A model generated the notes under the pieces. It worked only from the letters and a program-made list of their open reading frames with translations, made no database searches and was not told the DNA's origin. A stretch of DNA of 64,000 nucleotides, taken from Synechococcus sp. Lineage in GTDB: Bacteria > Cyanobacteriota > Cyanobacteriia > PCC-6307 > Cyanobiaceae. The stretch is from positions 187,798 through 251,797 of the forward strand of contig JBJBCN010000002.1 in the NCBI GenBank assembly GCA_047285805.1. Direction: 5' to 3'. Within the stretch, counting starts at the first letter, position 1. Every line of letters begins with the position of its first letter. Of this stretch, positions 1 through 64,000 are shown piece by piece. The position numbers and the translations under genes were made by a program.

Positions 1-209
1 GGGTCGTCGGGGGGGAAGTACTTGCCGATGTCCCCAAGGGACAAAGCCCCGAGCAGGGCATCCATGATCGCGTGCACAAGCACGTCGGCATCGCTGTGGC
101 CATCGAGCCCCAGGCCGGCGGGGTGCTCCAACCGTTTGCCCCCCAGGATCAGCGGCCGACCCGGCACCAGCCGGTGAATGTCGTATCCGTTGCCGATCCG
201 AAGCTGCAT
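1..209 (-). CDS. ispF: 2-C-methyl-D-erythritol 2,4-cyclodiphosphate synthase (5' part, runs off window)
   Basis: Manual translation from ATG at 209: [14 protein letters not shown]...[26 protein letters not shown], the canonical IspF motifs. Confidence 0.95.
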
Positions 210-237
210 GGGTGCCGGTTGCACTTGGTTTTGGAAC

Positions 238-663
238 CTAGGCGCTCGGCAGCACCTGCAGGTTGGTGCCGTCCCGGCCAGTCACCAGGACCTGGCTGCC
301 GGGTTGAAGGGCTTGGCCGGGCTCCAGATTCTCCGCTGCCCAGCTTTGGCCGTGCCAGAGCACCCGCCCCTGGTCGCTCCCTGTCTCAAAGCCACTGATC
401 ACCTCGGCGTACTGGGCCGCGTCGCTTTGGCGGATGGCCCGCTCTCGTTTGCGCGCGGACCAGCGCTGCAGCAGCACAAGCAGGGCGAGCGAGCCGGCGG
501 GAAAGAGCAGCAGCTGCAGCCCCAGGTTCAGGGGCAACCAGGCGCACAGCAACGAGACCAGTAGGGCGGAGAGGGCCGCGGCGAGCAGACCGTCGAATTC
601 CGCTCCGAGCCACTCCAGGGCCAAGAGGGCCAAGGCAACCAGAAACCAGAGCAGCGCAGTCAC
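238..663 (-). CDS. NfeD family membrane protein
   Basis: Hydrophobic N-terminus plus C-terminal OB fold ([13 protein letters not shown]...V.V.G.DG..L.V); likely start GTG at 663; adjacent to an SPFH gene. Confidence 0.8.
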
Positions 664-719
664 GGGGTTGCGATCAGGCAGCTGCTGCCTAGCTTGAAGC
701 CGACTGAGCGATTGGGCCA

Positions 720-1631
720 ATGGAAGCGCTGTTTGGCTTGCCGGCCCTCCTGGTGATGGCCTTTCTGGGGCTAAACAGCATCAAGGTCACCAGCGGCGGC
801 CAGTCCCGACTGGTGGAACGGCTCGGCAAGTACGACCGGCAACTACAGCCCGGCCTCTCCCTGGTGCTCCCGATGGTGGAGCGTGTGGTCAGCCATGAGT
901 CCCTGAAGGAGCGGGTGCTCGACATTCCGCCCCAGCAGTGCATCACCCGCGACAACGTCGCCATTGAGGTGGATGCGGTCGTCTACTGGCAGCTGCTGGA
1001 GCACGAGCGGGCCTATTACTCCGTCGACAACCTGCAGGCGGCGATGGTGAATCTGGTGCTGACCCAGATCCGCGCCGAGATGGGCAAGCTCGACCTCGAT
1101 CAAACCTTCACGACCCGCCAGGAGGTTAATGAGGCGCTGTTGCGGGAGTTGGATTCCGCCACCGATCCCTGGGGCGTGAAGGTGACCCGGGTGGAACTGC
1201 GCGACATTCAACCCTCCCGCGGGGTGCAGCAGGCGATGGAGCAGCAGATGACCGCGGAACGGGAGAAGCGCGCCGCGATCCTGCGCTCAGAGGGCGAAAA
1301 GGAGTCCCAGCTCAACGCGGCCCGGGGCCGCGCCGAAGCCCTCGTGCTCGATGCGAAGGCCAAGCAGGAAGCCTTGGTGTTGGAGGCGGAAGCCCAGGCC
1401 AAGCAGCAGGCCCTCTTGGCCCAGGCCCGCGCCGATGCGGCCAGCCGTTTGGCCGTGGCGATTCAGGAGAATCCCGAGGCGGCTGAGGCGATGCGCTTGC
1501 TGCTGGCAGGCGATTGGATGGCGATGGGCGAGCAGATGGCCCAGGCTCCTGGAGGCAGCGTCTTGATGGTGGACCCCCAAAGCCCGGCGGCCTTGATCTC
1601 GGCGCTCAAGGGGTTCCAGCTGCAGGATTAG
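720..1631 (+). CDS. SPFH/band 7 (stomatin-like) protein
   Basis: VERLGKY, DIPPQQCITRDNV.I.VDAVVY, DPWGVKVTRVELRDI, AERE.RA motifs. Confidence 0.92.
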   Translation: MEALFGLPALLVMAFLGLNSIKVTSGGQSRLVERLGKYDRQLQPGLSLVLPMVERVVSHESLKERVLDIPPQQCITRDNVAIEVDAVVYWQLLEHERAYYSVDNLQAAMVNLVLTQIRAEMGKLDLDQTFTTRQEVNEALLRELDSATDPWGVKVTRVELRDIQPSRGVQQAMEQQMTAEREKRAAILRSEGEKESQLNAARGRAEALVLDAKAKQEALVLEAEAQAKQQALLAQARADAASRLAVAIQENPEAAEAMRLLLAGDWMAMGEQMAQAPGGSVLMVDPQSPAALISALKGFQLQD

Positions 1632-2323
1632 CTCTGCTGCTTATCTTGCCAGCGGGCGTAAAGGTCCGGCCGGCGCTCGCGGGTGCGCTCCTCTTGCTGT
1701 TCAGCACGCCAGCGGGCAATGGCGCCGTGGTCGCCGCTGCGCAGAACAGCCGGGACGCTCATGCCACGAAAGTCCGCCGGGCGGGTGTAGTGGGGATGCT
1801 CCAGCAGCAGCGCGCTGTGGCTCTCCTCCTCCAGGCAGGCCTCGGTGCCGACGGTGCCGGGCAGCAGGCGAACCACCCCATTGATGATCGTCATCGCCGG
1901 CAGTTCGCCTCCGGTCAGCACGAAGTCGCCGATTGAGACCTCCTCGTCGGCCAAGGAGCGAATGCGCTCATCGAATCCTTCGTAGTGACCGCAGAGGAAG
2001 ACCAGCTGGTTGTAGTCCGCCGCCCAGCGGCTCAGGTTTACCTGACGCAAGGGTTGCCCCTGGGGGGACATCAACAGGGTGCGCCGGCGCGGTTGCACCG
2101 GGATCGACTCGAAGGCCGCAAAGACCGGCTCCGGCTTGAGCACCATGCCGGCACCGCCGCCATAGGGCTCATCGTCCACCTTGCGGTAGCGATCTGTGGC
2201 GAAGTCCCGCGGGTTGTGAACGTGAAGTTCAGCGCGTCCGGCGGCGAAGGCGCGGCCGATTACCCCCAGACCCTGCAGTGGCGCAAAGGCCTCCGGGGTC
2301 AGGCTGACCACATCGAGACGCAT
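1628..2323 (-). CDS. trmD: tRNA (guanine-N1)-methyltransferase
   Basis: VDDEPYGGGAGMVLKPEP, CGHYEGFDER, SIGDFVLTGGE, YTRP motifs. Confidence 0.97.
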   Translation of the reverse strand: MRLDVVSLTPEAFAPLQGLGVIGRAFAAGRAELHVHNPRDFATDRYRKVDDEPYGGGAGMVLKPEPVFAAFESIPVQPRRRTLLMSPQGQPLRQVNLSRWAADYNQLVFLCGHYEGFDERIRSLADEEVSIGDFVLTGGELPAMTIINGVVRLLPGTVGTEACLEEESHSALLLEHPHYTRPADFRGMSVPAVLRSGDHGAIARWRAEQQEERTRERRPDLYARWQDKQQS

Positions 2324-2326
2324 CGC

Positions 2327-2794
2327 TTAGGCGGCGGGCCGGCTGACCCGGCGGATTTCAGAGCTGAAGCTGGCGCGGCCCGGGGTGCCATCGGCGGGCT
2401 GCTCGATGGTGGAGCGCAGGCGCAGGTTTGGTTTGTTGAACCAGATCCGCTCACGGATTTCGCTGTCGTCCTGCTTGACGATCAGCTCGAGGCTGCTGTC
2501 GGGCCAGAGGGTCCAGCGGCCCTGCTGCTCTCCGGCTTGGAACTGGCCATCGGCCTGGAACTGCAGTTGTCTCGGGGCCTGGTCCTTGGGGCCGACGCTC
2601 AGGCCGCCGGGGTTGCCTTCGAGGTGGCGCACCACCAGTTCCCCGCGTTCGCTGCTATGCCATTCATCGCCCTCACCTCCCTCGCTTTCGTCGCCAAGGA
2701 CAAAGCGGGATCGAAGGCACATCCATTCGCCTTCGCAGAGCTGCAGGAAGGCTTCGATCGAGTCCGGGGGAAAGGAGGCGGTGTCGCTCATCAA
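2327..2794 (-). CDS. CpcS/CpeS-family phycobiliprotein lyase
   Basis: F.....GEW..LRS N-terminus and ERIWF.KPNLRLRS....SF.SEIRR C-terminus typical of S/U-type lyases. Confidence 0.8.
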   Translation of the reverse strand: MMSDTASFPPDSIEAFLQLCEGEWMCLRSRFVLGDESEGGEGDEWHSSERGELVVRHLEGNPGGLSVGPKDQAPRQLQFQADGQFQAGEQQGRWTLWPDSSLELIVKQDDSEIRERIWFNKPNLRLRSTIEQPADGTPGRASFSSEIRRVSRPAA

Positions 2795-2803
2795 TGGATT
2801 CTC

Positions 2804-3787
2804 TCAGCTGTCGCCGCGGTACCCGAGTTCCGCGAGCCGCGATGAGCTGCGGCGCCAGTTGGGAACGACCTTGACGAAGAGCTCCAGGTATACCGGGCCG
2901 GAGATCAGCTTCTGCATCTGTTGGCGAGCGCCCGTGCCGATCTGGCGAAGCATCCGTCCGCCTTTGCCGATCAGGATTCCTTTCTGACTGGTGCGCTCCA
3001 CGAGCACGGTGGCAAGGACCGCGGTGCGCTCCTTGTCATCGACGATCCGCTCGATTTGCACGGCGACTGAGTGGGGGATCTCTTCGCGGGTGTGCTGGAG
3101 GACCTGCTCGCGAATCAGCTCCGCCAGCAGCAGCTGCTCCGGTTGGTCGCTGACCGCATCGGGGGGGTAGAGGTGCGGCCCCTCCGGCAGCTCAGCCGCC
3201 AGGGCATTGACGAGCGCATCGGTGCCATCGCCATTGAGGGCGCTGACGGGGTGGAGGGGCCAACTAGGTACGAGTTCGCGGTAGCTGGTCTCCAGCTCGG
3301 CGGCCTGGTCGGGATCCACGAGATCGCATTTGTTTAGGGCGACCTGGACTGGCACTTTGGTGCGCTCGAGCAGCTCGACGATGAAGCCATCCCCGCGGCC
3401 GGCGGCCTGGCTGCCATCCACAAGCAGCAGCACCTGATCGACTTCACCGATCGCGCCACGGGCGGTCTGTACGAGCCGCTCCCCCAGCAGGTGATGGGGC
3501 TTGTGGATCCCGGGGGTGTCCACGAGCACCAGCTGGGCCGTGGGCGTGGTGAGGATCGCCCGCAGCCGGTTGCGGGTGGTTTGGGCCACCGGGGAGGTGA
3601 TTGCCACCTTCTCGCCGACCAATTGATTCATCAGGGTGGACTTGCCCACGTTGGGCCGTCCCACTAGGGCGACAAAGCCTGAACGAAAGCCTTCGGGGCT
3701 CTGCCCCAGGGTGAAGCCACCGGCTACGGCCTTGGCCGGCAGATCGCTGAGATCTGGGAAAGGCAGCAACTGGTCGTGTGACTCCAT
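2804..3787 (-). CDS. era: GTPase Era
   Basis: GRPNVGKS, QTTR, DTPG, NKCD, KH domain (REEIPHSVAV, GILIGKGG); start uncertain (ATG 3787 or TTG 3808). Confidence 0.97.
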   Translation of the reverse strand: MESHDQLLPFPDLSDLPAKAVAGGFTLGQSPEGFRSGFVALVGRPNVGKSTLMNQLVGEKVAITSPVAQTTRNRLRAILTTPTAQLVLVDTPGIHKPHHLLGERLVQTARGAIGEVDQVLLLVDGSQAAGRGDGFIVELLERTKVPVQVALNKCDLVDPDQAAELETSYRELVPSWPLHPVSALNGDGTDALVNALAAELPEGPHLYPPDAVSDQPEQLLLAELIREQVLQHTREEIPHSVAVQIERIVDDKERTAVLATVLVERTSQKGILIGKGGRMLRQIGTGARQQMQKLISGPVYLELFVKVVPNWRRSSSRLAELGYRGDS

Positions 3788-3905
3788 AGTCTCAACAAAT
3801 GTGTTCAAGCGTTGCTATTACTGAGATCACAGGCGTGCACTGACCTCTGGACAGACACTAAGCACAGACATTTGACCTCTTTCACGCATCGTTCCACTCA
3901 ACTCC

Positions 3906-5054
3906 ATGGCCCGGCCTGTCTCTGGTCCAAGACGCATCGACAACAGCGGTACGTGGTTCGCCGTGAAGATCATTGGCGGCCGCAAATTCATGAAGTCCCT
4001 CGGGACGAAGAACAAGGTTGAGGCACTGAGGCGCTGGCCCGCTGCTCTCGAAGATCTCGAGCGTCGAGCAAACCCTGAGAAGCCAAGACCTACTGATGTC
4101 CTGGACGTCAGCCACCTCGATCCGACCACTGGGAAGCAGTGGGAGGAGCGGGAACGTGCCATCGACTTGCTCCCTGCCTCAGCCATCGACTGGTCCGAGA
4201 ATGAGGAAGACGACGGAAAGATCTCATGGACCGAGGCGGCAACCATCGCGGAGCAGCGTTGGAAGCGAAAGAACGGAGGGGAGGGCTACAGCCGCACGTG
4301 GTGGGAGGCGACACGTCGTGCCATCACCTTCTGCCCAGTGGGACCGGAGGAGCTTCAGCCTCGGCATATCCGCCAGATGATCATCGAGATGGAGGCCGCC
4401 GGCATGAGGCCTCAGTCCGCCTCTCAACGATGCAGCTGCCTCTCTAGTCTGCTAACTGCACTCATCAAGTCCGGTGCTGCTGACCACCTGACCAACCCAT
4501 TCAGCAAGGTCGATTACTCGGTCAAGAGCAGGATCCATTACAGAACCCCATCAACTCAGGAGTACAAGGCGGTGTGGCAAAGGAGGCACGAGATGCCCGA
4601 AGGCTGCGCTGAGGTGCTCGAGATCCTGATCTTCAGTGGTGCTCGCATCGAAGAGGTGCTGCAAGCGAGGTACAGCGATGGGTGGATGACCATGGAGAAG
4701 ACCCCTGATTGGTCACCGAAGAACGCAACCTCCTATCGACGACTGCCATTGCCTGAGGGCATGGCCCTCTCTCGTTTCAGCACGCCAAGCGCTCAGGTGT
4801 TCAGGAAGAAGATGAAGCGGATTGCCCCAGCAGTGGAGGAAGCGGCGTCCATGCCGCTTACTCCGCATTGCTTCAGGCACGGATGGAGAACAGCAGCCCG
4901 GATGGGTGGAGCTGACGATTACCTCAGCGAACGACTGCTGGGTCACCGGGCAGGGTTAGCCATGTCGATGACGTACGGCGAGTACCCGGATGAGCTGCTG
5001 CAGCGAGAGGCCGAGAAGGTCTGGGCTGTGCTGCGTCAGTGGCTCGACAGCTGA
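3906..5054 (+). CDS. Tyrosine recombinase/integrase
   Basis: Full catalytic set: SGARIEE (R), PKN (K), HCFRH (HxxR), LGH (H), MTYG (Y); N-terminal KSLGTKN..EA arm-binding-like motif. Confidence 0.92.
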   Translation: MARPVSGPRRIDNSGTWFAVKIIGGRKFMKSLGTKNKVEALRRWPAALEDLERRANPEKPRPTDVLDVSHLDPTTGKQWEERERAIDLLPASAIDWSENEEDDGKISWTEAATIAEQRWKRKNGGEGYSRTWWEATRRAITFCPVGPEELQPRHIRQMIIEMEAAGMRPQSASQRCSCLSSLLTALIKSGAADHLTNPFSKVDYSVKSRIHYRTPSTQEYKAVWQRRHEMPEGCAEVLEILIFSGARIEEVLQARYSDGWMTMEKTPDWSPKNATSYRRLPLPEGMALSRFSTPSAQVFRKKMKRIAPAVEEAASMPLTPHCFRHGWRTAARMGGADDYLSERLLGHRAGLAMSMTYGEYPDELLQREAEKVWAVLRQWLDS

Positions 5055-5230
5055 ATCGAGCAACAGTCGATTTGGCTGTCGGGGGTAAATCTCCTCAACA
5101 GTTGATTTAGTTGCCCCATCAATCCTTTGTTGTGAAAGGTCAACACGCCTCGAGTAAATCGTCAGGACACACAAGTTGACAAACTCAGAATCTGAAGCAA
5201 ATCAGCAGGAGCTTTTTGCTCTCGCTGAGA

Positions 5231-6445
5231 TTAAGTATTTGCTCCTGCCGATTTCAACTTCTTAAGCACCTGCATGCAGGTCCATTTCAGTGGTACCCAC
5301 TGCGCCTTTGTCGCGAGTTGCTCCAGCAGCCCTGCTTGATCATCCAGGCCCATTGCAAGGCAGCCCCAGGCAGCGGCAATCCTGGATTTGGTGTACTGAG
5401 GAATAGTTTCAGCCAGTGCCAGCCGCACCAGTTCGCTTCTAGTTTCAATCCTTTGAAGGCTGACCACGGCAGTGAGGTAGTAGTGCGTGACGTAATCACT
5501 CCATAACTTGTCTTTGATTCGGTCAATCAGGACGAGTTTCTCCTCTTCTTCCATCGACATCAGGCTTGCAGCGCCACCGTATTGACGTGCTTCATCCCTG
5601 TGTTGAAGATTGTTTTCGATTTCATCGGCGTTAACGTCACAGACCCATTCCGTTCTCAGCTTTAAATTTTGTGGATTGTCCTGCAGTAATTGAGTGATCA
5701 ATCCTTCGTACTCTTGAGGGACAACACAGGTTTTCCCTGGATCAACCAGTTGAAAGGCACTTCTCGCTCGTAGGGACATTGAGACCGGAGCCGTCGCTAG
5801 TGACTCGAGTCGACTGACGTCCCCTGCATCGCCAAGATCAATGACTGCAGAACGGCGTCGACCCGCGATTGGGTCCACCAGTTGGGGAACCAAGGTATCT
5901 AAGGCTGTTGTCCTGCCATGAACCTTTGAGCCATAGGCTCTGGCTGCTCCCGACACCAGTGGATTTGGGTCTTCGTCAAAGGGCTTGATGGCATGGTCTG
6001 CGCCTTCAATTCCAAGCCGGGTATGAGCTTGGATCACGGCGCGTTTTTGGATGTCCTCTCCTCCCAGGGCCTGAAGTAGCTGATTTTGCTGCTCGGTATC
6101 CAGCTCGGAGCTGATTTTTGTGATCGAGTCCACTGCGTTGATCACAGCTGATTCATCGCTGCAGCTCAATGCTGCAAACAGAACAGGCAGTGCTTTGGGG
6201 TTGCGCCGCCGTCCCAAGGCGTCTAGGGCTTTTCTTATCGTAATCCGATCAAACAGGTTGTCAGGACTGAGTTGCGCGGCTTCGATCAGTGTGTTCAGGG
6301 ACTCTTCGCTGTCACTGGCACCTAGCCTCGTTGCTGCCATGTACTTATCAACTGGTCGCTCCAGCGAGTCCGGGGCAGCCAGAATGATGCTGATCGCACG
6401 TTCCTCAGTAAGGCCTTCTACAAGATTGTCAAAACGTTCAGGCAT
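5231..6445 (-). CDS. mpeZ: Phycoerythrin-II bilin lyase-isomerase, MpeZ-like (E/F clan, MpeQWYZ family)
   Basis: [81 protein letters not shown] match my recollection of MpeZ; Y318-V319-T320 by my count. Confidence 0.82.
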
Positions 6446-6529
6446 TGATGAGCCTTTTGATTAATAGTTCCAATTAGCGATTGACTCGCCAGAGGTCAAA
6501 ATCTTGGGTCGACGCGGGCTGAGATTTGC

Positions 6530-6599
6530 GCCAAGAGCCGTTGGCTGACCTTATAGCCAGATATTATCATGCCATTGCTGTGCCAAGAGGTCTTGGCTG
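6530..6599. promoter_or_regulatory. Two GCCAA-N6-TTGGC palindromes upstream of the mpeZ-like gene
   Basis: gccaagagccgttggctg (6530-6547) and gccaagaggtcttggctg (6582-6599), 52 bp apart, flanking AT-rich -10-like sequence on the minus strand. Confidence 0.4.
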
Positions 6600-7247
6600 C
6601 CGCAGTCAGTAGTCTTCATCCTTGTTTCTGTATGTCTCTGATTGTTTTTTTATTAATCATTTGAGCTTTAGATGTTATGAGGGGGTATTAGTCCAGGTAT
6701 GTCCCCCTGCTTTGCCAAGAAGAGGGGGTGGGGTACTTCGTTTTTCTTGGGGAGGGGGCACCCCTCATGGTTCGACCTGCTCCGAAACGCAAGTCGGGGT
6801 TGCAATGTGGCGAAATCCTGGCCAATCCAGTGGTATCACTCGGTTCCGACTACTAACCGAATCTGGTTGACGTCCAAGAGTTTTTTATGCATACGGTCAG
6901 TGACCGAGGATGAGAACCATTCGCCTCGCTCGCGTTCTTAATGCCTGCGCGGCTGCGCGCGTCTTTCTTTGGTTGTCTGTTGCGCACAAATTTATACCTA
7001 GGTAGAACACTGAATATATTGCAGGAGGCCTCTGTAAGGGTCCGCAAGGGGCCTCTCGGCTTCCCTGGCGTTGGCCTGCCGTCCAACGACTACAAGCCCT
7101 TCCAGGCGTTTTTGGGCAGACCTAGTCACAGGTGCCATCTCTTGTCACTGCAGACACTAAGCGCATAAGCCCTTGCTGAGAACCCGCATCAGCACTGAAG
7201 TTCTGTGACTAGACTTGCAAGCTAACCTTGGCAGTCCAACCTCCCCC

Positions 7248-7775
7248 ATGACTGAAGCCGCCCCGCTGGAGCCCACGTTTCAACAGGCGATGGAGATCAC
7301 GGCCCAGTGGCTGGCGCTCTGGGAAAACGGCGAACTCAGCGATGAGGTGATCGGCGATCGGGTTTCCGAGTTGGTGGCCAGTCGTGATGGAGCCCGGGGG
7401 TTCTTTGTGGTGTCCTTGGCTGGGGATTGTCCGTTGATGGATCGCCTGCCGGATCCGGTCGTCTTTGCCCTGCGCCAGGCCGGCGACGGGGTGGTGGACC
7501 TCAGTGCTCGCAACCTGGCCATGAGCACGGCGATGGCGCTGCACCACGAGCGCAACGCCGATGCAGTTCAGCAGGCGGGATCGGAGCGGGTTCAATCCCG
7601 CTGCACCGAACTCCTGCGGCTCATGGAGCAGGAAGCAGTGAAAGGGCGACTGGAAACCCTGCTGGAGGCCACCGAGGGCCGGGGTGAGGACGTGGCCTTC
7701 CTGAAACGCTGGGGCTACGACGCCGGTCAGACCGCTGCAATTGCTGAGGCGGTGTTGGCCGTGGCCCAAGGCTGA
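7248..7775 (+). CDS. Conserved cyanobacterial hypothetical protein
   Basis: Host-like codon usage; V..RDGARGFFV and L.V.NLAMSTAM motifs. Confidence 0.75.
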   Translation: MTEAAPLEPTFQQAMEITAQWLALWENGELSDEVIGDRVSELVASRDGARGFFVVSLAGDCPLMDRLPDPVVFALRQAGDGVVDLSARNLAMSTAMALHHERNADAVQQAGSERVQSRCTELLRLMEQEAVKGRLETLLEATEGRGEDVAFLKRWGYDAGQTAAIAEAVLAVAQG

Positions 7776-7796
7776 GTTGTTTCGAGATTGGCCAAC

Positions 7797-7822
7797 AAAA
7801 AAGCGCCCTCGAGGGGCGCTTT
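7797..7822. terminator. Probable bidirectional intrinsic terminator
   Basis: Stem aaagcgccc/gggcgcttt, loop tcgag, A-tract on the left; lies between convergent genes. Confidence 0.7.
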
Positions 7823-7846
7823 GCTGTCTGAAGGGGTTGATCTGGA

Positions 7847-8581
7847 TCAGTCACGCCGACCGCCACCGTTGAGGGCGATCACCAGGCGCAGGATGAAGAT
7901 GAACAGGTTGATGTAGGTCAGGTACATGCTCAGCGCGCCGGCCAGGTACTGGTCGTCGCTGTAGGTGCGGGGCATCGTGTAAAAGTCCACGAAGGCTGCG
8001 CCCACGAAGATCACGGTGCCGAAGCCGGCGATCAGCAGCTCCATGCCGCCCATGCCGAAGCCGGGCACGAAGATGCCGCCGACGATCTGGACGACCATGG
8101 CGATCACCAGGCCGAGTATGCCCAGGCCGACCACGCCGCTGAGGGCTTGACCGACGCTGTCGCTCATGCGACGGCCCATGACGGAGGCAGCCACGAAGGT
8201 GACGCCAGTAGCCAGGGCGGCGGTGCCGATGGCGCCGATGCCCGCGGTGCCGATGGCCAGGGCCACGATGCCGCTCAGGGTAAAGCCGGTGATCAGGCTG
8301 TAGGCCGCCATGAGCGGCAGGGCGGTGCTGTTGTTCCCCTTCAGGGCCACGTTCTGGGCCACGAAGAAGAGGATGAAGTTTCCGATCAGGGCCACCCAGA
8401 ACAGAGGCATGAACCCGGTGGGGTTGCTGGCCAACAGGGCAAGGCCGCCCATGACGCCACCGGCGGTGAGCACCATGCCGCCGCCCACGTAGGGCAGCGC
8501 TTTATTGACCACGTTGGGCCCCACGAGGGCGCTGGATTGCGCCTCGCGGATGGCCTCCTGGAAATTGCTGCTGGCCGGCAT
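7847..8581 (-). CDS. Bax inhibitor-1/YccA family membrane protein
   Basis: About 7 hydrophobic segments; C-terminal ALSMYLTYINLFIFILRL. Confidence 0.85.
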   Translation of the reverse strand: MPASSNFQEAIREAQSSALVGPNVVNKALPYVGGGMVLTAGGVMGGLALLASNPTGFMPLFWVALIGNFILFFVAQNVALKGNNSTALPLMAAYSLITGFTLSGIVALAIGTAGIGAIGTAALATGVTFVAASVMGRRMSDSVGQALSGVVGLGILGLVIAMVVQIVGGIFVPGFGMGGMELLIAGFGTVIFVGAAFVDFYTMPRTYSDDQYLAGALSMYLTYINLFIFILRLVIALNGGGRRD

Positions 8582-8656
8582 GGCACAGAGAATGACTGGC
8601 TTCATCCTGCCAGCGATCTCCGGGTTGTGTGCCCTTTGGGGGTGTGGATCCCCCGA

Positions 8657-9640
8657 CTAACGTCGGGTCTTGGCAGCATCCCGGGCGGCGTAGGCGGTGA
8701 CCAGGCGCTGCACTAGGGGATGGCGCACCACGTCAGCGGCACTGAGCCGGCAGACCGCGATGCCCTCGACCCCCTCCAGCACCTGTGCGGCCTCGATTAA
8801 GCCGCTCAGTTGACCCTGGGGCAGATCGATCTGGGTTGGGTCCCCGGTGACGACCATCTTTGAGCCCTCACCCAGGCGGGTCAGCACCATTCGCATTTGC
8901 GCCGGGGTGGTGTTCTGGGCCTCATCAAGGATCACGAAGGCCTCGGCCAGGGTGCGTCCTCGCATGTAGGCCAGCGGGGCCACCTCGATCACGTTCTTCT
9001 CGATCAGGGCCGCCGTGCGCTCCTGTCCGAGCAGAGTGTGCAGTGCGTCGTAGAGGGGGCGCAGGAAGGGGTCGACCTTCTGCTGAAGATCACCGGGCAG
9101 AAAGCCAAGGCGCTCTCCGGCTTCCACGGCGGGGCGGGTCAGGATCAGCCGCTCGACCTTGCGCTCCTGCAGCGCGCGCACGGCTTGAACGGCCGCCAGG
9201 AATGTCTTGCCGGTGCCAGCGGGACCTAAGGCAAAGGTGAGGTCGTGGCGCTCGATCGCCTCGACGTAGGTCTTTTGCTTGAGGGTGCGAGGGCGCAGCA
9301 GCTTGCCGTTTTGGCTGCGGGCCAGAACCTGCTTGCTCAGTTGTTGGTGCTCCTCCCCGCGGCCTGTATCCAGGGCGGAGAGGGCGGTTTGCAAATCCAC
9401 CTGGGTGACGCTCTGCCCCTCTTGCCAGAGGGGACGCAGCAGTTCAACCAGGCCGGCGGCCCGCTCCAGCTGGGTGGGGCGGCCTCGCAGTTGCAGCGAA
9501 AGACCCCGCAAGACCAGCGAAGCACCAGTCAGGGCTTCGAGGCGATGCAGGGTCGATTCAGCTTCACCGGCCAAGGCCATTGCGGCGTCCTGGTCGGGAA
9601 GATCGATGGTGAAGGCCGTGAGGCTTTCAGCCCCGGGCAT
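8657..9640 (-). CDS. phoH: PhoH family ATPase
   Basis: GPAGTGKT, LTRPAVEAGERLGFLPGDL, LAYMRGRTL, ILDEAQN, VVRHPLV. Confidence 0.93.
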   Translation of the reverse strand: MPGAESLTAFTIDLPDQDAAMALAGEAESTLHRLEALTGASLVLRGLSLQLRGRPTQLERAAGLVELLRPLWQEGQSVTQVDLQTALSALDTGRGEEHQQLSKQVLARSQNGKLLRPRTLKQKTYVEAIERHDLTFALGPAGTGKTFLAAVQAVRALQERKVERLILTRPAVEAGERLGFLPGDLQQKVDPFLRPLYDALHTLLGQERTAALIEKNVIEVAPLAYMRGRTLAEAFVILDEAQNTTPAQMRMVLTRLGEGSKMVVTGDPTQIDLPQGQLSGLIEAAQVLEGVEGIAVCRLSAADVVRHPLVQRLVTAYAARDAAKTRR

Positions 9641-9651
9641 GGGGGAAGGCC

Positions 9652-10044
9652 TCAGGCTTCGGTGGCTTCTTCAGCGGGAGCCTCTTCGGCGGCAGCGGCG
9701 GCTTCAGCAGCCTTGGCTTCTGCAGCTTCCTTGGCGGCCTGCTTGGCAGCAGCCTCGCGGATGGCGGCTTGCTTCTTCTGGCCGACGACCACGGAGGGAC
9801 GCACTTTCTTCTCGATCAGACCGCCGCGCTCAAGAAGGGTTTGCACAACCTCGGTGGGCTGGGCGCCCTGGGCGAGACGGGCACGGATGGCCTCGGTGTC
9901 AAGACGGGTCTCCTTGGTGCGGGGGTTGTAGAAGCCCAGCTCCTCGAGGGGACGACCGTCGCGGCGTGAGGTGCTGTTGCAGGCCACCAGGCGGAAGCTC
10001 GCTTCCCGCTTCTTACCGAACCGCTTCAGGCGGAGCTTGATCAT
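9652..10044 (-). CDS. rpsP: 30S ribosomal protein S16
   Basis: [12 protein letters not shown]...[15 protein letters not shown]; Ala/Glu/Lys-rich tail; the true start is ATG 10044, inside the longer track ORF. Confidence 0.97.
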
Positions 10045-10135
10045 TGTGGCCTTGCCTTGCTGACTGGATAAACGCGCGGTGACTCCCCAGGGAATCGCGC
10101 GCAAACGACAACAATACTCTCTGGGGTGACGCCCC

Positions 10136-11611
10136 TCAGAGCTCGCCGAAGCCTTTGCGCTTCTTGGCGGGTTTGGCGGCTTTGGGCATGCCGCCGCCAC
10201 GGCCACCACGGCCGGCGGGAGCGCCGCCCGTGCCAGGCATTCCCCCCATCCCAGGCATCCCACCCATCCCGGGGAATCCGCCCATGCCCGGCATTCCGGG
10301 CATGCCTCCACCGCGTGTCATTTGCTGCATGAACCCCCGCATCTGCTGGAAGTTCTGCAGAACCTTGTCAACATCGGCTGGGGTGTGGCCACTGCCGCTG
10401 GCGATGCGCCGCCGCCGGGAGGGATTGGCGGCGAGCAGGTCCGGGTCGCTGCGCTCCGCCTCGGTCATGGAGCCAATCATTGCTTCGATCTTCTTGAGCT
10501 GCTCTTCGCCCTGCTTGAGCATGCCGTCGTCGATCTTGTTCATCCCCGGGATCATTTTCATGAGACCGCCCAGGGAGCCCATGCGCTTGATCAGGCGCAT
10601 CTGCTTAACGAAGTCCGAGAAGTCGAAGGTGGCTTCTTGGAGCTTCTGCTGCATCTTGGCTACATCGGCCAGCTCGACCTCCTTCTGGGCCTTCTCCACC
10701 AGGGTCAGGACGTCGCCCATGCCGAGGATCCGGCTGGCCATCCGTTCGGGGTGGAAGGGCTGCAGCGCCTCCACTTTTTCCCCCGTACCGATGAATTTGA
10801 TCGGTGCCCCGCTGACCTTGCGGATAGAGAGCGCCGCACCGCCGCGGGAGTCACCGTCTAGCTTGGTGAGGACCGCACCGGTGATGCCCACCTGATCGTG
10901 GAAGGTGCGGGTGAGTTCAGCGGCCTCCTGACCGATCATTGAGTCAACCACCAGCAGCACTTCATCGGGCTGGACGGCTTCTCGGATCCGGACCATCTCG
11001 TCCATCATCGAGGTGTCGATCTGGAGGCGACCGGCGGTGTCCACCAGCACGGTGTCGAAGCCCTCAGCCTTGGCCTTTTCAATGCCCGCGGCGGCGATGG
11101 CTTCCGGCTTGGCTTCGGTGCCCAGGCTGAAGACCTCAACGTCGATCTGGCTGCCGAGGGTTTTCAGCTGGTCGATGGCCGCCGGGCGGTAGACGTCAGC
11201 GCCCACCAGCAGGGCCTTGCGTCCTTTCTCCTTGAGGTGAAGGCCGAGCTTGGCGGTGGCGGTGGTCTTACCAGCGCCCTGCAGGCCCGCCATCAAGACG
11301 ACGGCTGGGGCCCCTTCTTTGCCGGCAGCAGCCAGAGGAGCGTTTTCGCCGCCCATGGTCTCCACGAGCTGCTCGTGGACCACCTGGATGAATTTCTGGT
11401 CAGGGCTGATGCCCCGCACCACCTCTTCACCTAGTGCCTTCTTGCGGACCTCTTCCACGAAGTCCTTGACCACCGGAAGGCTGACATCGGCCTCGAGCAG
11501 GGCCCGGCGCACGTCCTTAAGTGCCCCCTCGATATTGCCTTCGCTGATGGCCCCCTGACCACGCAGGTTCTTGACGGCATCTTCAAACCGTTGGGAGAGC
11601 TCGTCGAACAT
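10136..11611 (-). CDS. ffh: Signal recognition particle protein
   Basis: [42 protein letters not shown] domain. Confidence 0.98.
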
Positions 11612-11671
11612 GGGGACGCCTGTGATGAACCGATCGTAAAAAGCGACCGTCTCTTGGGGGCGTCCGAGGGC

Positions 11672-13645
11672 TCAGTTCTTGGCGGTGGGCGTGTAGGCGA
11701 CCAGCTGCCAGCTGCCGTTTTGGCGGCCAAAGATATAGGTGTTGCGCAGCGTTATCTCTGGGGTGCGGCTAAGGATCTTGCCGCCACTGGTCTTGAGTTC
11801 GTCGCTATAGGTCATCGCTACCTGGGCGGCGATGCGCACCGGTGAGCGAGCGCTGATCTTGAAGCCGGTGATGCTGGTGGTCACCGTTTCCGTGGCGTCG
11901 CGCTGGCGGTTGGCCTGGCTCTGGCGCTGCAGCCGCTGGATCTGATTGGGACGGGCCAGATCCGACAGGCTCTCGCTCGGTGCACCGCCGGCGAGGACCG
12001 CGGCTTTTTCCTTGAGCCAGACCTCGAGCAGGTCCTGCAATTGCGTGGCGCTGGGGTCGGGATTGGTCAGGGGGAAGGGGGCCGCCTGGACAGGAGCAGC
12101 CGGAGCGGCAGCTTTTGGTTGGACGAGGGCCGCGACCTTTTCGCTGCTGGCGGCTTCAGGATCGCCACCGCGGGGCTTGAGAGCCATTAAGCCTCCAAGA
12201 CCAATCACGCCGATGGCGACGGCTGCACCAACGGGCATGCCCCAGCTGGGGAGCTCTTGGATTTGCTCCTGCAGGTTGCCCAGCAGCTCGGCCAGTCGCC
12301 CGCGGGAGCCATCCCACACCTCGTCGTCGTCCTCTTGGTCCTCACTGATCTCGAGGCTGGTTGGCGGCTCATTGCTGCCCGGCAGGTCGAAGTTCGGCCA
12401 GTCGCCAAAGCCCGTGCTGGTGTCCGTCGCCGCCGGCACCTCGAAACTGGGTTTGGCATTGAACTGGCGGCCGCGGATGCGGTCCTGTTGGTCGATGTAG
12501 GCCTGGACATCCCGGTCGGCGAACCAGGCATCGAGGTTCGCGTCGACATCGATGTCGCGGAAGCCCTCCAGCACCTCGCGGGTCAACCAGTCGCGGCAGT
12601 AGGCGCAGAGGCGAGCCAAGGGGTCATCTCCCTGCTCCATCGCCCATTGCTTCAGGGCGGCGTCGGCGCCCTCATCAAAGAAGCGCTCTGCTTCATCGAC
12701 CTGACCGAGCAGAAGTTGCTGACAGGAGAGGAAGACCTCGATCCCGGGCTGTCCGCTGATCTTGAGGCGTTCGTAGGCCTCGAGGATCCGTTCGGGTTTG
12801 CGCTGGGAGAAGCCCGAGGCCGTCAGGGCAAAGCTCGCGAGGAAGTCGGCGGTGGCGGAACCTCTATCGCCCCATCGGCTGAAGAGCTCGACTTGCTCTT
12901 GGGCCGTCAGGAACTGGCGGATCTGCTTGAAGAACGACTGGAACTCGCTTTGGGGGAAGGTCAGATCGGTGTGGCCCTCGAGGCCACCGCGCTGCTGCAC
13001 CAGTTGCTCCAGCAGGGCGATGCCCTGTTGTCGGGAGCTGCTGGCGGAGAGGTCGCGGCTGATCAGATCGAGCACGCGATAGGGAAGCAGTTCCTTGAGG
13101 TCCTGCTCGAGCTTGCGCCGTTGCTCGGCCTGTTGGCCCATGCGTTGCAGCAGCTGCAGGCCCTGTTGCAGGGTCAGGGCGGCCGCTTCATAGCGGCGTT
13201 GGTCGCGGTAATCCCGGGCGGTGCTCTGGCAGGCCAGTCCGGCGAGCAGGGTCAGGTCGGCTTCGCGGCTGCTGCCCAGGGCGGGGGCTTGGGGCGGCTG
13301 CAGTCCGCGGGAGGCGCTATCGAAGGCTTCCTGGGATTGGCCGGCCTCCATTAAGAGCAGAAGACCACCGACTTCCCGGGACGGGGGGATCTCCAGGGCG
13401 GCGATGGAGCCGTTGGCGTTGTCTGCGATAGCCGTCAGTTCCCGCTCGTAGGCCTGGCGGCGAGTCTCATCGCTCAGCAGGTCGGCGCTGGCTTCGAGCA
13501 GTTCGCCTCGGGCCTGGAGGGTGTCTTGGGTAAAGCCTTGGTCTGGAACGCGATCAAGCCGATGCTGCAAAGTCCGCAGCACGCTCTGCCGGTCGGAGCT
13601 GGCATTCACGCCGAGCAGGCGGAAGTGGTCGATCGGCAGTTCCAA
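11672..13645 (-). CDS. ftn2: Cell division protein Ftn2/ARC6
   Basis: MELPIDHFRLLGV J-like N-terminus, LPYRVLDL, TM segment, C-terminal IMS-like domain. Confidence 0.88.
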   Translation of the reverse strand: MELPIDHFRLLGVNASSDRQSVLRTLQHRLDRVPDQGFTQDTLQARGELLEASADLLSDETRRQAYERELTAIADNANGSIAALEIPPSREVGGLLLLMEAGQSQEAFDSASRGLQPPQAPALGSSREADLTLLAGLACQSTARDYRDQRRYEAAALTLQQGLQLLQRMGQQAEQRRKLEQDLKELLPYRVLDLISRDLSASSSRQQGIALLEQLVQQRGGLEGHTDLTFPQSEFQSFFKQIRQFLTAQEQVELFSRWGDRGSATADFLASFALTASGFSQRKPERILEAYERLKISGQPGIEVFLSCQQLLLGQVDEAERFFDEGADAALKQWAMEQGDDPLARLCAYCRDWLTREVLEGFRDIDVDANLDAWFADRDVQAYIDQQDRIRGRQFNAKPSFEVPAATDTSTGFGDWPNFDLPGSNEPPTSLEISEDQEDDDEVWDGSRGRLAELLGNLQEQIQELPSWGMPVGAAVAIGVIGLGGLMALKPRGGDPEAASSEKVAALVQPKAAAPAAPVQAAPFPLTNPDPSATQLQDLLEVWLKEKAAVLAGGAPSESLSDLARPNQIQRLQRQSQANRQRDATETVTTSITGFKISARSPVRIAAQVAMTYSDELKTSGGKILSRTPEITLRNTYIFGRQNGSWQLVAYTPTAKN

Positions 13646-13786
13646 ATTGAGCTCGGATTGGCGGGAGCTAATCGGACGTGACTGTAGGCAGAGTCTTCGG
13701 TTTTGGCCGTCCTTCGTGCACCTTTTGGAGATGGACCCCGTACAGTCAGGCCAGCACCAGAGTCCCCGGAGAGCAGGACCTCAGCA

Positions 13787-14896
13787 ATGACACAGGCCGA
13801 TCTTGGACAGGGCGTGGCCACCAGTGGTGCTCCCTCCTGCTCCGCCGATGTCAATCAGGTCGGCTTGCACGCTGAGCGGCTGATGAGCCTCTATCCCTCT
13901 ACTCCGGCAACGGTGACGCGGGATGAGGGCCTAATGCTTTACCGCGACATGACCCTTGGCCGGCGCTTTGAAGATAAGTGCGCCGAGATGTACTACCGCG
14001 GAAAGATGTTCGGCTTTGTTCATCTCTACAACGGCCAAGAGGCCGTGAGTACGGGGGTGATCAAGGCGATGAAGATGCAGCACGACTGGTTCTGCAGCAC
14101 CTACCGCGATCACGTTCACGCCCTGAGCTGCGGCGTGACGGCCCGGGAGGTTATGAGCGAGCTGTTCGGTAAGGAGACCGGCTGCAGCAAGGGCCGTGGC
14201 GGCTCCATGCACCTCTTCTCCAAGGAGCACCACCTTTTGGGTGGTTATGCCTTCATCGGTGAGGGCATTCCCGTGGCCCTGGGTGCGGCCTTCACCAGCC
14301 GCTACAAGCGCGATGCCCTCGGCGACTCCAGCAGCGACGCCGTGACCGCGGCCTTCTTCGGCGACGGCACCTGCAACATTGGTCAATTCTACGAGTGCCT
14401 GAACATGGCGGCGCTCTGGAAGCTGCCGATCATTTTCGTGGTCGAGAACAACAAGTGGGCCATCGGCATGGACCACAACCGCGCCACCAGTGACCCGGAG
14501 ATCTGGCGTAAGGCGGCCGCCTTCGGGATGGCCGGCGAAGAAGTCGACGGCATGGATGTTTTGGCGGTACGGGGTGCAGCCCAGCGCGCGATCGAGCGGG
14601 CCCGCTCTGGTGAAGGTCCCACGGTGCTCGAGTGCCTGACCTACCGCTTCCGCGGCCACTCCCTGGCGGACCCCGACGAACTACGGGCGGAGGCCGAGAA
14701 GGAGTTCTGGGCCCAGCGTGATCCGATCAAGCGCCTGGCGGCTCACCTGATCGAGCACAACCTGGCGACGGTTGAGGAACTGAAGGCGATCGAGAAGGAG
14801 ATTGACGCCGAGGTGGCCGATTGCGTCGAGTTCGCCCTGGCGGCTCCCGAGCCCAAGCCGGAAGAGCTCACCCGCTACATCTGGGCTGAGGACTGA
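13787..14896 (+). CDS. pdhA: Pyruvate dehydrogenase E1 alpha subunit
   Basis: [23 protein letters not shown]...NN TPP motif, [13 protein letters not shown]. Confidence 0.96.
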
Positions 14897-14906
14897 TCTC
14901 CCGTTG

Positions 14907-15821
14907 TTAAAGCCCGTGTAAACGGGCTTGCTCGTTGGCGGCCCGGAAGACCAGGCCGTGGCGCCGCACGAGGGGTTTGAGTTCGTCGTAGCCACCGCCA
15001 ATCACCGTGGCGATTGGAATGTTGCGCCGCAGGCAGCTGTCCAGCACCAACCGGTCCCGGTTGAGCAGGCCGTGGTTGCTGAGTTGGAGTCGGCCGAGCC
15101 GGTCCTCACGGTGGGGGTCAACGCCGGCGTTGTAGAGCACTAAATCAGGTTGCTCTTGATCGAGCAGGGTTGGAATCAGATCGCCAATCGCCTCCAGATA
15201 GGCGTCGTCTCCGAGGCCATCGTCTAAGGCCAGGTCGACATCGCTTTGTTTTTTGCGCAGCGGAAAGTTACTGCCGCAGTGCACCGAGAGGGTGAAGACC
15301 CTGGGCTCGTCGGCAAAGATCACGGCGGTGGCATCCCCCTGGTGCACATCCAGGTCGATCACCATCAGTCGCTGCACCTGCCCTTCGGCCAGCAGGACCT
15401 GGGCGGTAACCGCGCAGTCGTTGAAGATGCAGAAGCCGCTGCCGTGGTCGGGGTAGGCGTGGTGGGTGCCTCCGGCCAGGTGGCAGGATACACCGTGCTC
15501 CAGGGCCAGCCTGGCCGTCAGCAGGGATCCGCCCACCGCCAGCCAGGTGCGTTGCACCAAGGGGGTCGTGGCCGGTAGGCCTATGCGGCGCTGCTCAGCT
15601 GGCAGCAGCTCACCGCGGGCGAAGGCCTGGTGGTACCGGCGGTTATGGGTGAGCTCAAGCCAGCGCCTGGGTACTGGCAGCGGGCGATGGATTTGCTCGT
15701 CCCGCGCAATCCCCTGTTCCTCCAGCAGGGTGCGGAGGAGTTTGAACTTCGCCATCGGGAATCGATGGCTACTGGGCAAGGGGGCCGAGTAGGCCGGGTG
15801 GTATACGAGCGGCAGGCGCAC
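14907..15821 (-). CDS. Histone deacetylase family protein
   Basis: HRFPM.K, GGTHHA, GFCIFND, DLDVHQGD, GGGY. Confidence 0.92.
   Translation of the reverse strand: MRLPLVYHPAYSAPLPSSHRFPMAKFKLLRTLLEEQGIARDEQIHRPLPVPRRWLELTHNRRYHQAFARGELLPAEQRRIGLPATTPLVQRTWLAVGGSLLTARLALEHGVSCHLAGGTHHAYPDHGSGFCIFNDCAVTAQVLLAEGQVQRLMVIDLDVHQGDATAVIFADEPRVFTLSVHCGSNFPLRKKQSDVDLALDDGLGDDAYLEAIGDLIPTLLDQEQPDLVLYNAGVDPHREDRLGRLQLSNHGLLNRDRLVLDSCLRRNIPIATVIGGGYDELKPLVRRHGLVFRAANEQARLHGL
14910..14929. terminator. Hairpin at the pdhA/HDAC convergence
   Basis: aagcccgt-gtaa-acgggctt. Confidence 0.45.
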
Positions 15822-15830
15822 CGGGCGTGA

Positions 15831-16001
15831 TCAGTCCTCGTCGCCGTCGAACTCTTCGTCGAAGAGGGTGTCCCGCAGCAGACGGTCGACGAGCAGCCCC
15901 ATGTCATCGAGCTGGAGTTGCTGCATCAGCAGCTCGAGTTCTTTGATCACCGGCTCCGAGAGCCGCAGGGTGATCGGAAGGGTGTCTTCTCCGCCGAGCA
16001 T
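15831..16001 (-). CDS. 56-aa acidic small protein, ribbon-helix-helix-like
   Basis: Manual translation MLGGEDTLPITLRLSEPVIKELELLMQQLQLDDMGLLVDRLLRDTLFDEEFDGDED; GC-rich third positions; below the ORF-track cutoff. Confidence 0.6.
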   Translation of the reverse strand: MLGGEDTLPITLRLSEPVIKELELLMQQLQLDDMGLLVDRLLRDTLFDEEFDGDED

Positions 16002-16072
16002 TGCGGGTGAGCGCTAAGTCAACCAAGTCTGGCGGAAACGGGGCTACAAAGGAGTGCAATCAAGGGATCGCG

Positions 16073-16297
16073 ATGGCTCCGGTTTGGCTGGTGATTTTGT
16101 TTTGGTCCGGGTCCGTCCATGGCGGCACCGCCATGCAAACGCTGCCGATGAAGACCTTCGCCGACTGCCAGAAGTCCCGCGACATGCTGATGGCCCAGCT
16201 CAAGACGAGCCGGGTAAGCAAGAGCAAGGCCCTCAATAGTTTCTGCATTTCTGGATCCGAGCTGCCAGTGGCGGCAGCCTCGGTTCCCGAGTCCTAG
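16073..16297 (+). CDS. Small hypothetical protein with hydrophobic N-terminus and two Cys
   Basis: MAPVWLVILFWSG...ADCQK...FCISG; host-like codons. Confidence 0.55.
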   Translation: MAPVWLVILFWSGSVHGGTAMQTLPMKTFADCQKSRDMLMAQLKTSRVSKSKALNSFCISGSELPVAAASVPES

Positions 16298-17226
16298 ATC
16301 GCGGTCGGCACTCGCCGGGTGAGGTGGCGCAGCTTGCGCAGGGCCTTGAGCTCCACCTGGCGCACTCGCTCGCGGGAGACCTCGAGCATGCGGCCGATTT
16401 CAGCGAGGGTGTGGCGATCCTCGCCTTCGAGGCCAAAGCGCAGTTCCAGTACCTGACGCTCTTGGTCGGTCAGGTGCGTGAGCCAGCGGCCGAGCTGCTC
16501 CTGATGGATGCCGCGCTCCACCTGATCGAGGGGTTCGCTGTTGGTCTGATCGGCAATCAGCTCTCCCAGGAAACTGCGGCCCTCTTCGCCATTGACCGGG
16601 GCATCCAGGCTGGAGGTGGTGAGGGCCTGGCGCAGTAGCGAGTCGAGCTCGTCGAGGGGCATGTCCATCTCTTCCGCAATCTCCTTGCGGCTGGGCATGG
16701 CGCCGAGTTTGTGGGCAAGCTCGAGGCTGACCTTGCGGATCGCGGTCAGTCGTTCGGAGAGATGGACCGGCAGGCGGATGGTGCGGGACTGACAGGCGAT
16801 GGCCCGCGTCATGCTCTGGCGGATCCACCAGAAGGCATAGGTCGAGAACTTGTAGCCGCGGGTCGGATCAAATTTCTCGACCGCGCGCTCGAGGCCTAGG
16901 GAACCCTCCTGGATTAGATCGAGGAGCTCTAGGCCTTTGCCTTGGTATTTCTTGGCGACGCTGACGACGAGTCGCAGGTTGGCCTTCATCATCCGCTCTT
17001 TGGAGCGGCGGCCGACCCGCATGATCTTTTTCTCGTGAGTTGTATAACTGTCGCCTTTGTCTTCTTCGGCAAGCCGCATCATGGTCTGCACTTGATTACC
17101 CAGTTCAATCTCTTCGGCGGGAGTCAACAGAGGAACCCGGCCAATTGTCGAGAGGTACCAACTAATTGGATCGCTACTGCGGCGACGACTAGCGCTGTTG
17201 GCGTTGGAGCTGGCGGCGGGTGCCAT
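16294..17226 (-). CDS. Group 2 RNA polymerase sigma-70 factor
   Basis: ANLRLVVSVAKKY, DLIQEG..GL.RAVEKFD..RGYKFSTYA.WWIRQ, region 4 TL.EIG....VSRERVRQ. Confidence 0.95.
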   Translation of the reverse strand: MAPAASSNANSASRRRSSDPISWYLSTIGRVPLLTPAEEIELGNQVQTMMRLAEEDKGDSYTTHEKKIMRVGRRSKERMMKANLRLVVSVAKKYQGKGLELLDLIQEGSLGLERAVEKFDPTRGYKFSTYAFWWIRQSMTRAIACQSRTIRLPVHLSERLTAIRKVSLELAHKLGAMPSRKEIAEEMDMPLDELDSLLRQALTTSSLDAPVNGEEGRSFLGELIADQTNSEPLDQVERGIHQEQLGRWLTHLTDQERQVLELRFGLEGEDRHTLAEIGRMLEVSRERVRQVELKALRKLRHLTRRVPTAI

Positions 17227-17356
17227 GGGCTCCTCCTGAAAGGTGGGAAAAATCTCTTACGGGTTTTTTTGAAACCCTTGGGATTTCAGTAACGCTTCAG
17301 CTTTGAGATACGAAAGATCACATCACTTTTGAGACTCGTTTCCACCACTGGGCTGT

Positions 17357-18949
17357 TCAGATTCTGTTAATAACTGTGTATTGTGTTTTTCTCACAACCG
17401 CGGCCAACATTTCGGCAACCCGGCTTGGTGTGGCCCCTCCTGGGCCGTGCTGTTCGCTGGCCTTTTGACCGGCCGTGGCATGGGCGAGGGCGGCGAGCGC
17501 CAGCAAGGATCCATCGGCGGGGAGTCCGCTCGCTTGGGCCAGGGCGCCGAGCCCTCCGGCGTATCCCGCCAGGACATCCCCAAGTCCTGCCCGGGCGGCA
17601 TCGGGGCAGGCGCTGCTGAGCTGCCAGCGCGCGCCCGCTGGATCAGCGATCACGCTGCGGGCCCCTTTGAGCAGTACGGCGCAACCGCTCTGCTCGGCGG
17701 CCGCGGCGCAGGCCTCCAGGGGAGCTCGCCCGGAGAGATCCGGGAAGAGCCGTTGGAATTCGCCGCTATGGGGGGTCAGCCAGGTGGGGCCGCGCCGGCT
17801 CGTTAGCCAAGGCAAGGCGGGCCGCTGGGCGAGGCGATTGAGGCCATCGGCATCGAGCACCAGCAGGCCCGGGAAGGTCTGGAGCTGCCCCCAGATCCCG
17901 TCGTCTTCAGGGTGTTGGCCGATGCCCGGGCCGAGGACCACCGCATCGACTCGCTCCAGGGCTGAGGGTGGCAGCGGACGGAGATCAAGTGATCCATCGC
18001 TGTGGCTGGGGAGCTTGGCCGCGAGAACGGCGTGGGGCAGTTGGTTCCAGAGCTGATCGGCCACCGCCTCGGGCAGGGCCGCTCGAAGGCTTCCGAGGCC
18101 ACTGGCGCTGGCCCCCAATAGGCTAAGCAGGGCCGCGCCACGGTAGGCATCGCTGCCGGCCAGCAGCAGCAGGCGCCCCCGCTGATACTTCGTCGCCGCG
18201 GCGGCTCTCGTTGGCCAAGGGGCCGTGCTTAGGTCCGCTGCCCTCAGCCGCCTGGGCTGACTCGGGGGCAGGGCCTCGAGGAGCGGGGCAGGAAGCCCAA
18301 GTTCGATGCGCTCCAGCTCCCCCACCCAGGCCAGGGCCCGGTCCTGCAAGAAGCCCTGTTTGATAAGGCCGATGCTAAAGGTCCTTTGGGCGGTGGCGGC
18401 GACGTGCCCCAAGGGCTCGCCGCGATCGGCGCAGAGTCCTGTGGGGCCGTCGATGGCGATCAGGCGATGCGGTTGCTGCCGCTCGCGCTCCAGGAGAAGT
18501 GGCTCGAGCTCACCCTCCGGCGGCCGGCTTTGGCCGATGCCAAAGAGGGCATCGATCCAGAGGGCTGGATCCCCGGGCTCGGGCGGTGCCTTCAGTTGGG
18601 GGATCCTCAGCCAGAGGGCCTGGCGCAGGTGGCTTTCTGTGAGGGGTTTGCGCCGCTCAAAGGGGCACCAGATCCGCACGGCGATGCCGGCCAGGTGTAG
18701 CTCACGGGCGATCACGAGGCCATCGCCGCCGTTGTGGCCGGGGCCTACCAGCACGATCGCCCCATCCGCCTGGAGTGGCGACCAGCAGTCCGGCTCCTGC
18801 AGCCGCCGGCTGACGGCCAACGCGGCCTTTTCCATCAGCGCCTCCACGGGCATGCCGTTGGCGAAGAGCACCTGCTCGAGCTCGGCCATCTGCGCGCCGC
18901 TCACTAAGAGGTGGTCGGCGTCGCGGGGGGGCCAACAGGGCGGGGCCAA
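17357..18949 (-). CDS. nnr: Bifunctional NAD(P)H-hydrate epimerase/dehydratase
   Basis: GPGHNGGDG, DALFGIG, GPGIG, LDADGL, LTPH.GEF, G.GDVLAG; start approximate. Confidence 0.9.
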   Translation of the reverse strand: MAPPCWPPRDADHLLVSGAQMAELEQVLFANGMPVEALMEKAALAVSRRLQEPDCWSPLQADGAIVLVGPGHNGGDGLVIARELHLAGIAVRIWCPFERRKPLTESHLRQALWLRIPQLKAPPEPGDPALWIDALFGIGQSRPPEGELEPLLLERERQQPHRLIAIDGPTGLCADRGEPLGHVAATAQRTFSIGLIKQGFLQDRALAWVGELERIELGLPAPLLEALPPSQPRRLRAADLSTAPWPTRAAAATKYQRGRLLLLAGSDAYRGAALLSLLGASASGLGSLRAALPEAVADQLWNQLPHAVLAAKLPSHSDGSLDLRPLPPSALERVDAVVLGPGIGQHPEDDGIWGQLQTFPGLLVLDADGLNRLAQRPALPWLTSRRGPTWLTPHSGEFQRLFPDLSGRAPLEACAAAAEQSGCAVLLKGARSVIADPAGARWQLSSACPDAARAGLGDVLAGYAGGLGALAQASGLPADGSLLALAALAHATAGQKASEQHGPGGATPSRVAEMLAAVVRKTQYTVINRI

Positions 18950-18995
18950 AACGGCACTGGCGGCTGCAGTTCCATGATGGAGAGAACAGCCACTG

Positions 18996-20195
18996 TTGGC
19001 ATTGGCGCGCTTCTCCGCTGTTCCCGTTGTATCTGAGGCCTCCGTGGCGGCAACGGAGGCGGGTGCCTTGGCGATCGAGCGCCTGCGCCAGTGGCCCGGC
19101 GAACACCGGGTGGCGGTCGGTCTCTCCGGTGGTGTCGATAGCTCCTTGACCGCGGCCCTCTTGGTGGAGGCCGGTTGGGAGGTGGAGGGTCTGACCCTCT
19201 GGTTGATGAGCGGCAAGGGGGCCTGCTGCGCCGAAGGTCTCGTCGACGCCGCCGGGGTCTGCGAGCAGCTCGAGGTGCCGCACCACGTGGTGGATTTCCG
19301 CGAGCACTTCAAGGAGCAGATCGTTGATTTCTTGGTGCAGGGGTACGAGGCCGGCGTCACACCGCTGCCTTGCTCCCGCTGCAACCGCGAAGTGAAGTTT
19401 GGGCCGATGCTCCAGTGGGCCAAAGAGGAGCGCGGCATTGAGCGGATCGCGACCGGCCACTACGCCCGGGTACGCCATGGGGACCAGAGCGAGAACGGCC
19501 GCCACCAGTTGCTGCGGGGCCTCGATCAACATAAAGACCAGAGCTATTTCCTCTATGACCTGCCCCAGCAGGCCTTGAGTCGTCTGGTCTTTCCCCTGGG
19601 GGAGCTGACCAAGCCCAACACACGCCTAGAGGCCGATCGCCACGGGCTGCGGACGGCGCAGAAGCCAGAAAGCCAGGACCTCTGCCTGGCGGATCACCAC
19701 GGCTCGATGAAGGCCTTCCTGGACGCCTACCTGCCGCCGCGCCCCGGGCAGATCGTGCTAGCCGATGGCCAGGTGGTGGGCGAGCACGACGGCATTGAGC
19801 ACTTCACGATTGGCCAGCGCAAGGGGCTGGGGGTGGCCTGGAGTGAGCCGCTGCATGTCGTGCGTCTGGATGGGGCGATGAACCAGGTGGTGGTGGCCCC
19901 CCGCCGGGATGCGGCTCGCGGCGACGCGGTAGTGGGGGCGGTGAATTGGGTTTCCATCGCGCCACCCACCGAGCCGCTCGAGGTGGAGGTGCAGGTGCGC
20001 TACCGCAGCTGCCCCCAGAAGGCCCGGCTGATTCCCCTGCCGGAAACCGAGGCCGATCGGGCGGCGGATCGCCCGCATCGCTGCCGCCTGAAGTTCGCCG
20101 AGGAGCAGTTCTCGATCACCCCGGGCCAGGCGGCGGTCTTCTACGCCGATGAGATGGTCCTGGGCGGCGGCTTAATTCAGCGCGATCACCAGTAG
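18996..20195 (+). CDS. mnmA: tRNA 2-thiouridine(34) synthase
   Basis: [43 protein letters not shown]; real start probably near 19044. Confidence 0.96.
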
Positions 20196-20425
20196 GGGTC
20201 GCTGGAGAGTTCCACCTCGATCGCTCCGCTCTTGCTGGTGGGCACGGTGGCGATGCAGGCGCGCACGGTGTTGCCGTTGACCTCGATCTCGCAGGCGCCG
20301 CAACTTCCGCCGAGGCAGCCGGTGGGAATCGAGAAGCCAGCCTGCCGCGCGGCCTCCAGCCAGTCGGACCCCACGACCGCCTGGGTGCTGGAGCCGTTCG
20401 ACCATTGGATCTGTACCTGTTTCAT
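20186..20425 (-). CDS. 2Fe-2S ferredoxin-like protein
   Basis: [10 protein letters not shown]...RAC motif. Confidence 0.85.
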
Positions 20426-21879
20426 CGCAGCAGGGGCTCCAGGTTGACGTGCTGCTCGAAGGCATCGGCGAGGCGAGCGAGCAGGGCTTCCCGCTGACGG
20501 CTGTGGTGGGGTTGTCGTTCGCTGAGTAGTGGCAACCCTTTGCGCGCTCTGAGCTGGTTGAGCCAGCGCCGACGCCAAACGCCGCTCTCGAAGACCCCGT
20601 GCAGGTAGGTCCCAACAACGTTCCCCGCGACCCAGCCCAGGCCCGGTTCGGCGGCGAGGGCCGTGCAGGGCTCGAGTTCCGAGGTCGCCCCGCGGTGAAG
20701 CTCAAAGCCCTCTAGCAGGGCGGCCTCAGCAGCGTGTGGCCAGAGGGTCGGGCTGCTGCATTGGCGTAGGGCCTTGGCGTCTCCAAAGGTGGTGCGCAGT
20801 GGTAGCAGGTTGAGGCCGGCGTGGCTGGAGCCGGCACCACCTTCGAGGCCCTGTGGGTCGTGGAGTTCGCGCCCCAGCAGTTGCATGCCGCCGCAGATGC
20901 CCAGGACCGCTCCGCCCCGCTGGGCGTAAGCCGAGAGCTGCTCCCCCAGACCGCTGCTCTGCAGCGCGCCGAGGTCCCGCAGGGTTTGCTTACTGCCTGG
21001 CACCACCACCGCGTCGGGGCTGCCGAGGTCCTGGCCAGGGGCAATCCAGTTCAGCTGGATCGTGGGCTCGGCCTCGAGGGGATCGAGGTCGGAGAAGTTG
21101 CTCAGGGAGGGGAGCTTGAGCACGGTGATTTCGAGCTCGGCTTCGCGTTTGCGGCCGCGGCGCTCGAGCAGATCGAGGGAGTCCTCCGGCGGAAAGAGTT
21201 CATCAAGCCAGGGCATAACCCCGAGCACGGGGATGCCGGTGTTGGCCTCGAGCCAGCGGCGGCCCTCATCGAAGAGCTCGCGGCGACCGCGGAAGCGGTT
21301 GATCAGCAGGCCGCGGATCAGGGGGCGCTCCACGGGACGGAGCAGGGCCAGGGTCCCGACTAACTGGGCAAAGACGCCGCCCCGCTCGATGTCAGCCACG
21401 AGGATGCAGCGGGCCCGCAGGTACTGCGCCAGGCGGAGGTTGGTGAGGTCTCGGGATTGCAGGTTGACCTCGACAGGACTGCCGGCCCCTTCCAACACGA
21501 GCCGACCGCCGGGATGACTTGCCTGCAGATCGCCCAGGCCCTGGCGGATGGCGGCCCAGCCCGGCCGGAACCAATCGCGGTAATAGTTCTCGGCGCGGCA
21601 GCTGCCGACCGACTGCCCGAGGTGAATGACTTCACTGGTGCTGTCCCCTTGGGGTTTGAGCAGCACCGGGTTCATCGCGCAGGCGGGCTCAAGTCCCGCC
21701 GCCCATGACTGCAGCGCCTGGGAGTAGGCCATCTCGCCGCCGGCCTGGTCCACCCAGGCGTTGTTGCTCATGTTCTGCCCCTTGAAGGGCAGGGGCGTCT
21801 CACCCCGGCGCCGCAACACCCGGCAGATGGCGGCCGTCATCAGGGACTTGCCGGCACCGCTGCTGGTGCCGAGCACCAT
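20422..21879 (-). CDS. cobQ: Cobyric acid synthase
   Basis: [47 protein letters not shown]. Confidence 0.95.
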
Positions 21880-21896
21880 CAAGGGGTTGGGGTTGC

Positions 21897-22274
21897 TCAA
21901 AGCCTCGGCCAGTGCTGCTTGACCCAGTGGCGCAGGCGGGAGGGGAGGCTGGCGCGGGGGATCTCCCCGGACCACTCCGAGAGGACGACTCGGCCCAGGG
22001 GTGTGAGGCGGACCCGTTCGGTCAGGCCCTGGCCATCGACCTCACGGCGGAGCACGCCGAGCTGGATGAGCCAGATGAGCAGGTCTTCGCAGTGGTTGGT
22101 GGAGAGGCGCTTTTGGCTGAGAACCGACCAATCCGCGCGGGCGGCGAGCTGGGTGCTGCTGAGGGCCTCCTGCTCGAGTTCCTCGTAAAAGCGGCGCAGA
22201 AGGGGGAGGCAGCGCACGGCCCGCTTAGCCCGGACCAAGGCCCGTTGCTCCTGCTGGCTAAGGCGGGGCTGCAT
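21897..22274 (-). CDS. Conserved cyanobacterial protein (Npun_F0494-like)
   Basis: [27 protein letters not shown] motif. Confidence 0.75.
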
Positions 22275-22367
22275 CAACAGGTGCGCTGGGATTTGATCAT
22301 TCTGGTCATCGGCCGGGCCGGGCAGCCGCGCACCGTTGCCAGAGTGGTCCCAGCTCAAGGACTAGCT

Positions 22368-22928
22368 GTGCTGCTGTTGGCCTCTGCCTCCCCCGCCCGC
22401 CGGCGATTGCTGGAGCAGGCCGCGATTCCGCACCGCGTGCAGGTCAGCGGGGTCGATGAGGAGGTCATCCACAACCTCGACCCGGCGCAGTTGGTGCAGC
22501 TCTTGGCCCAGGCCAAGGCGGGCGCGGTGCTTCAGGGCGGGATCTCTGCTGAGATTTCAGCGGTTCTGGGCTGCGATTCGGTACTGGCCTTTGAGGGGGA
22601 GGTCTTTGGTAAACCGGATGGTCCGCAGGAAGCTATCGCCCGCTGGCAGCGGATGCGAGGGGCCTGGGGTGAGCTCCACACCGGCCACGCCTTGCTTAAT
22701 CCAGCCGGGGGAGAGCGGCTGACAACGGTGACCACGCGCGTCCTCTTTGCTGAGCTGAGCGACGCCGAAATCGAGGCCTATGTGGCCACCGGTGAACCGC
22801 TGCAGTGCGCCGGTGGTTTTGCCCTTGAGGGCCGCGGCGGCAGCCTGGTGGAGCGCCTCGATGGGTGTTTCTCCAACGTCATTGGTCTGAGCCTGCCCCT
22901 GCTGAGGCAGTGGTTGTGGGCGGCCTGA
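22368..22928 (+). CDS. maf: Maf family nucleoside triphosphate pyrophosphatase
   Basis: [38 protein letters not shown]. Confidence 0.92.
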
Positions 22929-22990
22929 AGCCTTGCCGAAACCCACTGTTGCCATTTTTCTTTCGCCGTAACTATCGCGAAGACAAGGCC

Positions 22991-23266
22991 CTCCTTACAC
23001 CCCAGGCCATTAAGACCTTCGCGCTTGCAGCTGCATACAGCCTCCTCGTTGGTAGCGCGCTGATGCTGAATGCCAACGCGATGGTGCCGATCCAGCTCTC
23101 GATGGCTCTGCCGACCGCTGACCACGGACTCCTGGATGAGTAGGCCTCCATGGAGGACGCCTCGGCCCGTTACAGCCTGGAAGTGGCTGATCATGAGTCT
23201 CTGCCCCTGGAGTTCAAGAAGCCCTCGGGTCCCAAGGGCTACAACCTCCTCAACCTGAGCTTCTGA
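22991..23266 (+). pseudogene. Small hypothetical gene interrupted by an in-frame TAG
   Basis: Frame reads ...AAAYSLLVGSALMLN...LLDE*ASMEDASARYSLEV...GYNLLNLSF*; TAG at 23141-23143; no clear start. Confidence 0.45.
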
Positions 23267-23328
23267 GGCGCTCAGGGATGGCAGTTCGCTCAGACCCCAG
23301 CAGAATTAAGGGATCTTCCCCTCGGCTG

Positions 23329-23745
23329 ATGGCTCGACGTTTAAGCCTCAGCTTGGCTCTGCTCGCCGCGGCGTCCCTGGCCTCGGGGACAGCCTATGCT
23401 GAGAGCCAGCCCTGCGCAAACGCCAACAGCACCGTTGAGATGTCGCTCTGCATCGCCAAGGTGCTTGAGCAGAAGGACCGTGAGCTTGCGATTGCCATGC
23501 AGAAGGTCGCGGCCGAGGTCTCAGAGATGCCAGGCGGTCAGTTCCATACCCTTTGGAAGGACAATCTGACCGGCTTTTTCAAGACGAGCGCTGATCACGA
23601 GGATCAACTGGCGGCCTTTCAGCAGGCCCGCCGCAACGCCTGCGTTTTTATAAACTCGATCGCGTTCCAAAGCACGGGATTCGGCATCTTCGTCAGTAAA
23701 TGCGAGATTCGCATGACGGATGCCTTGATGCAGTCGCAGAACTAA
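23329..23745 (+). CDS. Lysozyme inhibitor LprI (DUF1311)-like exported protein
   Basis: Signal peptide, C..A.STVEM..C..., QQA..AR...C, C-terminal C. Confidence 0.6.
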   Translation: MARRLSLSLALLAAASLASGTAYAESQPCANANSTVEMSLCIAKVLEQKDRELAIAMQKVAAEVSEMPGGQFHTLWKDNLTGFFKTSADHEDQLAAFQQARRNACVFINSIAFQSTGFGIFVSKCEIRMTDALMQSQN

Positions 23746-23749
23746 CGGT

Positions 23750-24340
23750 TCTTCGGCTCCTTGTCGAGGGCATTCATGCCCAAGAGCAGCTGCACATCTG
23801 TGGCTCATCGTGCTGAGATACTGCACTCTTTCGGGGTGCTCAGCACGAGCGAAGCGTTTCTACGAGGACCTGATTGGCCTAATCGGATGTCGCCTCGGCA
23901 GTGGTTCAGGTTGCAGTTACCTGTTTCAAGGTTTCGCGCAGTGAGGGCGCGGTTGCTTTGGTCTCCTCTTGATTGTTGAGCCCCAGATCGTGCATGCCTG
24001 AAACGGCCTTGCGGACCTCTGCGAGTGTGTCGGGAACATCCTCGGCGATTATTTCGTCGTGTTGTTCAAGGTGGCCTGCAGGGCCTTCTGCGTTTGATCC
24101 AGATCCACCATCAAGCTGCTGATAGCCGGCGGCTGCTCGTAGGACATCGCCATCAGTGAGGCCATGAGTGGTACCACCAACTGCAGTACCAGCAGGGTGA
24201 GTAGTTCCAGGCTGGAGCGGCTGTTTTTCCCTAGCGGACCAGCACTGAGTTCAACCAGCCCAGCCTCGACCACCATTCCTGAGAGCAGGACGGGGCTGCC
24301 GAAGCGTTGACCGTTGCGTTCGGCGGTGTTCCAGTACCCG
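23750..24340 (-). pseudogene. MlaD/MCE-family remnant
   Basis: GSPVLLSGMVV, SYEQPPAISSL..DLDQTQ, then coiled-coil frames broken by stops (AEDVPDTLAEVRKAV...). Confidence 0.45.
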
Positions 24341-24469
24341 CCAGATCCGATCGCGACTGACCAGGCTTTGCACCGGAGATGGTGAATGGCTCCATCCAGG
24401 TTGCTGCCGCCGTGAACACCGTCTACCGCTGCATCCTCACCTGATAAACAGTGCCACAAAGCACCAACA

Positions 24470-24842
24470 CTTAACTCGGATCAACCAGAACGTATTTGAC
24501 AAATCGCAAGACGGCCTTGGCGGCCTCTTGGGCATTTCGGAGTTGTTCGAATCGAAGCAATCGATGTGTTCCTCCTCGTCTCTTTGATAGCGGGTTTTGC
24601 TATTCATCCGACTCAACGCTTTGAGGTGCAGCGCCTCAAACGCGGTTGTATCGCCCCCCTGATCACGAATGGTTCTAGCGGGGCAGTGTCCCCATGGAAA
24701 TCAGCAGCCCCTTGAGGGCTTTCTCGGCGGCTTGGCCGTAGTGCTCGCACGCCTGGCTGTAAAAATGCTTGGCCTGGGTAGACGCTTCAACGGCAAAGTC
24801 GCTCTGGGCTTGTCGCATCCAGGTATTTCGTCGCTGGCTCAT
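24470..24842 (-). pseudogene. HEPN-domain toxin pseudogene
   Basis: WMRQAQSD...GQAAEKALKG then stops; LHLKALSRMNS.TRY and AAKAVLRFV follow in shifted frames. Confidence 0.7.
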
Positions 24843-25172
24843 GCTTCCGCTACGCAGAGGGTTCCTCTGGCGATAGCCCTCCCGTAAGGGGCATCTGTTC
24901 TCGCCAGTTGCAGCCAGTCCACTGCGTAGTGCGCCATAGGGTTGGCCAAGACAGCCTCTGCAAGGTGATCGGCTGTTGCTTGATACTTTTCCCGCCAAGA
25001 CGTCCACGGGGTCTCAGTCCCCTTGCGCTAGTCGATCCGAACAGCTAATTCTCCGCGCCGTGATACTGCTCAGAGCAGAGGCGGTTGATGCTTGAAGTTG
25101 ACCGAGCTGTTCTGCTCGTTTTCGTTCGCGGATCAGCGCGACGCTGGCGGACTTGGCGGCTGGACCGACCAT
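24839..25172 (-). pseudogene. Minimal nucleotidyltransferase (MNT) antitoxin pseudogene
   Basis: Frameshifted LFGS / LAQGD*D..DV motif; final TGA overlaps the HEPN ATG (ATGA). Confidence 0.6.
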
Positions 25173-25292
25173 GGGACACGGATATGGATGGGGACAGGCT
25201 TTTGCCTAAGGACGCTTACTGAGATGAATCCGTTGAAGTCAGATATGACGACCAGACGCTCAGACTGACGCTTGGTGCTCTGCGCCCCCCCT

Positions 25293-25640
25293 ATGCCGAT
25301 TCCTATGACGGTCTCTGCCCTGCGTCGGTTGCTGCTCGCCGTGGTGTTGCTGCTGGGTTTGAGCCTGCCGCAGCCAGCCTGGGCGGATGGTGACCAGCTG
25401 TTTGAGCTGCACTGCGCGGGGTGCCATCTCAATGGAGGCAACATCATTCGCCGCGGAAAAACCTTGAAACTGGCGGCTTTGGAACGTCAGGGTGTGGCCT
25501 CCAAGGAGGCCATTGCGGCGATCGCGGCCCAGGGCCAGGGGCAGATGAGTGGCTATGCGGAGATCCTGGGGGAGGACGGTGTCCAGCAGGTGGCCGAGTG
25601 GGTCTGGCAGCAGAGCCAGGACGGTTGGCCGAGGTCATGA
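25293..25640 (+). CDS. Cytochrome c6-like protein
   Basis: Signal peptide, CAGCH heme motif, GGNII...KTL, G.GQMSGY. Confidence 0.88.
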   Translation: MPIPMTVSALRRLLLAVVLLLGLSLPQPAWADGDQLFELHCAGCHLNGGNIIRRGKTLKLAALERQGVASKEAIAAIAAQGQGQMSGYAEILGEDGVQQVAEWVWQQSQDGWPRS

Positions 25641-25641
25641 C

Positions 25642-25908
25642 CTAGAAGGCCTGTATCCAGGGGTAGACCTCGAGTGCCGTCCAGATCCCCTTGCGCCAGT
25701 AGACGTCGTTGCAGAGCAGCTCTTCCACCTGCTGCTTGGACTCAGCCTCGTAGATCCCGAAGACGTGGCTGCTGGTCTCGGTGGGCCCTAGGGTGATCAG
25801 CACGCCGGCGTCCTTTTGCTGTTGCAGACCGGCGAGGTGCTCTTCTCGGTAGGGGGTGCGCTTCTCGAGCGCGTTCTCGCAGTATGTCCCCCAGAGAACA
25901 AAGCGCAC
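25642..25908 (-). CDS. YciI family protein
   Basis: KR.PYREEHL, LGPT, DVYW..GIW. Confidence 0.85.
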   Translation of the reverse strand: MRFVLWGTYCENALEKRTPYREEHLAGLQQQKDAGVLITLGPTETSSHVFGIYEAESKQQVEELLCNDVYWRKGIWTALEVYPWIQAF

Positions 25909-25933
25909 GGATCAGCTGGCGTGTGCGAGCAAG

Positions 25934-26227
25934 TTACAGCCAGCCACCGGCGAAGATCGGCTGGAGGATCTTGGCGGGAAGCAGCACGGGCAGGTTGCTC
26001 GGCTCTGCGCCGGCCTTGTCGCTCCAGCGCACCTTGCAGCGGAAGGTCCCGTTCTTGACCTTGAGGACGTATTGCTGCGGGACGGCCTGCTCGGGCATCA
26101 GGTATTGAGCCTGGTTGCAGGCGTCCACCTCGGAGATATTGGAGGTGTAATCACTCCAGCCGGCCTGGGTGGCGGTGGGGGCGAGGAGCAAGGCCGCGCC
26201 GAGGAGGATCCGGGTGCGCAGCGCCAT
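25934..26227 (-). CDS. Small exported hypothetical protein
   Basis: Signal-peptide-like MALRTRILLGAALLLAPTATQA; two Cys. Confidence 0.6.
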   Translation of the reverse strand: MALRTRILLGAALLLAPTATQAGWSDYTSNISEVDACNQAQYLMPEQAVPQQYVLKVKNGTFRCKVRWSDKAGAEPSNLPVLLPAKILQPIFAGGWL

Positions 26228-26268
26228 GGGCAATCGTCCCCAGCGGGATTGAACTCCAGAGATTCTGC

Positions 26269-27081
26269 CTAGTGATCGAGGGCTTGGCGCAGTTGGCCGC
26301 AGAACTGACCGGCCGCCGCGGCTATGTCCCCCTGTTGGCTGTGGCTCTCGGCCATGACTTTGACCAGGGCGCTGCCGACGATGGCGCCATCGGCGCCCCA
26401 ATCGCGGACCTGGCGGGCCTGCTCGGGGCTGGAGATGCCAAAGCCAACGGCCACCGGAGTTGGCCCCATTCCTTTGAGCTGCTGCACCAGCGTGGCCACG
26501 CGGTTTTCCAGGGTGGTGCGGACGCCGGTGACGCCGGTGACGCTGACCAGATAGGTGAAGCCGCGGCTGACCTGGGCGATCCGGCCCATGCGATCGCTGG
26601 GCGTGGTGGGAGCCACCAGCAGCACAAGATCCAGTCCAGCGGCTTCGGCGATGGCCGAGAGTTTTTCGGCTTCCTCGAGGGGCAGGTCGGGCACCACGAG
26701 ACTGGCGGCCCCGGCGGCGGCGGCATCCCGGCAGAAGTTCTCCATCCCGCGGTTCAGCAGCGGGTTGCTGTAGGTGAAGAGGATTACCGGAATCAAGAGC
26801 TCGCCCTTCAGGCTCTGCAGCATCTCGAGGACGCGACCCGGGGTGGTCCCGGAGCCGAGCGCGCGGCTGGCGGCGGCCTGAATGACAGGCCCGTCAGCGA
26901 GGGGATCGCTGTAGGGAATGCCCAGCTCGATCATGTCTGCACCGGCGGCCTCCAGGGCAAGGAGGGTCGAGCGGGTTTGGGTCAGATCGGGGTCGCCGGC
27001 CATCAGGAATGGCATCAAGGCGCAGCGCCCTTCCGACTGAAGCTTCTGAAACCGCTGCTGGATAGGAGTGCTGGTGGTCAC
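26269..27081 (-). CDS. trpA: Tryptophan synthase alpha subunit
   Basis: [47 protein letters not shown]. Confidence 0.97.
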
Positions 27082-27114
27082 GGCAGCGTGAGATCTGCAG
27101 CTGAGCCTATGGCC

Positions 27115-27453
27115 TCAGCCTTTACTCTCCTGGGCGAGCTCCTTCATGAGCTTTTCTTGCTCTTCGGTGCTGAGGGCGTCAAAACGCTTCAGCAGCTCTT
27201 CGTCAGTGGCCGCGTCATAACCCGAGCGGTAGCGCCGGCGCTGCTCCATATAGGTCATGTTTCCGGTCACGACCCGGAACAAATACGACCCCGTCCAGAC
27301 CAGGACGATGACCACCAAGAGCGCTTGGGCGGCGATGCCAGCACTGAAGCCTTCGAAACCGGCCGCCTGGAAGCCCCAGTAGCCGATTCCGCCGATGCCA
27401 AAGATGGCCAAGCCGGCCAGGAGGGCCTTGCCCCGCGTGATCCCCGATCCCAT
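27115..27453 (-). CDS. DUF3007 family membrane protein
   Basis: TRGKALL, WTGSYLFRVV.G.MTYMEQRRRYR; located behind ndhL. Confidence 0.8.
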   Translation of the reverse strand: MGSGITRGKALLAGLAIFGIGGIGYWGFQAAGFEGFSAGIAAQALLVVIVLVWTGSYLFRVVTGNMTYMEQRRRYRSGYDAATDEELLKRFDALSTEEQEKLMKELAQESKG

Positions 27454-27704
27454 TACTGGTTGCCCTGGCCCTGCAGACGCAGATTCACGAAGGGAGCGAA
27501 GACGATCAGTCCAGGGAAGAAGAGGAAGACCAGCCCGTAGACCACGGTGCGCTCGATCTTGCCCATGAGGGTCCAGCGCTTGGTCATCCAAGCCATAAGG
27601 GCCAGGGGCACCGCCACTAAGTAGGCCCCGGCCAGGGCCCCATAGGCGGCCAGCACCAGCAGGGTCTCATTTGTGAGGGAGCTGAGGAACCCGGGCAGTG
27701 GCAC
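27453..27704 (-). CDS. ndhL: NDH-1 subunit L
   Basis: Y..L.GAYL..VP..L..W...[18 protein letters not shown]. Confidence 0.9.
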
Positions 27705-27747
27705 GGCGATGGTGCGATGTCACAACGAATCTAAGATGGTTGGCGCC

Positions 27748-27831
27748 GGGACCATGGCGGAATTGGTAGACGCAGCGGACTTAAAATCCGCAGACGGCAA
27801 CGTTGTGAGGGTTCAAGTCCCTCTGGTCCCA
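27748..27831 (+). tRNA. trnL: tRNA-Leu (anticodon TAA), intronless
   Basis: Acceptor gggacca/tggtccc+a, D arm ggcggaattggtagacgc, anticodon arm gcgga-ctTAAaa-tccgc, long variable arm, T loop gttcaag. Confidence 0.95.
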
Positions 27832-27832
27832 C

Positions 27833-28570
27833 TCAACGGGCTTCGCCGTTCATCCAGCTGATCCAGTCCGCTGAGATCTCTTTTGGGCAGACGGCTTCGC
27901 ACTCGAGGTTGCTGCTGCAACGGCCAAACCCCTCGGCCTCCATCGCTGCCTGCATGGCCAGAGCCCTAGAACGCCGTTCCGGTTGCCCTTGCGGCAGTTG
28001 ACCCAAGTGCGCGAGCTTGGCGGCCGTGAAGAGGCTCGCTGAAGCATTGCGGCAGCTAGCGACGCAGGCCCCGCAGCCGATGCACATGGCGGTTTCAAAG
28101 GCTGCAAGGGCCTGGTCTTGCCCGATCAACATCGCGTTGCCACTCGTAGCCTGGCCGGTGTTGACCGAGCAGTAGCCCCCGGCGGCGATGATCCGATCGA
28201 AAGCCGAGCGCTCCACTCCGAGGTCTTGGATGAGGGGGAAAGCCGCTGCGCGCCACGGCTCCAACGTCACCGTCTCTCCGTTCTGGAACTGCCGGACATA
28301 GAGCTGACAGACGGTCGTCGCTCTTTGAGAGCCATGGGCCTGACCATTGACAAGAAAACCGCAACTGCCGCAGATCCCCTCTCTGCAGTCGTGCTCGAAA
28401 TAGATCGGCCTCTCGCCGCGGCGGATCAGCTGATCGTTAAGCTTATCCAATACCTCAAGTAGTGAAAGATCCGGACTGAGTCCTTGGACGGGGTAGGAGC
28501 AAAAGGCGCCCCTGGTTTGACCGTTCTCTTGTCGCCAGACCCGCAGCGTGAGGGAGAGAGTTGTGGTCAT
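27833..28570 (-). CDS. sdhB: Succinate dehydrogenase/fumarate reductase Fe-S subunit
   Basis: CREGICGSC, CIGCGACVASC, C.....CEAVCP. Confidence 0.93.
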   Translation of the reverse strand: MTTTLSLTLRVWRQENGQTRGAFCSYPVQGLSPDLSLLEVLDKLNDQLIRRGERPIYFEHDCREGICGSCGFLVNGQAHGSQRATTVCQLYVRQFQNGETVTLEPWRAAAFPLIQDLGVERSAFDRIIAAGGYCSVNTGQATSGNAMLIGQDQALAAFETAMCIGCGACVASCRNASASLFTAAKLAHLGQLPQGQPERRSRALAMQAAMEAEGFGRCSSNLECEAVCPKEISADWISWMNGEAR

Positions 28571-30489
28571 CGGTAACTGCGGGTGCTTGGTTGAAGAGCC
28601 GAGAACAAAAGCGGTTCTTGATGGCGAATCGGCTCGGCACCGTCCTGGTGTTCCCAGGCGGCAATGTGGGCGAAGTGTTCATCTTTCCTGAGGGCTTCTC
28701 CCTCAGGGGTTTGGTGTTCTTCGCGGAAATGGGCTCCACAAGATTCCTCTCGGGCTAGCGCGTCCCGCAGCATGAGTTGGGCGAGGCCAAAGAAGTCACT
28801 CAATCGCAGCCCCTTCTCCAATTCGACATTGGGACCCGTGGCAGTCCCAGGGATTCGCACCTGGCCTCGAAAGGCTTGCTCGAGTTGATGAACCTCTTGG
28901 ATCCCCTTCTCTAATCCGCTCGCATCACGACTAATGCCGCAGCGCTGAATCATCGTCAGGCCGAGTTGACGGTGAAAGTTGTCAACGGGAATGTCGCCGT
29001 TGGTGTTCAGAAGGCTTTGGATTCGAGTTTCTGCGGCGGCCTTGGCTGCGCGGCAGGACGGATGCTCCTCGTTCACGGCAGGTGTGGGGTGACCGGCAAG
29101 CCATGCCGTCACGGTCGCCGGGGCGATGAAATAGCCGTCTGCAAGGCCCTGCATGAGAGCACTGGCTCCGAGGCGGTTGGCACCGTGTTCTGAGAAGTTG
29201 GCTTCTCCGAGTACAAAGAGTCCTGGGATTGAACTCATCAGGTGGTAGTCCACCCAGAGTCCGCCCATGGTGTAGTGCGGAGCGGGGTAAATCTTGAGCG
29301 GTTTGGCATAGGGGTCTTCACCGCTGATGTGCTCATACATCTCCAGCAAGTTGCCGTAGCGCTTGGCAATGACATCTCTGCCGTTGTGTTGTATCGCATC
29401 GCGGAGATCGAGGTAGATCGAGCGGCCGGCTGGGCCAACGCCTTTGCCCGCATTGCAGAGTTCCCTCGCCCTGCGGGAGGCCACATCCCGCGGCACCATG
29501 TTCCCGTAGCTGGGGTATTGGCGCTCGAGGAAATAATCCCGTTCCGATTCCGGAATGGACTCCGGATCTCTGGTGTCATGGCTCTCTTGCGGAAGCCAGA
29601 CGCGACCGTCATTGCGCAGGCTCTCGCTCATGAGCGTCAGCTTGCTTTGGTAAGGGTCGCCGCTTGGAATGCAGGTTGGGTGGATCTGCGTGAAGCAGGG
29701 GTTGGCAAACAAGGCCCCTTGCTCATGGGCCCTCCAGATCGCACTGGCGTTGGACTTCAGGGCATTGGTGGAGAGGAAGTAGACGTTGCTGTAGCCCCCG
29801 CTGGCCAGCACAACGGCGTGGCCGGTGTGGGTTTCGAGAGCACCGCTTAGCAGGTTGCGGCAGATGACCCCACGGGCGACGCCATCAATGCGGATCAGTT
29901 CGACGAGATCGCGGCGAGGAAGCAGTTCAATCCGTCCAAGCTGCACTTGGCGCATCAAGGCCTGGTAGGCGCCGTAGAGAAGTTGTTGACCGGTTTGCCC
30001 CCTGGCGTAAAAGGTGCGGCTCACCAAGGATCCCCCGAAATTGCGGGTGGCCAGAGTGCCGCCGTATTCCCGGGCGAAGGGAACCCCCTGGGCCACGCAT
30101 TGGTCAATGATTGAGCTGCTGATCTCAGCCAGACGGTGACAGCCGGCCTCACGTGCGCGGAAGTCTCCGCCGCGGACGGTATCCCTGAACAGTCGGCTCA
30201 CACTGTCTCCGTCAACGGCGAGGGGACGGGCGGCGTTGATTCCGCCCTGGGCTGCGACCGAGTGAGCCCGGCGTGGACTGTCGTGAAAGGTGATCACTTT
30301 CACGCGGTACCCCTGCTCCGCCAGGGTTGCCGCCGCCGAGGATCCCGCTAATCCAGTCCCGACCACGAGGACTGTCAGCTCGCGCTTGCGCAGCGGGCTG
30401 ATGAGGGGGAGTTCCTCTTTGGTGCGTCTCCAGGCGTCGCTGACGGGACCCCCCGGCAGGTGGGGATTCGGCGTGTTCATCGGGATCAA
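28567..30489 (-). CDS. sdhA: Succinate dehydrogenase/fumarate reductase flavoprotein
   Basis: GTGLAG, AHSVAAQGGINA, QIHPT, ESLRNDG, HYTMGG, HGANRLGASAL, REESCGAH. Confidence 0.95.
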   Translation of the reverse strand: MIPMNTPNPHLPGGPVSDAWRRTKEELPLISPLRKRELTVLVVGTGLAGSSAAATLAEQGYRVKVITFHDSPRRAHSVAAQGGINAARPLAVDGDSVSRLFRDTVRGGDFRAREAGCHRLAEISSSIIDQCVAQGVPFAREYGGTLATRNFGGSLVSRTFYARGQTGQQLLYGAYQALMRQVQLGRIELLPRRDLVELIRIDGVARGVICRNLLSGALETHTGHAVVLASGGYSNVYFLSTNALKSNASAIWRAHEQGALFANPCFTQIHPTCIPSGDPYQSKLTLMSESLRNDGRVWLPQESHDTRDPESIPESERDYFLERQYPSYGNMVPRDVASRRARELCNAGKGVGPAGRSIYLDLRDAIQHNGRDVIAKRYGNLLEMYEHISGEDPYAKPLKIYPAPHYTMGGLWVDYHLMSSIPGLFVLGEANFSEHGANRLGASALMQGLADGYFIAPATVTAWLAGHPTPAVNEEHPSCRAAKAAAETRIQSLLNTNGDIPVDNFHRQLGLTMIQRCGISRDASGLEKGIQEVHQLEQAFRGQVRIPGTATGPNVELEKGLRLSDFFGLAQLMLRDALAREESCGAHFREEHQTPEGEALRKDEHFAHIAAWEHQDGAEPIRHQEPLLFSALQPSTRSYR

Positions 30490-31103
30490 CCCAGCAGAGC
30501 CAGCCAGCTGGCTGATCCGGTGAAACCAAGGCCGAGGAGGACTCCCGCCGCTCGGGCGATTTGGCGGATGACTGCAGCGTTCTGTGGTGTGAGCAACCCC
30601 AAGCTGCGCTGCGCCGATTCCCCGCCTTGGATGATGTGCAGGCTGAGGGCCAGACAGGCCACTGCGTAGAGCAACAGCGTGAGAGGAGCGTGGAGGCTTG
30701 CGCTCAACTGCATGAGTTCAAATCCAGGGGCAGGTCGCGGCAGCCTCAGTTGTTTGAGGTGGACGGCGAGGAAGAGCAGCAGGGTGATTCCTCCGATCGG
30801 TTGTAACCGAGCGCTCCAGCTCCCTAGCGGGTCCTTGCGTCGGCTCTTGAGTTGGGCGTGGTTGCCCGCTTTCCAGTTCTTCAGAGCCTTGCTCAGGCTG
30901 AGGCTGGCATGCGTGATCGCGGCAAAGAGCAACAGCCCTTCGAGCAGGGGAAGCCACCAGCTCTGGTGGAGGACGCTGGCGTAGCACTCGAACTGCAGCG
31001 GCGCGACGGGCGCCAGGCCGACGCCGATGAGATGAGCAACCAGAAAGGCCATCAGCACCAGTCCGGACCCAGCAAGGAGGATGCGGCGGACCATGGCGAC
31101 CAT
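30486..31103 (-). CDS. sdhC: Succinate dehydrogenase cytochrome b subunit
   Basis: Five hydrophobic segments with His heme ligands; overlaps the sdhA start. Confidence 0.85.
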   Translation of the reverse strand: MVAMVRRILLAGSGLVLMAFLVAHLIGVGLAPVAPLQFECYASVLHQSWWLPLLEGLLLFAAITHASLSLSKALKNWKAGNHAQLKSRRKDPLGSWSARLQPIGGITLLLFLAVHLKQLRLPRPAPGFELMQLSASLHAPLTLLLYAVACLALSLHIIQGGESAQRSLGLLTPQNAAVIRQIARAAGVLLGLGFTGSASWLALLG

Positions 31104-31426
31104 TGATTACCAATGAACGCTAGGCCGGTGGCCTCCGCTTCATGACAAACCTGCTGACAGCTTGAAAAGTCCTGGCCAGGCTGACCAGTGTTGAGCTATG
31201 GCTGTTGTTGATGCTTGAGCTGCTCCCGCCGCTCAACGATCACAACCTCCCTTGGATCGACATGATTCACCAATCGTGGTCCACTTCGTGATCGCCAATG
31301 CCCTGCGGATTGGCAATGGTTTGGTGAAGTCCCTCTAAGCCTCGGCCAAGGTCTCACGTTAACCACTTCTGAGGGTGATTTCAAATCAGCTCGGCGGCAT
31401 CATGGGCTCGCTTTGAGAACACGGCA

Positions 31427-32734
31427 GTGGTTCTGCGCACCCGCGACTTGATCCGCAACCTGTTGCAGTTGTCCCTGCTGGGTGTGCTGGTCGGTGTGGC
31501 CTGCTGGCCGTTCAACATGCTCGATCGCTGGCAGGACCAGCTGCTCAACTTGCTGCCCGCCTTCAGCGGAGACGAGTGGACGCCGGCGGCGTTGGCGTTG
31601 GCTTGCTCACCGCTCGTGGTCGTGCCGATGTTGCTGCTGCTGCAACGGGGGATTTGGTCGCGTGGAGCCGGCTCCGGCATTCCGCAGACGATGACCAGCA
31701 TCGATCATCCTGCTCAGGCTTCCGCCCTGCTCGGGTGGGCGCCCAGTTGGCAGCGCCTGGCCCTTTGGGGGATCGCCAGCTTGGCCCTGTTGCCGATTGG
31801 CCGGGAGGGACCCGTGGTGCAGGTCGGCGCCTCCGCGGCTCACTTTCTGCGCAAGCGTTTTCCCAATTGGTTCTACGGCTTGGGGCAGGCCGAGCTGTTG
31901 GCGGTGGCCGGTGGTGCTGGCTTAGCGGGGGGGTTCGACACGCCGCTTCTCGGGGTGGTGTTTGTGGTCGAGGAGTTCATCAGTGCCTTCTCCTCGAACT
32001 TGATCTGGCCGGCTTTGGTGGTCAGTGGCATGGCGGCCTCCTTCAGCAACCTGGCCGGTCAGCCCATGTTTGCCTTGGGCACCGTCGGTGTTGAGCCGAT
32101 GGAATTGGCCCAGGTGCTTTGGGCCCTTCCGGTTGGATTGGTCGGCGGTCTGGTGGGGGCGGCCTTTGCAAGCTTGCTGCTGGCCGGGACACGCCGGGGT
32201 GTGGGCTTGGCGCGCCGTTATCCGCTGCGTCTTGGTCTTGGGGTCGGTGCCTTCCTCAGCCTGTTCCTGTTGGTGAGCGGCGGAACCGGTGGCGGAGACG
32301 GGGAATTGCTGATGGGCAGCCTGCTGTTTGGCTCATCTAATGGTGTGGAGTTGCCCCACGGGTTGTGGACTGATCTCCTCACCCTCATCTTTCGAATCAT
32401 TGGCCCAGTTCTCGCTCTCTCCACAGGGATTCCCGGTGGATTGATTGATCCCTCCTTCACCTTTGGTGCTGCGATGGGCCAGGTGATTGCGGATCTTGCC
32501 GGTTTGCCGCAACTGTTTTTGGCCTTGGGGATGGTCGCGGGACTCTCCGGCGCGACCCAGCTACCGGTGATGTCGGTGCTTTTTGGAATCCGCCTGGCGG
32601 GTGACCAGCAACTGTTGCCGGGACTGTTGGCGGCTTCCGTCCTGGCGGCCTATGTGAGCCGTCAGTTCGTGGCCAAGCCTATATATCACGCCCTCCATGT
32701 CCTCTACGGGGAAGCTACGAAGACGTCTCTGTAA
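31427..32734 (+). CDS. ClC family chloride channel/transporter
   Basis: GSGIPQ, GREGP, GIPGG signature motifs; start uncertain. Confidence 0.88.
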   Translation: MVLRTRDLIRNLLQLSLLGVLVGVACWPFNMLDRWQDQLLNLLPAFSGDEWTPAALALACSPLVVVPMLLLLQRGIWSRGAGSGIPQTMTSIDHPAQASALLGWAPSWQRLALWGIASLALLPIGREGPVVQVGASAAHFLRKRFPNWFYGLGQAELLAVAGGAGLAGGFDTPLLGVVFVVEEFISAFSSNLIWPALVVSGMAASFSNLAGQPMFALGTVGVEPMELAQVLWALPVGLVGGLVGAAFASLLLAGTRRGVGLARRYPLRLGLGVGAFLSLFLLVSGGTGGGDGELLMGSLLFGSSNGVELPHGLWTDLLTLIFRIIGPVLALSTGIPGGLIDPSFTFGAAMGQVIADLAGLPQLFLALGMVAGLSGATQLPVMSVLFGIRLAGDQQLLPGLLAASVLAAYVSRQFVAKPIYHALHVLYGEATKTSL

Positions 32735-34037
32735 TCACCAGTGCTGAGCGTTCCCGGGTGGCAATCATCCAGAGCCATTTGGTCAGCAACGTCAACCGGC
32801 TTTCGTTCGCGGGCATGAAGGCCAAATGGGCCAAGCCCCAGAAGATCCAGCCTAAGCTTCCGCTGAGCTTCAGGCCGCGCAGGTTTGCCACCGCAAAGAG
32901 GGGGCCGACCACGGCCATGCTGCCGAAGTCGGTGAATTGAAAGGCGGGGTTGGCCTGGCTTTGGCACTTCGCCAGGATGTCCTTTGCCACCCAGCCCCCC
33001 ATCTGCACCGCCGGGCCGGCCATTCCGGGCAGGGGCTTACCATCACGGGTGTGGCCGTAGCAGCAGAGGTCCCCGATCACGCGGATCTCACTGTGCCCCT
33101 TGATCGAGAAATCGGGTTCGACGACGACGCGTCCGCCCCGGTCCACCTCGCATCCGGTGCCTTCAGCCAGCATCTTCCCGAGGGGGGAGGCGGCGACACC
33201 GGCGGTCCAACAGATCGTGCTTGCCTCCAGGCTGGCTTCGCCATTGGGCGTCGTGACGACGACCTTGCCGTCGCTGATGTCTTTGACACGGCATCCCAAA
33301 AGGAGCTCCACTCCTTTGGATTTGAGGTGGTCCCCAGCGGACTTTGAGAGCTGGGGATCCATGGCCCGCAGGACGCGATCTCCGGGATCCACCAGGGTCA
33401 CCTTGCAGTGGGTGGGATCGATCTGCATGAAGTCCCGCTCGAGGGTGTGCCGCATCAGATCGTTCAGGGAAGCCGCGAGTTCACAGCCCGTCGGCCCCCC
33501 GCCGATGACGACGACGGACTGCAGCCACTTGCGCCTTTCCAGGTCAGGGGTCTGCTCGGCTTCCTCCAGAGACTTGAGGATCTGGCCCCGGATGGTGTAG
33601 GCATCCTCGAGGGTCTTCATGGGAATGGCTTCACTTCGCCATTCGTCATGGCCGAAGTAGCTGCTGGTGGCCCCGGCAGCCAGGACGAGATGGTCGTATT
33701 TGAAGCGGCGGTTGTTGAAGACCACCTCCTTCTCATCGGTATTGATGTCATCCACTTCCCCCATCAGAATTTGGATGTTTTCGGACTCACCCAACATCAC
33801 GCGCAGGGGGGAGGCGACATCGGTCTGGGAGACCAACCCCGAGGCCACTTGATAGAGCAGCGGCTGGAAGAGGTTGAAGTTGCGTCGATCAATCAGGGTG
33901 ACGCGAACGGTTTTTCCCGCCAGCACATTGGCTGCACGTAGACCAGCGAACCCTCCCCCGACGATCACCACATGGGGTGCACTTTTGAGCAGGTCAGAGG
34001 GTGGGGTCAGCTCGAGAAAGAAACGTTCGGGAGCCAT
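32715..34037 (-). CDS. Type II NAD(P)H dehydrogenase family flavoprotein
   Basis: GGGFAG, FQPLLYQVASG, GGGPTGCE, WTAGV, GD; C-terminus looks short. Confidence 0.9.
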   Translation of the reverse strand: MAPERFFLELTPPSDLLKSAPHVVIVGGGFAGLRAANVLAGKTVRVTLIDRRNFNLFQPLLYQVASGLVSQTDVASPLRVMLGESENIQILMGEVDDINTDEKEVVFNNRRFKYDHLVLAAGATSSYFGHDEWRSEAIPMKTLEDAYTIRGQILKSLEEAEQTPDLERRKWLQSVVVIGGGPTGCELAASLNDLMRHTLERDFMQIDPTHCKVTLVDPGDRVLRAMDPQLSKSAGDHLKSKGVELLLGCRVKDISDGKVVVTTPNGEASLEASTICWTAGVAASPLGKMLAEGTGCEVDRGGRVVVEPDFSIKGHSEIRVIGDLCCYGHTRDGKPLPGMAGPAVQMGGWVAKDILAKCQSQANPAFQFTDFGSMAVVGPLFAVANLRGLKLSGSLGWIFWGLAHLAFMPANESRLTLLTKWLWMIATRERSALVITETSS

Positions 34038-34377
34038 GGACCAGCGGGTGCTGGTTTCAAGCTATCTACGGTTCCCAAAGTTGGCCTAGAGCGCAAGTTT
34101 CACTTCCGGAAGCCTTTGGGTTTGTCCCTCGCTTCAGGGGTCAACGGCGTCCCAATAAGTCATCCCAGCTTGGGGCATTGCTGGGGGATGTAGGAGAAAT
34201 GGGTCGTTTCGGATGCAGGACCCGTTCGCCTTTTTGGTGGTGCTGGTTGGCCTGTTGCGGGGCGGTTGTTGGTTTTTTCAGTTGGGGCATGGAATCAACT
34301 CGCAATGGAATATCAATTCACGCAGCAGTTGCTGTGGACTCAAGATAGATCGAATTCCTTGGTGCGACCAACTACTG

Positions 34378-35055
34378 ATGACAAGCCAGCCCGTCGTAAT
34401 CCTTGGTGGCTTTCTGATTGGTGTTGAGGCCTATGAGCCGATGCGCTTATGGCTTGAGGATTCCCTCAATCAGCCCGTTGTTGTCGTCCCCGCTACGCGG
34501 CTGGATTGGTTGTTGACGTCGACGGCCTGGGGTTGGCGTCGTCTGCTGGATCGCACGGCGGAGCTGTTGGAGACCGCGGCTGGGCAATCCACCACAGGGA
34601 AGGTGACCTTGGTAGGTCACAGCTCGGGCGGAGTGATGTTGCGTCTGCTGCTAAGCGCAGATCCCTGGATGGGGCGCTGCTATGGCGCCCAGCATTGCGT
34701 TGATCGGCTTTACACCTTGGGTAGTCCCCACATGGCACTTCGGGCCACGGCGATGCGCGCCTTTGTCGATCAGCGCTGGCCGGGAGCCTTTTTTGCTCCG
34801 GCCGTTGACTACGTCGCCGTGGCGGGGGAGTTGGACTTGGCGGAGGGTTTTGACTTGAGCCGCCGGGTGGCTAAGCGCTCCTACTCCGCTATCAGCGGAG
34901 ATCCGGAGGCTGCCGGCGATGGTTTGGTGCCCGTGGGTTCGGCGTTGTTGGCTGGGGCTCAGCCGTTAGTTCTGGCGGGGGTGGCCCACGGCGGAGCCTT
35001 TGGACCGCGCTGGTACGGCACGCCGGAGGTGGTGCAGCGCTGGTGGAGGGGTTGA
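34378..35055 (+). CDS. Alpha/beta hydrolase (esterase/lipase-like)
   Basis: GHSSGG nucleophile elbow, TLGSPH, GDGLVP, H near C-terminus. Confidence 0.85.
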   Translation: MTSQPVVILGGFLIGVEAYEPMRLWLEDSLNQPVVVVPATRLDWLLTSTAWGWRRLLDRTAELLETAAGQSTTGKVTLVGHSSGGVMLRLLLSADPWMGRCYGAQHCVDRLYTLGSPHMALRATAMRAFVDQRWPGAFFAPAVDYVAVAGELDLAEGFDLSRRVAKRSYSAISGDPEAAGDGLVPVGSALLAGAQPLVLAGVAHGGAFGPRWYGTPEVVQRWWRG

Positions 35056-35283
35056 TCCAGCTGGATCAGTTCATAGGACCAGTGGCAACTCAGGGCGGCC
35101 AAGAGGCTTTGGCGATCTCCAAAGATCCGGAGCATGTTCGTTGCGTCGCTCCGCCAAGGCTGGGCCCAGCCGAGGAAGGCGCTGCGGCAAAGGATGCGAC
35201 CGGGTGCGGCAAAAAGCACAGCCGGCGGTAGCAGCAGGCGGCCTGATTGCGTCAACCTGGGTGGCCCTCGCCTGATTCCAGCC

Positions 35284-36144
35284 ATGCACCGTCGCGCGCT
35301 GCTGCTGCTCATGGGTGGAGCGGCTACGTCCGCTGTTGCGGTTGGAACCAGTTGGGCCCAGATGGCGACGCCACCCCCCCTGAGCACGACCCGCTTTTTA
35401 GCGGTGGGTGATGTCGGCAGTGGCAATGTCCACCAGCGGGCCGTGGGGACTCAGATGGCGGCGGTCCATCGTCGTAAGCCTGTCGACCTGGTGCTGCTGG
35501 CCGGGGACAACATCTACCCATCAGGGGACATTCGCAAGGTTCAGTCCACCTTCCTGCGCCCCTATGCCGCGTTGCTTGAGGCCAAGGTGCCATTCCATGC
35601 AGTCCTGGGAAACCACGACATCCGCACCGCCAATGGCAATCCCCAGCTGGCCTACAAGCCCTACGGCATGAAGGGGCGTTTTTACAGCGTCCGTCGCCGC
35701 GAGGTCGAATTTTTCATGCTGGACACCAACGGCAACGCCCCCTGGACGTCCCAGTTGTCCTGGTTGCGTTCGGCCTTAGCCAAGAGCCAGGCCTCCTGGA
35801 AAGTCGTGGTGGGTCACCACCCGATTTACTCCTCAGGCCTCTATGGCAATAGCCCAGGACTGCGGGGCAAGTTGAGCTCCTTGATGCAGCGCCATGGGGT
35901 GCAGCTCTACATCAATGGCCATGAACACCACTACGAGCGCAGCAAGCCGATCGATGGCATCACCTATTTGATCGTCGGGGGTGGCGGCGCCTATCTCCGC
36001 CCGGTGATCGCCACCGCCCAATCCGCGAAGGCGGTCAGTGTTTACAGCTTCGCGGAGTTGGAGGCGGGGTCCGACAGCTTGACCATCCGGGGCTGGGATC
36101 GCGACGGCAAGCTGATTGACAAGGGCGTGATTGCCCGGCGTTAA
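35284..36144 (+). CDS. Tat-exported metallophosphoesterase
   Basis: RR signal; GD, GDNIY, GNHD, GHH, GHEH motifs. Confidence 0.88.
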   Translation: MHRRALLLLMGGAATSAVAVGTSWAQMATPPPLSTTRFLAVGDVGSGNVHQRAVGTQMAAVHRRKPVDLVLLAGDNIYPSGDIRKVQSTFLRPYAALLEAKVPFHAVLGNHDIRTANGNPQLAYKPYGMKGRFYSVRRREVEFFMLDTNGNAPWTSQLSWLRSALAKSQASWKVVVGHHPIYSSGLYGNSPGLRGKLSSLMQRHGVQLYINGHEHHYERSKPIDGITYLIVGGGGAYLRPVIATAQSAKAVSVYSFAELEAGSDSLTIRGWDRDGKLIDKGVIARR

Positions 36145-37664
36145 CGCTGCTCCAGTCGCTCCAAACTGGGGATCAAAGCTGCTGAGGCCAAAAGCCCCAG
36201 GCTCAAGATCAGTAGGGCCGGGATCAGGGCGGCGCCCACCCGTTCATCACTGGCGTACTGATAAACCCGCACCGCCAGGGTGTCGAAGTCAAACGGCCGC
36301 AGAGCGAAGGTAAGGGGGAGTTCCTTCACTGTGTCGACAAAGACCAGCAGGCTGCCCATGAGTAAGGGGCCCCGTAGCAGTGGCAGATGAATGCGTTGCA
36401 GCACTCCTCCCCAGCTCTGGCCGAGGGAGGTCGCGGCTTCATCAATGCTTGGCGGGATCCGCTCGAGAGCCGCGTCCAGGCCGCCTTTGGAGACCGCGAG
36501 GAAGCGATCGACGTAGCCCCAAACCAGCAGCAATAACGGCGCCAGGGCCAGGGGGCCGCCGATGAGCATTAGCGCGAGGGCCAGCACGGTGCCGGGGATC
36601 GCGTAGCCCAGCCCCGCCACAAAGGTCAGTCGGCGCAGGCCGGCGTTGGGGATCCAGCGTTTGGCGATGGAGAGCACGAGGCTGACGATTACCGTCAAGA
36701 CGGCCGCGACAATGGCCAGGCCAAAGGAGCGCAGTCCGAGTTCCAGCAGTTCGGCGCTGTCTTCGCCTTGGAGTTGGTCCCAACTGAAGGCCGCCCAGAC
36801 CAAGGGAAGCCCCAGGCTCAAGAGGGGTGGCGTCAGGCAAAAGACTTGGCTCAGCCAGCGTTGAGGCCCGCGCAGGCTCCAGCGCTGTTCTGGCTCACCA
36901 GAGCCGCTGATGTTCCAGCAGCGGCTCCGGCGCCGCAGGGTCCGCTCGGCGCCCACCAGTAGGCCGACGATGACCAGGGCCATCAAGGCCAGGGCAACCG
37001 CGGCTTGCGGATCCCCCTCCTGCTGCCAGCGCATCAGGATTCCCGAGGACAGGGTTGGGATTCCGAGCAGTTGCACCGCCCCGAGTTCATTCACGACCTC
37101 CATGCCGGTGAGGGCGACCCCTGCCCCAATCGAAGGCAGGGCCATCGGCAGGGCTACTCGCCAAAAGCTTCCCCAGGGACCGACGCCGAGGCTGCGGCAG
37201 GCTTCGAGTTGGCGCTTGCCGCTGAACGAAAAGCTCTCCGTGGAGAGCAGAAAGACATAGCTGTAGGTGCTGAGCACCATCACTGCCAGCGTTGGCCCAA
37301 AGCCGTAGATGCGCTGGCCGAAGCGACTCCCAAGGTCGATCAAGGTGGCCGCCAGCAGATAGCTGGGCGTAGCCAGGGGCAGGAGTTGAGCGATCCGCAG
37401 TAGGCGGCGTCCGGGGAACTCACAGCGAGCCGTCAGCCAGCCCGTTCCCGTTCCGAGGCCCGCGGCGAGAGCCCCAACCAGCGCAACCAAGCCCAGAGTA
37501 TTGCCCACCTGGAGGGAGCCTTCATCACCAAGGTTCAGGCTCTCGAGCCCCGCGCCTCCCAGGGCAAACCAGCTCAGCCAGGCCACAGGGGCCATGGCTG
37601 CTGCACAGACCAGAAGCACCCCGACGCTGAGCAGGCTGCGCTGCGGCAGTGGTCCCCGTGCCAA
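36141..37664 (-). CDS. futB: Fe(III) ABC transporter permease
   Basis: P.YLLA, EA.RSLG, IPGTVLA, KELPLTFALRPFDFDTLAVRVYQYASDE; start approximate. Confidence 0.88.
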   Translation of the reverse strand: MARGPLPQRSLLSVGVLLVCAAAMAPVAWLSWFALGGAGLESLNLGDEGSLQVGNTLGLVALVGALAAGLGTGTGWLTARCEFPGRRLLRIAQLLPLATPSYLLAATLIDLGSRFGQRIYGFGPTLAVMVLSTYSYVFLLSTESFSFSGKRQLEACRSLGVGPWGSFWRVALPMALPSIGAGVALTGMEVVNELGAVQLLGIPTLSSGILMRWQQEGDPQAAVALALMALVIVGLLVGAERTLRRRSRCWNISGSGEPEQRWSLRGPQRWLSQVFCLTPPLLSLGLPLVWAAFSWDQLQGEDSAELLELGLRSFGLAIVAAVLTVIVSLVLSIAKRWIPNAGLRRLTFVAGLGYAIPGTVLALALMLIGGPLALAPLLLLVWGYVDRFLAVSKGGLDAALERIPPSIDEAATSLGQSWGGVLQRIHLPLLRGPLLMGSLLVFVDTVKELPLTFALRPFDFDTLAVRVYQYASDERVGAALIPALLILSLGLLASAALIPSLERLEQR

Positions 37665-37803
37665 TCCTTTGCCTGAGGCTGCGGCGCAAAGCCTAGGGGG
37701 CAGGCATGTAATGAATGTCACAGCCGCAGGTGGCGAATGATGGCCTCCGCTCCGAGAGGCGTCCGGCCTGGGCATAGTTCGAAGACTGCGATTCGATTTG
37801 GCC

Positions 37804-38846
37804 TTGACGTTTCGTCCTTCCATCGCACCCGAGCGTCTGGCGCTCGCTGCCCTGCTGGGCGTCACGGCCGGGGCTGCGGTGCTCACCTCCTTGGCCAGGG
37901 CCAACAGCCAAGAAATCGGGGTGTACGCGGGGCGGCTCTATAACACCGGCAAGGCCCTCTACAAGTAGTTCACCCAGAAGACCGGCATCAAGCTGAAGTT
38001 GCTCGAGGCGAAGGATGACGCCTTGATCGACCGGATCAAACGGAAGGGCGCCAACAGCCTGGCTGATTTCTTGGTGCTGGCGGATGTGGCTCGCCTGGAC
38101 AAGGCTGCCGATGCCGGGCTGTTTCGTCCCAGACGCTCCGCCTCCCTCAACCGGGATGTCCCCGCGAACTTGCAGGAGTCCAAGGTGCTTTGATTTTGCT
38201 CTTTCCCGTCTGGTCCGCGTGGTGGTGGTGAACCCCAAGGTGGTCAATCCCAGCAGCATTAGCAGCTACGCCGACCTGGCGAACCCGGCCTTGAAAGGAC
38301 AGCTCTGCCTGTGCAATCGCAAGAGCGTCTTCAACCAATCCCTGGTGGCCGACCAGATGATCCTCCGGGGTGACAAGGCGGCCTCCGCTTGGGTGAAGGG
38401 CATGAGTGCCAACTTCATCCAGCCCTATTTCAGTTCGGATACGCCTTGATCCGAGAGGTCGCCAATGGCCATTGCGGGTTCGGCTTGGTCAATTCCTGTT
38501 AAGTGGCGCGGACGCTGGCCGGCGGCAACGGTGCCTCAGACCAGACGTTGGCGAATCGGGTCAAGGTTCGCTTCCCGGATCCCGCCCACGTGAACATCAC
38601 CGGTGCCGGGGTGGTCAAAACCGCGAAGAATCCATAGCCGGCTCTGCGCTTGATCGAGTTCTTGGCGTAGCCCAGTGGTGGTAGCGGTTTCGCGGAAGCC
38701 AACTATGAATTCCCGCTGCGGCGCTTTGGCATCAACGCGGGCCTGAAGCTCTTGGGAACGTTCAAGGCTGATCGGGTGTCGGCCCAGCAGAGGGTTCCAA
38801 GAACAAGGCCGCCGTGGCTTTGTTCTTGGCCGGCGATTGGCGCTGA
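37804..38846 (+). pseudogene. futA: Fe(III)-binding protein FutA/IdiA pseudogene
   Basis: VY.GR.YN, FTQKTGIK, DLANPALKG.LCL, HVNITGAGV, ANYEFP motifs; stops at 37966, 38191, 38447, 38500, 38635, 38668 plus frameshifts. Confidence 0.88.
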
Positions 38847-38875
38847 GTCGCTCGCCCGACAACCTGAATCCACGC

Positions 38876-38905
38876 AGCCAGCCGCCCTGCGCGGCTGGCT
38901 TTTTT
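38876..38905 (+). terminator. Intrinsic terminator after the futA pseudogene
   Basis: agccagccgc-cctgc-gcggctggct followed by a T run. Confidence 0.8.
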
Positions 38906-38947
38906 GTGGTGGCGCACACACAGCGTTTGCAGTTGACAGCTGCTATT

Positions 38948-39001
38948 GAGAATCGCTTGCAAAAGTCCTTGTTTCTTGTTTATCTTGCGACGCATTCGCA
39001 A
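38948..39001. promoter_or_regulatory. Fur-box-like sites upstream of the crp-type regulator
   Basis: gagaatcgcttgcaa (38948-38962) and palindrome ttgcga-cgcat-tcgcaa (38985-39001). Confidence 0.5.
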
Positions 39002-39021
39002 CTAGCCCGTTTTCGGGTGTT

Positions 39022-39621
39022 ATGTCCTTCCGCTTCCTCCCTGATGTCCCCGCCAGTGCCGTGCGGATGCCGGTGGGTCAAACCGTCCTGCTGGATCCCC
39101 CACGCCATGCCGGCGCGAGCTGCATCGAGGTGCTCGAGGGGATGGCCCGCGTCTACTGTCCCTGCGAGGAGACAGAGGGGATGACCTTGGCCTTTCTGCA
39201 GCCCGGCGATCAGCTGCGCACGGATCGGATCTGCACTGAGGGGGTGTGCGTGGAGGCGTTAACTCCACTGGTCTTCAGCAGTGACGCTGAGGCGGTCGGC
39301 TACAACGGCTTCGATCCTGTCAATGAGTGGACCCTGCAGTTGCTGCGCATCCGCCACCTGGGTTCGACTGAGCAGCGCTTGCATGCTCTGTTGAGTCTGT
39401 TAGTGCATCGCCTGGGGCGCCGTTGTGGTGACTGGTGCGACCTGCCCTTCCGCCTCACCCATGACCGCATTGGTGAGTTGATCGGCGCCACGCGGGTGAC
39501 GACGACTCGGATGATCTCTAAGTTCCGTCAGGCCCAGTTGCTGGAGACCCCGGTGGGTCAGGGTGGTCTGCGCTTGGCGCCCGCCTTGGTGGATTCGGCC
39601 CCCCTGGCGGCGGGGTTCTGA
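39022..39621 (+). CDS. Crp/Fnr family transcriptional regulator
   Basis: cNMP-like domain (GM.RVY...LAFLQPGD) and HTH LTH..IGELIGATRVTTTR. Confidence 0.88.
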   Translation: MSFRFLPDVPASAVRMPVGQTVLLDPPRHAGASCIEVLEGMARVYCPCEETEGMTLAFLQPGDQLRTDRICTEGVCVEALTPLVFSSDAEAVGYNGFDPVNEWTLQLLRIRHLGSTEQRLHALLSLLVHRLGRRCGDWCDLPFRLTHDRIGELIGATRVTTTRMISKFRQAQLLETPVGQGGLRLAPALVDSAPLAAGF

Positions 39622-39624
39622 TCG

Positions 39625-39900
39625 ATGCGCTCCATGCAGGCTTCAACTAGTGCGATCGGCTCTCTCTGCGGAGAAGCCCATGCCTTGCGTGTGCGTCTCG
39701 TCCAGATCGACGCGGATCAGCGGCGCTGCCAGGCCCCTGCCCTCTGCAGACGCCTGCGGCGGGAGTCTGAGCAGCTCATCGTGCGCTTGGCGGAGCTGGG
39801 GCGCATCGCCAGCTGGCTGCAATCGGCGCCCGTGGTAGTCGATCGCCTGAGCTTGGCGCTGTTTCAGGAGTTGTGCGGGCGGCCCTTGCCCTGCTCTTAG
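39625..39900 (+). CDS. Hypothetical protein
   Basis: 91-aa ORF directly behind the crp-type gene, host-like codons. Confidence 0.55.
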   Translation: MRSMQASTSAIGSLCGEAHALRVRLVQIDADQRRCQAPALCRRLRRESEQLIVRLAELGRIASWLQSAPVVVDRLSLALFQELCGRPLPCS

Positions 39901-40481
39901 GCGACCGAGGTTGGTGCGTTCTGGCCAGCGGCCAGCTCCCCGTCGATCACGAGCAAGGCGGCGGAGTCGGAGTGGCTGAAGGCGATGCGATCGAGCAGGT
40001 GAGCGGCTTGGTTTTCCGCGTCGATCTGCCCCTGGACGATCGGATCTAGGAAGACCGTGGTGCGCACGTCACCACTGCGTTCGGCCATGGCATAGAGCTG
40101 ATGCAAAGAGGCGGTCACCTCCGCTTCCATCTGGAAGATGCCACGGAAGATCTCCTCAACGCTGCTCCAGCTTTGCCGAGGGGCGAGTAGCGGTTCGAGG
40201 GCAACGGACTGGCCCCGGGCAATCAGGTAGTCGGCAAATAGTCCGGCGTGGTGCTGTTCTTCGCTCGATTCCTGTTTCAAGAACGCGCTGAAGCCCCGCA
40301 GGCCGCGCTCGGTAAACCAGATCGCCAGGGCCCAGTAGGCGGCGCTGGACTGGCGCTCCATCGTTAGGTGCTCCTTAAGGCATTCGAGCAGGTCGGCGGC
40401 CATGGGTTGGGCCATGGCGCGCCCGGCGGGTCCCCGGGCGATGGCTTGGTCGCTGTCTCCGCGAACGATGGATTGGGTCAT
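39897..40481 (-). CDS. ftn: Ferritin
   Basis: ME..SS..Y, E..EE..HA, E..VT, F.DP....Q..AE ferroxidase pattern. Confidence 0.9.
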   Translation of the reverse strand: MTQSIVRGDSDQAIARGPAGRAMAQPMAADLLECLKEHLTMERQSSAAYWALAIWFTERGLRGFSAFLKQESSEEQHHAGLFADYLIARGQSVALEPLLAPRQSWSSVEEIFRGIFQMEAEVTASLHQLYAMAERSGDVRTTVFLDPIVQGQIDAENQAAHLLDRIAFSHSDSAALLVIDGELAAGQNAPTSVA

Positions 40482-40568
40482 AGCTTGCCGCGCAGAGCTG
40501 GCTTCAAGCTAAGGAATCTGCAGGGGTGTTGCAATCCGGCCCCCACAAGCGACTTGACTTGCGCAAAA

Positions 40569-40583
40569 GAGAATCGATTGCAA
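40569..40583. promoter_or_regulatory. Fur-box-like site between ferritin and the small ORF
   Basis: gagaatcgattgcaa, 14/15 identical to 38948-38962. Confidence 0.5.
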
Positions 40584-40622
40584 TAAGATGAACGCATTGA
40601 GATCGAGCCCGATTCGCCCCTG

Positions 40623-40763
40623 ATGGCCCAATCCATTGGTCCTGCTTCTGATCTCCCGCTGCAGCCCCAGGGCAGGGTTCAGGCCTGCGCCAAGAAGAAG
40701 GGCTGCAAGGAGAAGAAGTGCTCGAAGTGGAAGGGCGGTAAGTGCCGCTGCGGTCGGGACTGA
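40623..40763 (+). CDS. 46-aa Cys/Lys-rich peptide
   Basis: MAQSIGPASDLPLQPQGRVQACAKKKGCKEKKCSKWKGGKCRCGRD; strong GC3 bias in the Cys/Lys half; not in the ORF track. Confidence 0.65.
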   Translation: MAQSIGPASDLPLQPQGRVQACAKKKGCKEKKCSKWKGGKCRCGRD

Positions 40764-40789
40764 TACCTTGCGTTCCGCTGGCTGAGTGC

Positions 40790-41560
40790 AGCGGCGCTGC
40801 GGTCTTCAGGCGGGGCTTGCTGTTTCCAGGCTTCGACGCCGGTGAGCAGGTCCGAGGCCCTTATTAATTCCGAGGCCCTTATTAATAAGGAGAAGCCGCG
40901 CTGTGGGTGGCGATCGCTCAGATGCGGGGCGAGCCGTTGTCACGCAACGGCACCCACGGCTCCCCCCAGCAGTAAGGGCACGAGCAGGAGCAGGCTCGCC
41001 TGCGGCCAGTAGCCGAGGGCTGCCAGGGCGACCAGGGCATTGACGGCAATCAGCAACAGGCTGGTGCCGCCAGCCAGGGCCATGGGCAGCCCCGCGAGAA
41101 GGACAAGGGCCGGCACGTTGGCAAAGCCGCCGCCGACACCGGTAATGCCGGTCAGGAGGCCCACCAGCAGGCCCTACAGCTCAGCGGCCCGGCGGGGACC
41201 TGGGGTCGCGCTGGCCTGACGCAGCAGCAGCAGCCAGGAGGTCAAGAGTGCCGCGGACGCAAAGACGCTGAGTTGGACGGCCTCAGGAATTAGCCCGGCT
41301 TTGACCCAGCTGCCGCATAGGGCCGGCAGGCTCAGGAGCAGGGCTGGTCTTGGGGCGAATTGGCTGCGGTGCAGGTAGGGCCCCATGTTCGTTAGGGCCA
41401 GGAGCATGACGACGATGAGCGAGAGCGAAACGGCCTCCACGGTGGGCAGGGCGGCACCGCTCAACAACAGAGGCAGCAGCAGGATTGAGCCTCCGGCCCC
41501 GAGGACGGAGAGCAAAAAGCCGATCAGGCCGCCCCCCGGTCCCAGCAGCAGGCTGATCAC
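40790..41560 (-). pseudogene. Sulfite exporter TauE/SafE pseudogene
   Basis: LGAGGSILLLP and G..GVGGGF..VP motifs; in-frame stops at 41174-41176 and 40940-40942; end approximate. Confidence 0.8.
40851..40886. repeat. Perfect 18-bp tandem duplication
   Basis: tccgaggcccttattaat x2. Confidence 0.9.
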
Positions 41561-42079
41561 ATGGAGATCCGGTTCCAGGACATGACGGTAAGCAGCCGGG
41601 CCATCCCGCTGAAGCCGCTGACGCCAGCGAAGGTCAGGCCGGCACCCACGAACCAGGTGAGGGCAATCCAGCCAGGGGCGACGGTGTTGCTCAGGATCAG
41701 CCCCAGCAGGATCAGCGATCCCGCCGCGATTTGCACCTGGCGCATCAGGGGGAGAGGGGCTTTTTTGAGCTTGCGGATGGGGACGCCAGCCCCCTGCTAG
41801 GTGGGTAGGCCTCCTTGAAGTTCGCTGAAGGGATGGGGATGGCTTTGGGCCGATCAGTTGTCCTAGGGCGCGACGGCTGCGGTTGCGGCTCTGGCAGGCC
41901 AGCACTAGGGGGGCCTGAGGAAGGTCGGCCCGTAGCAGGCGATTCAGTGGAATGTTGAGGCTGCCGGCGATGTGGCCGCTGGCTTACTCCATTGGCTCGC
42001 GCACGTTGATCACGCTGACGCGTTTGGCGGAGAGTTGATCGGCCAAGTCGCGGGCGCTGATCGGTTGGGAGTGGGTCAT
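41557..42079 (-). pseudogene. Rhodanese + DUF2892 (YgaP-like) pseudogene
   Basis: VREPME*ASGHIAGS.NIPL, then LACQS..RS in a shifted frame, then [14 protein letters not shown]. Confidence 0.8.
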
Positions 42080-42123
42080 CGGTTGGCTGGCAGTGGAAGG
42101 ACGGGTGTGAAAGCCGAGGGGAA

Positions 42124-43245
42124 TCAGGTGTTAAGGGAGCCGACGAGTGGGTAGCCCTCATCGCTCCAGCGCAGAAGACCGCCGCGGAGATTGGCGACGC
42201 GCTCGAAGCCGGCCTTGAGGAGCTTTTGGGTCGCGAGGGCCGAGCGACTTCCCGCGTGGCAGACCACGACAAGGGGGCGGTCGCTCGGGAGTTCCCCCTG
42301 GCGTTGCTCGAGTTCCGGCAGCGGGATGTTCACGCTGGTTTCGATACGGCCATCCGGGCCCTCCACTTCGTCCTCTGAGCGGACGTCGAGAACTGTGACC
42401 GCGCTGCGGTGCTCCGCCAGCCAGCTGGGGGGTAGCTCGGGCAGCCCGGCGAAGCTGCGCTGAATGGGGGCCCAGTACTGGGCGGGTTGCTCCTCGCGGG
42501 GTTGGCCCGAGCGGAGATTCCCGGGGAGGGCGATCGAGATCTTGCCCGGGTGGGGGAGCTTCATGTTGGTCATGTGTCCCACGAAGTCGCGTTCATTGGC
42601 GCCTCCCCCGAGGCGCGCGTTGAAGGCTTTTTCTTCGGCGACCGAGGAGAGCGTGCGACCGGTGTAGTCGTGGCCGGGGTAGAGCAGGCAGCTGTTGGGC
42701 AGGCTGAAGATCTGCTCGGTGATCGAGCGCCACAGGGTGTGGGGGTCTCCCTGTTGGAAGTCGCAGCGGCCGCAGCCGCGAACCAGCATGGCGTCGCCGG
42801 TGAAGGCGGCGGACTGATCGTCCAGGACATAGGTGACGCAGCCGTCGGTGTGTCCGGGGGTGCTGCGCACCCCGAGATGACGTCCGCCAAAACGCACCTG
42901 ATCGCCGTGCTCGAGGGGCAGGCTGACGTTTTTGGCGCGGGCCGCTTTGGCCAGGCCGATGACACAGCCGGTCGCTTGCTGAATGAGCCAGCTGCCGGTG
43001 ACGTGGTCAGCGTGGGCATGCGTGTCCAAGGTGGCCACAAGGGTGATGCCCAGCTCACGAATCAAGGAGAGATCCCGCTCGTGTTGCTCAAACACCGGAT
43101 CGATCAGTACCCCTTCGCTAGAGGCGACTTCGGCAAGCAAATAGGTGTAGGTCCCGGTTGTTGCATCGAAGAGTTGGCGATGCAGCAGGGGCTGACCGCC
43201 TGCTGCATCCCGGAGCGCGATCGGGGATGGCGCGGTGGAGACCAT
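42124..43245 (-). CDS. Persulfide dioxygenase (ETHE1-like MBL)-rhodanese fusion
   Basis: T.TYTYLL, DTHAHADH, TPGHT.GC, GRCDF, YPGHDY; rhodanese CHAGSRS. Confidence 0.88.
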   Translation of the reverse strand: MVSTAPSPIALRDAAGGQPLLHRQLFDATTGTYTYLLAEVASSEGVLIDPVFEQHERDLSLIRELGITLVATLDTHAHADHVTGSWLIQQATGCVIGLAKAARAKNVSLPLEHGDQVRFGGRHLGVRSTPGHTDGCVTYVLDDQSAAFTGDAMLVRGCGRCDFQQGDPHTLWRSITEQIFSLPNSCLLYPGHDYTGRTLSSVAEEKAFNARLGGGANERDFVGHMTNMKLPHPGKISIALPGNLRSGQPREEQPAQYWAPIQRSFAGLPELPPSWLAEHRSAVTVLDVRSEDEVEGPDGRIETSVNIPLPELEQRQGELPSDRPLVVVCHAGSRSALATQKLLKAGFERVANLRGGLLRWSDEGYPLVGSLNT

Positions 43246-43262
43246 GAACTCCGCTTCAGGCT

Positions 43263-43281
43263 TGTATGACTATATACGCAT
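43263..43281. promoter_or_regulatory. Operator-like 19-mer upstream of pdo
   Basis: Reverse complement atgcgtatatagtcataca; 17/19 identical to 43918-43936. Confidence 0.5.
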
Positions 43282-43294
43282 AAAGCCTTTGGTC

Positions 43295-43900
43295 TTACGT
43301 GTCCTTCTTTTGCCCGAATGCTTGAACGACGGCGCTCTTGCCCTGGTGGAGGGGACCTTCTTCAATCCAGCGCTCGGTTTCCTGCAGTTCCAGCCAGGTC
43401 ATGCCCTCGAGTTCCTCCTGGAGTTGCTTGGCTGTGATCAGGAGTTCCGGGTTCGGCGGGCCGCCGGTTGCATGGCGCAGCTGCTCCGGGGTGTAGGCCT
43501 CAAGAATCAGATGGCCGCCGGGCCTTAATGCGGCAACGGTGAGCCGGTGCACCAGGGCCCGCAGCTCTGGCTCCAGGTGCATCCAGATGGCGACGACAAG
43601 GTCGACACTTTCGGGTTCGGGCTTGAACTCCCGCAGGTCTCCGCAGACGCAGGTCAGGTTGACCCCCTGGTCTTGGGCCAGTTGCTTGGCTTTCTCAAGG
43701 CCGACCGGGCTGAGGTCCTGGGCGGTGACGCGATGGCCCTTTTGGGCCAAGTGCACAGCGTTGCGTCCGCCTCCTTCCGCGAGGCAGAGCGCGTCGCCAG
43801 GGGGGAGCTTGGCCACTGATGCCCGCAGGAAGTCATTGGGTTCGGTTCCGTAGGCGTGCCCGCTCTCGCGGAAGCGCTGATCCCAGAACTCCTGATTCAT
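43295..43900 (-). CDS. Class I SAM-dependent methyltransferase (TehB/TPMT-like)
   Basis: FWD.RF...YG.EPN.FL, CLAEGGGRNA, L.PGG..ILE. Confidence 0.85.
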   Translation of the reverse strand: MNQEFWDQRFRESGHAYGTEPNDFLRASVAKLPPGDALCLAEGGGRNAVHLAQKGHRVTAQDLSPVGLEKAKQLAQDQGVNLTCVCGDLREFKPEPESVDLVVAIWMHLEPELRALVHRLTVAALRPGGHLILEAYTPEQLRHATGGPPNPELLITAKQLQEELEGMTWLELQETERWIEEGPLHQGKSAVVQAFGQKKDT

Positions 43901-43917
43901 GGCCGAGGCCAGGCATA

Positions 43918-43936
43918 ATGCGTCTATCGTCATACA
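43918..43936. promoter_or_regulatory. Operator-like 19-mer in the methyltransferase/arsR divergent promoter
   Basis: atgcgtctatcgtcataca. Confidence 0.5.
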
Positions 43937-43962
43937 GTATTGCAATGGGCGCCGCAGGTGCA

Positions 43963-44283
43963 ATGCCCTCCCACGAGTTGCTGGAGGAGTACAGCCAGTT
44001 TTTTCGTCTGCTGAGCGAGCCGGCCCGGCTGCAGCTGCTTTGTCACCTAAAGCAGGGGCCGACCGATGTCGCCTCCTTGATTGAGGCGACGGGGTTTTCC
44101 CAATCCCACATCAGTCGTCAGCTCGGTCAGCTCCAGCGGGCTGGGCTGGTGCGCTGCGAGCGCGAGGGCACGCGCACGATCTGGCAAGCGGATGGTGACT
44201 TGGTGGATGACCTTTGTGCGTTAGTTCAGAACCGGCTCAGGCAGAGGCTTCAGGCGCAGCTGGATCAGCTCCAGTCGGTGTAA
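43963..44283 (+). CDS. ArsR/SmtB family regulator
   Basis: F..LSEPARL.LL..L, SQS.ISRQL..L..AGLV; three Cys; alternative ATG at 43945. Confidence 0.9.
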   Translation: MPSHELLEEYSQFFRLLSEPARLQLLCHLKQGPTDVASLIEATGFSQSHISRQLGQLQRAGLVRCEREGTRTIWQADGDLVDDLCALVQNRLRQRLQAQLDQLQSV

Positions 44284-44379
44284 ACGGTCCGTTTTCTGTT
44301 CGCAATGCTTAAGCGCCCCTTGATTTCTGTTTGATCAGCGGTAATCGACGTAGGTTGGACGCCTTCGGTAAAGGGGGCG

Positions 44380-44640
44380 ATGCAGGTCACGCACCGGTCT
44401 GAGGACAAGGTCCAGATCACGATGAGCCGCGAAGAAGTCGCGATGCTCGTCGATCTCTGCCATGCAGCAGCCTTCTCCGACCTTCTTCCTCAGCGCCGCG
44501 AGTCTCAGGTGCGGGTGCAGCGCTTCGTCTGGGATGTGCAGAACACCCTCTTTGATGCGGCCCAGTCCGTCTGGCAGTCCAAGCGTCACCTGACAATGCC
44601 GGTGGCTTCCGTTTGCCGCCGCTCCTCCGCGGCCGCCTGA
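44380..44640 (+). CDS. Hypothetical protein
   Basis: 86-aa ORF, host-like codons. Confidence 0.6.
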   Translation: MQVTHRSEDKVQITMSREEVAMLVDLCHAAAFSDLLPQRRESQVRVQRFVWDVQNTLFDAAQSVWQSKRHLTMPVASVCRRSSAAA

Positions 44641-44643
44641 GAT

Positions 44644-45867
44644 CTAAAGCCGCGCAATCAGCAGTTCAGCGAGTGATTCCGCGCTGCTCAGCGCGCCCTC
44701 GATGCGCCCAGAGCCGTCCCCAGCCAGGCTGTCGCCGCAGAAGCCGATGGCGCTCCCCGGGCAGAGGCGATGGCTCGGGTCTAGTCCGGGAGGGGTTGGG
44801 AAGGCGGCCCCCCAGCGCATCAGTTGTGTTTGCGCTCCCGCCAGTGGCAGCCCCGTGAGATCGATGAGGGCGTCGTGCAGGGCATCGAGCACCTGGGCCT
44901 CAGCGGCGGGCGCGGGTTTGGCCCCCAGCAGTTGGGCGGCTGAGGAGCGTGAGCCGTAGACATCGAGATGGGCCGCGGCAAAGGCCAGGCTGGATTCCGC
45001 CACCACGACACATCGTCCATCCGCGAGTGGTTGCACGCCGATGCGGCGCAATCCCCAACGCTCCTGTGCCGTAGGGGTGCATTGCAGAAGATCCCAGGGC
45101 ATGGCCAGCCAAGACCGGGCAGTCTCTTGGGGAAGGGTCGCCAGAAGGTTGCAGCTGGCTTGAGCGTCGATCGAGGCCAGCTGCGCCTGGGCGGTGCTCA
45201 GTTGGGGGTCCGCGAGCTGCTGAGCGGCATGCGCCAGCGGGATCTCTGTCCAGCCAAAGACCTGCTGCCCGCGGGGATGGGCCAGAAGAGTTCCGCTCAG
45301 TACAAGCCAGCGGGCCTCGACAACCGCTGCCCCCGAGGCGTCCTGCAGGGTCCAGGTCACACCTGCCTTGGATCGCTCCGGCTGCAGATGGCGCACGAGT
45401 GTCCCAAAGCGTCGGTTCAGTGCTCCTACCTGTTCGGCGGCCAGATCAAGCAGCCCTGCGCAAAGCCGGTCCATTCCCCCATCGCCCTGCCAGAGGCTTC
45501 CGTCACTGAAGCCATCTGCAATGGCCGGGCCGAGGCTGCGCTGCGCATCCAGGCTCTGAATGGATCCGGTAAAGGGGCGGATTGCCCCGCGTTGCTCGAG
45601 GGCCTTGACCAGGGCCGGCAGTGTCTGGGCGCGAATGTTGAAGAGCGGTGCTCCGTGGTTGATGCGTAGGCCGTCGTCCTGCCTGGAATAGCGGGTGGCG
45701 GCCCGTCCGCCGGGTCCCCGGCCGATCTCCAGCAGGTCGATGGACCCCGGCCAGCCGCGCTGACGCAGGCTGGCGGCGAGGGCGCAACCGGATACCCCAG
45801 CGCCAACGATGGCGAGATCAACGCGCGGGGTGGGTGAGGCCAACGGGAGCGACCAGGGCATGACCAT
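44644..45867 (-). CDS. Renalase-like FAD-dependent oxidoreductase
   Basis: IVGAGVSG, E.GRGPGGR.ATR, NHGAP, RWG.A.P, CGD, IEGA..S. Confidence 0.85.
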   Translation of the reverse strand: MVMPWSLPLASPTPRVDLAIVGAGVSGCALAASLRQRGWPGSIDLLEIGRGPGGRAATRYSRQDDGLRINHGAPLFNIRAQTLPALVKALEQRGAIRPFTGSIQSLDAQRSLGPAIADGFSDGSLWQGDGGMDRLCAGLLDLAAEQVGALNRRFGTLVRHLQPERSKAGVTWTLQDASGAAVVEARWLVLSGTLLAHPRGQQVFGWTEIPLAHAAQQLADPQLSTAQAQLASIDAQASCNLLATLPQETARSWLAMPWDLLQCTPTAQERWGLRRIGVQPLADGRCVVVAESSLAFAAAHLDVYGSRSSAAQLLGAKPAPAAEAQVLDALHDALIDLTGLPLAGAQTQLMRWGAAFPTPPGLDPSHRLCPGSAIGFCGDSLAGDGSGRIEGALSSAESLAELLIARL

Positions 45868-45902
45868 GCTGGGTCTTTGCTTGGGCTGTCGTGGTGGCAG
45901 GA

Positions 45903-46391
45903 ATGGATCTATCGATCACGGCCGCGGCGTTGCTGGAAGAAGAGGGGCGCGTTCGGGCGGCAGGGACCGGGATTCAGCCGACGGATCTGCTGGGGTGCTG
46001 GCAGTTGGAGCAGGTCTGGCCGAAGGGGGAGCGCCAGGCGGCCCAGTTCTCCGGTGTCCTGCTGCGGGGGCTGGCGGCGCAATTGGAAATCCAGATGCAG
46101 GACGGGGCGCTGCAATTGCGCAACAGCGTTCGCCTTGGCGGGGTGGAGCTGTTTTTTGAGGGCCCGGGAGCACTGAAGGGGCGTCGCCCCCTGCTGCAAT
46201 TCCAGTTCCTGCGCATGGGGTTGCGTGTCGCCAGCCGGCAGTGGTGGGGCCGTGCCCTACCCGCTCCGGCTCCCCAACGGATGCCCTTCTTTGCCTTGAT
46301 TCAGCGTGATCCATCCGGTTGGCTGACGGCCCGAGGCCGGGGGGGTGGCCTCGCCCAATGGCGGCTGGCTCGCCAAGATGGGCCCAGTTGA
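45903..46391 (+). CDS. Hypothetical protein (fibrillin/lipocalin-like barrel)
   Basis: L.G.WQL..VW, NSV.LG..EL.F.G, L.ARGRGGGLA.W. Confidence 0.55.
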   Translation: MDLSITAAALLEEEGRVRAAGTGIQPTDLLGCWQLEQVWPKGERQAAQFSGVLLRGLAAQLEIQMQDGALQLRNSVRLGGVELFFEGPGALKGRRPLLQFQFLRMGLRVASRQWWGRALPAPAPQRMPFFALIQRDPSGWLTARGRGGGLAQWRLARQDGPS

Positions 46392-46405
46392 GCGCTGGAT
46401 GGGCG

Positions 46406-46669
46406 ATGGGGTGCCCCCGCTGCGGGAGCTGGTCGGTGAAATCCGACCGAAGCCTGGGAGGCCGAATGGTTTGTGGTCGCTGCGGGACACCGCTTGATGG
46501 TGTCGCCCAGCGGGGCCGTGGTCCGATGCCGAGGTTGTCGGGCATGTCCCGTCAGCCTTGGCGGCTTGGCTTGATCGTCCTGGTGGTGTTCGCCGCACTG
46601 TTCGCCGCCTGGAATCCCCGCCAGCCGGTGCCCTCCCAACGCACCCCGGCCTCCCAGGGCTTCCTCTGA
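46406..46669 (+). CDS. Small zinc-ribbon membrane protein
   Basis: CPRC-x16-CGRC plus a C-terminal TM helix. Confidence 0.6.
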   Translation: MGCPRCGSWSVKSDRSLGGRMVCGRCGTPLDGVAQRGRGPMPRLSGMSRQPWRLGLIVLVVFAALFAAWNPRQPVPSQRTPASQGFL

Positions 46670-46706
46670 TCGGTCAGGGTGGGGCCGCTGCTGCGCCCGC
46701 TGATCG

Positions 46707-47096
46707 ATGGCCGATGCCCCTTATTTGATCGTTCTGGCTTTGCTGGAGCAGGGAGGGGAGCTGGCGATGCCCCTGCAGGGCAAGTCCTTGCGCGAGGCCC
46801 TGCCGGCAGGCGCGGACCCCGGCGAGGTGGGGCGTCAGCAGGCCTTGGATCTCCTGGTTCGGGTCTGGCAGCGCAGCGACCAGGGCGCCTTGCGTCGTGC
46901 CGCCGCGGAGCGGAGTTTGTTGCTGGTCACGGTTCCCATTGAGTCCTTGCAGGAGCAGCTCCCCGCCCTGAAGGCCCAATGGCTGAGTGACGGCGATACC
47001 GCGTCGTTGATCGCTGCCTTGAAAGAGCTTGGAGGTGGACTCTGGTCGCTGACCATGGACCATCGCCAGCCGCTGGTGTATCAGACGCTTGGGTAG
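46707..47096 (+). CDS. Conserved hypothetical protein
   Basis: ALDLLVRVWQRSD.G motif, host-like codons. Confidence 0.65.
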   Translation: MADAPYLIVLALLEQGGELAMPLQGKSLREALPAGADPGEVGRQQALDLLVRVWQRSDQGALRRAAAERSLLLVTVPIESLQEQLPALKAQWLSDGDTASLIAALKELGGGLWSLTMDHRQPLVYQTLG

Positions 47097-47100
47097 ACGT

Positions 47101-47316
47101 TCAGTTGTATTCGCCGGGCACGTCGTTCTTATGGACGGTCACCCGGTCGAATTTCTTGCCTGAGACCCGTAGCAGTTCATCGCCGGAGAACTCGAAGCCC
47201 AGCTTCAGTCCGATCTGGGCGACGTCATCAGCGGTCGCGGCGGCCAGCACTTGCTGCTTTAGGGGATCATCGGCTTGCAGCCGGGCCAGGAACGCCTTGA
47301 GTTGATCGAGCGACAT
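47101..47316 (-). CDS. Nif11-like leader domain protein
   Basis: MS.DQLKAFL......L...V.AA...DDVA.I...LGFEFS.DEL. Confidence 0.85.
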   Translation of the reverse strand: MSLDQLKAFLARLQADDPLKQQVLAAATADDVAQIGLKLGFEFSGDELLRVSGKKFDRVTVHKNDVPGEYN

Positions 47317-47351
47317 GGCAGCGCCGATGGGCGCCACAGTCTCCCAGAGCC

Positions 47352-47857
47352 TCAGAGCCAGTGATGCGGGTAGTGCTCTTCTCCCGGCTGCGGGCGGCTG
47401 TAGGCCACGGCGACCAGCATCATCACGAGTGAGCCACTGAGCACGGGCATCCAGATGAACCCGGCCTGCGCCTTAAGCAGGACCCCCAGCAAGGCCACCG
47501 CCCCGGCCGGTGGATGCAGGCAACGCAGCACTTGCCCCAGCACAATGTCCACACCCATCACCCAGGGGCCATCGCCGAAAGCCATGACGCAGCTGACGCT
47601 GACCGCGGCGGCCACGCTGTTGCCGAACACCACATTCCGCGGTTGCGCCAAGGGGCTTGATGGGTGGCCGAAGAGCAGCACCGTCGAAGCTCCGAAGGGG
47701 GCCACGACTAGGTGGTAGTTGCTCCAGAGACTGATCAGGCTGAGGGCCCTGATCGCGAGGAGGGGCCAATCCAGGCTCCGATGACTTGCCGCTGCTGGAA
47801 GCGGGGCTGTTAGTCCCGTCCCCGTTGACGCTCCGCCCATATCCTCTTCCAGACCAT
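47352..47857 (-). pseudogene. HPP family transporter, 5' end disrupted
   Basis: APFGAS.VLLFG.P.SPLAQPRN and HPPAGA motifs; from ATG 47857 the frame reads MVWKRIWAERQRGRD*QPRF...WIG, then a frameshift. Confidence 0.65.
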
Positions 47858-47864
47858 CTGCTCC

Positions 47865-48548
47865 TCAGTGCAGATAGGGATCCAGGAAGGCCAGCGGGCG
47901 ATTCATGGTGGCCGAGAAGCCCAGCATCCCTGCGTCGCGGTGCTGATAGAGCAGGGCGTCGTCGGCGTCCAACAGGAAGGTGGCGCCCCGTTGGGTGATG
48001 AAGTCATCACGGGGCACGTAGGTGCGCCATTTCCCAAGCACCTCGGTCATGTTCCGCAGCCGCACCGTGGCCAGCTCAAAGGGGCGCTGGAATCCATCCC
48101 CACCCGCCAAGCGGAAGAGCGGACTGTCGAAGCGTTGCGGTGCGGAGCGATCGCCGGCGTAACCGCGAAAGACCTCGCTCAGGGTCCCCGGAGAACCAAT
48201 ACCGGCGCACATCAACAGCAAACCAGGCCAAGGGCCGCCTGGGGTTTGCAGGCCGGCATAGAGGCCCAGGGCGCGATGCAGCCTCGGTTCAGCCTCCACC
48301 CTGAGATGCGCCCGGGGGAAGCCCGTGAATTGGCAGAACCGCTCAGCGCCAGCCTCATCGCCGATGCCGATCGCCAGCAGCTGGATGCTGGCTTGCTGCA
48401 GCTTGGGTAGGGCAGGGACAATGGACTGGGCGTATTCCAGTGAATCGAAATCACCGAGCTGGCTCATCAGGATGACCAGCCGTTTCGAGCCGGACTCCAT
48501 CCCGGGGATCAAGCGGAGGTTGTCCAGCAGGACGTCGGGGGCGTTCAT
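47865..48548 (-). CDS. Peroxiredoxin-like (AhpC/TSA-related) protein
   Basis: SQLGDFDSLEYA, QRPFELAT.RL.NM, TQRG.TFL. Confidence 0.75.
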   Translation of the reverse strand: MNAPDVLLDNLRLIPGMESGSKRLVILMSQLGDFDSLEYAQSIVPALPKLQQASIQLLAIGIGDEAGAERFCQFTGFPRAHLRVEAEPRLHRALGLYAGLQTPGGPWPGLLLMCAGIGSPGTLSEVFRGYAGDRSAPQRFDSPLFRLAGGDGFQRPFELATVRLRNMTEVLGKWRTYVPRDDFITQRGATFLLDADDALLYQHRDAGMLGFSATMNRPLAFLDPYLH

Positions 48549-48726
48549 GGGGAGGAGACGTTCGTCTCAACGTCTCCTCAGCCTCGCTGATGGGTGGGGC
48601 GAGATGCACCTCGCCCTTGTTGAGGCGCGTCTGACGGAGAGAGCAGCCTCAATCCAGTGATGCCATCAATCGCGGCGGCTGGCTACGACTTTTTTTGCCG
48701 TCACGAACTGGCGAAGTCCAAAAAAA

Positions 48727-48750
48727 TCCGCTGGTCAGCTGACCGGCGGA
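48727..48750. repeat. 24-bp near-perfect palindrome
   Basis: tccgctggtcagctgaccggcgga, one mismatched pair. Confidence 0.7.
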
Positions 48751-48861
48751 GGTGTGTCTCTTCGTCAAAAGCGCAGAACCTTCCTAGGAACGCGACCTGC
48801 ACGGACGCCATAGGTATTCGCTTCCGCTGCAGACTGGTGCGGAATGGCCCACTCGTCCCTG

Positions 48862-49278
48862 ATGTCTCCAGAACCGGGCCGGGCGAAGCGTGTCTCGATC
48901 ACCCTGCCTCCAGATCTCTACGAGCGCCTCGCGGCCTTGGCGGAGGCGGATCGTCGCTCGGTCGCCAGCTGGGCGGCGGTTCAATTGGAGTTGGCCGTCA
49001 TCGAAGCGGAGGAGAAGCTCCGGCAGGGCTGCAACTTGAAAGAGCGCCTGGCGGATGAGAGCCAGCGCTTTACGGCTTGGTACCGAGATGACTCCCTCGC
49101 CGAGCGGACCGTGAGTTCACCGATTCACCACAATGTCCAACAAACGAGGCCTGGAGATGCGTCGTCAGCGGTGGCTGCTCTTGATCGCAGCACTAGCCTT
49201 GTCTCGGAAGTCTGCTGCTTTGGATCGCTGAGATGGATGTCGGGATCGAAGAGTCCCTACCCCCCCAGGCCCCAGTAG
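48862..49278 (+). CDS. Ribbon-helix-helix (CopG/Arc-like) domain protein
   Basis: KRVSITLPPDLYERLAALAEADRRSVAS; the C-terminal half looks like unconserved read-through. Confidence 0.55.
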   Translation: MSPEPGRAKRVSITLPPDLYERLAALAEADRRSVASWAAVQLELAVIEAEEKLRQGCNLKERLADESQRFTAWYRDDSLAERTVSSPIHHNVQQTRPGDASSAVAALDRSTSLVSEVCCFGSLRWMSGSKSPYPPRPQ

Positions 49279-49294
49279 CTGCTCCCTCCAACCC

Positions 49295-49702
49295 ATGACG
49301 TTTCTCGTCTCCCAGTTCCTCCTGGTCTTCACTCTCGGCCTGTTCCACCTGGTCGGGCCGCTGCCCGCGGATCTGGGGGTTCAAAGCGGTTCGCTTGCCC
49401 CTTGCCCCAGTCCGGCCCATTGTGCACGGGTGGATTGGGAGCAGAACGACCCCCAAGCTGCCTTGGACGCGCTGGTGCCCATCATCGCGGCCACGCCGCG
49501 CACCGAGATCGTGGAGCAGGGCAATGGCTACCTGCACGCGACAGCCAGCAGCGCGCTCTTTGGTTTTGTTGACGATCTGGAGCTTTACGCCGACCCCAGC
49601 CGTGGCGTTCTTCAGGCCCGTTCGGTGTCGCGCCTGGGCGATTCCGACCTCGGGGTGAATGCCCGTCGCCTGCAGGCGCTAGCGGATCAGCTCAAGGATT
49701 GA
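49295..49702 (+). CDS. DUF1499 family protein
   Basis: LAPCPSPAHC, FGFVDDLE, ARS.SRLGDSDLGVN..R. Confidence 0.88.
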   Translation: MTFLVSQFLLVFTLGLFHLVGPLPADLGVQSGSLAPCPSPAHCARVDWEQNDPQAALDALVPIIAATPRTEIVEQGNGYLHATASSALFGFVDDLELYADPSRGVLQARSVSRLGDSDLGVNARRLQALADQLKD

Positions 49703-50258
49703 GGCGTTCCTCGAGCCAGCCCTGCTCCCGCCGCCACCGCTGGCGTTGGTGAGGGTGGCCGGTGAGCTCCAGGAGCTCGACCTGCTCGAGCTCAATCCGC
49801 ACCAGTTCAAAGCTCTCGGGTTGCGGGACCTCATCGCCGAGGGCCTCGGGGAAGTGGCCCGCGGGTTTGAAGGCGGCCCCTGGCTGGGGCCAGCCCCAGA
49901 GGCTGCGCGCTCCGGGCTGGAGTTGTTGCCAGTGGTGGGCGCGGGCGTTCTGATCGCTCGCGGCGTTCAGGCTCAGGCGATGGCCCCGCAGCCGAAATTG
50001 CGATCTCGCCTTGGGCAGCAGCCAGCAGAGCTCAACCCTGGGTTCTCGAATGAGTTCAGCGCTTTTCTCGCTGCGGCGATCCGTCAGCAGATCCAGCTGG
50101 GCCGGGCCGCCCCAGCCACGGAAGACCAGGGTTCGCACTCGCGGCGCTCCATCGCAGCCCAGGGTGGCCAACTGCAGCCAGCGGGACTGGGGGGAACGAC
50201 CCTCCCGCTGGCGGGCGCCGCGCAGCAATTGCCTCCAGGGGGGTAGGGCTTCCGTCAT
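49692..50258 (-). CDS. Pyridoxamine 5'-phosphate oxidase family FMN-binding protein
   Basis: QLAT....PRVRTLVFRG, TD.RS.K, Q.RL.G, LEL.G.PH.R. Confidence 0.85.
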   Translation of the reverse strand: MTEALPPWRQLLRGARQREGRSPQSRWLQLATLGCDGAPRVRTLVFRGWGGPAQLDLLTDRRSEKSAELIREPRVELCWLLPKARSQFRLRGHRLSLNAASDQNARAHHWQQLQPGARSLWGWPQPGAAFKPAGHFPEALGDEVPQPESFELVRIELEQVELLELTGHPHQRQRWRREQGWLEERLNP

Positions 50259-50641
50259 GCTCCTGGTTCGCAGCGGTAGCGGGCGACCTCCCCACCGCCG
50301 CGTTTGCGCTCCGCGAAGTCCGGATGGTCAGGATCGGCGGCCTGCCACCACCAGTGCCCATCCGTGTAGCTCGGGGCGCCGGCGTTGTTGGTGCGGGGCA
50401 GCTGCAGGCTGACGCTGCGCCAGGCGATCACGACAAAGGCACCGGGTACGGTTCCGCCGGCTGTGTTGGGGATCTCGGTGGCGTCCACGGCCCCTTGGTG
50501 CAGCTCCGCCGTCAACGGGTCTCCCTCGCAGACGTACCGCGCCGCATCGGCGGGCAGGGGCAGCAGCACCAGCAGCAGCGCCAATCCCAGGTTCAGCAAT
50601 GCGGTCACGGCAGGGGCAGAGCGGTGTTCAGGATGGCGCAA
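50255..50641 (-). CDS. Exported hypothetical protein
   Basis: Signal-like LLLVLLPLPADA, LPRTNNAG.PSYTDG.WWW, Cys pair. Confidence 0.6.
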   Translation of the reverse strand: MRHPEHRSAPAVTALLNLGLALLLVLLPLPADAARYVCEGDPLTAELHQGAVDATEIPNTAGGTVPGAFVVIAWRSVSLQLPRTNNAGAPSYTDGHWWWQAADPDHPDFAERKRGGGEVARYRCEPGA

Positions 50642-51051
50642 TGAGCCTTACCCTCGTCTACGACGGCGGTTGTCCGTTTTGCCGCCACTTCGCCCTGCGA
50701 AGCGAGCTGGTCGGCGGGCTCCCCGATCTGGTGATCCGCGATGGCCGGGCTGAGGACGGGCTGCGGGCCCAGTTGAAGCAACGGGGCCTGGACCTGGCAC
50801 GGGGTGCCGTCCTGCTCGAGGGAGACCAGGCCTGGCATGGGGCTGAGGCCATCGCCCAACTCTGCGGTCGGCTTCGTCCGAGCGATCCCCTTTTGGCGCT
50901 ACTGCGCCAACTCTTTGCCGCACCGCCCCAGGCCAGGCGCCTCTACCCACTACTGCTTTGGGCCCGTCGTCAAGCCCTGCATTGGCAGGGGCTCTTCGAG
51001 GACCCCGATCAATCTTCCATGGTTGATCGCCGCGGGCCCTACGGTCGTTGA
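50641..51051 (+). CDS. DCC1-like thiol-disulfide oxidoreductase (DUF393)
   Basis: VYDGGCPFC motif. Confidence 0.85.
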   Translation: MSLTLVYDGGCPFCRHFALRSELVGGLPDLVIRDGRAEDGLRAQLKQRGLDLARGAVLLEGDQAWHGAEAIAQLCGRLRPSDPLLALLRQLFAAPPQARRLYPLLLWARRQALHWQGLFEDPDQSSMVDRRGPYGR

Positions 51052-51068
51052 ACGCCCCACGCCCAGGC

Positions 51069-52112
51069 ATGCAAGACGTCGTCCAGGCCTATTACGGCAA
51101 GGAACTCCAGAGCACCGCTGACCTGAAGACCAGTGCCTGCTGCGATGCCGATGCGGTGCCGGATTGGTTGAAGCCCCTGCTCAGTCGGGTCCATCCGGAA
51201 GTCAGCAGTCGCTACTATGGCTGCGGCCTGGTTTGTCCGCTGCTGCTGAAAGGCTGCCGTGTCCTTGACCTAGGCAGCGGCAGTGGTCGCGATGTCTATC
51301 TGCTCTCCCAGTTGGTGGGGGCCGGCGGCGAGGTGGTCGGTGTGGACATGACCCCAGAGCAGCTCGCGGTGGCTCGGGAGTACCTCCCCTTCCACGCCGA
51401 GCAATTCGGTTACGCCAATGTCAGCTTCCTCGAGGGCCAGATCGAGCGTCTCGAGGAGCTCGACCTGGAGCCCGGCAGCTTTGACGTCATCGTCAGCAAC
51501 TGTGTTCTGAATCTCTCCACCGACAAGCCCGCTGTCTTACGCGGCATTCAGCGGCTGCTCAAGCCCGGCGGCGAGTTCTATTTCTCTGACGTCTACGTCG
51601 ATCGACGCCTGCCGGAAGCGGTGCAAAGCCATCCGGTGCTCTATGGCGAATGCCTTGGCGGCGCGCTCTACTGGAATGACTTCCTGCGGATGGCCCGCGG
51701 GGCGGCTTTCACGGATCCGCGTCTGGTGAGCGATCGGCCGCTGGAGATCACCGAGCCCCAACTAGCGGCGTTGGTGGGGGAGGCCCGCTTTTATTCGGCG
51801 ACCTACCGGCTCTTCAACATCCCCGAACTCGAGGACGCCTGTGAAGACCACGGTCAGGCTGTCCTCTACCGGGGCTCCATCGACCAGGCGCCCACCCGCC
51901 TGGCGTTCGACAAACACCACAGCATCGAAGTCGACAAGGTCTTCCCGGTTTGCGGCAACACCTATCGGATGCTGTCCCAGACCCGTTTCGCCCCCCACTT
52001 CCAGTTCATTGGTAATTTCGAGCGTCACTTCGGCCTCTTTGAAGGCTGTGGTTCAGCGATTCCCTTTGATCAGGACCGTGCGGTGCGCGGAGCAGCCGCC
52101 AGCTGCTGCTGA
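51069..52112 (+). CDS. arsM: Arsenite methyltransferase-like (ArsM/AS3MT family)
   Basis: YYGCG, VLDLGSGSGRD, GVDMT..QL, SNCV.NL, GECLGGA, C-terminal CC. Confidence 0.75.
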   Translation: MQDVVQAYYGKELQSTADLKTSACCDADAVPDWLKPLLSRVHPEVSSRYYGCGLVCPLLLKGCRVLDLGSGSGRDVYLLSQLVGAGGEVVGVDMTPEQLAVAREYLPFHAEQFGYANVSFLEGQIERLEELDLEPGSFDVIVSNCVLNLSTDKPAVLRGIQRLLKPGGEFYFSDVYVDRRLPEAVQSHPVLYGECLGGALYWNDFLRMARGAAFTDPRLVSDRPLEITEPQLAALVGEARFYSATYRLFNIPELEDACEDHGQAVLYRGSIDQAPTRLAFDKHHSIEVDKVFPVCGNTYRMLSQTRFAPHFQFIGNFERHFGLFEGCGSAIPFDQDRAVRGAAASCC

Positions 52113-52945
52113 TGGCCGCCGCGCCGGGGCCCTTCAGCGTCAATGAGCGTTGCATTGACTGCGGCACCTGCTGGCAATTCGATCCTCTGCACTTCGCCCC
52201 CACCGGCCGCTGCGCCGAGGTCATTCGCCAGCCCGAGGGGGCGGCGGAAACGCATCAGGCTCTGTTGGCCCTGCAGGCCTGTCCGGTGGCGGCTATCGGC
52301 ACGACAGCGGAGTTGCGGCGGCTGACCCCAAGCGATGGCTTTCCTGCTCTGGTCACCCGCCATGCAGCTGGAGAGGTCTACTACTGCGGCTGGGCGTCAC
52401 GCCGCAGTTTCGGGGCCAGCAGCTGGCTCGTGGTTCGGCCCGAAGGCAACGTCCTGATCGATTCGCCCCGTTGGAGTGCTCCCTTGGCTCGGCGCATCGC
52501 TGCCTTGGGCGGGCTTGCAGCCCTGGTGTTCACCCATCGCGACGACGTGGCCGACCACCAGCGCTGGGCCAAGGCTTTTGGTTGCAGCCGTTGGATTCAC
52601 CAGGCCGACGCCGATGCTGCGCCAGACACGGAGCATCGGGTCCCGGGATCCGATGCGGTCACCCTCGATGGGGCGTTGCAGTTGATTCCCTGCTCTGGCC
52701 ACACGGCTGGGTCGATGTCGGTCCTCTTGGGCGAACACCGCTCGGTGCTCTTCAGTGGTGATCACCTCTGGTGGCGCCCTGAACAAGCGGTGCTGGTGGC
52801 TTCGGAGCGTTATTGCTGGTGGGATTTCCAGGAGCAGCTCCGCTCGGTGGAGCGCTTGCAGGAGCTGGATGTGACCTGGCTGCTCCCCAGCCACGGCCAC
52901 GCCCACGCGTTTGCTCCCGCTGAGTGGCGCGCCGCTGTCCAGTAG
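52112..52945 (+). CDS. Ferredoxin-MBL fold hydrolase fusion
   Basis: CIDCGTC...CPV then THRDDVADH, GHT.GS, GDH, PSHG. Confidence 0.85.
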   Translation: MAAAPGPFSVNERCIDCGTCWQFDPLHFAPTGRCAEVIRQPEGAAETHQALLALQACPVAAIGTTAELRRLTPSDGFPALVTRHAAGEVYYCGWASRRSFGASSWLVVRPEGNVLIDSPRWSAPLARRIAALGGLAALVFTHRDDVADHQRWAKAFGCSRWIHQADADAAPDTEHRVPGSDAVTLDGALQLIPCSGHTAGSMSVLLGEHRSVLFSGDHLWWRPEQAVLVASERYCWWDFQEQLRSVERLQELDVTWLLPSHGHAHAFAPAEWRAAVQ

Positions 52946-52955
52946 ACCTTGGCCT

Positions 52956-53129
52956 TTAACCGAAAAAGCCCTTGCTGTTGAGCCAGAGCCCCAAGCCCAG
53001 CATCGGTACGAAGACAGCTCCAGCGATCTGAAGCTTGATCCGCGTAGCCGAGGGCTCCGCCTGGACCGGCTTGGCGGCTGCTTTGGCTTTGATCTTGGCT
53101 TTGGCCACGGTCTGGTTGCTGCGTTGCAT
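52956..53129 (-). CDS. Small single-TM protein
   Basis: Lys/Ala-rich N-terminus plus IAGAVFVPMLGLGLWLNSKGFFG. Confidence 0.55.
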   Translation of the reverse strand: MQRSNQTVAKAKIKAKAAAKPVQAEPSATRIKLQIAGAVFVPMLGLGLWLNSKGFFG

Positions 53130-53140
53130 TGCGCTCTCTT

Positions 53141-54127
53141 CTACCGGTCCGTGGCTCCTCCCCGGGAACCGATCTCCCCTGTCACCCAATAACGCACCCG
53201 CTCGGGATGGCTCTGGAGGTAGAAATCGACCGCGGTTTGGGCCGTTCCCTGATGGGCTTGCAGGAGGACCGCGGCCAGCTCCGTATCAGGAATCCGGAAG
53301 CGCGTCAGGAAGTCCGTCACCGAAGGGGCGATGGCACTGAGGTCTTGGCGGCCGACGGCGTGGATCCATTCCGTCCCCCCAAAGGCCCGTTTGGGATCCT
53401 CAAGAAAGCGCAGCTTGTAGCGGGCGAACATCCAGTGGGGCGTCCAGCTGGTGACGATCAGCCAACGCTGCTCACGGATGGCCTGGTCCAGCACAGCAGT
53501 CATCGCGGCACTGCTGGAGGCCATGAGGCGCATGTCCCCAAGGCCGTAGTCCTTCAGGGCGACTTGGGAGAGTTGATTGAGGCCTGAGCCGGGATCGATT
53601 CCCTGAACGTGGTTGTTGAAGCGTGCGGCGACCGAGGGTTGGCGCAAGTCGGCGATGCTCCTGAGGACTTGGGGGTCGACATAGTCTGGGACGACCCAGC
53701 CCAAGCGACCGGAGTACATCGGACCGAGGTCCAGGACCCGATCCCGGACCCGCTTCCAGTAGTCCTGATGGGTCAAGGGCAACCAGGCCATCAACATCAA
53801 ATCCAGATCGCCTCGGGCCACGGAGGCGTATTGGATGCCGATGTCGGCCAGCACCCGCTCCACAGGCCAATCGAGGTGGGTCTCAATCAGCTGCTTGGCC
53901 ATCAGGCTGATGACTTCGGCATCCGCCCAGGGCGACCAGCCCAGGCGCAAGGGGCGACGTGAGACTCCCCCTCCCGTTGGCTGCGCTGGAGGACCAGACC
54001 CTGTCTGGCTGGGCTCAGGCGCCCCTGGGCGCCGGCTCAACTGGACCATGCTGGCCAGGGACAGTCCGGCGACCCCCAGTCCTGCGGTGAGTGCCGCACG
54101 CCGCGTCAGCCGTGGTGCGTCACTCAT
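53141..54127 (-). CDS. proX: Glycine betaine ABC transporter substrate-binding protein
   Basis: Tat-like TRR signal, GWSPW, LMAWLP.TH, GIDPGSG, W.PHWMF. Confidence 0.88.
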   Translation of the reverse strand: MSDAPRLTRRAALTAGLGVAGLSLASMVQLSRRPGAPEPSQTGSGPPAQPTGGGVSRRPLRLGWSPWADAEVISLMAKQLIETHLDWPVERVLADIGIQYASVARGDLDLMLMAWLPLTHQDYWKRVRDRVLDLGPMYSGRLGWVVPDYVDPQVLRSIADLRQPSVAARFNNHVQGIDPGSGLNQLSQVALKDYGLGDMRLMASSSAAMTAVLDQAIREQRWLIVTSWTPHWMFARYKLRFLEDPKRAFGGTEWIHAVGRQDLSAIAPSVTDFLTRFRIPDTELAAVLLQAHQGTAQTAVDFYLQSHPERVRYWVTGEIGSRGGATDR

Positions 54128-54996
54128 TGGCCTCTCCTCCAATGGCTGGGGGAAAGTCCTTGGCTTAGGCGGTCCAGGATCACCGCCAAGATCACCACGG
54201 CGATGCCGCCTTCAAAGCCGAGCCCCACATCGAGCTGCTGGATGCCACGCAGCACCACATCACCCAAGCCACCACCGCCAATCATCGAGGTGATCACCAC
54301 CATCGAGAGGGCCAACATGATCGTCTGGTTGATACCGCTCATCACGGTGGGCAAGGCGTTCGGGAGCTGCACCATCCAAAGCAGTTGAAGATCCGTGCAG
54401 CCAAAGGAGCGGCCCGCCTCCACCAAATCAGCCGGCACCTGGCGAATCCCCAGGTGGGTCAGCCGGACGACCGGAGGCATCGCGAAAATCAACGTGGCGA
54501 TGATCGCGGGAACGGCTCCCGTGCTGAAGAGCATCACCGCCGGGATCAAATAGACAAAAGCCGGCATGGTCTGCATGAGGTCCAGCGCCGGGCGTAGCAG
54601 TCGCCAAATCCAGAGCTGACGCGTTCCCAGAACACCGAGGGGAAATCCCAGCAGCAGAGCCAAGAGGGAGGAGGCCAGCACTAGGGCCAGGGTGTCCACC
54701 ATGGGATCCCACAGCCCCAGGGCTAAGACAAGGTTCAAGCCCAGCAGGCTGAAGAGGGCAAAGCCACCGCCGACCAGGCGCCATCCCGCAAGGGCAACCC
54801 CCACGGCAAACAGCCAGGGTGCCGGCAGGGCCAGGCTCCAGCCCAGTGCGCTCGCCAAGGTCTGGATGCCCTGTTGAACAACACCAAACAATCCCTGGCC
54901 ATGGTTGAGCAACCACTCCACCGCGGCATCAACGCTCTGGCCGACGGGCCCGGCCTGCTCAAGGCTTGCGATGAGAGGTGAGAAGGAGCAGCTCAT
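54124..54996 (-). CDS. proW: Glycine betaine ABC transporter permease
   Basis: LD.MQTMPAFVYLIP, EA..SFG, NQTIMLALSMVV. Confidence 0.92.
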   Translation of the reverse strand: MSCSFSPLIASLEQAGPVGQSVDAAVEWLLNHGQGLFGVVQQGIQTLASALGWSLALPAPWLFAVGVALAGWRLVGGGFALFSLLGLNLVLALGLWDPMVDTLALVLASSLLALLLGFPLGVLGTRQLWIWRLLRPALDLMQTMPAFVYLIPAVMLFSTGAVPAIIATLIFAMPPVVRLTHLGIRQVPADLVEAGRSFGCTDLQLLWMVQLPNALPTVMSGINQTIMLALSMVVITSMIGGGGLGDVVLRGIQQLDVGLGFEGGIAVVILAVILDRLSQGLSPSHWRRGQ

Positions 54997-56129
54997 CAGA
55001 CACCCTCCCGCAGGGTCTCCAGCAGCCGCCGGGGCGTGACAACACCCAGCAGCCGCTTCTGGTGATCAAGAACCGGAGTAGGCCATGGGTTCCGAGCGAC
55101 GGCGGGGATGGCGTCGTTGACCAGAGATTTGGACTCAAGCGCGCCTGTGGCTTCGGCCTGGATCCACCCGTCCTGGGGGCTAAGGATCCCCAGGAATTGC
55201 CCCGATGGGTTCAGGGCGAAACACAGCTGCTGATGGCCCCGGTCCGCGGGATCTGCCCCATCGGGCAGGACCAGGGTCTGAGTGCAGGGCTCGCGGATCT
55301 GCTCGAGGTTCAGGACGGAACCCCGGTCGACGCCCTTGAAGAAGGCTCGAACCTCGTGGCTGGCTGGCGCCGTGAGCAGCTCTAGGGGAGTCCCGCATTG
55401 GAGGACCTGCCCCGATTGCATTAGCGCGACGCGATCGCCAATGCGAATGGCCTCATCGAGGTCATGGGAGATGAAGACCACCGTGCGTCGCTGTTCCGCC
55501 TGCAGATCCAGCAGAAGGTCCTGCATGTCCCTGCGGATCAGGGGATCGAGGGCGGAGAAGGCCTCATCCATCAACAGGATGGGGGGATCGAGTGCCAGGG
55601 CCCGGGCCAAGCCCACCCGTTGCTGCATGCCCCCGGAGAGTTGCGCCGGTTTCAGGTGCTGCTGCTGTCCTAGACCTACGCGCTCCAGTGCCCTTTTGGC
55701 CGGAGCCAACCGCTTGGCCCTGGGCAGCCCTGCGACTTCGAGCCCAAAGGCCGCATTGTCGAGAACGCTCCGCTGGGGGAAGAGCGCGAACGATTGGAAC
55801 ACCATGGCCATGGCTTGCCGGCGCAGGCGGTTGAGTTCGCGTTTGGAGAGGTCGGACAGGTTCTGACCGCGGACTGCGACGGATCCCGAGCTGGGTTGGA
55901 TCAGTCCATTAATCATCCGCAACAGGGTCGATTTGCCTGAGCCAGAGAGGCCCATGACTACAAAAACTTCGCCCGGTTCGATCGCTAGGGATACCTGCTG
56001 GACGGCGGCAGCGGATTGGCCTGGGAATTGTTTGGAGAGGGCGTCGAGCGTGATCGCTGAAGACACGGTTCTCCGACCCACTTTTTTAAACGCTAGCCAT
56101 GCATGAGTAGGAGCGCAGGTGTGACCCAT
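54996..56129 (-). CDS. proV: Glycine betaine ABC transporter ATPase
   Basis: VMGLSGSGKS, LSGGMQQRVGLARAL, LMDEAFSALDPLIR. Confidence 0.93.
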   Translation of the reverse strand: MGHTCAPTHAWLAFKKVGRRTVSSAITLDALSKQFPGQSAAAVQQVSLAIEPGEVFVVMGLSGSGKSTLLRMINGLIQPSSGSVAVRGQNLSDLSKRELNRLRRQAMAMVFQSFALFPQRSVLDNAAFGLEVAGLPRAKRLAPAKRALERVGLGQQQHLKPAQLSGGMQQRVGLARALALDPPILLMDEAFSALDPLIRRDMQDLLLDLQAEQRRTVVFISHDLDEAIRIGDRVALMQSGQVLQCGTPLELLTAPASHEVRAFFKGVDRGSVLNLEQIREPCTQTLVLPDGADPADRGHQQLCFALNPSGQFLGILSPQDGWIQAEATGALESKSLVNDAIPAVARNPWPTPVLDHQKRLLGVVTPRRLLETLREGV

Positions 56130-56386
56130 GAACTTAGGTCTTTAGCAAGTTCAAACATTTGCTCGGATGGCCTTTGCTCACTTTGATGTCGGCGACAGCA
56201 GGACACGTGTGTTTTGCAACAGGGCCCGCTTTGCGCTGACAGCCATGGTGCTCATCGATAGGTTGCGGCCATGGCGCACTTCATGGCTTTGTGACGTGTG
56301 TCCGGAGGCCTCTTTTGAGGTGATCCCCCCAGCCCTCTTGCTGAGCTCTGAACGGTCTGCGTCTGTCAGTGGCTCCCCCGGTTTGA

Positions 56387-57259
56387 ATGACGACATCTCA
56401 TCGCACCAAGACCTCGGCGGCCCATCGGCCCAAGTCCGCGGGGGCGAAGGATGAACAGCGTTTCGGTGCGGTCCCCGAAGCCGTTCGGGAGACCGATCAC
56501 TATCAACAGGAATACATCGAGCAATTTGCAGATCGTTGGGACCGGCTGATTGATTGGGAGGCCAGAGCCCAGGCTGAAGGTGATTTTTATATCCGCATCC
56601 TGCGGGAGCATGGTGCGAAATCGGTACTCGATGTCGCCACGGGGACAGGCTTCCACTCGATTCGACTCCTGCAGGAGGGGTTCGATGTGGTCAGCGCCGA
56701 CGGCAGTCCCAACATGTTGGCGCGGGCATTTCGTAATGCTCGCGACCGCAACCAGCTGTTGAGGACGGCCCAGGCCGATTGGCGATTTTTGAACCGTGAT
56801 ATTCACGGAACATTCGATGCGGTGATTTGCCTGGGTAACTCGTTCACCCATCTCTTTCGCGAGAAGGATCGTCGTAAATCCCTGGCTGAGTACTACGCCG
56901 TCTTGAAGCACAATGGTCTTCTGATTCTTGACCACCGCAACTACGACCGCCTCTTAGAAGGTGGTGCCGCGGTGAAGCAAGGCAAGGGAACGGTGTATTG
57001 CGGAGAAGATGTTTCCGTGAGCCCTGATTGTGTCGATGAGGGCTTGGCACGCTTTCGCTACGCCTTCAGTGATGGAAGCACTTTCCACCTGAATATGTTC
57101 CCGCTCCGCTATGGCTATGTGCGCCGACTGATGCGGGAAGTTGGCTTTCAAAAGATCACCAGCTACGGGGACTATCAGCGCAGCAAGGACGATCCCGATT
57201 TCTACGCCCATGTCGCCCATAAGGCCTACGAGACCGATGGCGATACGACGGTGATCTAG
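56387..57259 (+). CDS. gsmt: Glycine/sarcosine N-methyltransferase
   Basis: Y..EY...F..RWD.LIDW, LDVATGTGFHS, CLGNSFTHL, LD.RNYD. Confidence 0.9.
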   Translation: MTTSHRTKTSAAHRPKSAGAKDEQRFGAVPEAVRETDHYQQEYIEQFADRWDRLIDWEARAQAEGDFYIRILREHGAKSVLDVATGTGFHSIRLLQEGFDVVSADGSPNMLARAFRNARDRNQLLRTAQADWRFLNRDIHGTFDAVICLGNSFTHLFREKDRRKSLAEYYAVLKHNGLLILDHRNYDRLLEGGAAVKQGKGTVYCGEDVSVSPDCVDEGLARFRYAFSDGSTFHLNMFPLRYGYVRRLMREVGFQKITSYGDYQRSKDDPDFYAHVAHKAYETDGDTTVI

Positions 57260-57261
57260 TC

Positions 57262-58113
57262 ATGACTCAGACGCACTTCTCCGCCTCAGAGCGCACCGCT
57301 TCGGACTACTACGACAGCGCCGATGCTGATTGTTTCTATGAAGAGATTTGGGGCGGTGAAGACATTCACATCGGCCTTTACGCTTCCGAGACCGAAGCCA
57401 TCGCATCGGCCAGCCAGCGTACGGTCAACGCCTTAATCGCCTTGATTGGCACCCTCCCGCGCGGGGCCACGGTCGTTGATTTGGGTTCGGGATATGGCGG
57501 TGCTGCCCGGCGCCTCGCCAAGGAGTTCGGGGCCCATGTCGAGGCGATCAATATCTCGGCCGTTGAAAACGCCCGGCACCGTCGGCTCAACCAGAGTGCC
57601 GGATTGCAGGACCAAATCCAGGTGCACGATGCCTCCTTTGAGGACGTTCCCCTGCCCTCAGGCTGTGCGGATGTGGTCTGGAGTCAGGACGCGATCCTGC
57701 ACTCCGGCAACCGTCAGCAGGTCCTCCAGGAGGCGGCGCGGTTGTTGAAGCCAGGCGGTGTGATGGTCCTCACGGATCCGATGGCCGCCGATGGGGTGGA
57801 TACAGGTTCCCTGAGCGCGATCCTCGACCGCATTCACCTGCCCGACATGGGATCACCGGATCGCTATCTAGCCTGGGCCAGTCAGGCCGGCTTGGTCCGT
57901 GAGGTCTGGCAGGACCAGACGGCGATGTTGATTCGCCATTACGGCCGCGTCCGCGAGGAGCTTCTGCGCCGAGAGCAGGAGTTGAAGACCAAGATCAGCC
58001 AGGAGTACCTCCAGCGGATGGCCGCTGGCTTGGGTCATTGGATTGATGGTGGACGCCAGGGACGTCTGAGTTGGGGGCTGATGCGCTTCCGCAAGCCTCT
58101 GCAGGAGGCCTAA
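57262..58113 (+). CDS. sdmt: Sarcosine/dimethylglycine N-methyltransferase
   Basis: YY.S.DAD.FY..IWGGEDIHIGLY, DLGSGYGG, WSQDAILHS, TDPM. Confidence 0.9.
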   Translation: MTQTHFSASERTASDYYDSADADCFYEEIWGGEDIHIGLYASETEAIASASQRTVNALIALIGTLPRGATVVDLGSGYGGAARRLAKEFGAHVEAINISAVENARHRRLNQSAGLQDQIQVHDASFEDVPLPSGCADVVWSQDAILHSGNRQQVLQEAARLLKPGGVMVLTDPMAADGVDTGSLSAILDRIHLPDMGSPDRYLAWASQAGLVREVWQDQTAMLIRHYGRVREELLRREQELKTKISQEYLQRMAAGLGHWIDGGRQGRLSWGLMRFRKPLQEA

Positions 58114-58238
58114 TGGAATCCTTCGCCGGTGCGGTTGTGATTTTTGTGGTGGGCGGTGTCGTCACCTTGGCGACCACCGTGATGGTGATTCAGGGCCATC
58201 TCCATTGGCGCGGCCGTGACCCGTGGGGGGAGGGCTAA
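58113..58238 (+). CDS. 41-aa single-TM micro-protein
   Basis: MESFAGAVVIFVVGGVVTLATTVMVIQGHLHWRGRDPWGEG; ATG overlaps the sdmt TAA; stop 3 bp before the symporter. Confidence 0.65.
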   Translation: MESFAGAVVIFVVGGVVTLATTVMVIQGHLHWRGRDPWGEG

Positions 58239-58241
58239 GCC

Positions 58242-59681
58242 ATGGCGTTCGCTCCCATGCTTGCTGTGCAGCCGTTCTTGGCCCCAGGCCTTGCCTGGGC
58301 CCTGGTGGTCATCTTCTCGGTGCTCTGGATCGCACTCGGGGTGTCCTGGGGGCAGCGCGGCTCTGGTGATGCCGATGACTACATGTTGGCCGGCCGCAAC
58401 ATCGGTTTGGCCCTTAGCACCGCAACCTTGATGGCGTCCTGGGTGACCGGCAACACCACTTTGTTGGCGCCGGAGTTTGGTTATCGGAACGGCCTCTGGG
58501 GAATGTTCAGTTACGCCCTGGCCGGTCTGGGCTTGGTCCTGTTTGCGCCATTGGCCCTACGGATCAAACACCTGATGCCCAAGGGGCGCACCAGCGGTGA
58601 CTTCATTCGCCTCCGCTACGGCCGCGCGACCTGGTGGGTCTTCATGGTGATCACCGCCATCTACACCCTCGGTTTCCTGATGACCCAGGCGATGGGAGCG
58701 GGGATCCTGCTGGAGGCCCTTTCGGGTTTTGACTACCGCCTAGGGATGGTCGTAGTGATTGGCGTCTCGACGATCTATACCCTCTATGGCGGGATGCGCG
58801 CCGTTGTGGGAACGGACTTCATTCAGTCCCTCTTGATAATGGGGCTGCTGGTTTTGGTTGCCGTGTTGGCGCTGCAGCAGTTCCCGGTTCCTGAGCTCCA
58901 TCGCGCTTTGGTCGAGGAACATCCGGAGCGGCTGAATTTGCTTTTGCCGGCGGGTTTGTTGATTGCTTGGAACTCCGCCCTCTTCTCTATGGGCGAGGTC
59001 TTCCACAACAACATATGGTGGTCAAGGGTATTCTCCAGTCGTGCCTCCGTCGTCTTTAGCTCGTTCGTGCTCGGCGGCTTGGCATGGATGACGGTGCCTT
59101 TGGTGACTGGCTCCATCGGCCTGGTGGCGTTGGCTCAGTCGGTGGATTTGCCCCAGGTGAACATGCTGTTCCCGGTTGTGGCCTCCCAGTTGCTTGGGGC
59201 GGGGGGTGCGGCCTTGGTCTTTGTGGTCGTCTTTGCCTCGTTGACCTCAACATTGGATTCGCTATTGGCTTCGACGGCGGATTTGGTAGCCGAAGACGTG
59301 GTCTTCAAGCTGCTGAATCCCAATTTGAGTGATGCCCAATTGCGGCAGGCCACGCGCCTTGTGGTTCTGGGGTTGGGGCTTTTGACCTTGCTGCTGTCGT
59401 GGCCGCGCCTGGATTCCTTGGCGTCCGTTCTCTTCTTCACCGGTGCCCTTGTGGCTTCCACGATCTGGCCGGTGGCCTACGGCCTCTATTGGCGCAGTGC
59501 GAACCGGTGGGCCGCCATTGCCGCGATGGTCTCCGGCAGTGCCGTGGGCCTGGCTGCGTATGTCCTGATCGCGCCCTACTGCGCGGCGTTGCTCTCCGCA
59601 GCGGTCTCGGCGGCGGTGATGGCTGTGGGCACTCAGTTTCAGCCCGAGCGCTTCAACTGGCTCACCTTGAAGGAGGGATAA
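58242..59681 (+). CDS. Sodium:solute symporter family transporter
   Basis: About 13 TM segments, YMLAGRN.G, YTL.GG..AVV.TD..Q, S..STLDS.L. Confidence 0.88.
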   Translation: MAFAPMLAVQPFLAPGLAWALVVIFSVLWIALGVSWGQRGSGDADDYMLAGRNIGLALSTATLMASWVTGNTTLLAPEFGYRNGLWGMFSYALAGLGLVLFAPLALRIKHLMPKGRTSGDFIRLRYGRATWWVFMVITAIYTLGFLMTQAMGAGILLEALSGFDYRLGMVVVIGVSTIYTLYGGMRAVVGTDFIQSLLIMGLLVLVAVLALQQFPVPELHRALVEEHPERLNLLLPAGLLIAWNSALFSMGEVFHNNIWWSRVFSSRASVVFSSFVLGGLAWMTVPLVTGSIGLVALAQSVDLPQVNMLFPVVASQLLGAGGAALVFVVVFASLTSTLDSLLASTADLVAEDVVFKLLNPNLSDAQLRQATRLVVLGLGLLTLLLSWPRLDSLASVLFFTGALVASTIWPVAYGLYWRSANRWAAIAAMVSGSAVGLAAYVLIAPYCAALLSAAVSAAVMAVGTQFQPERFNWLTLKEG

Positions 59682-59684
59682 GTC

Positions 59685-59909
59685 ATGGCACGGTTTCGGA
59701 TGACAACCCGCTGGGCCCTCACCCTTGCCCTGTTGGCTGTGCTGATGCCTGTGGCCAGGGCGGGAGAAGCGAGCGCGCCACCGCGCTGGTTGGCAGATCT
59801 TCCATTGCTGCAGGTTTTGATCTACGGAAGCGTTGCGGGCTTGGCTCTTTCGGTGCTGATCCTGTTGATCCTTTGGTGGAAAGAGTGGAGGCGCGGTGAT
59901 GTTTGGTGA
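59685..59909 (+). CDS. Small membrane protein
   Basis: Signal-like N-terminus, one TM, WWKEWRRGDVW tail; 3 bp after the symporter. Confidence 0.65.
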   Translation: MARFRMTTRWALTLALLAVLMPVARAGEASAPPRWLADLPLLQVLIYGSVAGLALSVLILLILWWKEWRRGDVW

Positions 59910-60079
59910 TCTCTAAGACTTTATAAATTCGTTGCTTGCACTTTCTTGAACCTCTGGCTAGTAATCGAGAAGGCAGGAGCAACTGAACCAAGCTTCACCG
60001 CTGTCCTCGCAGAGGCACTTCTTTTGACTGCGCTTATCAGGAGTCCTTCTCCCTGATGTCTCAGGTCTGATTTCCCGAA

Positions 60080-61195
60080 ATGGTCATCTCTTCTCCCTCT
60101 TCTCATCTTGTCTCAGAACGCTCTATGCGTTTCAAGCCGATGGGGCCAGATGTCTACGGGGCGACTTCTCCTAAGGACCTTCTTTTAGCGATTGAAGAAG
60201 ATGGTGATGCACTTCATGACTTGGCCGACCAGCACGTAATATCTGTCCAACCATTCAAGGCGAATACACTGCTTCAATTGTTCCGTCTAGCCGCGAAATA
60301 CGAGAGCAATCCTGAGCGCTATACCTCACATAATACACCCCTAAAAGGCAAGATTCTTATAAATGCTTTTTATGAGCCTAGTACGCGTACAAGGCTGTCG
60401 TTTGATAGCGCTTGGCATCGCCTGGGTGGCGACTCTATTAATATAACAGACCGAAGTACAACTGGCTTGGCCAAGGGTGAGTCTTATGAAGATGTTGCGC
60501 ATATGTTTAATAATTATGGCGACTGTATTGTTCTTAGGGACGGAGACTCGAGCGCTGTCTATTCGATGGCGGATACTCTTCGCATTCCGATTATTAACGC
60601 AGGTAATGGGATTGATGAACACCCCACTCAGGCAATGGCCGACCTCTATACGATTCTAAAGTGGAGGCCTTCTTTGGTTGCTTCTGAGGTCTCTCCTGGA
60701 GAGCGGGTGAGAATCGGAGTCGTTGGAATCCCAAGTCGTATGCGAACTGTCCGCTCGCTTCTGCGGATTCTTGTTAAATTTCCTCAAATTGTTGAGGAGC
60801 TTGTGCTTATACATGACCCTGCCAAAAACGCTGCCGAGGAATTGTTCGACCCCGGGCAATTGGAGGAGTTACAGCAGGTTGGAGTCAATGTGCGTTGCAC
60901 CGGAGATCTTCAGGGTGAAATCCCTGGGCTTGATGTCATCTATATCAATGCAATCGCTTGGGTGGGTGATAGTTATGAGGTGCATGGTCATTCCTTCCGT
61001 CTGACCAGAGATCTGCCGTACAAGCCAAATGCAATTGTTCTGCACCCTCTGGCTCGAGGCCCGGAGCTGAGCACCTGCCTCGATAACACCCCCCACAACT
61101 GGTATTTCAGTCAGGCCCGGGGTGCGGTCTTCCTGCGGATGGCTCTGCTCACCTGCATGGTGGATCGCACCAACCGGGTCATGGATGTGATCTGA
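60080..61195 (+). CDS. ATCase/OTCase-superfamily carbamoyltransferase (PyrB-like paralog)
   Basis: FYEPSTRTRLSF, KGES, INAGNG..EHPTQ, HPL.R; the Asp-binding TRxQ motif is replaced by NAIA. Confidence 0.85.
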   Translation: MVISSPSSHLVSERSMRFKPMGPDVYGATSPKDLLLAIEEDGDALHDLADQHVISVQPFKANTLLQLFRLAAKYESNPERYTSHNTPLKGKILINAFYEPSTRTRLSFDSAWHRLGGDSINITDRSTTGLAKGESYEDVAHMFNNYGDCIVLRDGDSSAVYSMADTLRIPIINAGNGIDEHPTQAMADLYTILKWRPSLVASEVSPGERVRIGVVGIPSRMRTVRSLLRILVKFPQIVEELVLIHDPAKNAAEELFDPGQLEELQQVGVNVRCTGDLQGEIPGLDVIYINAIAWVGDSYEVHGHSFRLTRDLPYKPNAIVLHPLARGPELSTCLDNTPHNWYFSQARGAVFLRMALLTCMVDRTNRVMDVI

Positions 61196-61207
61196 GGAGG
61201 AACGCGT

Positions 61208-63256
61208 ATGTGTGGAATCGGCGGTGTCTTCAGCACCACGGCGGATCAAGCCGTTGATCCCCAGCTTCTGGTCAACATGGCCGCGATCCAGGAGCATCGC
61301 GGTCCCGATGGTTTTGGCTATCGCACAGTCGATGGATGCGGAGTGGGCTTCTGCCATGCCCGCCTGTCGATCATTGACCTCAATGAGACCAGGGCACGCC
61401 AACCGTTCTTAAGCGGAGAGCCGGGGTCGGGTGCGCGGGTCCTGATGGCCCACAACGGCGAGTTCTATGACTTCCAGCGGATTCGCGCCGACCTGACGGC
61501 CCGCGGTGTTCGCTTCAGCAGCAAGAGCGATTCCGAAATCCTGCTGCGCCTCTACCAACAGCAGGGCTTGCAGGCGACCCTGCCGCAACTGCGCGGTGAA
61601 TTCGCCTTCGCGCTTTATGACGAGGCCGGAGATACGTTGCATCTCGTCCGGGATCGTTTCGGTATCAAGCCCCAGTACTGGACGATCACTCCCCAGGGCT
61701 TGGTCTTCGGTTCAGAGCTGAAGGTGTTGTTTGCCCATCCGGCGGTGGAGCGCCGCTTCACCTCGGAAGGGCTCTTCCATCAGTTGATGCAAACCATGGT
61801 CCCCGGAACCACCGCCTTTGAGGGGATCCGTCAGGTGCCGCCCGGTCACGGCATCAGCGTGCGCCGCCGCAACGGCAGCCTGCAGGTCGAGACCTGGAAG
61901 TACTGGGATATGGACTTCCCCCGCCAGGGCGAGCGGGACAGCAGCAAGACCGAGTCCGACCACATCGATGCGATTCGTGCGGCGCTGCTCGAAGCGGTGG
62001 AGCTGCGGATGGTCGCCGATGTGCCCGTGGGTTGTTACCTCTCGGGAGGCATCGACAGTTGCTCCATCCTCGGCCTGGCCGCCGCCGTCAGCCAGAGCCC
62101 GGTCAAGGCGTTCACCATTGGTTTCGATGACGCCCGCTACGACGAGTCGCCGATCGCCAAGGAGATGGCCGACGCCACGGCGGCCGAGCAGGACGTGATG
62201 CGTCTCTCGGGTAGGGAGCTCTACGGCTGGATGGAGCGCACCCTCTGGCACACCGAGCGGACGATCTACAACACCTTGGCGGTGGCGAAATTCCTGATGA
62301 GCCGCCATGTCAACCAGGTCAACTACAAGGTGGTGATGACTGGGGAGGGCTCCGATGAGCTCTTCGGTGGCTATCCGGCCTTCCGACGCGACATGTTCCT
62401 GCACGGTCTCCAGGACCTGCCTGAGCAGGACCGTCAGGCCTGGGAGGACTTGTTGCAGCAGTCCAATGCCCTGGTGCAGGGGGCAATGTTGGCGGCGGAT
62501 CAAGTGGATGATCCGGACCTCGATGCGGTCGTTGGTTTCACCCCCAGTTGTCTCCAGCCCTGGTTGGCCTGCGCGCCGCTGGTGCCGGCCCTGCTCGCGG
62601 ATGCCCATCGCGAGGCCCTCTCGGGCTATTCCCCGGGCAAGGCCATTGCCAAGACCTTGGATGCGGAACAACTCGAGGGACGCCACGCCCTCGATAAGGC
62701 CCAGTACGTCTGGATCAAGACGATGTTGGAGGGCCAAATCCTGACCTGGGGCGGTGACCGGGTCGATATGGCGAATTCCATGGAGGCGCGTCCGGCCTTC
62801 TTGGATCACCATCTGGCCGCGGCGGCGGTTCAGGTGCCGCCGGAGTTGCGGATTAAGGGGAAGACGGAGAAGTACGTCCTGCGGGAGGCCATGGCCGGTC
62901 TGCTGCCGGAGGTGCTCTACAAGCGCGAGAAATTTGCCTTCATGGCCCCGCCGGCCCATACCGAGCTCGAGAAGTGGGAGCAGATGAAGCAGCTGGCGAA
63001 CGACTATCTCAGTGATGAGGCGATCGAAGCCGCGGGACTGCTCAGCGTGGATGGCGTTCGGGCCCTCTTCGCCCGCCATGGCGACCCGGCGACCACCGAT
63101 GCCGATCGGGTGCAGATGGACGCCATGATCAACCATCTTCTCGGCGCGCAGATGCTGCACAGGATGTTCATTGCCGCGGACGTGCCGGCACAGGCCCGGG
63201 CCAAGGCCGATGCCCTGGGTTGGCATCCCGCTCGGGAGGCTGCTGCCGTTTGCTGA
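61208..63256 (+). CDS. asnB: Asparagine synthase (glutamine-hydrolysing)-type amidotransferase
   Basis: MCGI Ntn Cys, HRGPDG, HNGEFY, RDRFGIKP, LSGGIDS, TGEGSDELFGGY, E.RPAFLD. Confidence 0.88.
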   Translation: MCGIGGVFSTTADQAVDPQLLVNMAAIQEHRGPDGFGYRTVDGCGVGFCHARLSIIDLNETRARQPFLSGEPGSGARVLMAHNGEFYDFQRIRADLTARGVRFSSKSDSEILLRLYQQQGLQATLPQLRGEFAFALYDEAGDTLHLVRDRFGIKPQYWTITPQGLVFGSELKVLFAHPAVERRFTSEGLFHQLMQTMVPGTTAFEGIRQVPPGHGISVRRRNGSLQVETWKYWDMDFPRQGERDSSKTESDHIDAIRAALLEAVELRMVADVPVGCYLSGGIDSCSILGLAAAVSQSPVKAFTIGFDDARYDESPIAKEMADATAAEQDVMRLSGRELYGWMERTLWHTERTIYNTLAVAKFLMSRHVNQVNYKVVMTGEGSDELFGGYPAFRRDMFLHGLQDLPEQDRQAWEDLLQQSNALVQGAMLAADQVDDPDLDAVVGFTPSCLQPWLACAPLVPALLADAHREALSGYSPGKAIAKTLDAEQLEGRHALDKAQYVWIKTMLEGQILTWGGDRVDMANSMEARPAFLDHHLAAAAVQVPPELRIKGKTEKYVLREAMAGLLPEVLYKREKFAFMAPPAHTELEKWEQMKQLANDYLSDEAIEAAGLLSVDGVRALFARHGDPATTDADRVQMDAMINHLLGAQMLHRMFIAADVPAQARAKADALGWHPAREAAAVC

Positions 63257-63265
63257 TGTTCAGCC

Positions 63266-63289
63266 CGTAATGGTCACAACCGTTACGGG
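63266..63289 (+). other. Stem-loop between asnB and the M20 hydrolase
   Basis: ccgtaatggt-caca-accgttacgg; no T tract. Confidence 0.35.
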
Positions 63290-63346
63290 AGCTCTGGGAG
63301 CTCTCCTCGATCGTGGGGGTGCTCTGTTAGATGTGAAGGTCTGAGG

Positions 63347-64000
63347 TTGGTTCTCTCTGCCCCGGGCGTTGGTACCCACACCACGACTGCACAGCGTCGG
63401 CCTACTCCTAATGCGATGCGCCTGCTGGCGTCCCTGGAGGCCATGGCCGAGGTGGGACTGCAGCCCGATGGTTCGATCTGTCGCCGGGGCTTCACGGCTG
63501 AAGACCGTCAGGGCCGCGAACGACTGAGTGAATGGATGATTGATGCCGGCCTGAGCCTGCGCATCGATGCCGCTGGCAATTTAATTGGCAGGCTTGAGGG
63601 TTCGGCCCCCAGCCTTCCAGCCCTCGTCACCGGCTCGCATCTCGACACGGTCCCAACGGGGGGGCGCTACGACGGCACCCTCGGTGTCTTGGCGGGCCTG
63701 GAATTGGTTCGCGCGCTTCAGGACGCCTCGCTCCAGCTCCGCCACCCCTTTGAGTTGATCGTCTTTGCCGACGAGGAGTCCACGATGGTGGGCTGCAAGG
63801 GCATGGCCGGCACCGCCAGCGCTGACCCCAGCGACTACACCACCAGCAACGGTGTGCCGATTGAGCGAAACCTGGCGCGTCTCGGGGGGGATTGGGACCG
63901 GCTTGCCAGCGCCGCCCGCAGTGATGACGCAATTGCAGCCTTCATCGAACTGCATGTGGAGCAGGGGGCCGTACTCGAGTGGCGTGGAGACAGCATTGGT
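63347..64000 (+). CDS. M20 Zn-dependent hydrolase, N-carbamoyl-L-amino-acid amidohydrolase family (partial)
   Basis: Manual translation: D.AGNL.GR, TGSHLDTVPTGGRYDG.LGV, F.DEE, FIELHVEQG; runs off window; start TTG 63347 or ATG 63416. Confidence 0.88.
   Translation, partial: MVLSAPGVGTHTTTAQRRPTPNAMRLLASLEAMAEVGLQPDGSICRRGFTAEDRQGRERLSEWMIDAGLSLRIDAAGNLIGRLEGSAPSLPALVTGSHLDTVPTGGRYDGTLGVLAGLELVRALQDASLQLRHPFELIVFADEESTMVGCKGMAGTASADPSDYTTSNGVPIERNLARLGGDWDRLASAARSDDAIAAFIELHVEQGAVLEWRGDSIG

Follow-up and report, generated by a model that had tools for sequence, protein, structure and literature searches.

Pigment type sets the light-colour niche of marine Synechococcus, and pigment types do not track the species tree; for the CA4-B island no means of moving has been known. 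Published accounts invoke exchange of alleles inside the rod region, incomplete lineage sorting, or tycheposon-like insertions where phycobilisome rod regions end at tRNA-Phe (the last in Grebert et al. 2022, PMC8995045, with Hackl et al. as cited there). MpeQ has been described from 3c/3dB marine Synechococcus (A15-62; PDB 7MC4) by Grebert et al. 2021 and Kumarapperuma et al. 2022, as cited in PMC9705338 and PMC8995045. Its activity is the same as that of MpeZ, which places PUB on Cys83 of alpha-PEII (PMC10904595), and, according to PMC9705338, Tyr318 together with Val319 gives an isomerase and Gly319 a plain lyase. The CA4-A island is known at variable genome positions, and in the CA4-B layout the lyase gene lies on the opposite strand with unk10 downstream (PMC3877281); the CA4-B island is described, in PMC8995045 and PMC10904595, as always situated in the middle of the rod region.

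The window analysed here (the whole stretch of 64,000 nucleotides from a Synechococcus sp. contig) contains a true insertion of 3431 bp with 54% GC (Table 1). An integrase gene and one convergent E/F-type bilin lyase gene lie in it, between era and a conserved gene of the UCP020893 family, as an earlier note on this DNA had read the region; that note took the unit for one of ~3.3 kb (3827-7212), and the insertion is indeed compact, with limits that are slightly wider. Its ends lie 7 nt and 22 nt upstream of the ATG start codons of era and of the UCP020893 gene, respectively, era being cut off from its original upstream DNA, with the last bases of the Shine-Dalgarno region altered. When the insertion is removed, the joined flanks align contiguously with the sister genome G023 at 90% identity, and both Era and the UCP020893 protein are 97% identical to those of G023 in amino acids. 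In the sister species and in about 15 other members of the genus these two genes are adjacent, with a gap of 30-50 bp and nothing inserted, so that the empty site that the earlier note had suggested looking for in close relatives was found. The sequence CTCCATAACCTCACCTTGGCAG at the empty site is conserved throughout the genus, the relatives having a clean intergenic site of ~30 bp, and the insertion lies in this divergent era/UCP intergenic region. This clean site rules out that the region is the eroded margin of a bigger CA4 island, which the earlier note had named as one of the cases that would overturn it, and the homology to rod regions is restricted to the lyase gene and its flanks. Base-level comparison with the empty site leaves room for a junction duplication of at most 1-3 nt, and a search for an identical att core at both junctions gave none longer than that. 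There is no tRNA at the insertion border, the sole tRNA in the window being a tRNA-Leu at 27748. All public copies occupy one site in one lineage (independent assemblies are 99.97-99.99% identical), no second copy was found elsewhere in the genome itself, and a search with the end motif gave only chance matches among metagenome contigs and no match among viral ones.

Table 1. Features of the era insertion and its two flanking genes, in window coordinates.
Feature	Position	Strand	Remarks
era (GTPase Era), left flank	2804..3787	-	NF000908 at 1e-108; 327 aa in the annotation of GCA_047285245.1
Insertion	3795..7225	.	between ...CATAGTCTCA and CCTTGGCAG...
Left copy of bipartite direct repeat TCACAGG-N18-CAGACACTAAGC	3827..3863	+	candidate arm-type binding site of the integrase
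Tyrosine recombinase	3906..5054	+	intact, 382 aa; rare phage-type integrase family (phrog_1)
Copied segment, from the phycobilisome rod region of a 3dB type	5145..6711	-	nucleotide homology
mpeQ, predicted phycoerythrobilin lyase-isomerase	5231..6445	-	404 aa; convergent with the integrase gene
Twin palindromes GCCAA-N6-TTGGC	6527..6599	.	spaced by 52 bp, within the DNA captured from upstream of mpeQ
Right-end non-coding DNA	6712..7225	.	no Pfam or PHROG match for its ORFs; no homolog elsewhere in the genome
Promoter-like site	6991-7020	+	right end; could now drive the UCP gene
Inverted pair CTAGTCACAG / CTGTGACTAG	7122-7131, 7203-7212		right end of the insertion
Right copy of bipartite repeat	7126-7162		within the right-end non-coding DNA
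UCP020893-family gene, right flank	7248..7775	+	conserved, adjoins era in relatives; annotated with PF27721 at the identical locus

The integrase matches phrog_1 at 1.2e-27 over residues 12-378 and, weakly (20.4 bits, below the cut-off of 27.1), the Pfam model Phage_integrase PF00589; its catalytic set (R247, K272, H321-x-x-R324, H347 and Y357) is conserved across 18 homologs and its reading frame has neither frameshift nor stop, which upholds the earlier view of an intact tyrosine integrase. The family numbers 139 cluster representatives among 1.84e9 proteins, and only four homologs, at ~40% identity, were found among 5.8e9 proteins; neither search returned a close relative. These four lie on contigs of 2-3 kb among small phage-like ORFs, and none stands beside a lyase or era, so the linkage of integrase homologs to pigment cargo or to era elsewhere, which the earlier note had proposed as a check, did not emerge. 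The bipartite repeat occurs twice in the 2.37-Mb genome, both times within the insertion ends (32 and 63 nt inside them) and in direct orientation, and the two copies match at 12 of 12 and 7 of 7 positions. A 75-aa ORF at 6941-7168, annotated in a public record, matches no family and looks implausible in sequence; probably it is neither a gene nor an excisionase. Pfam and PHROG profiles run on the ORFs of the cassette gave no excisionase-like gene.

The lyase is a full-length HEAT-repeat protein of the E/F type that matches HEAT_2 and the CpeY-family NCBIfam model, and it aligns with MpeQ (7MC4) over residues 1-397 with 73% identity (E 3.5e-189). It is 94% identical to the mpeQ product of MIT S9452, and its homologs at this level of identity are encoded directly upstream of mpeBA, in rod regions containing the CA4-B island. 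In an IQ-TREE phylogeny built without a verified MpeZ reference it falls inside the MpeQ clade with 100/98 support (ten Val319 sequences, among them 7MC4 and genes upstream of mpeBA), as sister to the MpeQ of MIT S9452 and of the metagenome locus L006 at 95/91; its identity to the island-type lyases is only 40-45%. Its motif is SDY318-V319-THY, where MpeW, MpeY, CpeY and the mpeY pseudogene of the host have SDYG. A changed stop codon adds 6 residues to the usual 398, and dN/dS against mpeQ of MIT S9452 is 0.10. Judged by these features, the cargo is mpeQ, a gene normally resident upstream of mpeBA in 3c/3dB rod regions, here placed at era on a contig (C2) other than that of the rod region (C3). 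The earlier note had called it MpeZ-like, an identity rejected on the strength of the match to 7MC4, the mpeBA-linked homologs, the clade and the Tyr318/Val319 pair; that note's expectation that the cargo provides PUB on phycoerythrin II stands as a prediction, MpeQ having the same activity as MpeZ. The enzyme is predicted to attach phycoerythrobilin at Cys83 of MpeA and to isomerise it to blue-absorbing PUB.

What was copied comprises more than the coding sequence, namely mpeQ with 266 nt of native sequence before it and ~86-104 nt downstream. This segment is 91.5% identical over 1568 nt to L006 (7735-9301) and 91.1% identical to the locus of Synechococcus sp. MIT S9452 (L057, 5734-7301), and the homology stops sharply at its two limits, the DNA on both sides being unrelated. 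L006 and L057 have both palindromes conserved upstream of their canonical mpeQ, with the proximal 100 nt nearly identical, and the pair probably represents native cis-elements of the mpeQ promoter. As a general mark of a CA4 regulon the motif was rejected, its 13 copies genome-wide including none in the CA4-B island or the rod region. In base composition the integrase gene has 60% GC (GC3 0.71) and the lyase gene 52.5% (GC3 0.53), against ~65% (GC3 0.76-0.90) in host genes; the 40-50% that the earlier note had set for the cargo against ~63% for the host fits the non-coding parts but neither gene. Composition alone is weak evidence, because the native phycobilisome genes of the same genome are likewise low in GC, and low GC was set aside as a proof of foreign origin.

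In the host rod region, the slot upstream of mpeBA holds an mpeY pseudogene that has at least five in-frame stops plus frameshifts, encodes Gly as residue 319 and is 38% identical to the intact MpeY of the sister G023, a genome in which no Mpe lyase besides mpeY was found. MpeA of the host has Cys75, Cys83 and Cys140, so that the substrate residue is present, and since its MpeA and MpeB are 93% identical to those of the sister species and only 83-85% to those of 3dB types, the rod region is native and only mpeQ foreign. Of the genes that the earlier note had thought worth seeking in the rest of the genome, fciAB and mpeBA are present, mpeY is there only as this pseudogene and mpeQ only in the cassette, and there is no other intact gene of the MpeY/MpeQ class in the genome. 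Because the host's own mpeY is dead, the cassette mpeQ can be regarded as the substitute for one part of a complete dual-enzyme system, and not as the single-gene pigment switch that had been proposed. Contig C1 (6.8 kb, 45% GC), considered as an excised element, is a fragment of a glycosyltransferase/TPR/adhesin region.

The other parts of that system lie elsewhere in the same genome, where fciA, fciB, mpeW and unk10 make up a CA4-B island carried by another element, of 10.5 kb, which has an integrase of its own and sits at tRNA-Ser. At the borders of this element the 3' end of tRNA-Ser is repeated over 13 bp; the element carries AlpA and a P4-type integrase to which the family of the cassette integrase is unrelated, and retains a leftover mpeU fragment; its four island proteins are 79-91% identical in amino acids to those of the CA4-B island of MU1650. 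Its position outside the rod region had raised the reading of its lyase as the mpeZ of a CA4-A island, which was rejected: the layout is that of CA4-B, the relatives of the lyase at 79-83% identity lie between cpeZ/unk10 and fciB/fciA/mpeU inside rod regions, and the DNA homology includes the mpeU piece. The sole fciA/fciB island of the genome thus has the CA4-B layout with an MpeW-type lyase. The earlier note was right that fciA, fciB, fciC and unk10 are not recognisable near the cassette, none of them adjoining the insertion, and its conclusion that PUB attachment moves independently of the regulators fails on the presence of fciA, fciB, mpeW and unk10 in the same genome. Like the era site, the tRNA-Ser site is empty in the sister G023, which makes the direction of events clear.

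We consider it likely that the era insertion is a horizontally acquired integrase-mpeQ cassette that replaces mpeY and, with the tRNA-Ser element, rebuilds an MpeQ/MpeW CA4-B circuit. In this explanation, a phage-type tyrosine recombinase and a single cargo gene would have been acquired as an integrative cassette; the mpeQ in it is a copy, promoter region included, taken from the rod region of a 3dB-type Synechococcus that resembles MIT S9452. The unit would have been inserted in one piece by its integrase, with the bipartite end repeats as presumed binding sites, and mpeQ, if expressed and active, would as the sole enzyme of its class functionally replace the decayed mpeY. The unrelated tRNA-Ser element would supply fciA, fciB, unk10 and the green-light PEB lyase gene mpeW, and the two modules together would rebuild the dual-enzyme CA4-B circuit on an otherwise native, formerly mpeY-using rod region, in a cell expected to show chromatic acclimation or a raised PUB:PEB ratio. 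Counted against this explanation are the lack of an att core beyond 1-3 nt, the restriction to one lineage and one site, the failure to find related element ends in metagenomes or viral contigs, and the unlike composition of the two genes; moreover, the mpeY relic is very decayed, yet the cargo is still 91% identical to its nearest donor, so that either event may have come first. Mobility of the cassette as one unit is plausible. A farther-reaching version, which we advance tentatively and at somewhat less than even odds, is that two independent elements (the 3.4-kb integrase-mpeQ unit at era and the 10.5-kb fciA-fciB-mpeW-unk10 unit with its mpeU piece at tRNA-Ser) transplanted the whole CA4-B system, mpeY decaying afterwards, and that the era cassette is a still-active, single-gene mobile pigment part that targets a 20-bp site conserved throughout the genus.

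Opposed to a still-active part is the possibility that the cassette arrived only once, by site-specific, homologous or illegitimate recombination, and is now immobile and domesticated, with an idle though intact integrase and with era and the UCP gene relying on promoters inside the element. The near-identical copies at one site of one lineage, the missing att core duplication at the junctions and the lack of an excisionase-like gene are what such a relic would leave; both flanking genes have been parted from their former upstream DNA, and with mpeQ as the sole enzyme of its class excision would be selected against. The fully conserved catalytic set in an undisrupted frame and the retained end repeats speak against it, and we hold it to be a serious contender that stays a little below an even chance. 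Integrase and mpeQ may also have been joined in two steps, because their composition differs (GC3 0.71 against 0.53), an integrase-only element having settled at era and an mpeQ fragment having been captured later by illegitimate recombination. The sharp bounds of the mpeQ homology block, with unrelated DNA on either side, and the four integrase homologs among phage-like ORFs, never beside a lyase, agree with such a mosaic; no integrase-only intermediate was found among 31 genomes of the genus or 5.8e9 proteins, and a mosaic origin is compatible with the present unit moving as one piece. We regard this as rather unlikely.

Two other readings fare much worse on the evidence for the cargo itself. 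That the cassette mpeQ is silent or redundant, being unexpressed or inactive, while a different lyase acts on Cys83 of MpeA or that residue partly lacks its chromophore, is in keeping with the lengthened C-terminus, but the dN/dS given above, the retained native promoter region, nearly identical to that of the canonical loci, the full length with Y318 and V319, and the want of another intact MpeY/MpeQ-class gene in the genome make it very unlikely. The original reading, in which an MpeZ-type cargo from a CA4-A island moves blue-light PUB attachment independently of the CA4 regulators, has in its favour that the predicted activity and target site are those of MpeZ (PMC10904595) and that no regulators are adjacent in the window; with the cargo in the MpeQ clade, its closest relatives upstream of mpeBA rather than in CA4-A islands, and fciA, fciB and mpeW elsewhere in the genome, it is scarcely tenable.

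The genome is a concrete counter-example to the published picture: at a distance from the rod region, mpeQ and its promoter adjoin an integrase gene, the native mpeY no longer functions, and the CA4-B island is caught in a classical tRNA-Ser integrative element with an mpeU fragment from its former home still attached. On the preferred reading, that of an acquired mpeQ cassette replacing mpeY, single light-colour genes are movable and swappable between lineages. The two-element version, should it be true, would for the first time show directly that mobile elements carry the constitutive half of CA4-B apart from its regulated half, and would add the first such island outside the rod region. The prediction is that two small mobile modules have turned a green-light-type antenna into one that is blue-shifted or acclimates, which is directly testable because cultures or high-coverage assemblies of the isolates apparently exist. 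A further use of the cassette could be to move single antenna genes.

Among described systems, the cargo most resembles the MpeQ of A15-62, with which it shares its clade, Tyr318/Val319, 73% identity over the full length and a conserved native upstream region, the partner enzyme MpeW and the regulators FciA/FciB being likewise encoded in this genome; it differs in standing alone beside an integrase at era, with a dead mpeY in the rod-region slot, and in its six additional C-terminal residues. Like the CA4-A and CA4-B islands (Humily et al. 2013, PMC3877281), the cassette is a small, horizontally moving unit that would change the chromophore at Cys83 of MpeA, although it lacks regulators and carries only the constitutive partner gene; the CA4-B island of this genome departs from the published ones in lying outside the rod region, in the tRNA-Ser element. 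We found no newer literature on the strain names or on mobile CA4-B islands. With tycheposon-like insertions the era cassette has in common a tyrosine recombinase and a niche-adaptive light-colour cargo within a few kb, whereas it has no border tRNA and occupies a 30-bp divergent intergenic site, the hallmarks of tycheposons belonging instead to the tRNA-Ser element. Natural CA4 variants such as BIOS-E4-1, which has mpeZ but no fciAB, and contig C100, which has CA4-B but no mpeW, likewise have the parts of a dual-enzyme system uncoupled and the PUB:PEB phenotype changed; in those cases this came about by loss, whereas here the parts appear to have been gained separately, on two mobile modules, with loss of the resident gene following or running alongside.

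An insertion of 3431 bp separates era from the conserved UCP020893-family gene (see table), starting 7 nt upstream of the era ATG and ending 22 nt upstream of the UCP020893 ATG. When both flanks were joined in silico and searched against 40 related genomes, the sister-species genome G023 (one contig, 2.42 Mb) gave a contiguous match of 90% identity, eight more genus members were contiguous at 76-78%, and era and the UCP020893 gene are adjacent in others. At base level, the empty site (...CTCCATAGCCTCA/CCTTGGCAG...ATG) is a divergent intergenic region of 30-50 bp with a core, CTCCATAACCTCACCTTGGCAG, conserved genus-wide. The earlier note had taken an integrase and a convergent cargo gene as a unit inserted at era, which the gene layout and the empty site in relatives bear out, although its ends have to be moved from 3827-7212 to 3795-7225. 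The insertion, single-copy in its own genome (2.37 Mb, 61% GC, three contigs), shows a junction duplication of 1-3 nt at most, so that no classical att core is visible. In this assembly the window spans C2:187798-251797. Of the original DNA, 3788-3794 is left before era, where AAGGTGAGG becomes TTGTTGAGA, and 7226-7247 before the UCP020893 gene; both genes have lost the DNA that formerly lay upstream and must use promoters or signals inside the element ends, where a promoter-like site was detected. A different 3.2-kb insertion occupies the same intergenic region in G007, a more distant genus member (locus L040, G007:C4, 3660-6790), with a 914-aa ORF containing an Ig-like (SCAB-Ig/AIR9) domain and without an integrase, suggesting that this site tolerates or attracts insertions.

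Features of the cassette, the tRNA-Ser element and the native rod region (window positions unless a contig is named)
Feature	Position	Strand	Remarks
era	2804-3787	-	left flank of cassette
Cassette	3795-7225		
Bipartite repeat, two copies	3827-3863, 7126-7162		direct orientation
Integrase-like ORF, 382 aa	3906-5054	+	
HEAT-repeat bilin lyase, 404 aa	5231-6445	-	convergent with integrase
Twin palindromes GCCAA-N6-TTGGC	6530-6545, 6582-6597		within 6527-6599, 52 bp apart, upstream of mpeQ
Promoter-like site	6991-7020		
Inverted pair	7122-7131, 7203-7212		right end
UCP020893-family gene	7248-7775	+	conserved; followed by BI-1 and phoH
Integrative element, 10.5 kb	C2:1,255,609-1,266,072		35-46% GC; at tRNA-Ser(CGA)
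mpeY-type pseudogene	C3:126400-127650	-	upstream of intact mpeBA

The integrase matches phrog_1 (integrase, 1.2e-27) over almost its full length, its Pfam match being under threshold, and an alignment with 17 homologs shows conservation of the catalytic residues R247, K272, H321-x-x-R324, H347 and Y357. The family is rare: a set of 5.8 billion proteins yielded four homologs (~40% identity), and one of 1.84 billion yielded 139 cluster representatives. Linkage of integrase homologs to the cargo holds only within the lineage: 14 public contigs, drawn from GCA_047285245.1 and two SRA assemblies, encode an identical integrase in the same era-integrase-lyase-UCP020893 order and are 99.97-99.99% identical to the window, whereas the four distant homologs, on 2-3-kb metagenome contigs with small phage-like ORFs, have neither a lyase nor era beside them. 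The cassette was not found outside this one lineage and site, and neither were intermediate states. The bipartite repeat TCACAGG-N18-CAGACACTAAGC has exactly two copies in the genome, 32 and 63 nt inward from the cassette ends, and the right end also carries the inverted pair CTAGTCACAG / CTGTGACTAG. Arm-type sites are known from lambda-like and Tn916-like integrases, and by analogy these structures are candidate integrase-binding sites. Scanning for the bipartite motif gave four chance matches in metagenome contigs (with no homology beyond the motif) and none in viral contigs. Most likely, it was this integrase that inserted the cassette. Host genes have a GC content of ~65% and a GC3 of 0.76-0.90; the integrase is lower (60%, 0.71) and the lyase lower still (52.5%, 0.53). 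The ~780 nt between the lyase and the UCP020893 gene hold no credible gene. Another bilin lyase-like gene, of the CpeS family (PF09367, 154 aa), lies in the trmD/era gap (2327-2794, minus strand), in conserved host DNA distant from the phycobilisome rod region. Contig C1 (6832 bp, 44.8% GC), which encodes TPR/glycosyltransferase-like proteins and pieces of large repetitive surface proteins, is probably an unassembled part of a cell-surface genomic island rather than a plasmid or excised element.

Judged by sequence, the cargo is mpeQ and not mpeZ. It matches MpeQ (crystal structure 7MC4) over its full length (E 3.5e-189, 73% identity), and its nearest relatives (94% identity), among them genes on metagenome contigs and in Synechococcus sp. 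MIT S9452 (complete genome), immediately precede mpeBA in rod regions also carrying fciA-fciB-mpeW-unk10. In a maximum-likelihood tree, which includes no verified MpeZ reference, the cargo nests within a clade (100/98 support) that contains 7MC4 and has Val319 in every member. Of its motif, SDY318-V319-THY, Tyr318 is assigned in the literature to bilin activation and Val319 to a steric clash that forces phycoerythrobilin (PEB)-to-phycourobilin (PUB) isomerisation, Gly319 being the mark of the plain lyase MpeW (PMC9705338); glycine occupies this position in MpeW, MpeY, CpeY and the mpeY pseudogene. The 7MC4 match, the relatives upstream of mpeBA and the Val319 clade contradict mpeZ, the name under which the cargo had been reported, although the functional idea survives, since MpeQ and MpeZ target one site, Cys83 of MpeA (PMC10904595).

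The cargo is a copy taken from a rod region. By blastn, rod-region homology is confined to 5145-6711 (91.5% to metagenome locus L006, 91.1% to MIT S9452), a stretch made up of mpeQ, 266 nt of upstream DNA and about 90-100 nt of downstream DNA, and for 3795-5144 and 6712-7225 no relatives were found in any collection searched. The upstream region with both palindromes is conserved upstream of mpeQ in MIT S9452 and the metagenome locus, the proximal 100 nt being near-identical to the canonical loci. This palindrome occurs 13 times genome-wide (~3 expected), never in the CA4-B island or the rod region. Relative to MIT S9452 mpeQ, the cargo has a dN/dS of 0.10 and an altered stop codon that lengthens it by six residues.

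The resident rod region (contig C3, about 113-137 kb) has intact mpeBA, and its mpeY-type gene, also sought after the earlier note, is a pseudogene, broken by five or more in-frame stops and by several frameshifts, which shares 38% amino-acid identity with the intact MpeY of G023 and retains SDYGVHY (the Gly319 motif). In G023, mpeY is intact and is the only Mpe lyase gene; among 31 genus genomes sampled, only G000 and G023 have phycoerythrin-II-type lyases. MpeA retains Cys75/83/140, and because MpeA and MpeB are closer to G023 (93%) than to 3dB-type proteins (83-85%), the rod region must be native and only mpeQ foreign.

The cargo had been proposed as a pigment gene free of its regulators, but fciA and fciB are present elsewhere in the genome, in the tRNA-Ser element. 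This element is bounded by 13-bp direct repeats, AACGGAGAGGGTG, corresponding to the tRNA-Ser(CGA) 3' end, encodes a P4-type integrase (Arm-DNA-bind_3 and Phage_integrase) and two AlpA proteins, and its site is empty in G023 (contiguous, 91% identity). Its cargo, fciA, fciB, a 397-aa lyase on the opposite strand and unk10, is a complete CA4-B island in the known layout (PMC3877281). The lyase has Gly319, and its 79-83% relatives sit between unk10/cpeZ and fciB/fciA/mpeU within rod regions. Because the DNA homology (77-88%) runs from a frameshifted 3' mpeU fragment through the end of unk10, the lyase is mpeW, in a block lifted from a rod region. A second Nif11/unk10-like gene (C2:781676-782011), 45% identical to MU1650 Unk10, lies outside both this island and the rod region.

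The lineage, whose rod region is of the mpeY type and whose mpeY is now dead, received mpeQ and fciA-fciB-mpeW-unk10 by two separate insertions, the former from a donor similar to MIT S9452 and the latter from one similar to MU1650. MpeQ, expressed from its captured promoter, would set PUB on MpeA-Cys83 by default; under green light, FciA/FciB would induce MpeW, which would compete and set PEB on this residue, as in CA4-B strains (PMC10904595). The overall reading is of a CA4-B system transplanted as two modules, with mpeY replaced, a case that merits experimental follow-up; the earlier observation is upheld with corrected limits and gene name, and its interpretation was partly right.

Searches of open-access papers and preprints turned up neither mpeQ outside a rod region nor trans complementation of a defunct mpeY, and no tRNA-Ser element that carries a CA4-B island. 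According to the literature, the CA4-B island always lies mid-rod-region, and its means of moving is not known (PMC8995045 section 15; PMC10904595), whereas here it resides in a tRNA-Ser element. Tyrosine recombinases, which the literature places solely at the tRNA-Phe end of the rod region, are found here in both the era cassette and the tRNA-Ser element.

Follow-up and report, generated by a model that had tools for sequence, protein, structure and literature searches.

By every sequence test applied, the 404-codon ORF at 5231-6445 on the minus strand is an orthologue of the lyase-isomerase MpeQ. It lies in a 64,000-nt stretch of a marine Synechococcus sp. genome (assembly GCA_047285805.1, contig JBJBCN010000002.1, hereafter C2, positions 187798-251797; referred to as the window). 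The gene sits on a small integrase island, outside the rod region, in a genome (2.37 Mb in 3 contigs, ~61% GC) in which the resident mpeY is a pseudogene and the remaining genes of a CA4-B set are carried on a second island. [quoted passage not shown]

The ORF is open throughout, with no frameshift or internal stop, as had been stated in the original prediction. Its product contains the segment W315-S316-D317-Y318-V319-T320-H321-Y322-Y323 (WSDYVTHYY, residues 315-323), in which Y318, the catalytic Tyr, is encoded by TAC at 5492-5494 and V319, the isomerase-determining Val, by GTC at 5489-5491, both on the minus strand. Residues 1-397 of the protein aligned with residues 19-415 of PDB 7MC4 with 0 gaps and 289/397 identical residues (73%; E = 3.5e-189), a match far beyond chance. 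The entries 7MC4 and 7MCH ('Bilin Lyase-Isomerase') are crystallised MpeQ of Synechococcus sp. A15-62 with an 18-residue tag. Because the alignment is gapless, position 319 of the window lyase corresponds to position 319 of published MpeQ, and translation and alignment agree that the earlier count of D317-Y318-V319-T320 was correct. Homology to characterised MpeQ, an E/F-type all-helical HEAT-repeat lyase, extends over the full length of the protein; Pfam detected HEAT_2 (HEAT repeats), and the NCBIfam model for CpeY-type E/F lyases matched residues 1-400 below its equivalog cut-off, as expected for a paralogue. In PMC9705338, Y318 is described as activating PEB (citing Kumarapperuma 2022), the V319 side chain of MpeQ as clashing with ring A, a clash that PEB-to-PUB isomerisation resolves, and MpeW, a plain PEB lyase, as having G319 (again citing Kumarapperuma 2022). 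A literature search for V319G mutagenesis returned nothing usable.

To assign the lyase within its family, 48 named genomic loci were taken and their lyases were labelled by neighbouring genes. Lyases directly upstream of mpeBA were labelled MpeY or MpeQ, those in the order unk10(-) fciA fciB lyase(+) MpeZ, and those in the order fciA fciB lyase(-) unk10 MpeW. In the resulting maximum-likelihood tree (IQ-TREE, LG+C20; supports given as UFBoot/SH-aLRT), a phylogeny of MpeQ, MpeW, MpeY and MpeZ that had been proposed along with the original prediction, the window lyase joined neither MpeW nor MpeY and fell within a clade of 17 MpeQ sequences that includes 7MC4 (98/91). Its sister is MpeQ of Synechococcus sp. 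MIT S9452 (100/100; 94% amino acid identity). Among 120 homologues from the database, those at least 65% identical to the window lyase have the motif WSDYV[TI]HYY, two at 56-57% identity have GSDYVIHYY, and the remainder of the 55-61% group have WSDYG[AV]NYL. Column 319 is Val in all MpeQ and MpeZ examined and Gly in all MpeY and MpeW examined; CpeY also has G319. This split and PMC9705338 both agree with the rule, invoked when the gene was first noticed, that Val319 marks lyase-isomerases and Gly319 plain lyases. In total, six columns (9, 30, 224, 319, 323 and 348) separate all MpeQ and MpeZ from all MpeY and MpeW, and the window lyase has the isomerase state at each of them, including V319 and Y323. 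The motif WSDYVTHYY is also found in MpeZ, the lyase-isomerase of CA4-A islands, and MpeZ is normally island-borne, so that one might read the ORF as mpeZ on a minimal cassette. That reading is hardly credible, since MpeZ forms a distinct clade (100/100; the MpeW clade has 97/93) and is just 52-54% identical to the window lyase as opposed to 66-94% for MpeQ sequences, the nucleotide homology, flanking intergenic DNA included, points to an mpeQ locus, and the regulator layout in the genome is that of CA4-B and not of CA4-A; the phylogeny rules it out. The enzyme is an ordinary MpeQ by sequence, of a family and with a Val319 rule that were already known.

The genomic location of the gene is not ordinary. 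The literature assigns mpeQ to 3c/3dB rod regions (PMC8995045), and 16 of 16 other MpeQ loci that we examined lie immediately upstream of mpeBA in a rod region of those types; the window gene is placed differently, on C2, a contig other than the one that holds mpeBA (C3). It is found instead 3' of era (2804-3787/3808, minus strand), with a conserved gene of the UCP020893 family (7215/7248-7775, plus strand) on the other side. In five congeners these flanks, with era/trmD on the left and the UCP020893-family gene, BI-1 and phoH on the right, are separated by 28-300 bp, which identifies approximately 3777-7218 of the window as an insertion that is missing from the congeners. In another congener an unrelated 914-aa repeat protein occupies the same site, indicating that the site is variable. 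The inserted segment comprises an integrase gene, mpeQ and ~0.7 kb of non-coding DNA, and the island of ~3.3-3.4 kb has a single-gene cargo beside its integrase. Its GC content (0.54 for 3852-7165) is lower than that of the flanks (0.65-0.66), and GC3 of mpeQ is 0.53 compared with 0.7-0.9 in host genes. The non-coding remainder (6712-7150) has no Rfam match and no similarity to any fetched locus, and its ORFs are short and without Pfam matches; no Rfam family was matched anywhere in positions 1-20000 of the window. No tRNA lies in or beside the island, the nearest being a tRNA-Leu ~20 kb away. An assembly chimera was ruled out because the island is adjoined on both sides by syntenic host genes within a 1.39-Mb contig, and because the same arrangement and an identical protein recur in NCBI assembly GCA_047285245.1 and in one Logan assembly (99.97-99.99% nucleotide identity, 1-3 mismatches over 8.5-11 kb). 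The window had been described as containing many decayed accessory genes, but a quick look found mostly tightly packed, long ORFs with high GC3. Short ORFs are confined to a stretch at 22.7-27.5 kb.

The integrase (3906-5054, plus strand, 382 aa) is intact and has only a weak match to Pfam Phage_integrase (E 4.8e-4, below the cut-off). When it was aligned with its four homologues, R247, K272, H321-x-x-R324, H347 and Y357/Y360 were invariant, and the catalytic set of a tyrosine recombinase (R, K, HxxR, H, Y) is complete. The family is rare: the four homologues, 39-41% identical, were all that a set of 5.8 billion proteins contained, and they reside on contigs of 2-3 kb with small unknown genes. 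No close relatives of the integrase were found within the genus. A phage vehicle for mpeQ was also considered and rejected, as the integrase had 0 matches among 50,697 phage records and IMG/VR viral contigs yielded no relative of MpeQ. Near both island ends we detected a 15-bp direct repeat (CAGACACTAAGC[A/G]CA), a candidate att sequence whose copies are identical at 14/15 positions. The left copy (CAGACACTAAGCACA, 3852-3866, plus strand) is ~75 bp inside the left homology break, and the right copy (CAGACACTAAGCGCA, 7151-7165, plus strand) is ~55 bp inside the right one. The empty sites of six other species did not contain the repeat core, but their intergenic DNA is not conserved and its absence there is therefore uninformative.

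Similarity to the rod region of MIT S9452 (91% at the nucleotide level) is limited to 5145-6711, that is, to mpeQ and its intergenic flanks. The upstream flank (6446-6711, minus strand; promoter and 5'UTR) is likewise 91% identical to the region upstream of S9452 mpeQ over 265 bp, with the proximal ~125 bp almost unchanged, and the homology stops where, in the donor context, the divergent neighbour of mpeQ begins. Downstream, 86 bp (5145-5230, minus strand) show S9452 homology and were transferred along with the gene. The extent of this homology indicates that mpeQ moved with its own promoter region. A promoter and terminator scan gave weak consensus matches only, not usefully above shuffled sequences, and these were set aside. 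A 14-nt inverted repeat with arms at 5199-5212 and 5241-5254 overlaps the mpeQ stop region. All of the closest environmental copies (94% identical) belong to canonical rod regions, in each case followed by a CA4-B island. The gene would therefore have been acquired horizontally from a Synechococcus of pigment type 3c/3dB, the nearest known source being MIT S9452-like.

The host is of a different type. Whereas the rod regions of A15-62 and S9452 are 3c/3dB and hold mpeQ upstream of mpeBA, the rod region of the source genome, on contig C3, is 3a-like, with a gene order collinear with that of 3a loci (WH7803, for example). Its mpeBA is 82-84% identical in nucleotide sequence to 3a alleles compared with 77-78% to other types, and its MpeA is 93% identical to MpeA of WH7803 and 85% to that of S9452. 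The rod region has no mpeC or mpeU orthologue and no rod-region unk10, and in the genome as a whole mpeC and mpeU are missing or fragmentary. Only four members of the lyase family are present, namely the window mpeQ, mpeW, an mpeY pseudogene and cpeY; among 45 species of the genus, MpeY/Q/W/Z genes occur in the source genome and in one other only. The mpeY pseudogene (C3:126557-127601) is located upstream of mpeB, exactly where mpeY or mpeQ is expected, and is interrupted by a frameshift and by several stops in each reading frame. The remnant has the motif GSDYGVHYL and clusters with MpeY of the 3a type, including the WH7803 sequence. Since the resident mpeY is dead, the window lyase reads as a replacement and no longer as an extra enzyme, and the imported MpeQ and MpeW are the only candidates for MpeA-Cys83. 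Absence of mpeA from the host, which would have made the lyase non-functional cargo, was also checked: mpeA is present and its product retains Cys75, Cys83 and Cys140, with a Cys83 context identical in all pigment types.

The window lyase had been described as an orphan without FciA/B. It does lie outside the rod region, but full-length fciA (343 aa), fciB (321 aa), mpeW (397 aa) and unk10 (114 aa) were found on the same contig, ~1.07 Mb away, and so the gene is an orphan only with respect to rod-region location. The four proteins are 81-96% identical to canonical CA4-B proteins. The mpeW gene (C2:1259465-1260658, minus strand) is intact, and its product has G319, is 90% identical to canonical MpeW and belongs to the MpeW clade. 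Counting mpeQ, all five genes of the CA4-B set, the set known from pigment type 3dB, are present, intact and in the right clades, and the order and orientation within the island are the same as in CA4-B. The 4.6-kb block (C2:1256766-1261365) is collinear, with its intergenic regions kept, and is 79-84% identical in nucleotide sequence to the CA4-B islands that 3dB rod regions contain. It starts inside the 3' part of mpeU (delta-mpeU) and ends just past unk10. PMC8995045 states that CA4-B islands invariably occupy a single site within the rod region. In contrast, the block described here is not between mpeU and cpeZ of a 3c-type rod region but forms part of a ~10.4-kb island elsewhere in the genome, with a GC content of 35-46%. 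This island is delimited by tRNA-Ser(CGA), by a P4-type integrase that matches Phage_integrase (1e-12) and has an Arm DNA-binding domain, and by a 13-bp sequence repeating the end of the tRNA. The pigment genes thus occupy three loci, with mpeQ apart from both the CA4-B island and the 3a rod region. Whereas mpeQ is closest to S9452, the CA4-B block matches different 3dB genomes at 79-84% and shares only 49-57% protein identity with the S9452 equivalents, and the differing donors imply at least two separate acquisitions.

In the reading that we favour, MpeQ and MpeW, both acting in trans from outside the rod region, would stand in for MpeY. By homology, MpeQ would take PEB, isomerise it to PUB and ligate it to MpeA-Cys83, and mpeQ would be expressed constitutively from its co-transferred promoter. 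In green light FciA/FciB would induce mpeW, whose product, a PEB lyase with G319, would outcompete MpeQ at Cys83. In A15-62, mpeQ is reportedly not colour-regulated and mpeW is said to be induced in green light. With mpeU and mpeC missing, any colour response of the host should be confined to Cys83 and should be smaller than in true 3d strains.

A complete gene set is no guarantee of acclimation, as WH8109 carries the complete CA4-B set and does not acclimate (bioRxiv 10.64898/2026.10.21.760676). This strain lends some weight to an alternative that we regard as unlikely overall, in which MpeQ is active and constitutive and CA4-B is non-functional, such that Cys83 always carries PUB and the cell, although derived from 3a, has a PUB:PEB ratio that is always elevated and is not an acclimater. 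The CA4-B block has been cut from its rod-region context, retaining just a 3' fragment of mpeU, and the host is without mpeU and mpeC, both of which are in keeping with such a fixed state. However, fciA, fciB, mpeW and unk10 are all full length in a collinear block with its intergenic regions kept, and an mpeW that was never expressed should, like mpeY, have decayed.

Several features set the window MpeQ apart from those of A15-62 and S9452. Residue 70, which is Arg in 119/120 database homologues and Lys in 1/120, is Ile (R70I; codon ATA, 6236-6238, minus strand); D24A is also present; and the protein has a 6-residue C-terminal extension, SAGANT (5234-5251, minus strand), where the ancestral stop TAA has become TCG by comparison with S9452 mpeQ, nearly all relatives being 397-398 aa long. 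R70I is the chief sequence-level caveat for lyase activity and could impair the enzyme. The unique substitution in a near-invariant column, the loss of the ancestral stop codon and the location of the gene outside the rod region would each fit a gene that merely hitch-hiked and is crippled, by R70I and/or the extension, or silent, leaving MpeW alone to serve Cys83. We consider this very improbable. The mpeQ ORF has neither frameshift nor internal stop, whereas the resident mpeY is wrecked; the native promoter region has been kept; CpeY paralogues tolerate Gln or Lys as well as Arg at column 70; the same sequence recurs in independent assemblies; and loss of MpeQ would leave Cys83 lacking a dedicated lyase while mpeW is uninduced. 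The ratio dN/dS between the window mpeQ and its nearest relative, S9452 mpeQ, is 0.10, which argues for constraint, as had been suggested earlier, but the value reflects all of the divergence separating the two genes and so does not prove constraint since the transfer. On the 7MC4 match and the tree, we annotate 5231-6445 as an intact mpeQ orthologue and predicted MpeA-Cys83 PEB lyase-isomerase.

The proposed replacement of MpeY by imported Cys83 enzymes can be compared with several known systems. The closest enzymes are MpeQ of A15-62 (7MC4; Grebert 2021, Kumarapperuma 2022) and of S9452, which fall in the same clade as the window lyase, align with it without gaps (73% and 94% identity, respectively) and share its D317-Y318-V319-T320 motif; the host likewise offers MpeA-Cys83. 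The nearest parallel for the genetic state is the BIOS-E4-1-like '3cA' type (CRD1 strains; PMC8995045), in which mpeY is also degenerate and a lyase-isomerase elsewhere is left for Cys83. In those strains, however, the stand-in for mpeY is mpeZ of a CA4-A island, neither fciA nor fciB is present and the rod region belongs to type 3dA (PMC8995045), whereas the source genome has mpeQ in that role, possesses fciA/fciB and mpeW, and has a rod region of 3a type. As vehicles, the islands resemble the tycheposons of Prochlorococcus and Synechococcus (Hackl 2020/2023; PMC8995045), which are likewise small cargo elements with a tyrosine recombinase at a variable site. The tycheposon hallmark of tRNA, integrase and repeat is present in the CA4-B island, while the mpeQ island has no tRNA and an integrase of a rare family.

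No paper was found in the literature that describes a 3a rod region together with CA4-B and an ectopic mpeQ, and the genomic arrangement therefore appears to be new while the enzyme is known. It contradicts the published position of CA4-B (PMC8995045). It also has consequences for metagenomic pigment typing, which uses mpeBA alleles together with mpeW as a '3dB-specific' marker (bioRxiv 10.64898/2026.07.10.737521), because such cells would be double-counted, once under 3a and once under 3dB. As a tentative history, one that may well prove otherwise, a 3a green-light specialist could have been turned into a type-IV acclimater or a PUB-enriched variant by acquiring the CA4-B system piecemeal on two integrase islands and then losing mpeY. 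Green-light specialists are said to become acclimaters via the CA4-A island and blue-light specialists via CA4-B. The source genome does not fit this scenario and would represent a third route, combining a 3a backbone and the loss of mpeY with separate mobile islands for mpeQ and CA4-B.

Both gene sets are physically joined to integrases, and one of them also to a tRNA; the tycheposon hypothesis of pigment-gene mobility had previously been without such evidence for CA4-B. The genome also offers a natural test of the single-site model, in that it would show how a 3a antenna responds when only the Cys83 enzymes are swapped. If the tentative history above is correct, the source genome would hold the first natural instance of a CA4-B module that functions in trans, away from the rod region and against a 3a background, and it would provide direct physical evidence of integrase islands moving light-colour traits between lineages.

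The island that carries mpeQ lies between era and a gene of the UCP020893 family. In a congener (G007:C4:205800-209600) the same intergenic site holds unrelated cargo, a repetitive protein of 914 amino acids that is probably a surface protein, and the site is therefore a variable hotspot. The resident 3a-type mpeY, which is located upstream of mpeBA on another contig of the same genome (C3:126557-127601), is a pseudogene. Its decay is heavy, with a frameshift and stop codons in all frames, and GSDYGVHYL is the motif left over. The neighboring mpeA (C3:125186-125674) encodes a protein that is 3a-like overall, with 93% identity to its WH7803 counterpart. Despite this overall similarity, the residues preceding Cys140 read N-R-G-C. 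The Arg is shared with 3c/3dB alleles (S-R-G-C), whereas 3a and 3dA alleles have N-D-G-C.

A rod-region lyase encoded upstream of mpeBA in the Prochlorococcaceae MAG Fu_MAG_50 (locus L018, 1118-2308) has the motif GSDYVIHYY, with Val319 and Tyr323. This protein was placed outside both the MpeQ and the MpeZ clades and may represent an isomerase lineage that arose early or independently. The protein database holds two sequences that resemble it. A genus-wide search of 45 species genomes detected an MpeY/Q/W/Z gene in just two of them, which makes phycoerythrin II itself a rarity in this lineage.

The original prediction also described many accessory genes of the window as decayed. That description seems apt for positions 22700-27750, a stretch of lower GC content and short ORFs just upstream of tRNA-Leu(TAA) (27748-27832), and nowhere else. 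The ORFs encode a truncated HEPN domain, an LprI-like protein and a c-type cytochrome, several others are without hits, and the stretch may be another small island. An aspartate/ornithine carbamoyltransferase ORF (60080-61195) has a GC3 of 0.50 compared with 0.7-0.9 in its neighbors and may be a foreign copy that has replaced a core gene. The unplaced, low-GC contig C1 (6.8 kb, 45% GC) codes for proteins resembling TPR-glycosyltransferases, for a methyltransferase and for pieces of repetitive surface proteins, and is probably an unassembled part of a cell-surface island.

Elsewhere in the genome, outside the window, a second island (C2:1255609-1266147; ~10.4 kb, 35-46% GC) bears a complete CA4-B block, in the order mpeU 3′ fragment, fciA, fciB, mpeW, unk10. 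It is delimited by tRNA-Ser(CGA), an integrase of the P4 type and a 13-bp repeat that matches the end of the tRNA. Because the block resides on this tRNA/integrase island, CA4-B is here outside the rod region, against the published rule that it is always inside it (PMC8995045).

What the first reader, a model, noticed from the sequence alone, without database searches (positions are those of the whole stretch)
53141..64000. Osmolyte supercluster with a candidate carbamoyl-amino-acid-amide pathway
proVWX diverges from a co-oriented run: gsmt, sdmt, micro-TM, symporter, micro-TM, carbamoyltransferase, Gln amidotransferase, N-carbamoylase. The first five genes are coupled by 1-3 bp gaps or overlaps. 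Carbamoylation plus carboxyl amidation is the chemistry needed for N-carbamoyl-L-glutamine-1-amide, a known compatible solute whose genes I do not know to be assigned; AsnB-type AsnO performs the analogous amidation in NAGGN synthesis. The M20 enzyme could recycle the nitrogen. Alternative: catabolism of an imported ureido compound (e.g. N-carbamoylsarcosine) feeding sarcosine to betaine synthesis. Similar pyrB/asnB/hydrolase sets have been noted in marine Synechococcus, but I know of no demonstrated function.
Basis: partly seen in the sequence, partly recalled or inferred. Interest (0 to 1): 0.76.

Follow-up and report, generated by a model that had tools for sequence, protein, structure and literature searches.

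The report
Ureido-amide solute module in osmolyte cluster
A marine Synechococcus has placed a widespread, untested gene module (a urea-type transporter, two enzymes that would add a carbamoyl and an amide group to an amino acid, and two that would remove them) between its glycine-betaine and glucosylglycerate genes, which supports but does not prove that the module makes and recycles a nitrogen-rich salt-protection solute such as N-carbamoyl-glutamine amide, whose genes are unknown.

Summary
The order is proXWV (minus strand), then gsmt, sdmt, micro-TM, a DUR3-like symporter, micro-TM, a PyrB-like carbamoyltransferase (CT), a Gln-dependent AsnB-like amidotransferase and an M20 N-carbamoylase. 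Beyond base 64000 come a DUF1028 Ntn-hydrolase and the glucosylglycerate genes.

The symporter and both micro-proteins belong to the CT module, not to the betaine genes. The same module recurs in about 20% of sampled Cyanobiaceae, including Prochlorococcus. It also recurs in 6% of sampled Gammaproteobacteria and in 49 of 55 species of the GTDB order holding Thioalkalivibrio and Ectothiorhodospira.

Adjacency to gsmt/sdmt is confined to four species of this genus. Elsewhere in Synechococcus the module lies between the nitrate and urease genes.

The CT keeps its carbamoyl-phosphate and alpha-carboxylate ligands but has Ala at both aspartate side-chain ligands. The genome has separate pyrB and argF genes.

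I confirmed the module in Ectothiorhodospira mobilis, which NCBI treats as the same species as E. marismortui, the only known producer of N-carbamoyl-glutamine amide. There it sits beside sucrose synthase.

The best reading is a make, import and break system for an N-carbamoyl amino-acid amide solute, confidence 0.45. The cluster is listed in the literature (pseudo-ATCase; the pyrB2-asnB-pydC eCAG) but has never been tested.

The parts
53141..54142 (-). proX, glycine-betaine-type substrate-binding protein
   Evidence: Pfam OpuAC, E 6.6e-58.
54124..54996 (-). proW, ABC permease
   Evidence: Pfam BPD_transp_1, E 3.1e-26.
54996..56129 (-). proV, ABC ATPase
   Evidence: Pfam ABC_tran, E 2.5e-34.
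56130..56386 (.). divergent intergenic region between proV and gsmt
   Evidence: Sequence read. It has no sigma-70-like site, no NtcA box and no Rfam match.
56387..57259 (+). gsmt (gbmt1), glycine/sarcosine N-methyltransferase
   Evidence: NCBIfam NF051855, 428 bits, above the cutoff of 350.
57262..58113 (+). sdmt (gbmt2), sarcosine/dimethylglycine N-methyltransferase-like
   Evidence: NF041675, 315 bits, best hit but below the cutoff of 550. The gap after gsmt is 2 nt.
58113..58238 (+). micro-TM 1, 41 aa with one TM helix; first gene of the ureido-amide module
   Evidence: Its ATG overlaps the sdmt stop (TAATG). tblastn finds it upstream of the SSF gene in other Synechococcus and Cyanobium at 43-62% identity. 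Gammaproteobacteria have a 143-aa bitopic protein at this position.
58242..59681 (+). SSS-family symporter, DUR3-like
   Evidence: Pfam SSF. The best solved relatives are DUR3 urea-proton symporters, E 4.5e-29, against 5e-9 for the next family. Cyanorak names the cluster's symporter ureP/DUR3. It sits next to CT in Synechococcus, Cyanobium and Gammaproteobacteria.
59685..59909 (+). micro-TM 2, 74 aa: signal-like N-terminus, one TM helix, C-terminal ...RRGDVW
   Evidence: A conserved micro-protein lies between SSF and CT in cyanobacteria and Gammaproteobacteria. It always ends in [RK]x[GK]x[VIL]W.
59910..60079 (.). 170-nt low-GC spacer (GC 0.48) before CT
   Evidence: No Rfam family matched. 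It is part of the low-GC patch that also covers most of CT.
60080..61195 (+). PyrB-like carbamoyltransferase (pyrB2, 'pseudo-ATCase') with a non-aspartate acceptor
   Evidence: It keeps STRTR, KGES, R105, HPTQ and R167. TRxQ reads NAIA and HPLP reads HPLA. It is one of three OTCace_N genes in the genome; the other two are canonical argF and pyrB.
61208..63256 (+). long AsnB-type glutamine-dependent amidotransferase, 682 aa
   Evidence: It has the N-terminal MCGI nucleophile and the SGGIDS PP-loop. Pfam GATase_6/7 and Asn_synthase match. TIGR03104 (NAGGN AsnO) scores 288, below the cutoff of 570. It always lies directly downstream of CT.
63347..64000 (+). [quoted passage not shown]
   Evidence: The full gene is 426 aa (L001:4145-5425) and would end at window coordinate 64627. 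Best NCBIfam hits are ErtE (N-carbamyl-L-glutamate amidohydrolase), 424 bits against a cutoff of 520, and NF006771, 413 bits against a cutoff of 399. [quoted passage not shown] Genes beyond the window, given as window-equivalent coordinates: DUF1028 64624-65343(+), gpgP 65340-66212(-), GH13 66119-67855(-), gpgS 67771-69174(+).

Best explanation
The window joins three osmolyte systems: ProVWX with GSMT/SDMT for glycine betaine, a conserved 'ureido-amide' module, and the glucosylglycerate genes.

The module most likely makes, re-imports and breaks down a small neutral N-carbamoyl amino-acid amide. [quoted passage not shown]

Proposed steps:
1. The PyrB-like CT transfers the carbamoyl group of carbamoyl phosphate to the alpha-amino group of a neutral amino acid, probably glutamine.
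2. The AsnB-like enzyme adenylates the alpha-carboxylate and amidates it with ammonia from glutamine.
3. The DUR3-like symporter, with its two micro-TM partners, takes the ureido compound up or recaptures it.
4. For breakdown, the DUF1028 Ntn hydrolase removes an amide. In Ectothiorhodospira an isochorismatase-family amidase stands in its place.
5. The M20 enzyme removes the carbamoyl group and returns the amino acid, CO2 and NH3.

Shown here: gene content and order, the motifs, the conservation and the distribution.

Inferred: every substrate, the direction of each reaction, and the osmolyte role.
For: 1. The CT keeps the carbamoyl-phosphate ligands and the alpha-carboxylate Arg. Both aspartate side-chain ligands are Ala, inside a family-invariant YIN-I-W motif. 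A true pyrB and argF exist elsewhere in the genome.
2. CT and AsnB are always adjacent. This holds in 83 loci from cyanobacteria and Proteobacteria and in 15 of 16 fetched gammaproteobacterial regions, 14 of them Ectothiorhodospirales. They form the universal core, which fits a two-step synthesis.
3. AsnB has the intact Cys nucleophile and PP-loop, so it is an ATP- and Gln-consuming synthetase. That is hard to fit into a catabolic route.
4. Two unrelated amidohydrolases sit next to the M20 gene. One is DUF1028, with an invariant M-T-[FY]-S-I N-terminus in 49 of 49 copies. The other is an isochorismatase-family protein in E. mobilis.
5. Prochlorococcus has the four enzymes without the transporter, so the substrate is made inside the cell.
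6. Osmolyte neighbourhoods arose independently. Here they are betaine and glucosylglycerate genes. In E. mobilis they are sucrose synthase and a PfkB kinase.
7. The module is present in 49 of 55 species of the order of Thioalkalivibrio and Ectothiorhodospira. These include E. mobilis, which NCBI treats as the same species as E. marismortui. E. marismortui is the reported producer of the solute (PMC1224877).
8. Most named hosts I recognise as marine or halophilic taxa. Cyanobium ATX 6A2 has the module and is one of two 'freshwater' strains that carry ggpS (PMC9361551). [quoted passage not shown] A Red Sea single-cell genome carries it.
9. The symporter's closest solved relatives carry urea, which fits a ureido substrate.
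10. The genome has no carbamate kinase.
Against: - No metabolite, expression or enzyme datum exists for any member.
- In most Synechococcus the module lies between the nitrate and urease genes. Dore 2023 ties it to N- and P-poor water. A solute with four N atoms is an odd investment there.
- Putting the make and break enzymes in one operon implies a futile cycle unless they are regulated after transcription.
- The solute has been reported from one organism only, yet the module is in hundreds of species. From memory, NMR studies of Thioalkalivibrio reported betaine and ectoine, not this solute.
- The M20 does not reach the ErtE cutoff, and the M20s of cyanobacteria and Proteobacteria are only 31-40% identical.
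- Adjacency to gsmt/sdmt is limited to one small clade, so it carries little weight as guilt by association.
- The co-occurrence statistic is not corrected for phylogeny.
- Presence in E. mobilis discriminates weakly, because nearly the whole order has the module.
Confidence: 0.45

Rival explanations
1. This is a nitrogen-scavenging module. The DUR3-like symporter imports urea or a dissolved ureido compound such as an N-carbamoyl amino acid, a ureide or a hydantoin derivative. The M20, the DUF1028 protein and a phosphorolytic CT release NH3 or carbamoyl phosphate for assimilation.
For: - The usual Synechococcus location is between narB/napA and the urease genes.
- Cyanorak names the transporter ureP/DUR3, and DUR3 is the best solved relative.
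- Dore 2023 finds the eCAG in N- and P-depleted warm waters.
- The one characterised 'pseudo-ATCase', Rubrobacter UGTCase, works catabolically on allantoate (PMC4016543).
- The M20 passes the NF006771 'allantoate amidohydrolase' subfamily cutoff.
Against: - An ATP- and Gln-consuming AsnB-type synthetase with an intact glutaminase Cys is the most conserved partner of CT. It has no role in a catabolic route.
- Prochlorococcus keeps the four enzymes but has no transporter.
- Many Proteobacteria have SSF-CT-AsnB with no hydrolase nearby.
- The genome has no carbamate kinase.
- The marine group has HPLA and AIA motifs, not the H(T/S)LP of UGTCase.
- In this genome the transporter is translationally coupled to sdmt, not to the urease genes.
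Confidence: 0.2
2. CT and AsnB make a ureido or amide metabolite that is not primarily an osmolyte. It could be a nitrogen reserve or buffer. It could be built on a different amino acid. Or AsnB could amidate the ureido carbonyl rather than the carboxylate, giving a guanidino compound in the manner of argininosuccinate synthetase or GMP synthetase.
For: - The same enzyme logic applies as in the best explanation.
- The AsnB synthetase domain belongs to the PP-loop ATP-pyrophosphatase superfamily (established knowledge). Other members of that superfamily activate ureido oxygens.
- The nitrogen-island context in most Synechococcus fits a nitrogen-buffer role.
- Nothing in the sequence fixes the acceptor as glutamine.
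Against: - The hydrolases that accompany the pair are of the N-carbamoyl-amino-acid amidohydrolase and amidase types. They are not ureohydrolases, which would be expected for guanidino turnover.
- Two independent osmolyte-gene neighbourhoods exist.
- Most named hosts I recognise as marine or halophilic taxa.
Confidence: 0.2
3. The module is an alternative pyrimidine biosynthesis or recycling route, as suggested for the asnB-pyrB2-pydC eCAG by Dore et al. 2023.
For: The genes are annotated as aspartate carbamoyltransferase and beta-ureidopropionase in Cyanorak and by PGAP.
Against: - The CT lacks both aspartate beta-carboxylate ligands and scores below every ATCase equivalog cutoff: TIGR00670 193 against 237, NF002032 180 against 263.
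- A canonical pyrB is present.
- No dihydroorotase partner is in the cluster.
- AsnB, DUF1028 and the symporter are left unexplained.
Confidence: 0.05
4. One reading: an imported ureido compound such as N-carbamoylsarcosine is catabolised to feed sarcosine into betaine synthesis.
For: In this genome the sdmt stop overlaps the start of the first module gene. The whole run is co-oriented.
Against: - 59 of 81 CT-positive Cyanobiaceae genomes lack gsmt.
- Adjacency occurs in only 4 species of one genus.
- Prochlorococcus and most Proteobacteria have the module without gsmt/sdmt next to it.
- The AsnB synthetase is unexplained.
Confidence: 0.03

Closest known systems
'Pseudo-ATCase' marine subgroup and its synteny block (Barba, Dutoit, Legrain & Labedan 2013, BMC Syst Biol 7:99, PMC4016543)
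   Same: The motif signature is the same: STRT, HPTQ, HPLA and AIA in place of RxQ. So are the neighbours: a Na+ symporter, an AsnB-type gene (called 'putative asparaginase' in the paper) and a HyuC-like N-carbamoyl-amino-acid amidohydrolase. Synechococcus WH 8102 is one of their examples.
   Different: The paper assigned no function to the marine subgroup. Here the block includes two micro-TM genes and DUF1028, and it is fused to betaine and glucosylglycerate genes. The only characterised pseudo-ATCase is Rubrobacter ureidoglycine carbamoyltransferase. It has H(T/S)LP motifs, a carbamate-kinase neighbour and a catabolic role. The paper's table and text number the subgroups differently.
Syn-eCAG_003 / Pro-eCAG_007 (asnB, pyrB2, pydC; islands Syn_GI119 / Pro_GI020) of Dore et al. 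2023, ISME J 17:720, PMC10119275
   Same: The gene set matches by annotation: ureP/DUR3, a conserved membrane protein, pyrB2, asnB, pydC/amaB and an Ntn-hydrolase-domain protein.
   Different: The paper proposes an 'alternative pyrimidine biosynthesis / N recycling' role without any test. The usual position is beside the urease genes. In this genome the module sits on another contig from napA and urease, inside the osmolyte cluster.
NAGGN (N-acetylglutaminylglutamine amide) osmolyte system, asnO-ngg
   Same: The logic is the same. The alpha-amino group is capped, and an AsnB-type Gln-dependent amidotransferase converts the terminal glutamine carboxylate to a 1-amide. The result is a neutral solute.
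   Different: The cap is a carbamoyl group added by a transcarbamylase, not an acetyl group added by a GNAT/ATP-grasp Ngg. The cluster has no Ngg-type gene. The AsnB-like protein scores 288 bits against TIGR03104, below the cutoff of 570.
Aspartate carbamoyltransferase catalytic chain (PyrB, EC 2.1.3.2)
   Same: The fold and the carbamoyl-phosphate site are shared. The best solved relatives are Arabidopsis (E 3e-42), P. abyssi (E 5e-39) and E. coli (E ~1e-38) ATCases.
   Different: R229 and Q231 are Ala, and HPLP reads HPLA. There is a ~45-residue N-terminal extension. All ATCase equivalog cutoffs are missed.
Hydantoinase/carbamoylase pathway enzyme HyuC/AmaB, and ErtE (N-carbamyl-L-glutamate amidohydrolase of ergothioneine catabolism)
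   Same: The M20 enzyme belongs to this subfamily: TIGR01879 scores 387 against a cutoff of 204, PDB 3n5f gives E 2e-87, and ErtE is the best NCBIfam hit.
   Different: It falls below the ErtE equivalog cutoff (424 against 520). No hydantoinase or other ert gene is present.
Glycine betaine synthesis and uptake cluster gbmt1-gbmt2 / proVWX of marine Synechococcus (as in WH 8102)
   Same: proVWX is divergent from gsmt-sdmt. The GSMT model is passed above its cutoff.
   Different: Here the methyltransferase operon runs without a break into the ureido-amide module. This arrangement is seen only in this genus subclade.

Membership tests
Aspartate carbamoyltransferase (PyrB) | Carbamoyl-phosphate site: S-T-R-T-R, R105, H-P-x-Q | tested here: met
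   STRTR, LR(D) and EHPTQ are present and invariant in 35 orthologues.
Aspartate carbamoyltransferase (PyrB) | Aspartate ligands R229 and Q231 (RxQ in the 240s loop), and HP[LG]P | tested here: not met
   The HMMER alignment to Arabidopsis and P. abyssi ATCases puts NAIA opposite TRIQ. HPLP reads HPLA. R167 is kept.
Aspartate carbamoyltransferase (PyrB) | Curated equivalog score | tested here: not met
   TIGR00670 scores 193 against 237. NF002032 scores 180 against 263. The genome has a separate pyrB with RLQ and HPGP.
Pseudo-ATCase, marine subgroup (Barba 2013) | HPLA plus AIA/AIS/SIA motifs | tested here: met
   HPLARG and NAIAW are present. The motif table is in PMC4016543.
Pseudo-ATCase, marine subgroup (Barba 2013) | Synteny with a Na+ symporter, an AsnB-type gene and a HyuC-like amidohydrolase | tested here: met
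Syn-eCAG_003 / Pro-eCAG_007 (Dore 2023) | Gene content: pyrB2, asnB, pydC, Ntn-hydrolase protein (plus ureP and a membrane protein in Synechococcus) | tested here: met
   Matched by annotation and order. The mapping to Cyanorak cluster numbers was not checked sequence by sequence.
Syn-eCAG_003 / Pro-eCAG_007 (Dore 2023) | Island position next to the urease and nitrate genes (Syn_GI119) | tested here: not met
   In this genome napA and ureABCDE are on contig C3, and the module is on C2 next to gsmt.
NAGGN system (asnO-ngg) | AsnO equivalog (TIGR03104) | tested here: not met
   288 bits against a cutoff of 570.
NAGGN system (asnO-ngg) | Bifunctional Ngg (GNAT plus ATP-grasp) next to asnO | tested here: not met
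   No such domain appears in any gene of the run.
N-carbamoyl-glutamine-amide biosynthesis (no genes known) | Genes present in the producer organism | tested here: met
   M20, an isochorismatase-like gene, CT and AsnB are present in E. mobilis (L157). Its AsnB sequence equals the NCBI E. mobilis protein WP_200180291.1. NCBI taxonomy maps 'E. marismortui' to E. mobilis. Strain DSM 4180 itself was not identified. The test discriminates weakly, because 49 of 55 species of the order have the module.
N-carbamoyl-glutamine-amide biosynthesis (no genes known) | The enzymes form the compound, and its pool follows salinity | not testable with these tools
   This needs enzyme assays and LC-MS or NMR.
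Glutamine-dependent AsnB-type amidotransferase | N-terminal Cys nucleophile and SGGxDS PP-loop | tested here: met
   MCGIGG and CYLSGGIDS are present. TIGR01536 scores 412 against a cutoff of 267.
Ntn hydrolase (DUF1028) | Nucleophile directly after the initiator Met, and the DUF1028 fold | tested here: met
   M-T-[FY]-S-I is present in 49 of 49 orthologues. PF06267 gives E 2.5e-64. PDB 2imh gives E 1.6e-18. Catalysis itself has not been shown.
DUR3-type urea symporter | Closest characterised relatives carry urea | tested here: inconclusive
   DUR3 chains are the best PDB hits, E 4.5e-29 in two stretches. No NCBIfam transporter equivalog cutoff is reached. The substrate is unknown.
GSMT/SDMT betaine pathway | Curated equivalog scores for both methyltransferases | tested here: inconclusive
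   GSMT (NF051855) scores 428, above 350. SDMT (NF041675) scores 315, below 550, though it is the best hit by far.

The most novel reading that the evidence does not exclude
[quoted passage not shown] DUF1028 and the M20 would be the recycling branch. The DUR3-like symporter with its two micro-proteins would be a new type of ureido-solute transporter. That solute, or a close ureido-amide relative, would not be a curiosity of one Dead Sea phototroph. It would be an overlooked, nitrogen-rich osmolyte and nitrogen buffer in marine Synechococcus, some Prochlorococcus and many marine and soda-lake Proteobacteria.
Probability: 0.3. Interest if true: 0.85.

Novelty: new variant of a known kind. Interest (0 to 1): 0.66.

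Why it matters
If this reading is right, it assigns genes to an orphan compatible solute and adds a new acceptor specificity to the transcarbamylase family. It also gives a first function to DUF1028 and to a conserved micro-protein partner of an SSS transporter.

The genes occur in about a fifth of sampled picocyanobacterial species, so the ocean's most abundant phototrophs may hold a solute that has not been looked for. The same genes occur in many marine heterotrophs. A four-nitrogen osmolyte made, released and re-imported by such organisms would matter for marine dissolved organic nitrogen budgets and for how metabolomes are interpreted.

The genes are short, the strains are in culture, and the predicted product has a defined mass. 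The question can therefore be tested directly.

This window adds one specific item. In one Synechococcus lineage the module has moved from the nitrogen island into a betaine and glucosylglycerate cluster, and it is translationally coupled to sdmt.

Tried and rejected
1. An Rfam scan of 52-64 kb at E<=1 found nothing, so there is no riboswitch in the 170-nt spacer.
2. The NtcA box GTAN8TAC has no site in the two intergenic regions. The three window matches are no more than chance.
3. The sigma-70 scan found 0 sites. Terminator-like sites are at the background level.
No expression or operon evidence could be obtained.
5. The two top-120 homologue lists did not reach Ectothiorhodospira. I got there instead through a class-wide genome sample, an exact-sequence name look-up and an order-wide search. 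The order of 'Ectothiorhodospiraceae bacterium 2226' proved to be a singleton.
6. The look-up of P0060 (Synechococcus RSCCF101) returned 'not on record'.
7. I checked whether the in-frame TGA flagged in seven Ectothiorhodospirales CT hits means pseudogenes. In the four of those genomes whose regions I fetched, residues 14-359 are open, so the TGA lies upstream of the start.
8. The genes upstream of proX are an ArsM-like methyltransferase, a Fer4-MBL protein and others. They are not osmolyte genes, so the cluster starts at proX.
9. I considered a catabolic, ATP-yielding role for the transcarbamylase. I rejected it as the main reading because the genome has no carbamate kinase and the AsnB synthetase is universally present.
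10. I did not run a structure prediction. The tools return no ligand pocket geometry, so it would not have discriminated between acceptors.

Full report
**What is there**

The window lies at C2:187798-251797 of a 2.37-Mb, 61% GC genome in three contigs. The closest named relatives of its genes are marine Synechococcus.

- proX, proW and proV lie on the minus strand (53141-56129).
- Diverging from them are gsmt (56387-57259; NF051855 at 428 bits, above its cutoff) and sdmt (57262-58113; NF041675 is the best hit but scores below its cutoff).
- Next come a 41-aa one-helix protein (58113-58238), an SSS-family symporter (58242-59681) and a 74-aa membrane protein (59685-59909).
- A 170-nt spacer follows, then a PyrB-like carbamoyltransferase (CT, 60080-61195).
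- After it are a 682-aa glutamine-dependent AsnB-type amidotransferase (61208-63256) and an M20 amidohydrolase that is cut by the window end.

I read each junction: TAG-tc-ATG, TAATG, TAA-gcc-ATG, TAA-gtc-ATG, and a 12-nt GGAGG spacer between CT and AsnB. The coupling claim is correct.

**Beyond the window**

I fetched the next 15 kb of the contig.
- The M20 gene is complete at 426 aa. Its best NCBIfam hit is ErtE, the N-carbamyl-L-glutamate amidohydrolase (424 bits, cutoff 520). [quoted passage not shown]
- Its stop overlaps (ATGA) the start of a DUF1028 protein. The only solved relative of that protein is the uncharacterised 2imh. Its N-terminus, M-T-[FY]-S-I, is invariant in 49 orthologues, as expected of an N-terminal-nucleophile hydrolase.
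- Then come the glucosylglycerate genes: gpgP, a sucrose-phosphorylase-like GH13 gene, and gpgS.
- Upstream of proX there are no osmolyte genes.

The osmolyte cluster therefore runs from proX to gpgS, about 16 kb.

**The carbamoyltransferase is not an ATCase**

- HMMER alignments to solved ATCases and a 36-sequence family alignment show that STRTR, KGES, the Arg of LR(D), HPTQ and the alpha-carboxylate Arg (MRTVRS) are kept.
- The two aspartate side-chain ligands of E. coli PyrB, R229 and Q231, are both Ala, within a family-invariant Y-I-N-x-I-x-W motif. HPLP reads HPLA.
- All ATCase and OTCase equivalog cutoffs are missed.
- The genome holds a canonical argF (DxxxSMG, HCLP) and a canonical pyrB (RLQ, HPGP) elsewhere.
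- The acceptor is therefore an alpha-amino acid whose side chain is not a short carboxylate.
- The AsnB-like protein has the MCGI nucleophile and the SGGIDS PP-loop. It is a working ATP- and Gln-dependent amidating synthetase by sequence. A second Asn_synthase gene exists elsewhere in the genome.

**The module is a conserved unit that is independent of the betaine genes**

- CT orthologues at 58-65% identity occur in Pseudoalteromonas, Thiothrix, Idiomarina and its relatives, Alteromonas, Kordiimonas and others.
- In those organisms the order is: a 143-aa bitopic protein, SSF, a ~40-aa micro-protein, CT, AsnB. An M20 gene is often nearby.
- tblastn of the window's genes on 83 such loci gave these patterns. 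Synechococcus and Cyanobium have micro-TM, SSF, micro-TM, CT, AsnB, M20 and DUF1028. About 30 Prochlorococcus genomes, including MIT 9314, have CT, AsnB, M20 and DUF1028 with no transporter.
- gsmt, sdmt, proVWX and the gpg genes lie beside the module only in one closely similar Synechococcus MAG.
- The micro-protein between SSF and CT is a real family. It has one helix and a C-terminus of [RK]x[GK]x[VIL]W in both phyla.
- The best solved relatives of the symporter are DUR3 urea symporters, at E 4.5e-29 against 5e-9 for the next family.

**Distribution**

- In an even sample of 401 genomes of the window's family, 81 carry the CT and 48 carry gsmt. 22 carry both (odds ratio 4.2, p 2e-5, not corrected for phylogeny).
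- The two genes are adjacent only in four species of the window's own genus.
- In a typical Synechococcus the module sits between narB/napA/moa and the urease genes.
- In this genome those genes are on another contig. The module has therefore moved into the osmolyte cluster in this lineage.
- In an even sample of 400 Gammaproteobacteria, 24 carry the CT.

**Test of the link to the known solute**

[quoted passage not shown] No paper in the library assigns genes to it.
- I named anonymous genome hits by exact-sequence look-up. The CT and AsnB pair is present in 'Ectothiorhodospiraceae bacterium 2226', many Thioalkalivibrio, Thiohalophilus, and in E. mobilis, E. shaposhnikovii, E. lacustris, E. 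marina, E. magna, BSL-9 and PHS-1.
- 49 of 55 species of that order have the CT.
- NCBI taxonomy maps the name E. marismortui to E. mobilis.
- In E. mobilis the operon is M20, an isochorismatase-family hydrolase, CT and AsnB. Sucrose synthase and a PfkB kinase flank it.
- Two points follow. An unrelated amidase sits next to the M20 gene where cyanobacteria have DUF1028. And a second, independent osmolyte neighbourhood exists.
- The necessary condition, that the genes are present in the producer species, is met. It discriminates weakly because nearly the whole order has the module.

**Literature**

- The cluster is not new as an observation. Barba et al. 2013 described 'pseudo-ATCases' with HPLA and AIA motifs in marine bacteria, including WH 8102, in synteny with a Na+ symporter, a 'putative asparaginase' and a HyuC-like gene. 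They assigned no function.
- The one characterised pseudo-ATCase is a catabolic ureidoglycine carbamoyltransferase with different motifs.
- Dore et al. 2023 list asnB-pyrB2-pydC as Pro-eCAG_007 and Syn-eCAG_003. Its neighbours are ureP/DUR3, a membrane protein and an Ntn-hydrolase protein.
- They suggest 'alternative pyrimidine biosynthesis'. [quoted passage not shown]
- A Red Sea Prochlorococcus single-cell genome, AAA795-F05, is among my loci.

**Reading**

The universal core is CT plus AsnB, two anabolic enzymes. The hydrolases and the transporter come and go. Prochlorococcus lacks the transporter, so the substrate is made inside the cell.

The simplest scheme has these steps:
- An amino acid is N-carbamoylated by CT.
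- Its carboxylate is amidated by AsnB.
- The neutral product is recaptured by the DUR3-like carrier.
- It is recycled by an amidase (DUF1028 or the isochorismatase-like protein) and by the M20 decarbamoylase.

Glutamine as the acceptor would give the known solute. This fits the loss of the positively charged side-chain ligands, but the sequence does not show it. I put 0.45 on the general make, import and break solute reading, and about 0.3 on the specific compound.

Points against this reading:
- The nitrogen-island context elsewhere.
- The association with N-poor water.
- Make and break genes lying in one operon.
- The lack of reports of the solute outside one organism.
- The complete absence of experimental data.

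The nitrogen-scavenging rival (0.2) explains the context and the transporter annotation. It does not explain the AsnB synthetase, the transporter-less Prochlorococcus version or the missing carbamate kinase. The pyrimidine and N-carbamoylsarcosine readings are poorly supported.

**Earlier notes of this scan**

Several earlier AI notes reach the same reading. I used them only as leads.
- I re-derived the two literature links, the Ectothiorhodospira presence and the isochorismatase variant myself.
- One claim, a response to salt and nitrogen, I could not verify.
- Agreement with these notes is not independent evidence.

**Verdict**

The object is a known but functionally unassigned cluster in a new, lineage-specific osmolyte setting. 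It is a new variant of a known kind (a compatible-solute gene system), and it can be tested directly.

Noticed in passing
window 59910-61040: The spacer and most of the CT gene form a low-GC patch. CT has GC 0.50 and GC3 0.50, while the neighbouring genes have GC3 of 0.73-0.80. The last ~240 nt of CT return to high GC. In the closely similar MAG (L009) CT has GC 0.63 and is only 84% identical in protein, while the flanking genes are 93-99% identical. This looks like a recent recombinational replacement of the CT allele from a lower-GC lineage.
   Followed up: partly
window 59685-59909; L005-L008, L165 and other loci, between SSF and CT: A conserved micro-protein of 39-74 aa lies between SSF and CT. 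It has one TM helix and an invariant C-terminal Trp, in the pattern [RK]x[GK]x[VIL]W-stop. It is found in both cyanobacteria and Gammaproteobacteria, matches no Pfam or NCBIfam family, and is probably an accessory subunit of the symporter.
   Followed up: partly
L157 (E. mobilis) 5898-15164: The module is flanked by sucrose synthase (12780-15164, +) and a PfkB sugar kinase (5898-6812, +). An isochorismatase-family hydrolase sits between M20 and CT; its best, weak hits are BiuH and RutB. About half of the Ectothiorhodospirales loci have this gene where the others have the SSF transporter.
   Followed up: partly
G635 (a Synechococcus-group genome): C1:2535827 and C1:1682796: This genome carries two CT copies, both about 77% identical to the window's CT. 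The module or the gene has been duplicated.
   Followed up: no
L165/L166 4641-7995 and own genome C2:719173-723000: A conserved trio of CP_ATPgrasp, Alpha-E and transglutaminase-like genes lies next to the module in typical Synechococcus. In the window's genome the trio sits elsewhere. Its function is unknown.
   Followed up: no
L165 15868-16638 (-): A class-I GATase / peptidase C26-like gene lies between DUF1028 and ureC in typical Synechococcus. It could be a gamma-glutamyl amide hydrolase. No counterpart was found in the window's genome at E<1e-10.
   Followed up: no
window 51048-52945: An ArsM-like SAM methyltransferase (354 aa) is followed, with overlapping stop and start, by a ferredoxin-domain / metallo-beta-lactamase fusion protein (277 aa), directly upstream of proX.
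   Followed up: no
PMC4016543, Table 1 against the text and Figure 5: The table gives HPLA and AIA for 'pseudo-ATCase 1', but the text calls the marine group 'Subgroup 3'. Shi et al. 2015 give H(T/S)LP for the Rubrobacter UGTCase. The subgroup numbering in the table therefore seems reversed relative to the text.
   Followed up: partly
L029, L030, L033, L037, L038, L073 (Cyanobium-type loci): DUF1028 is inverted and lies between AsnB and M20 (DUF1028 on the minus strand, then M20 on the plus strand). It is retained in every case, which argues that it belongs to the module functionally.
   Followed up: no
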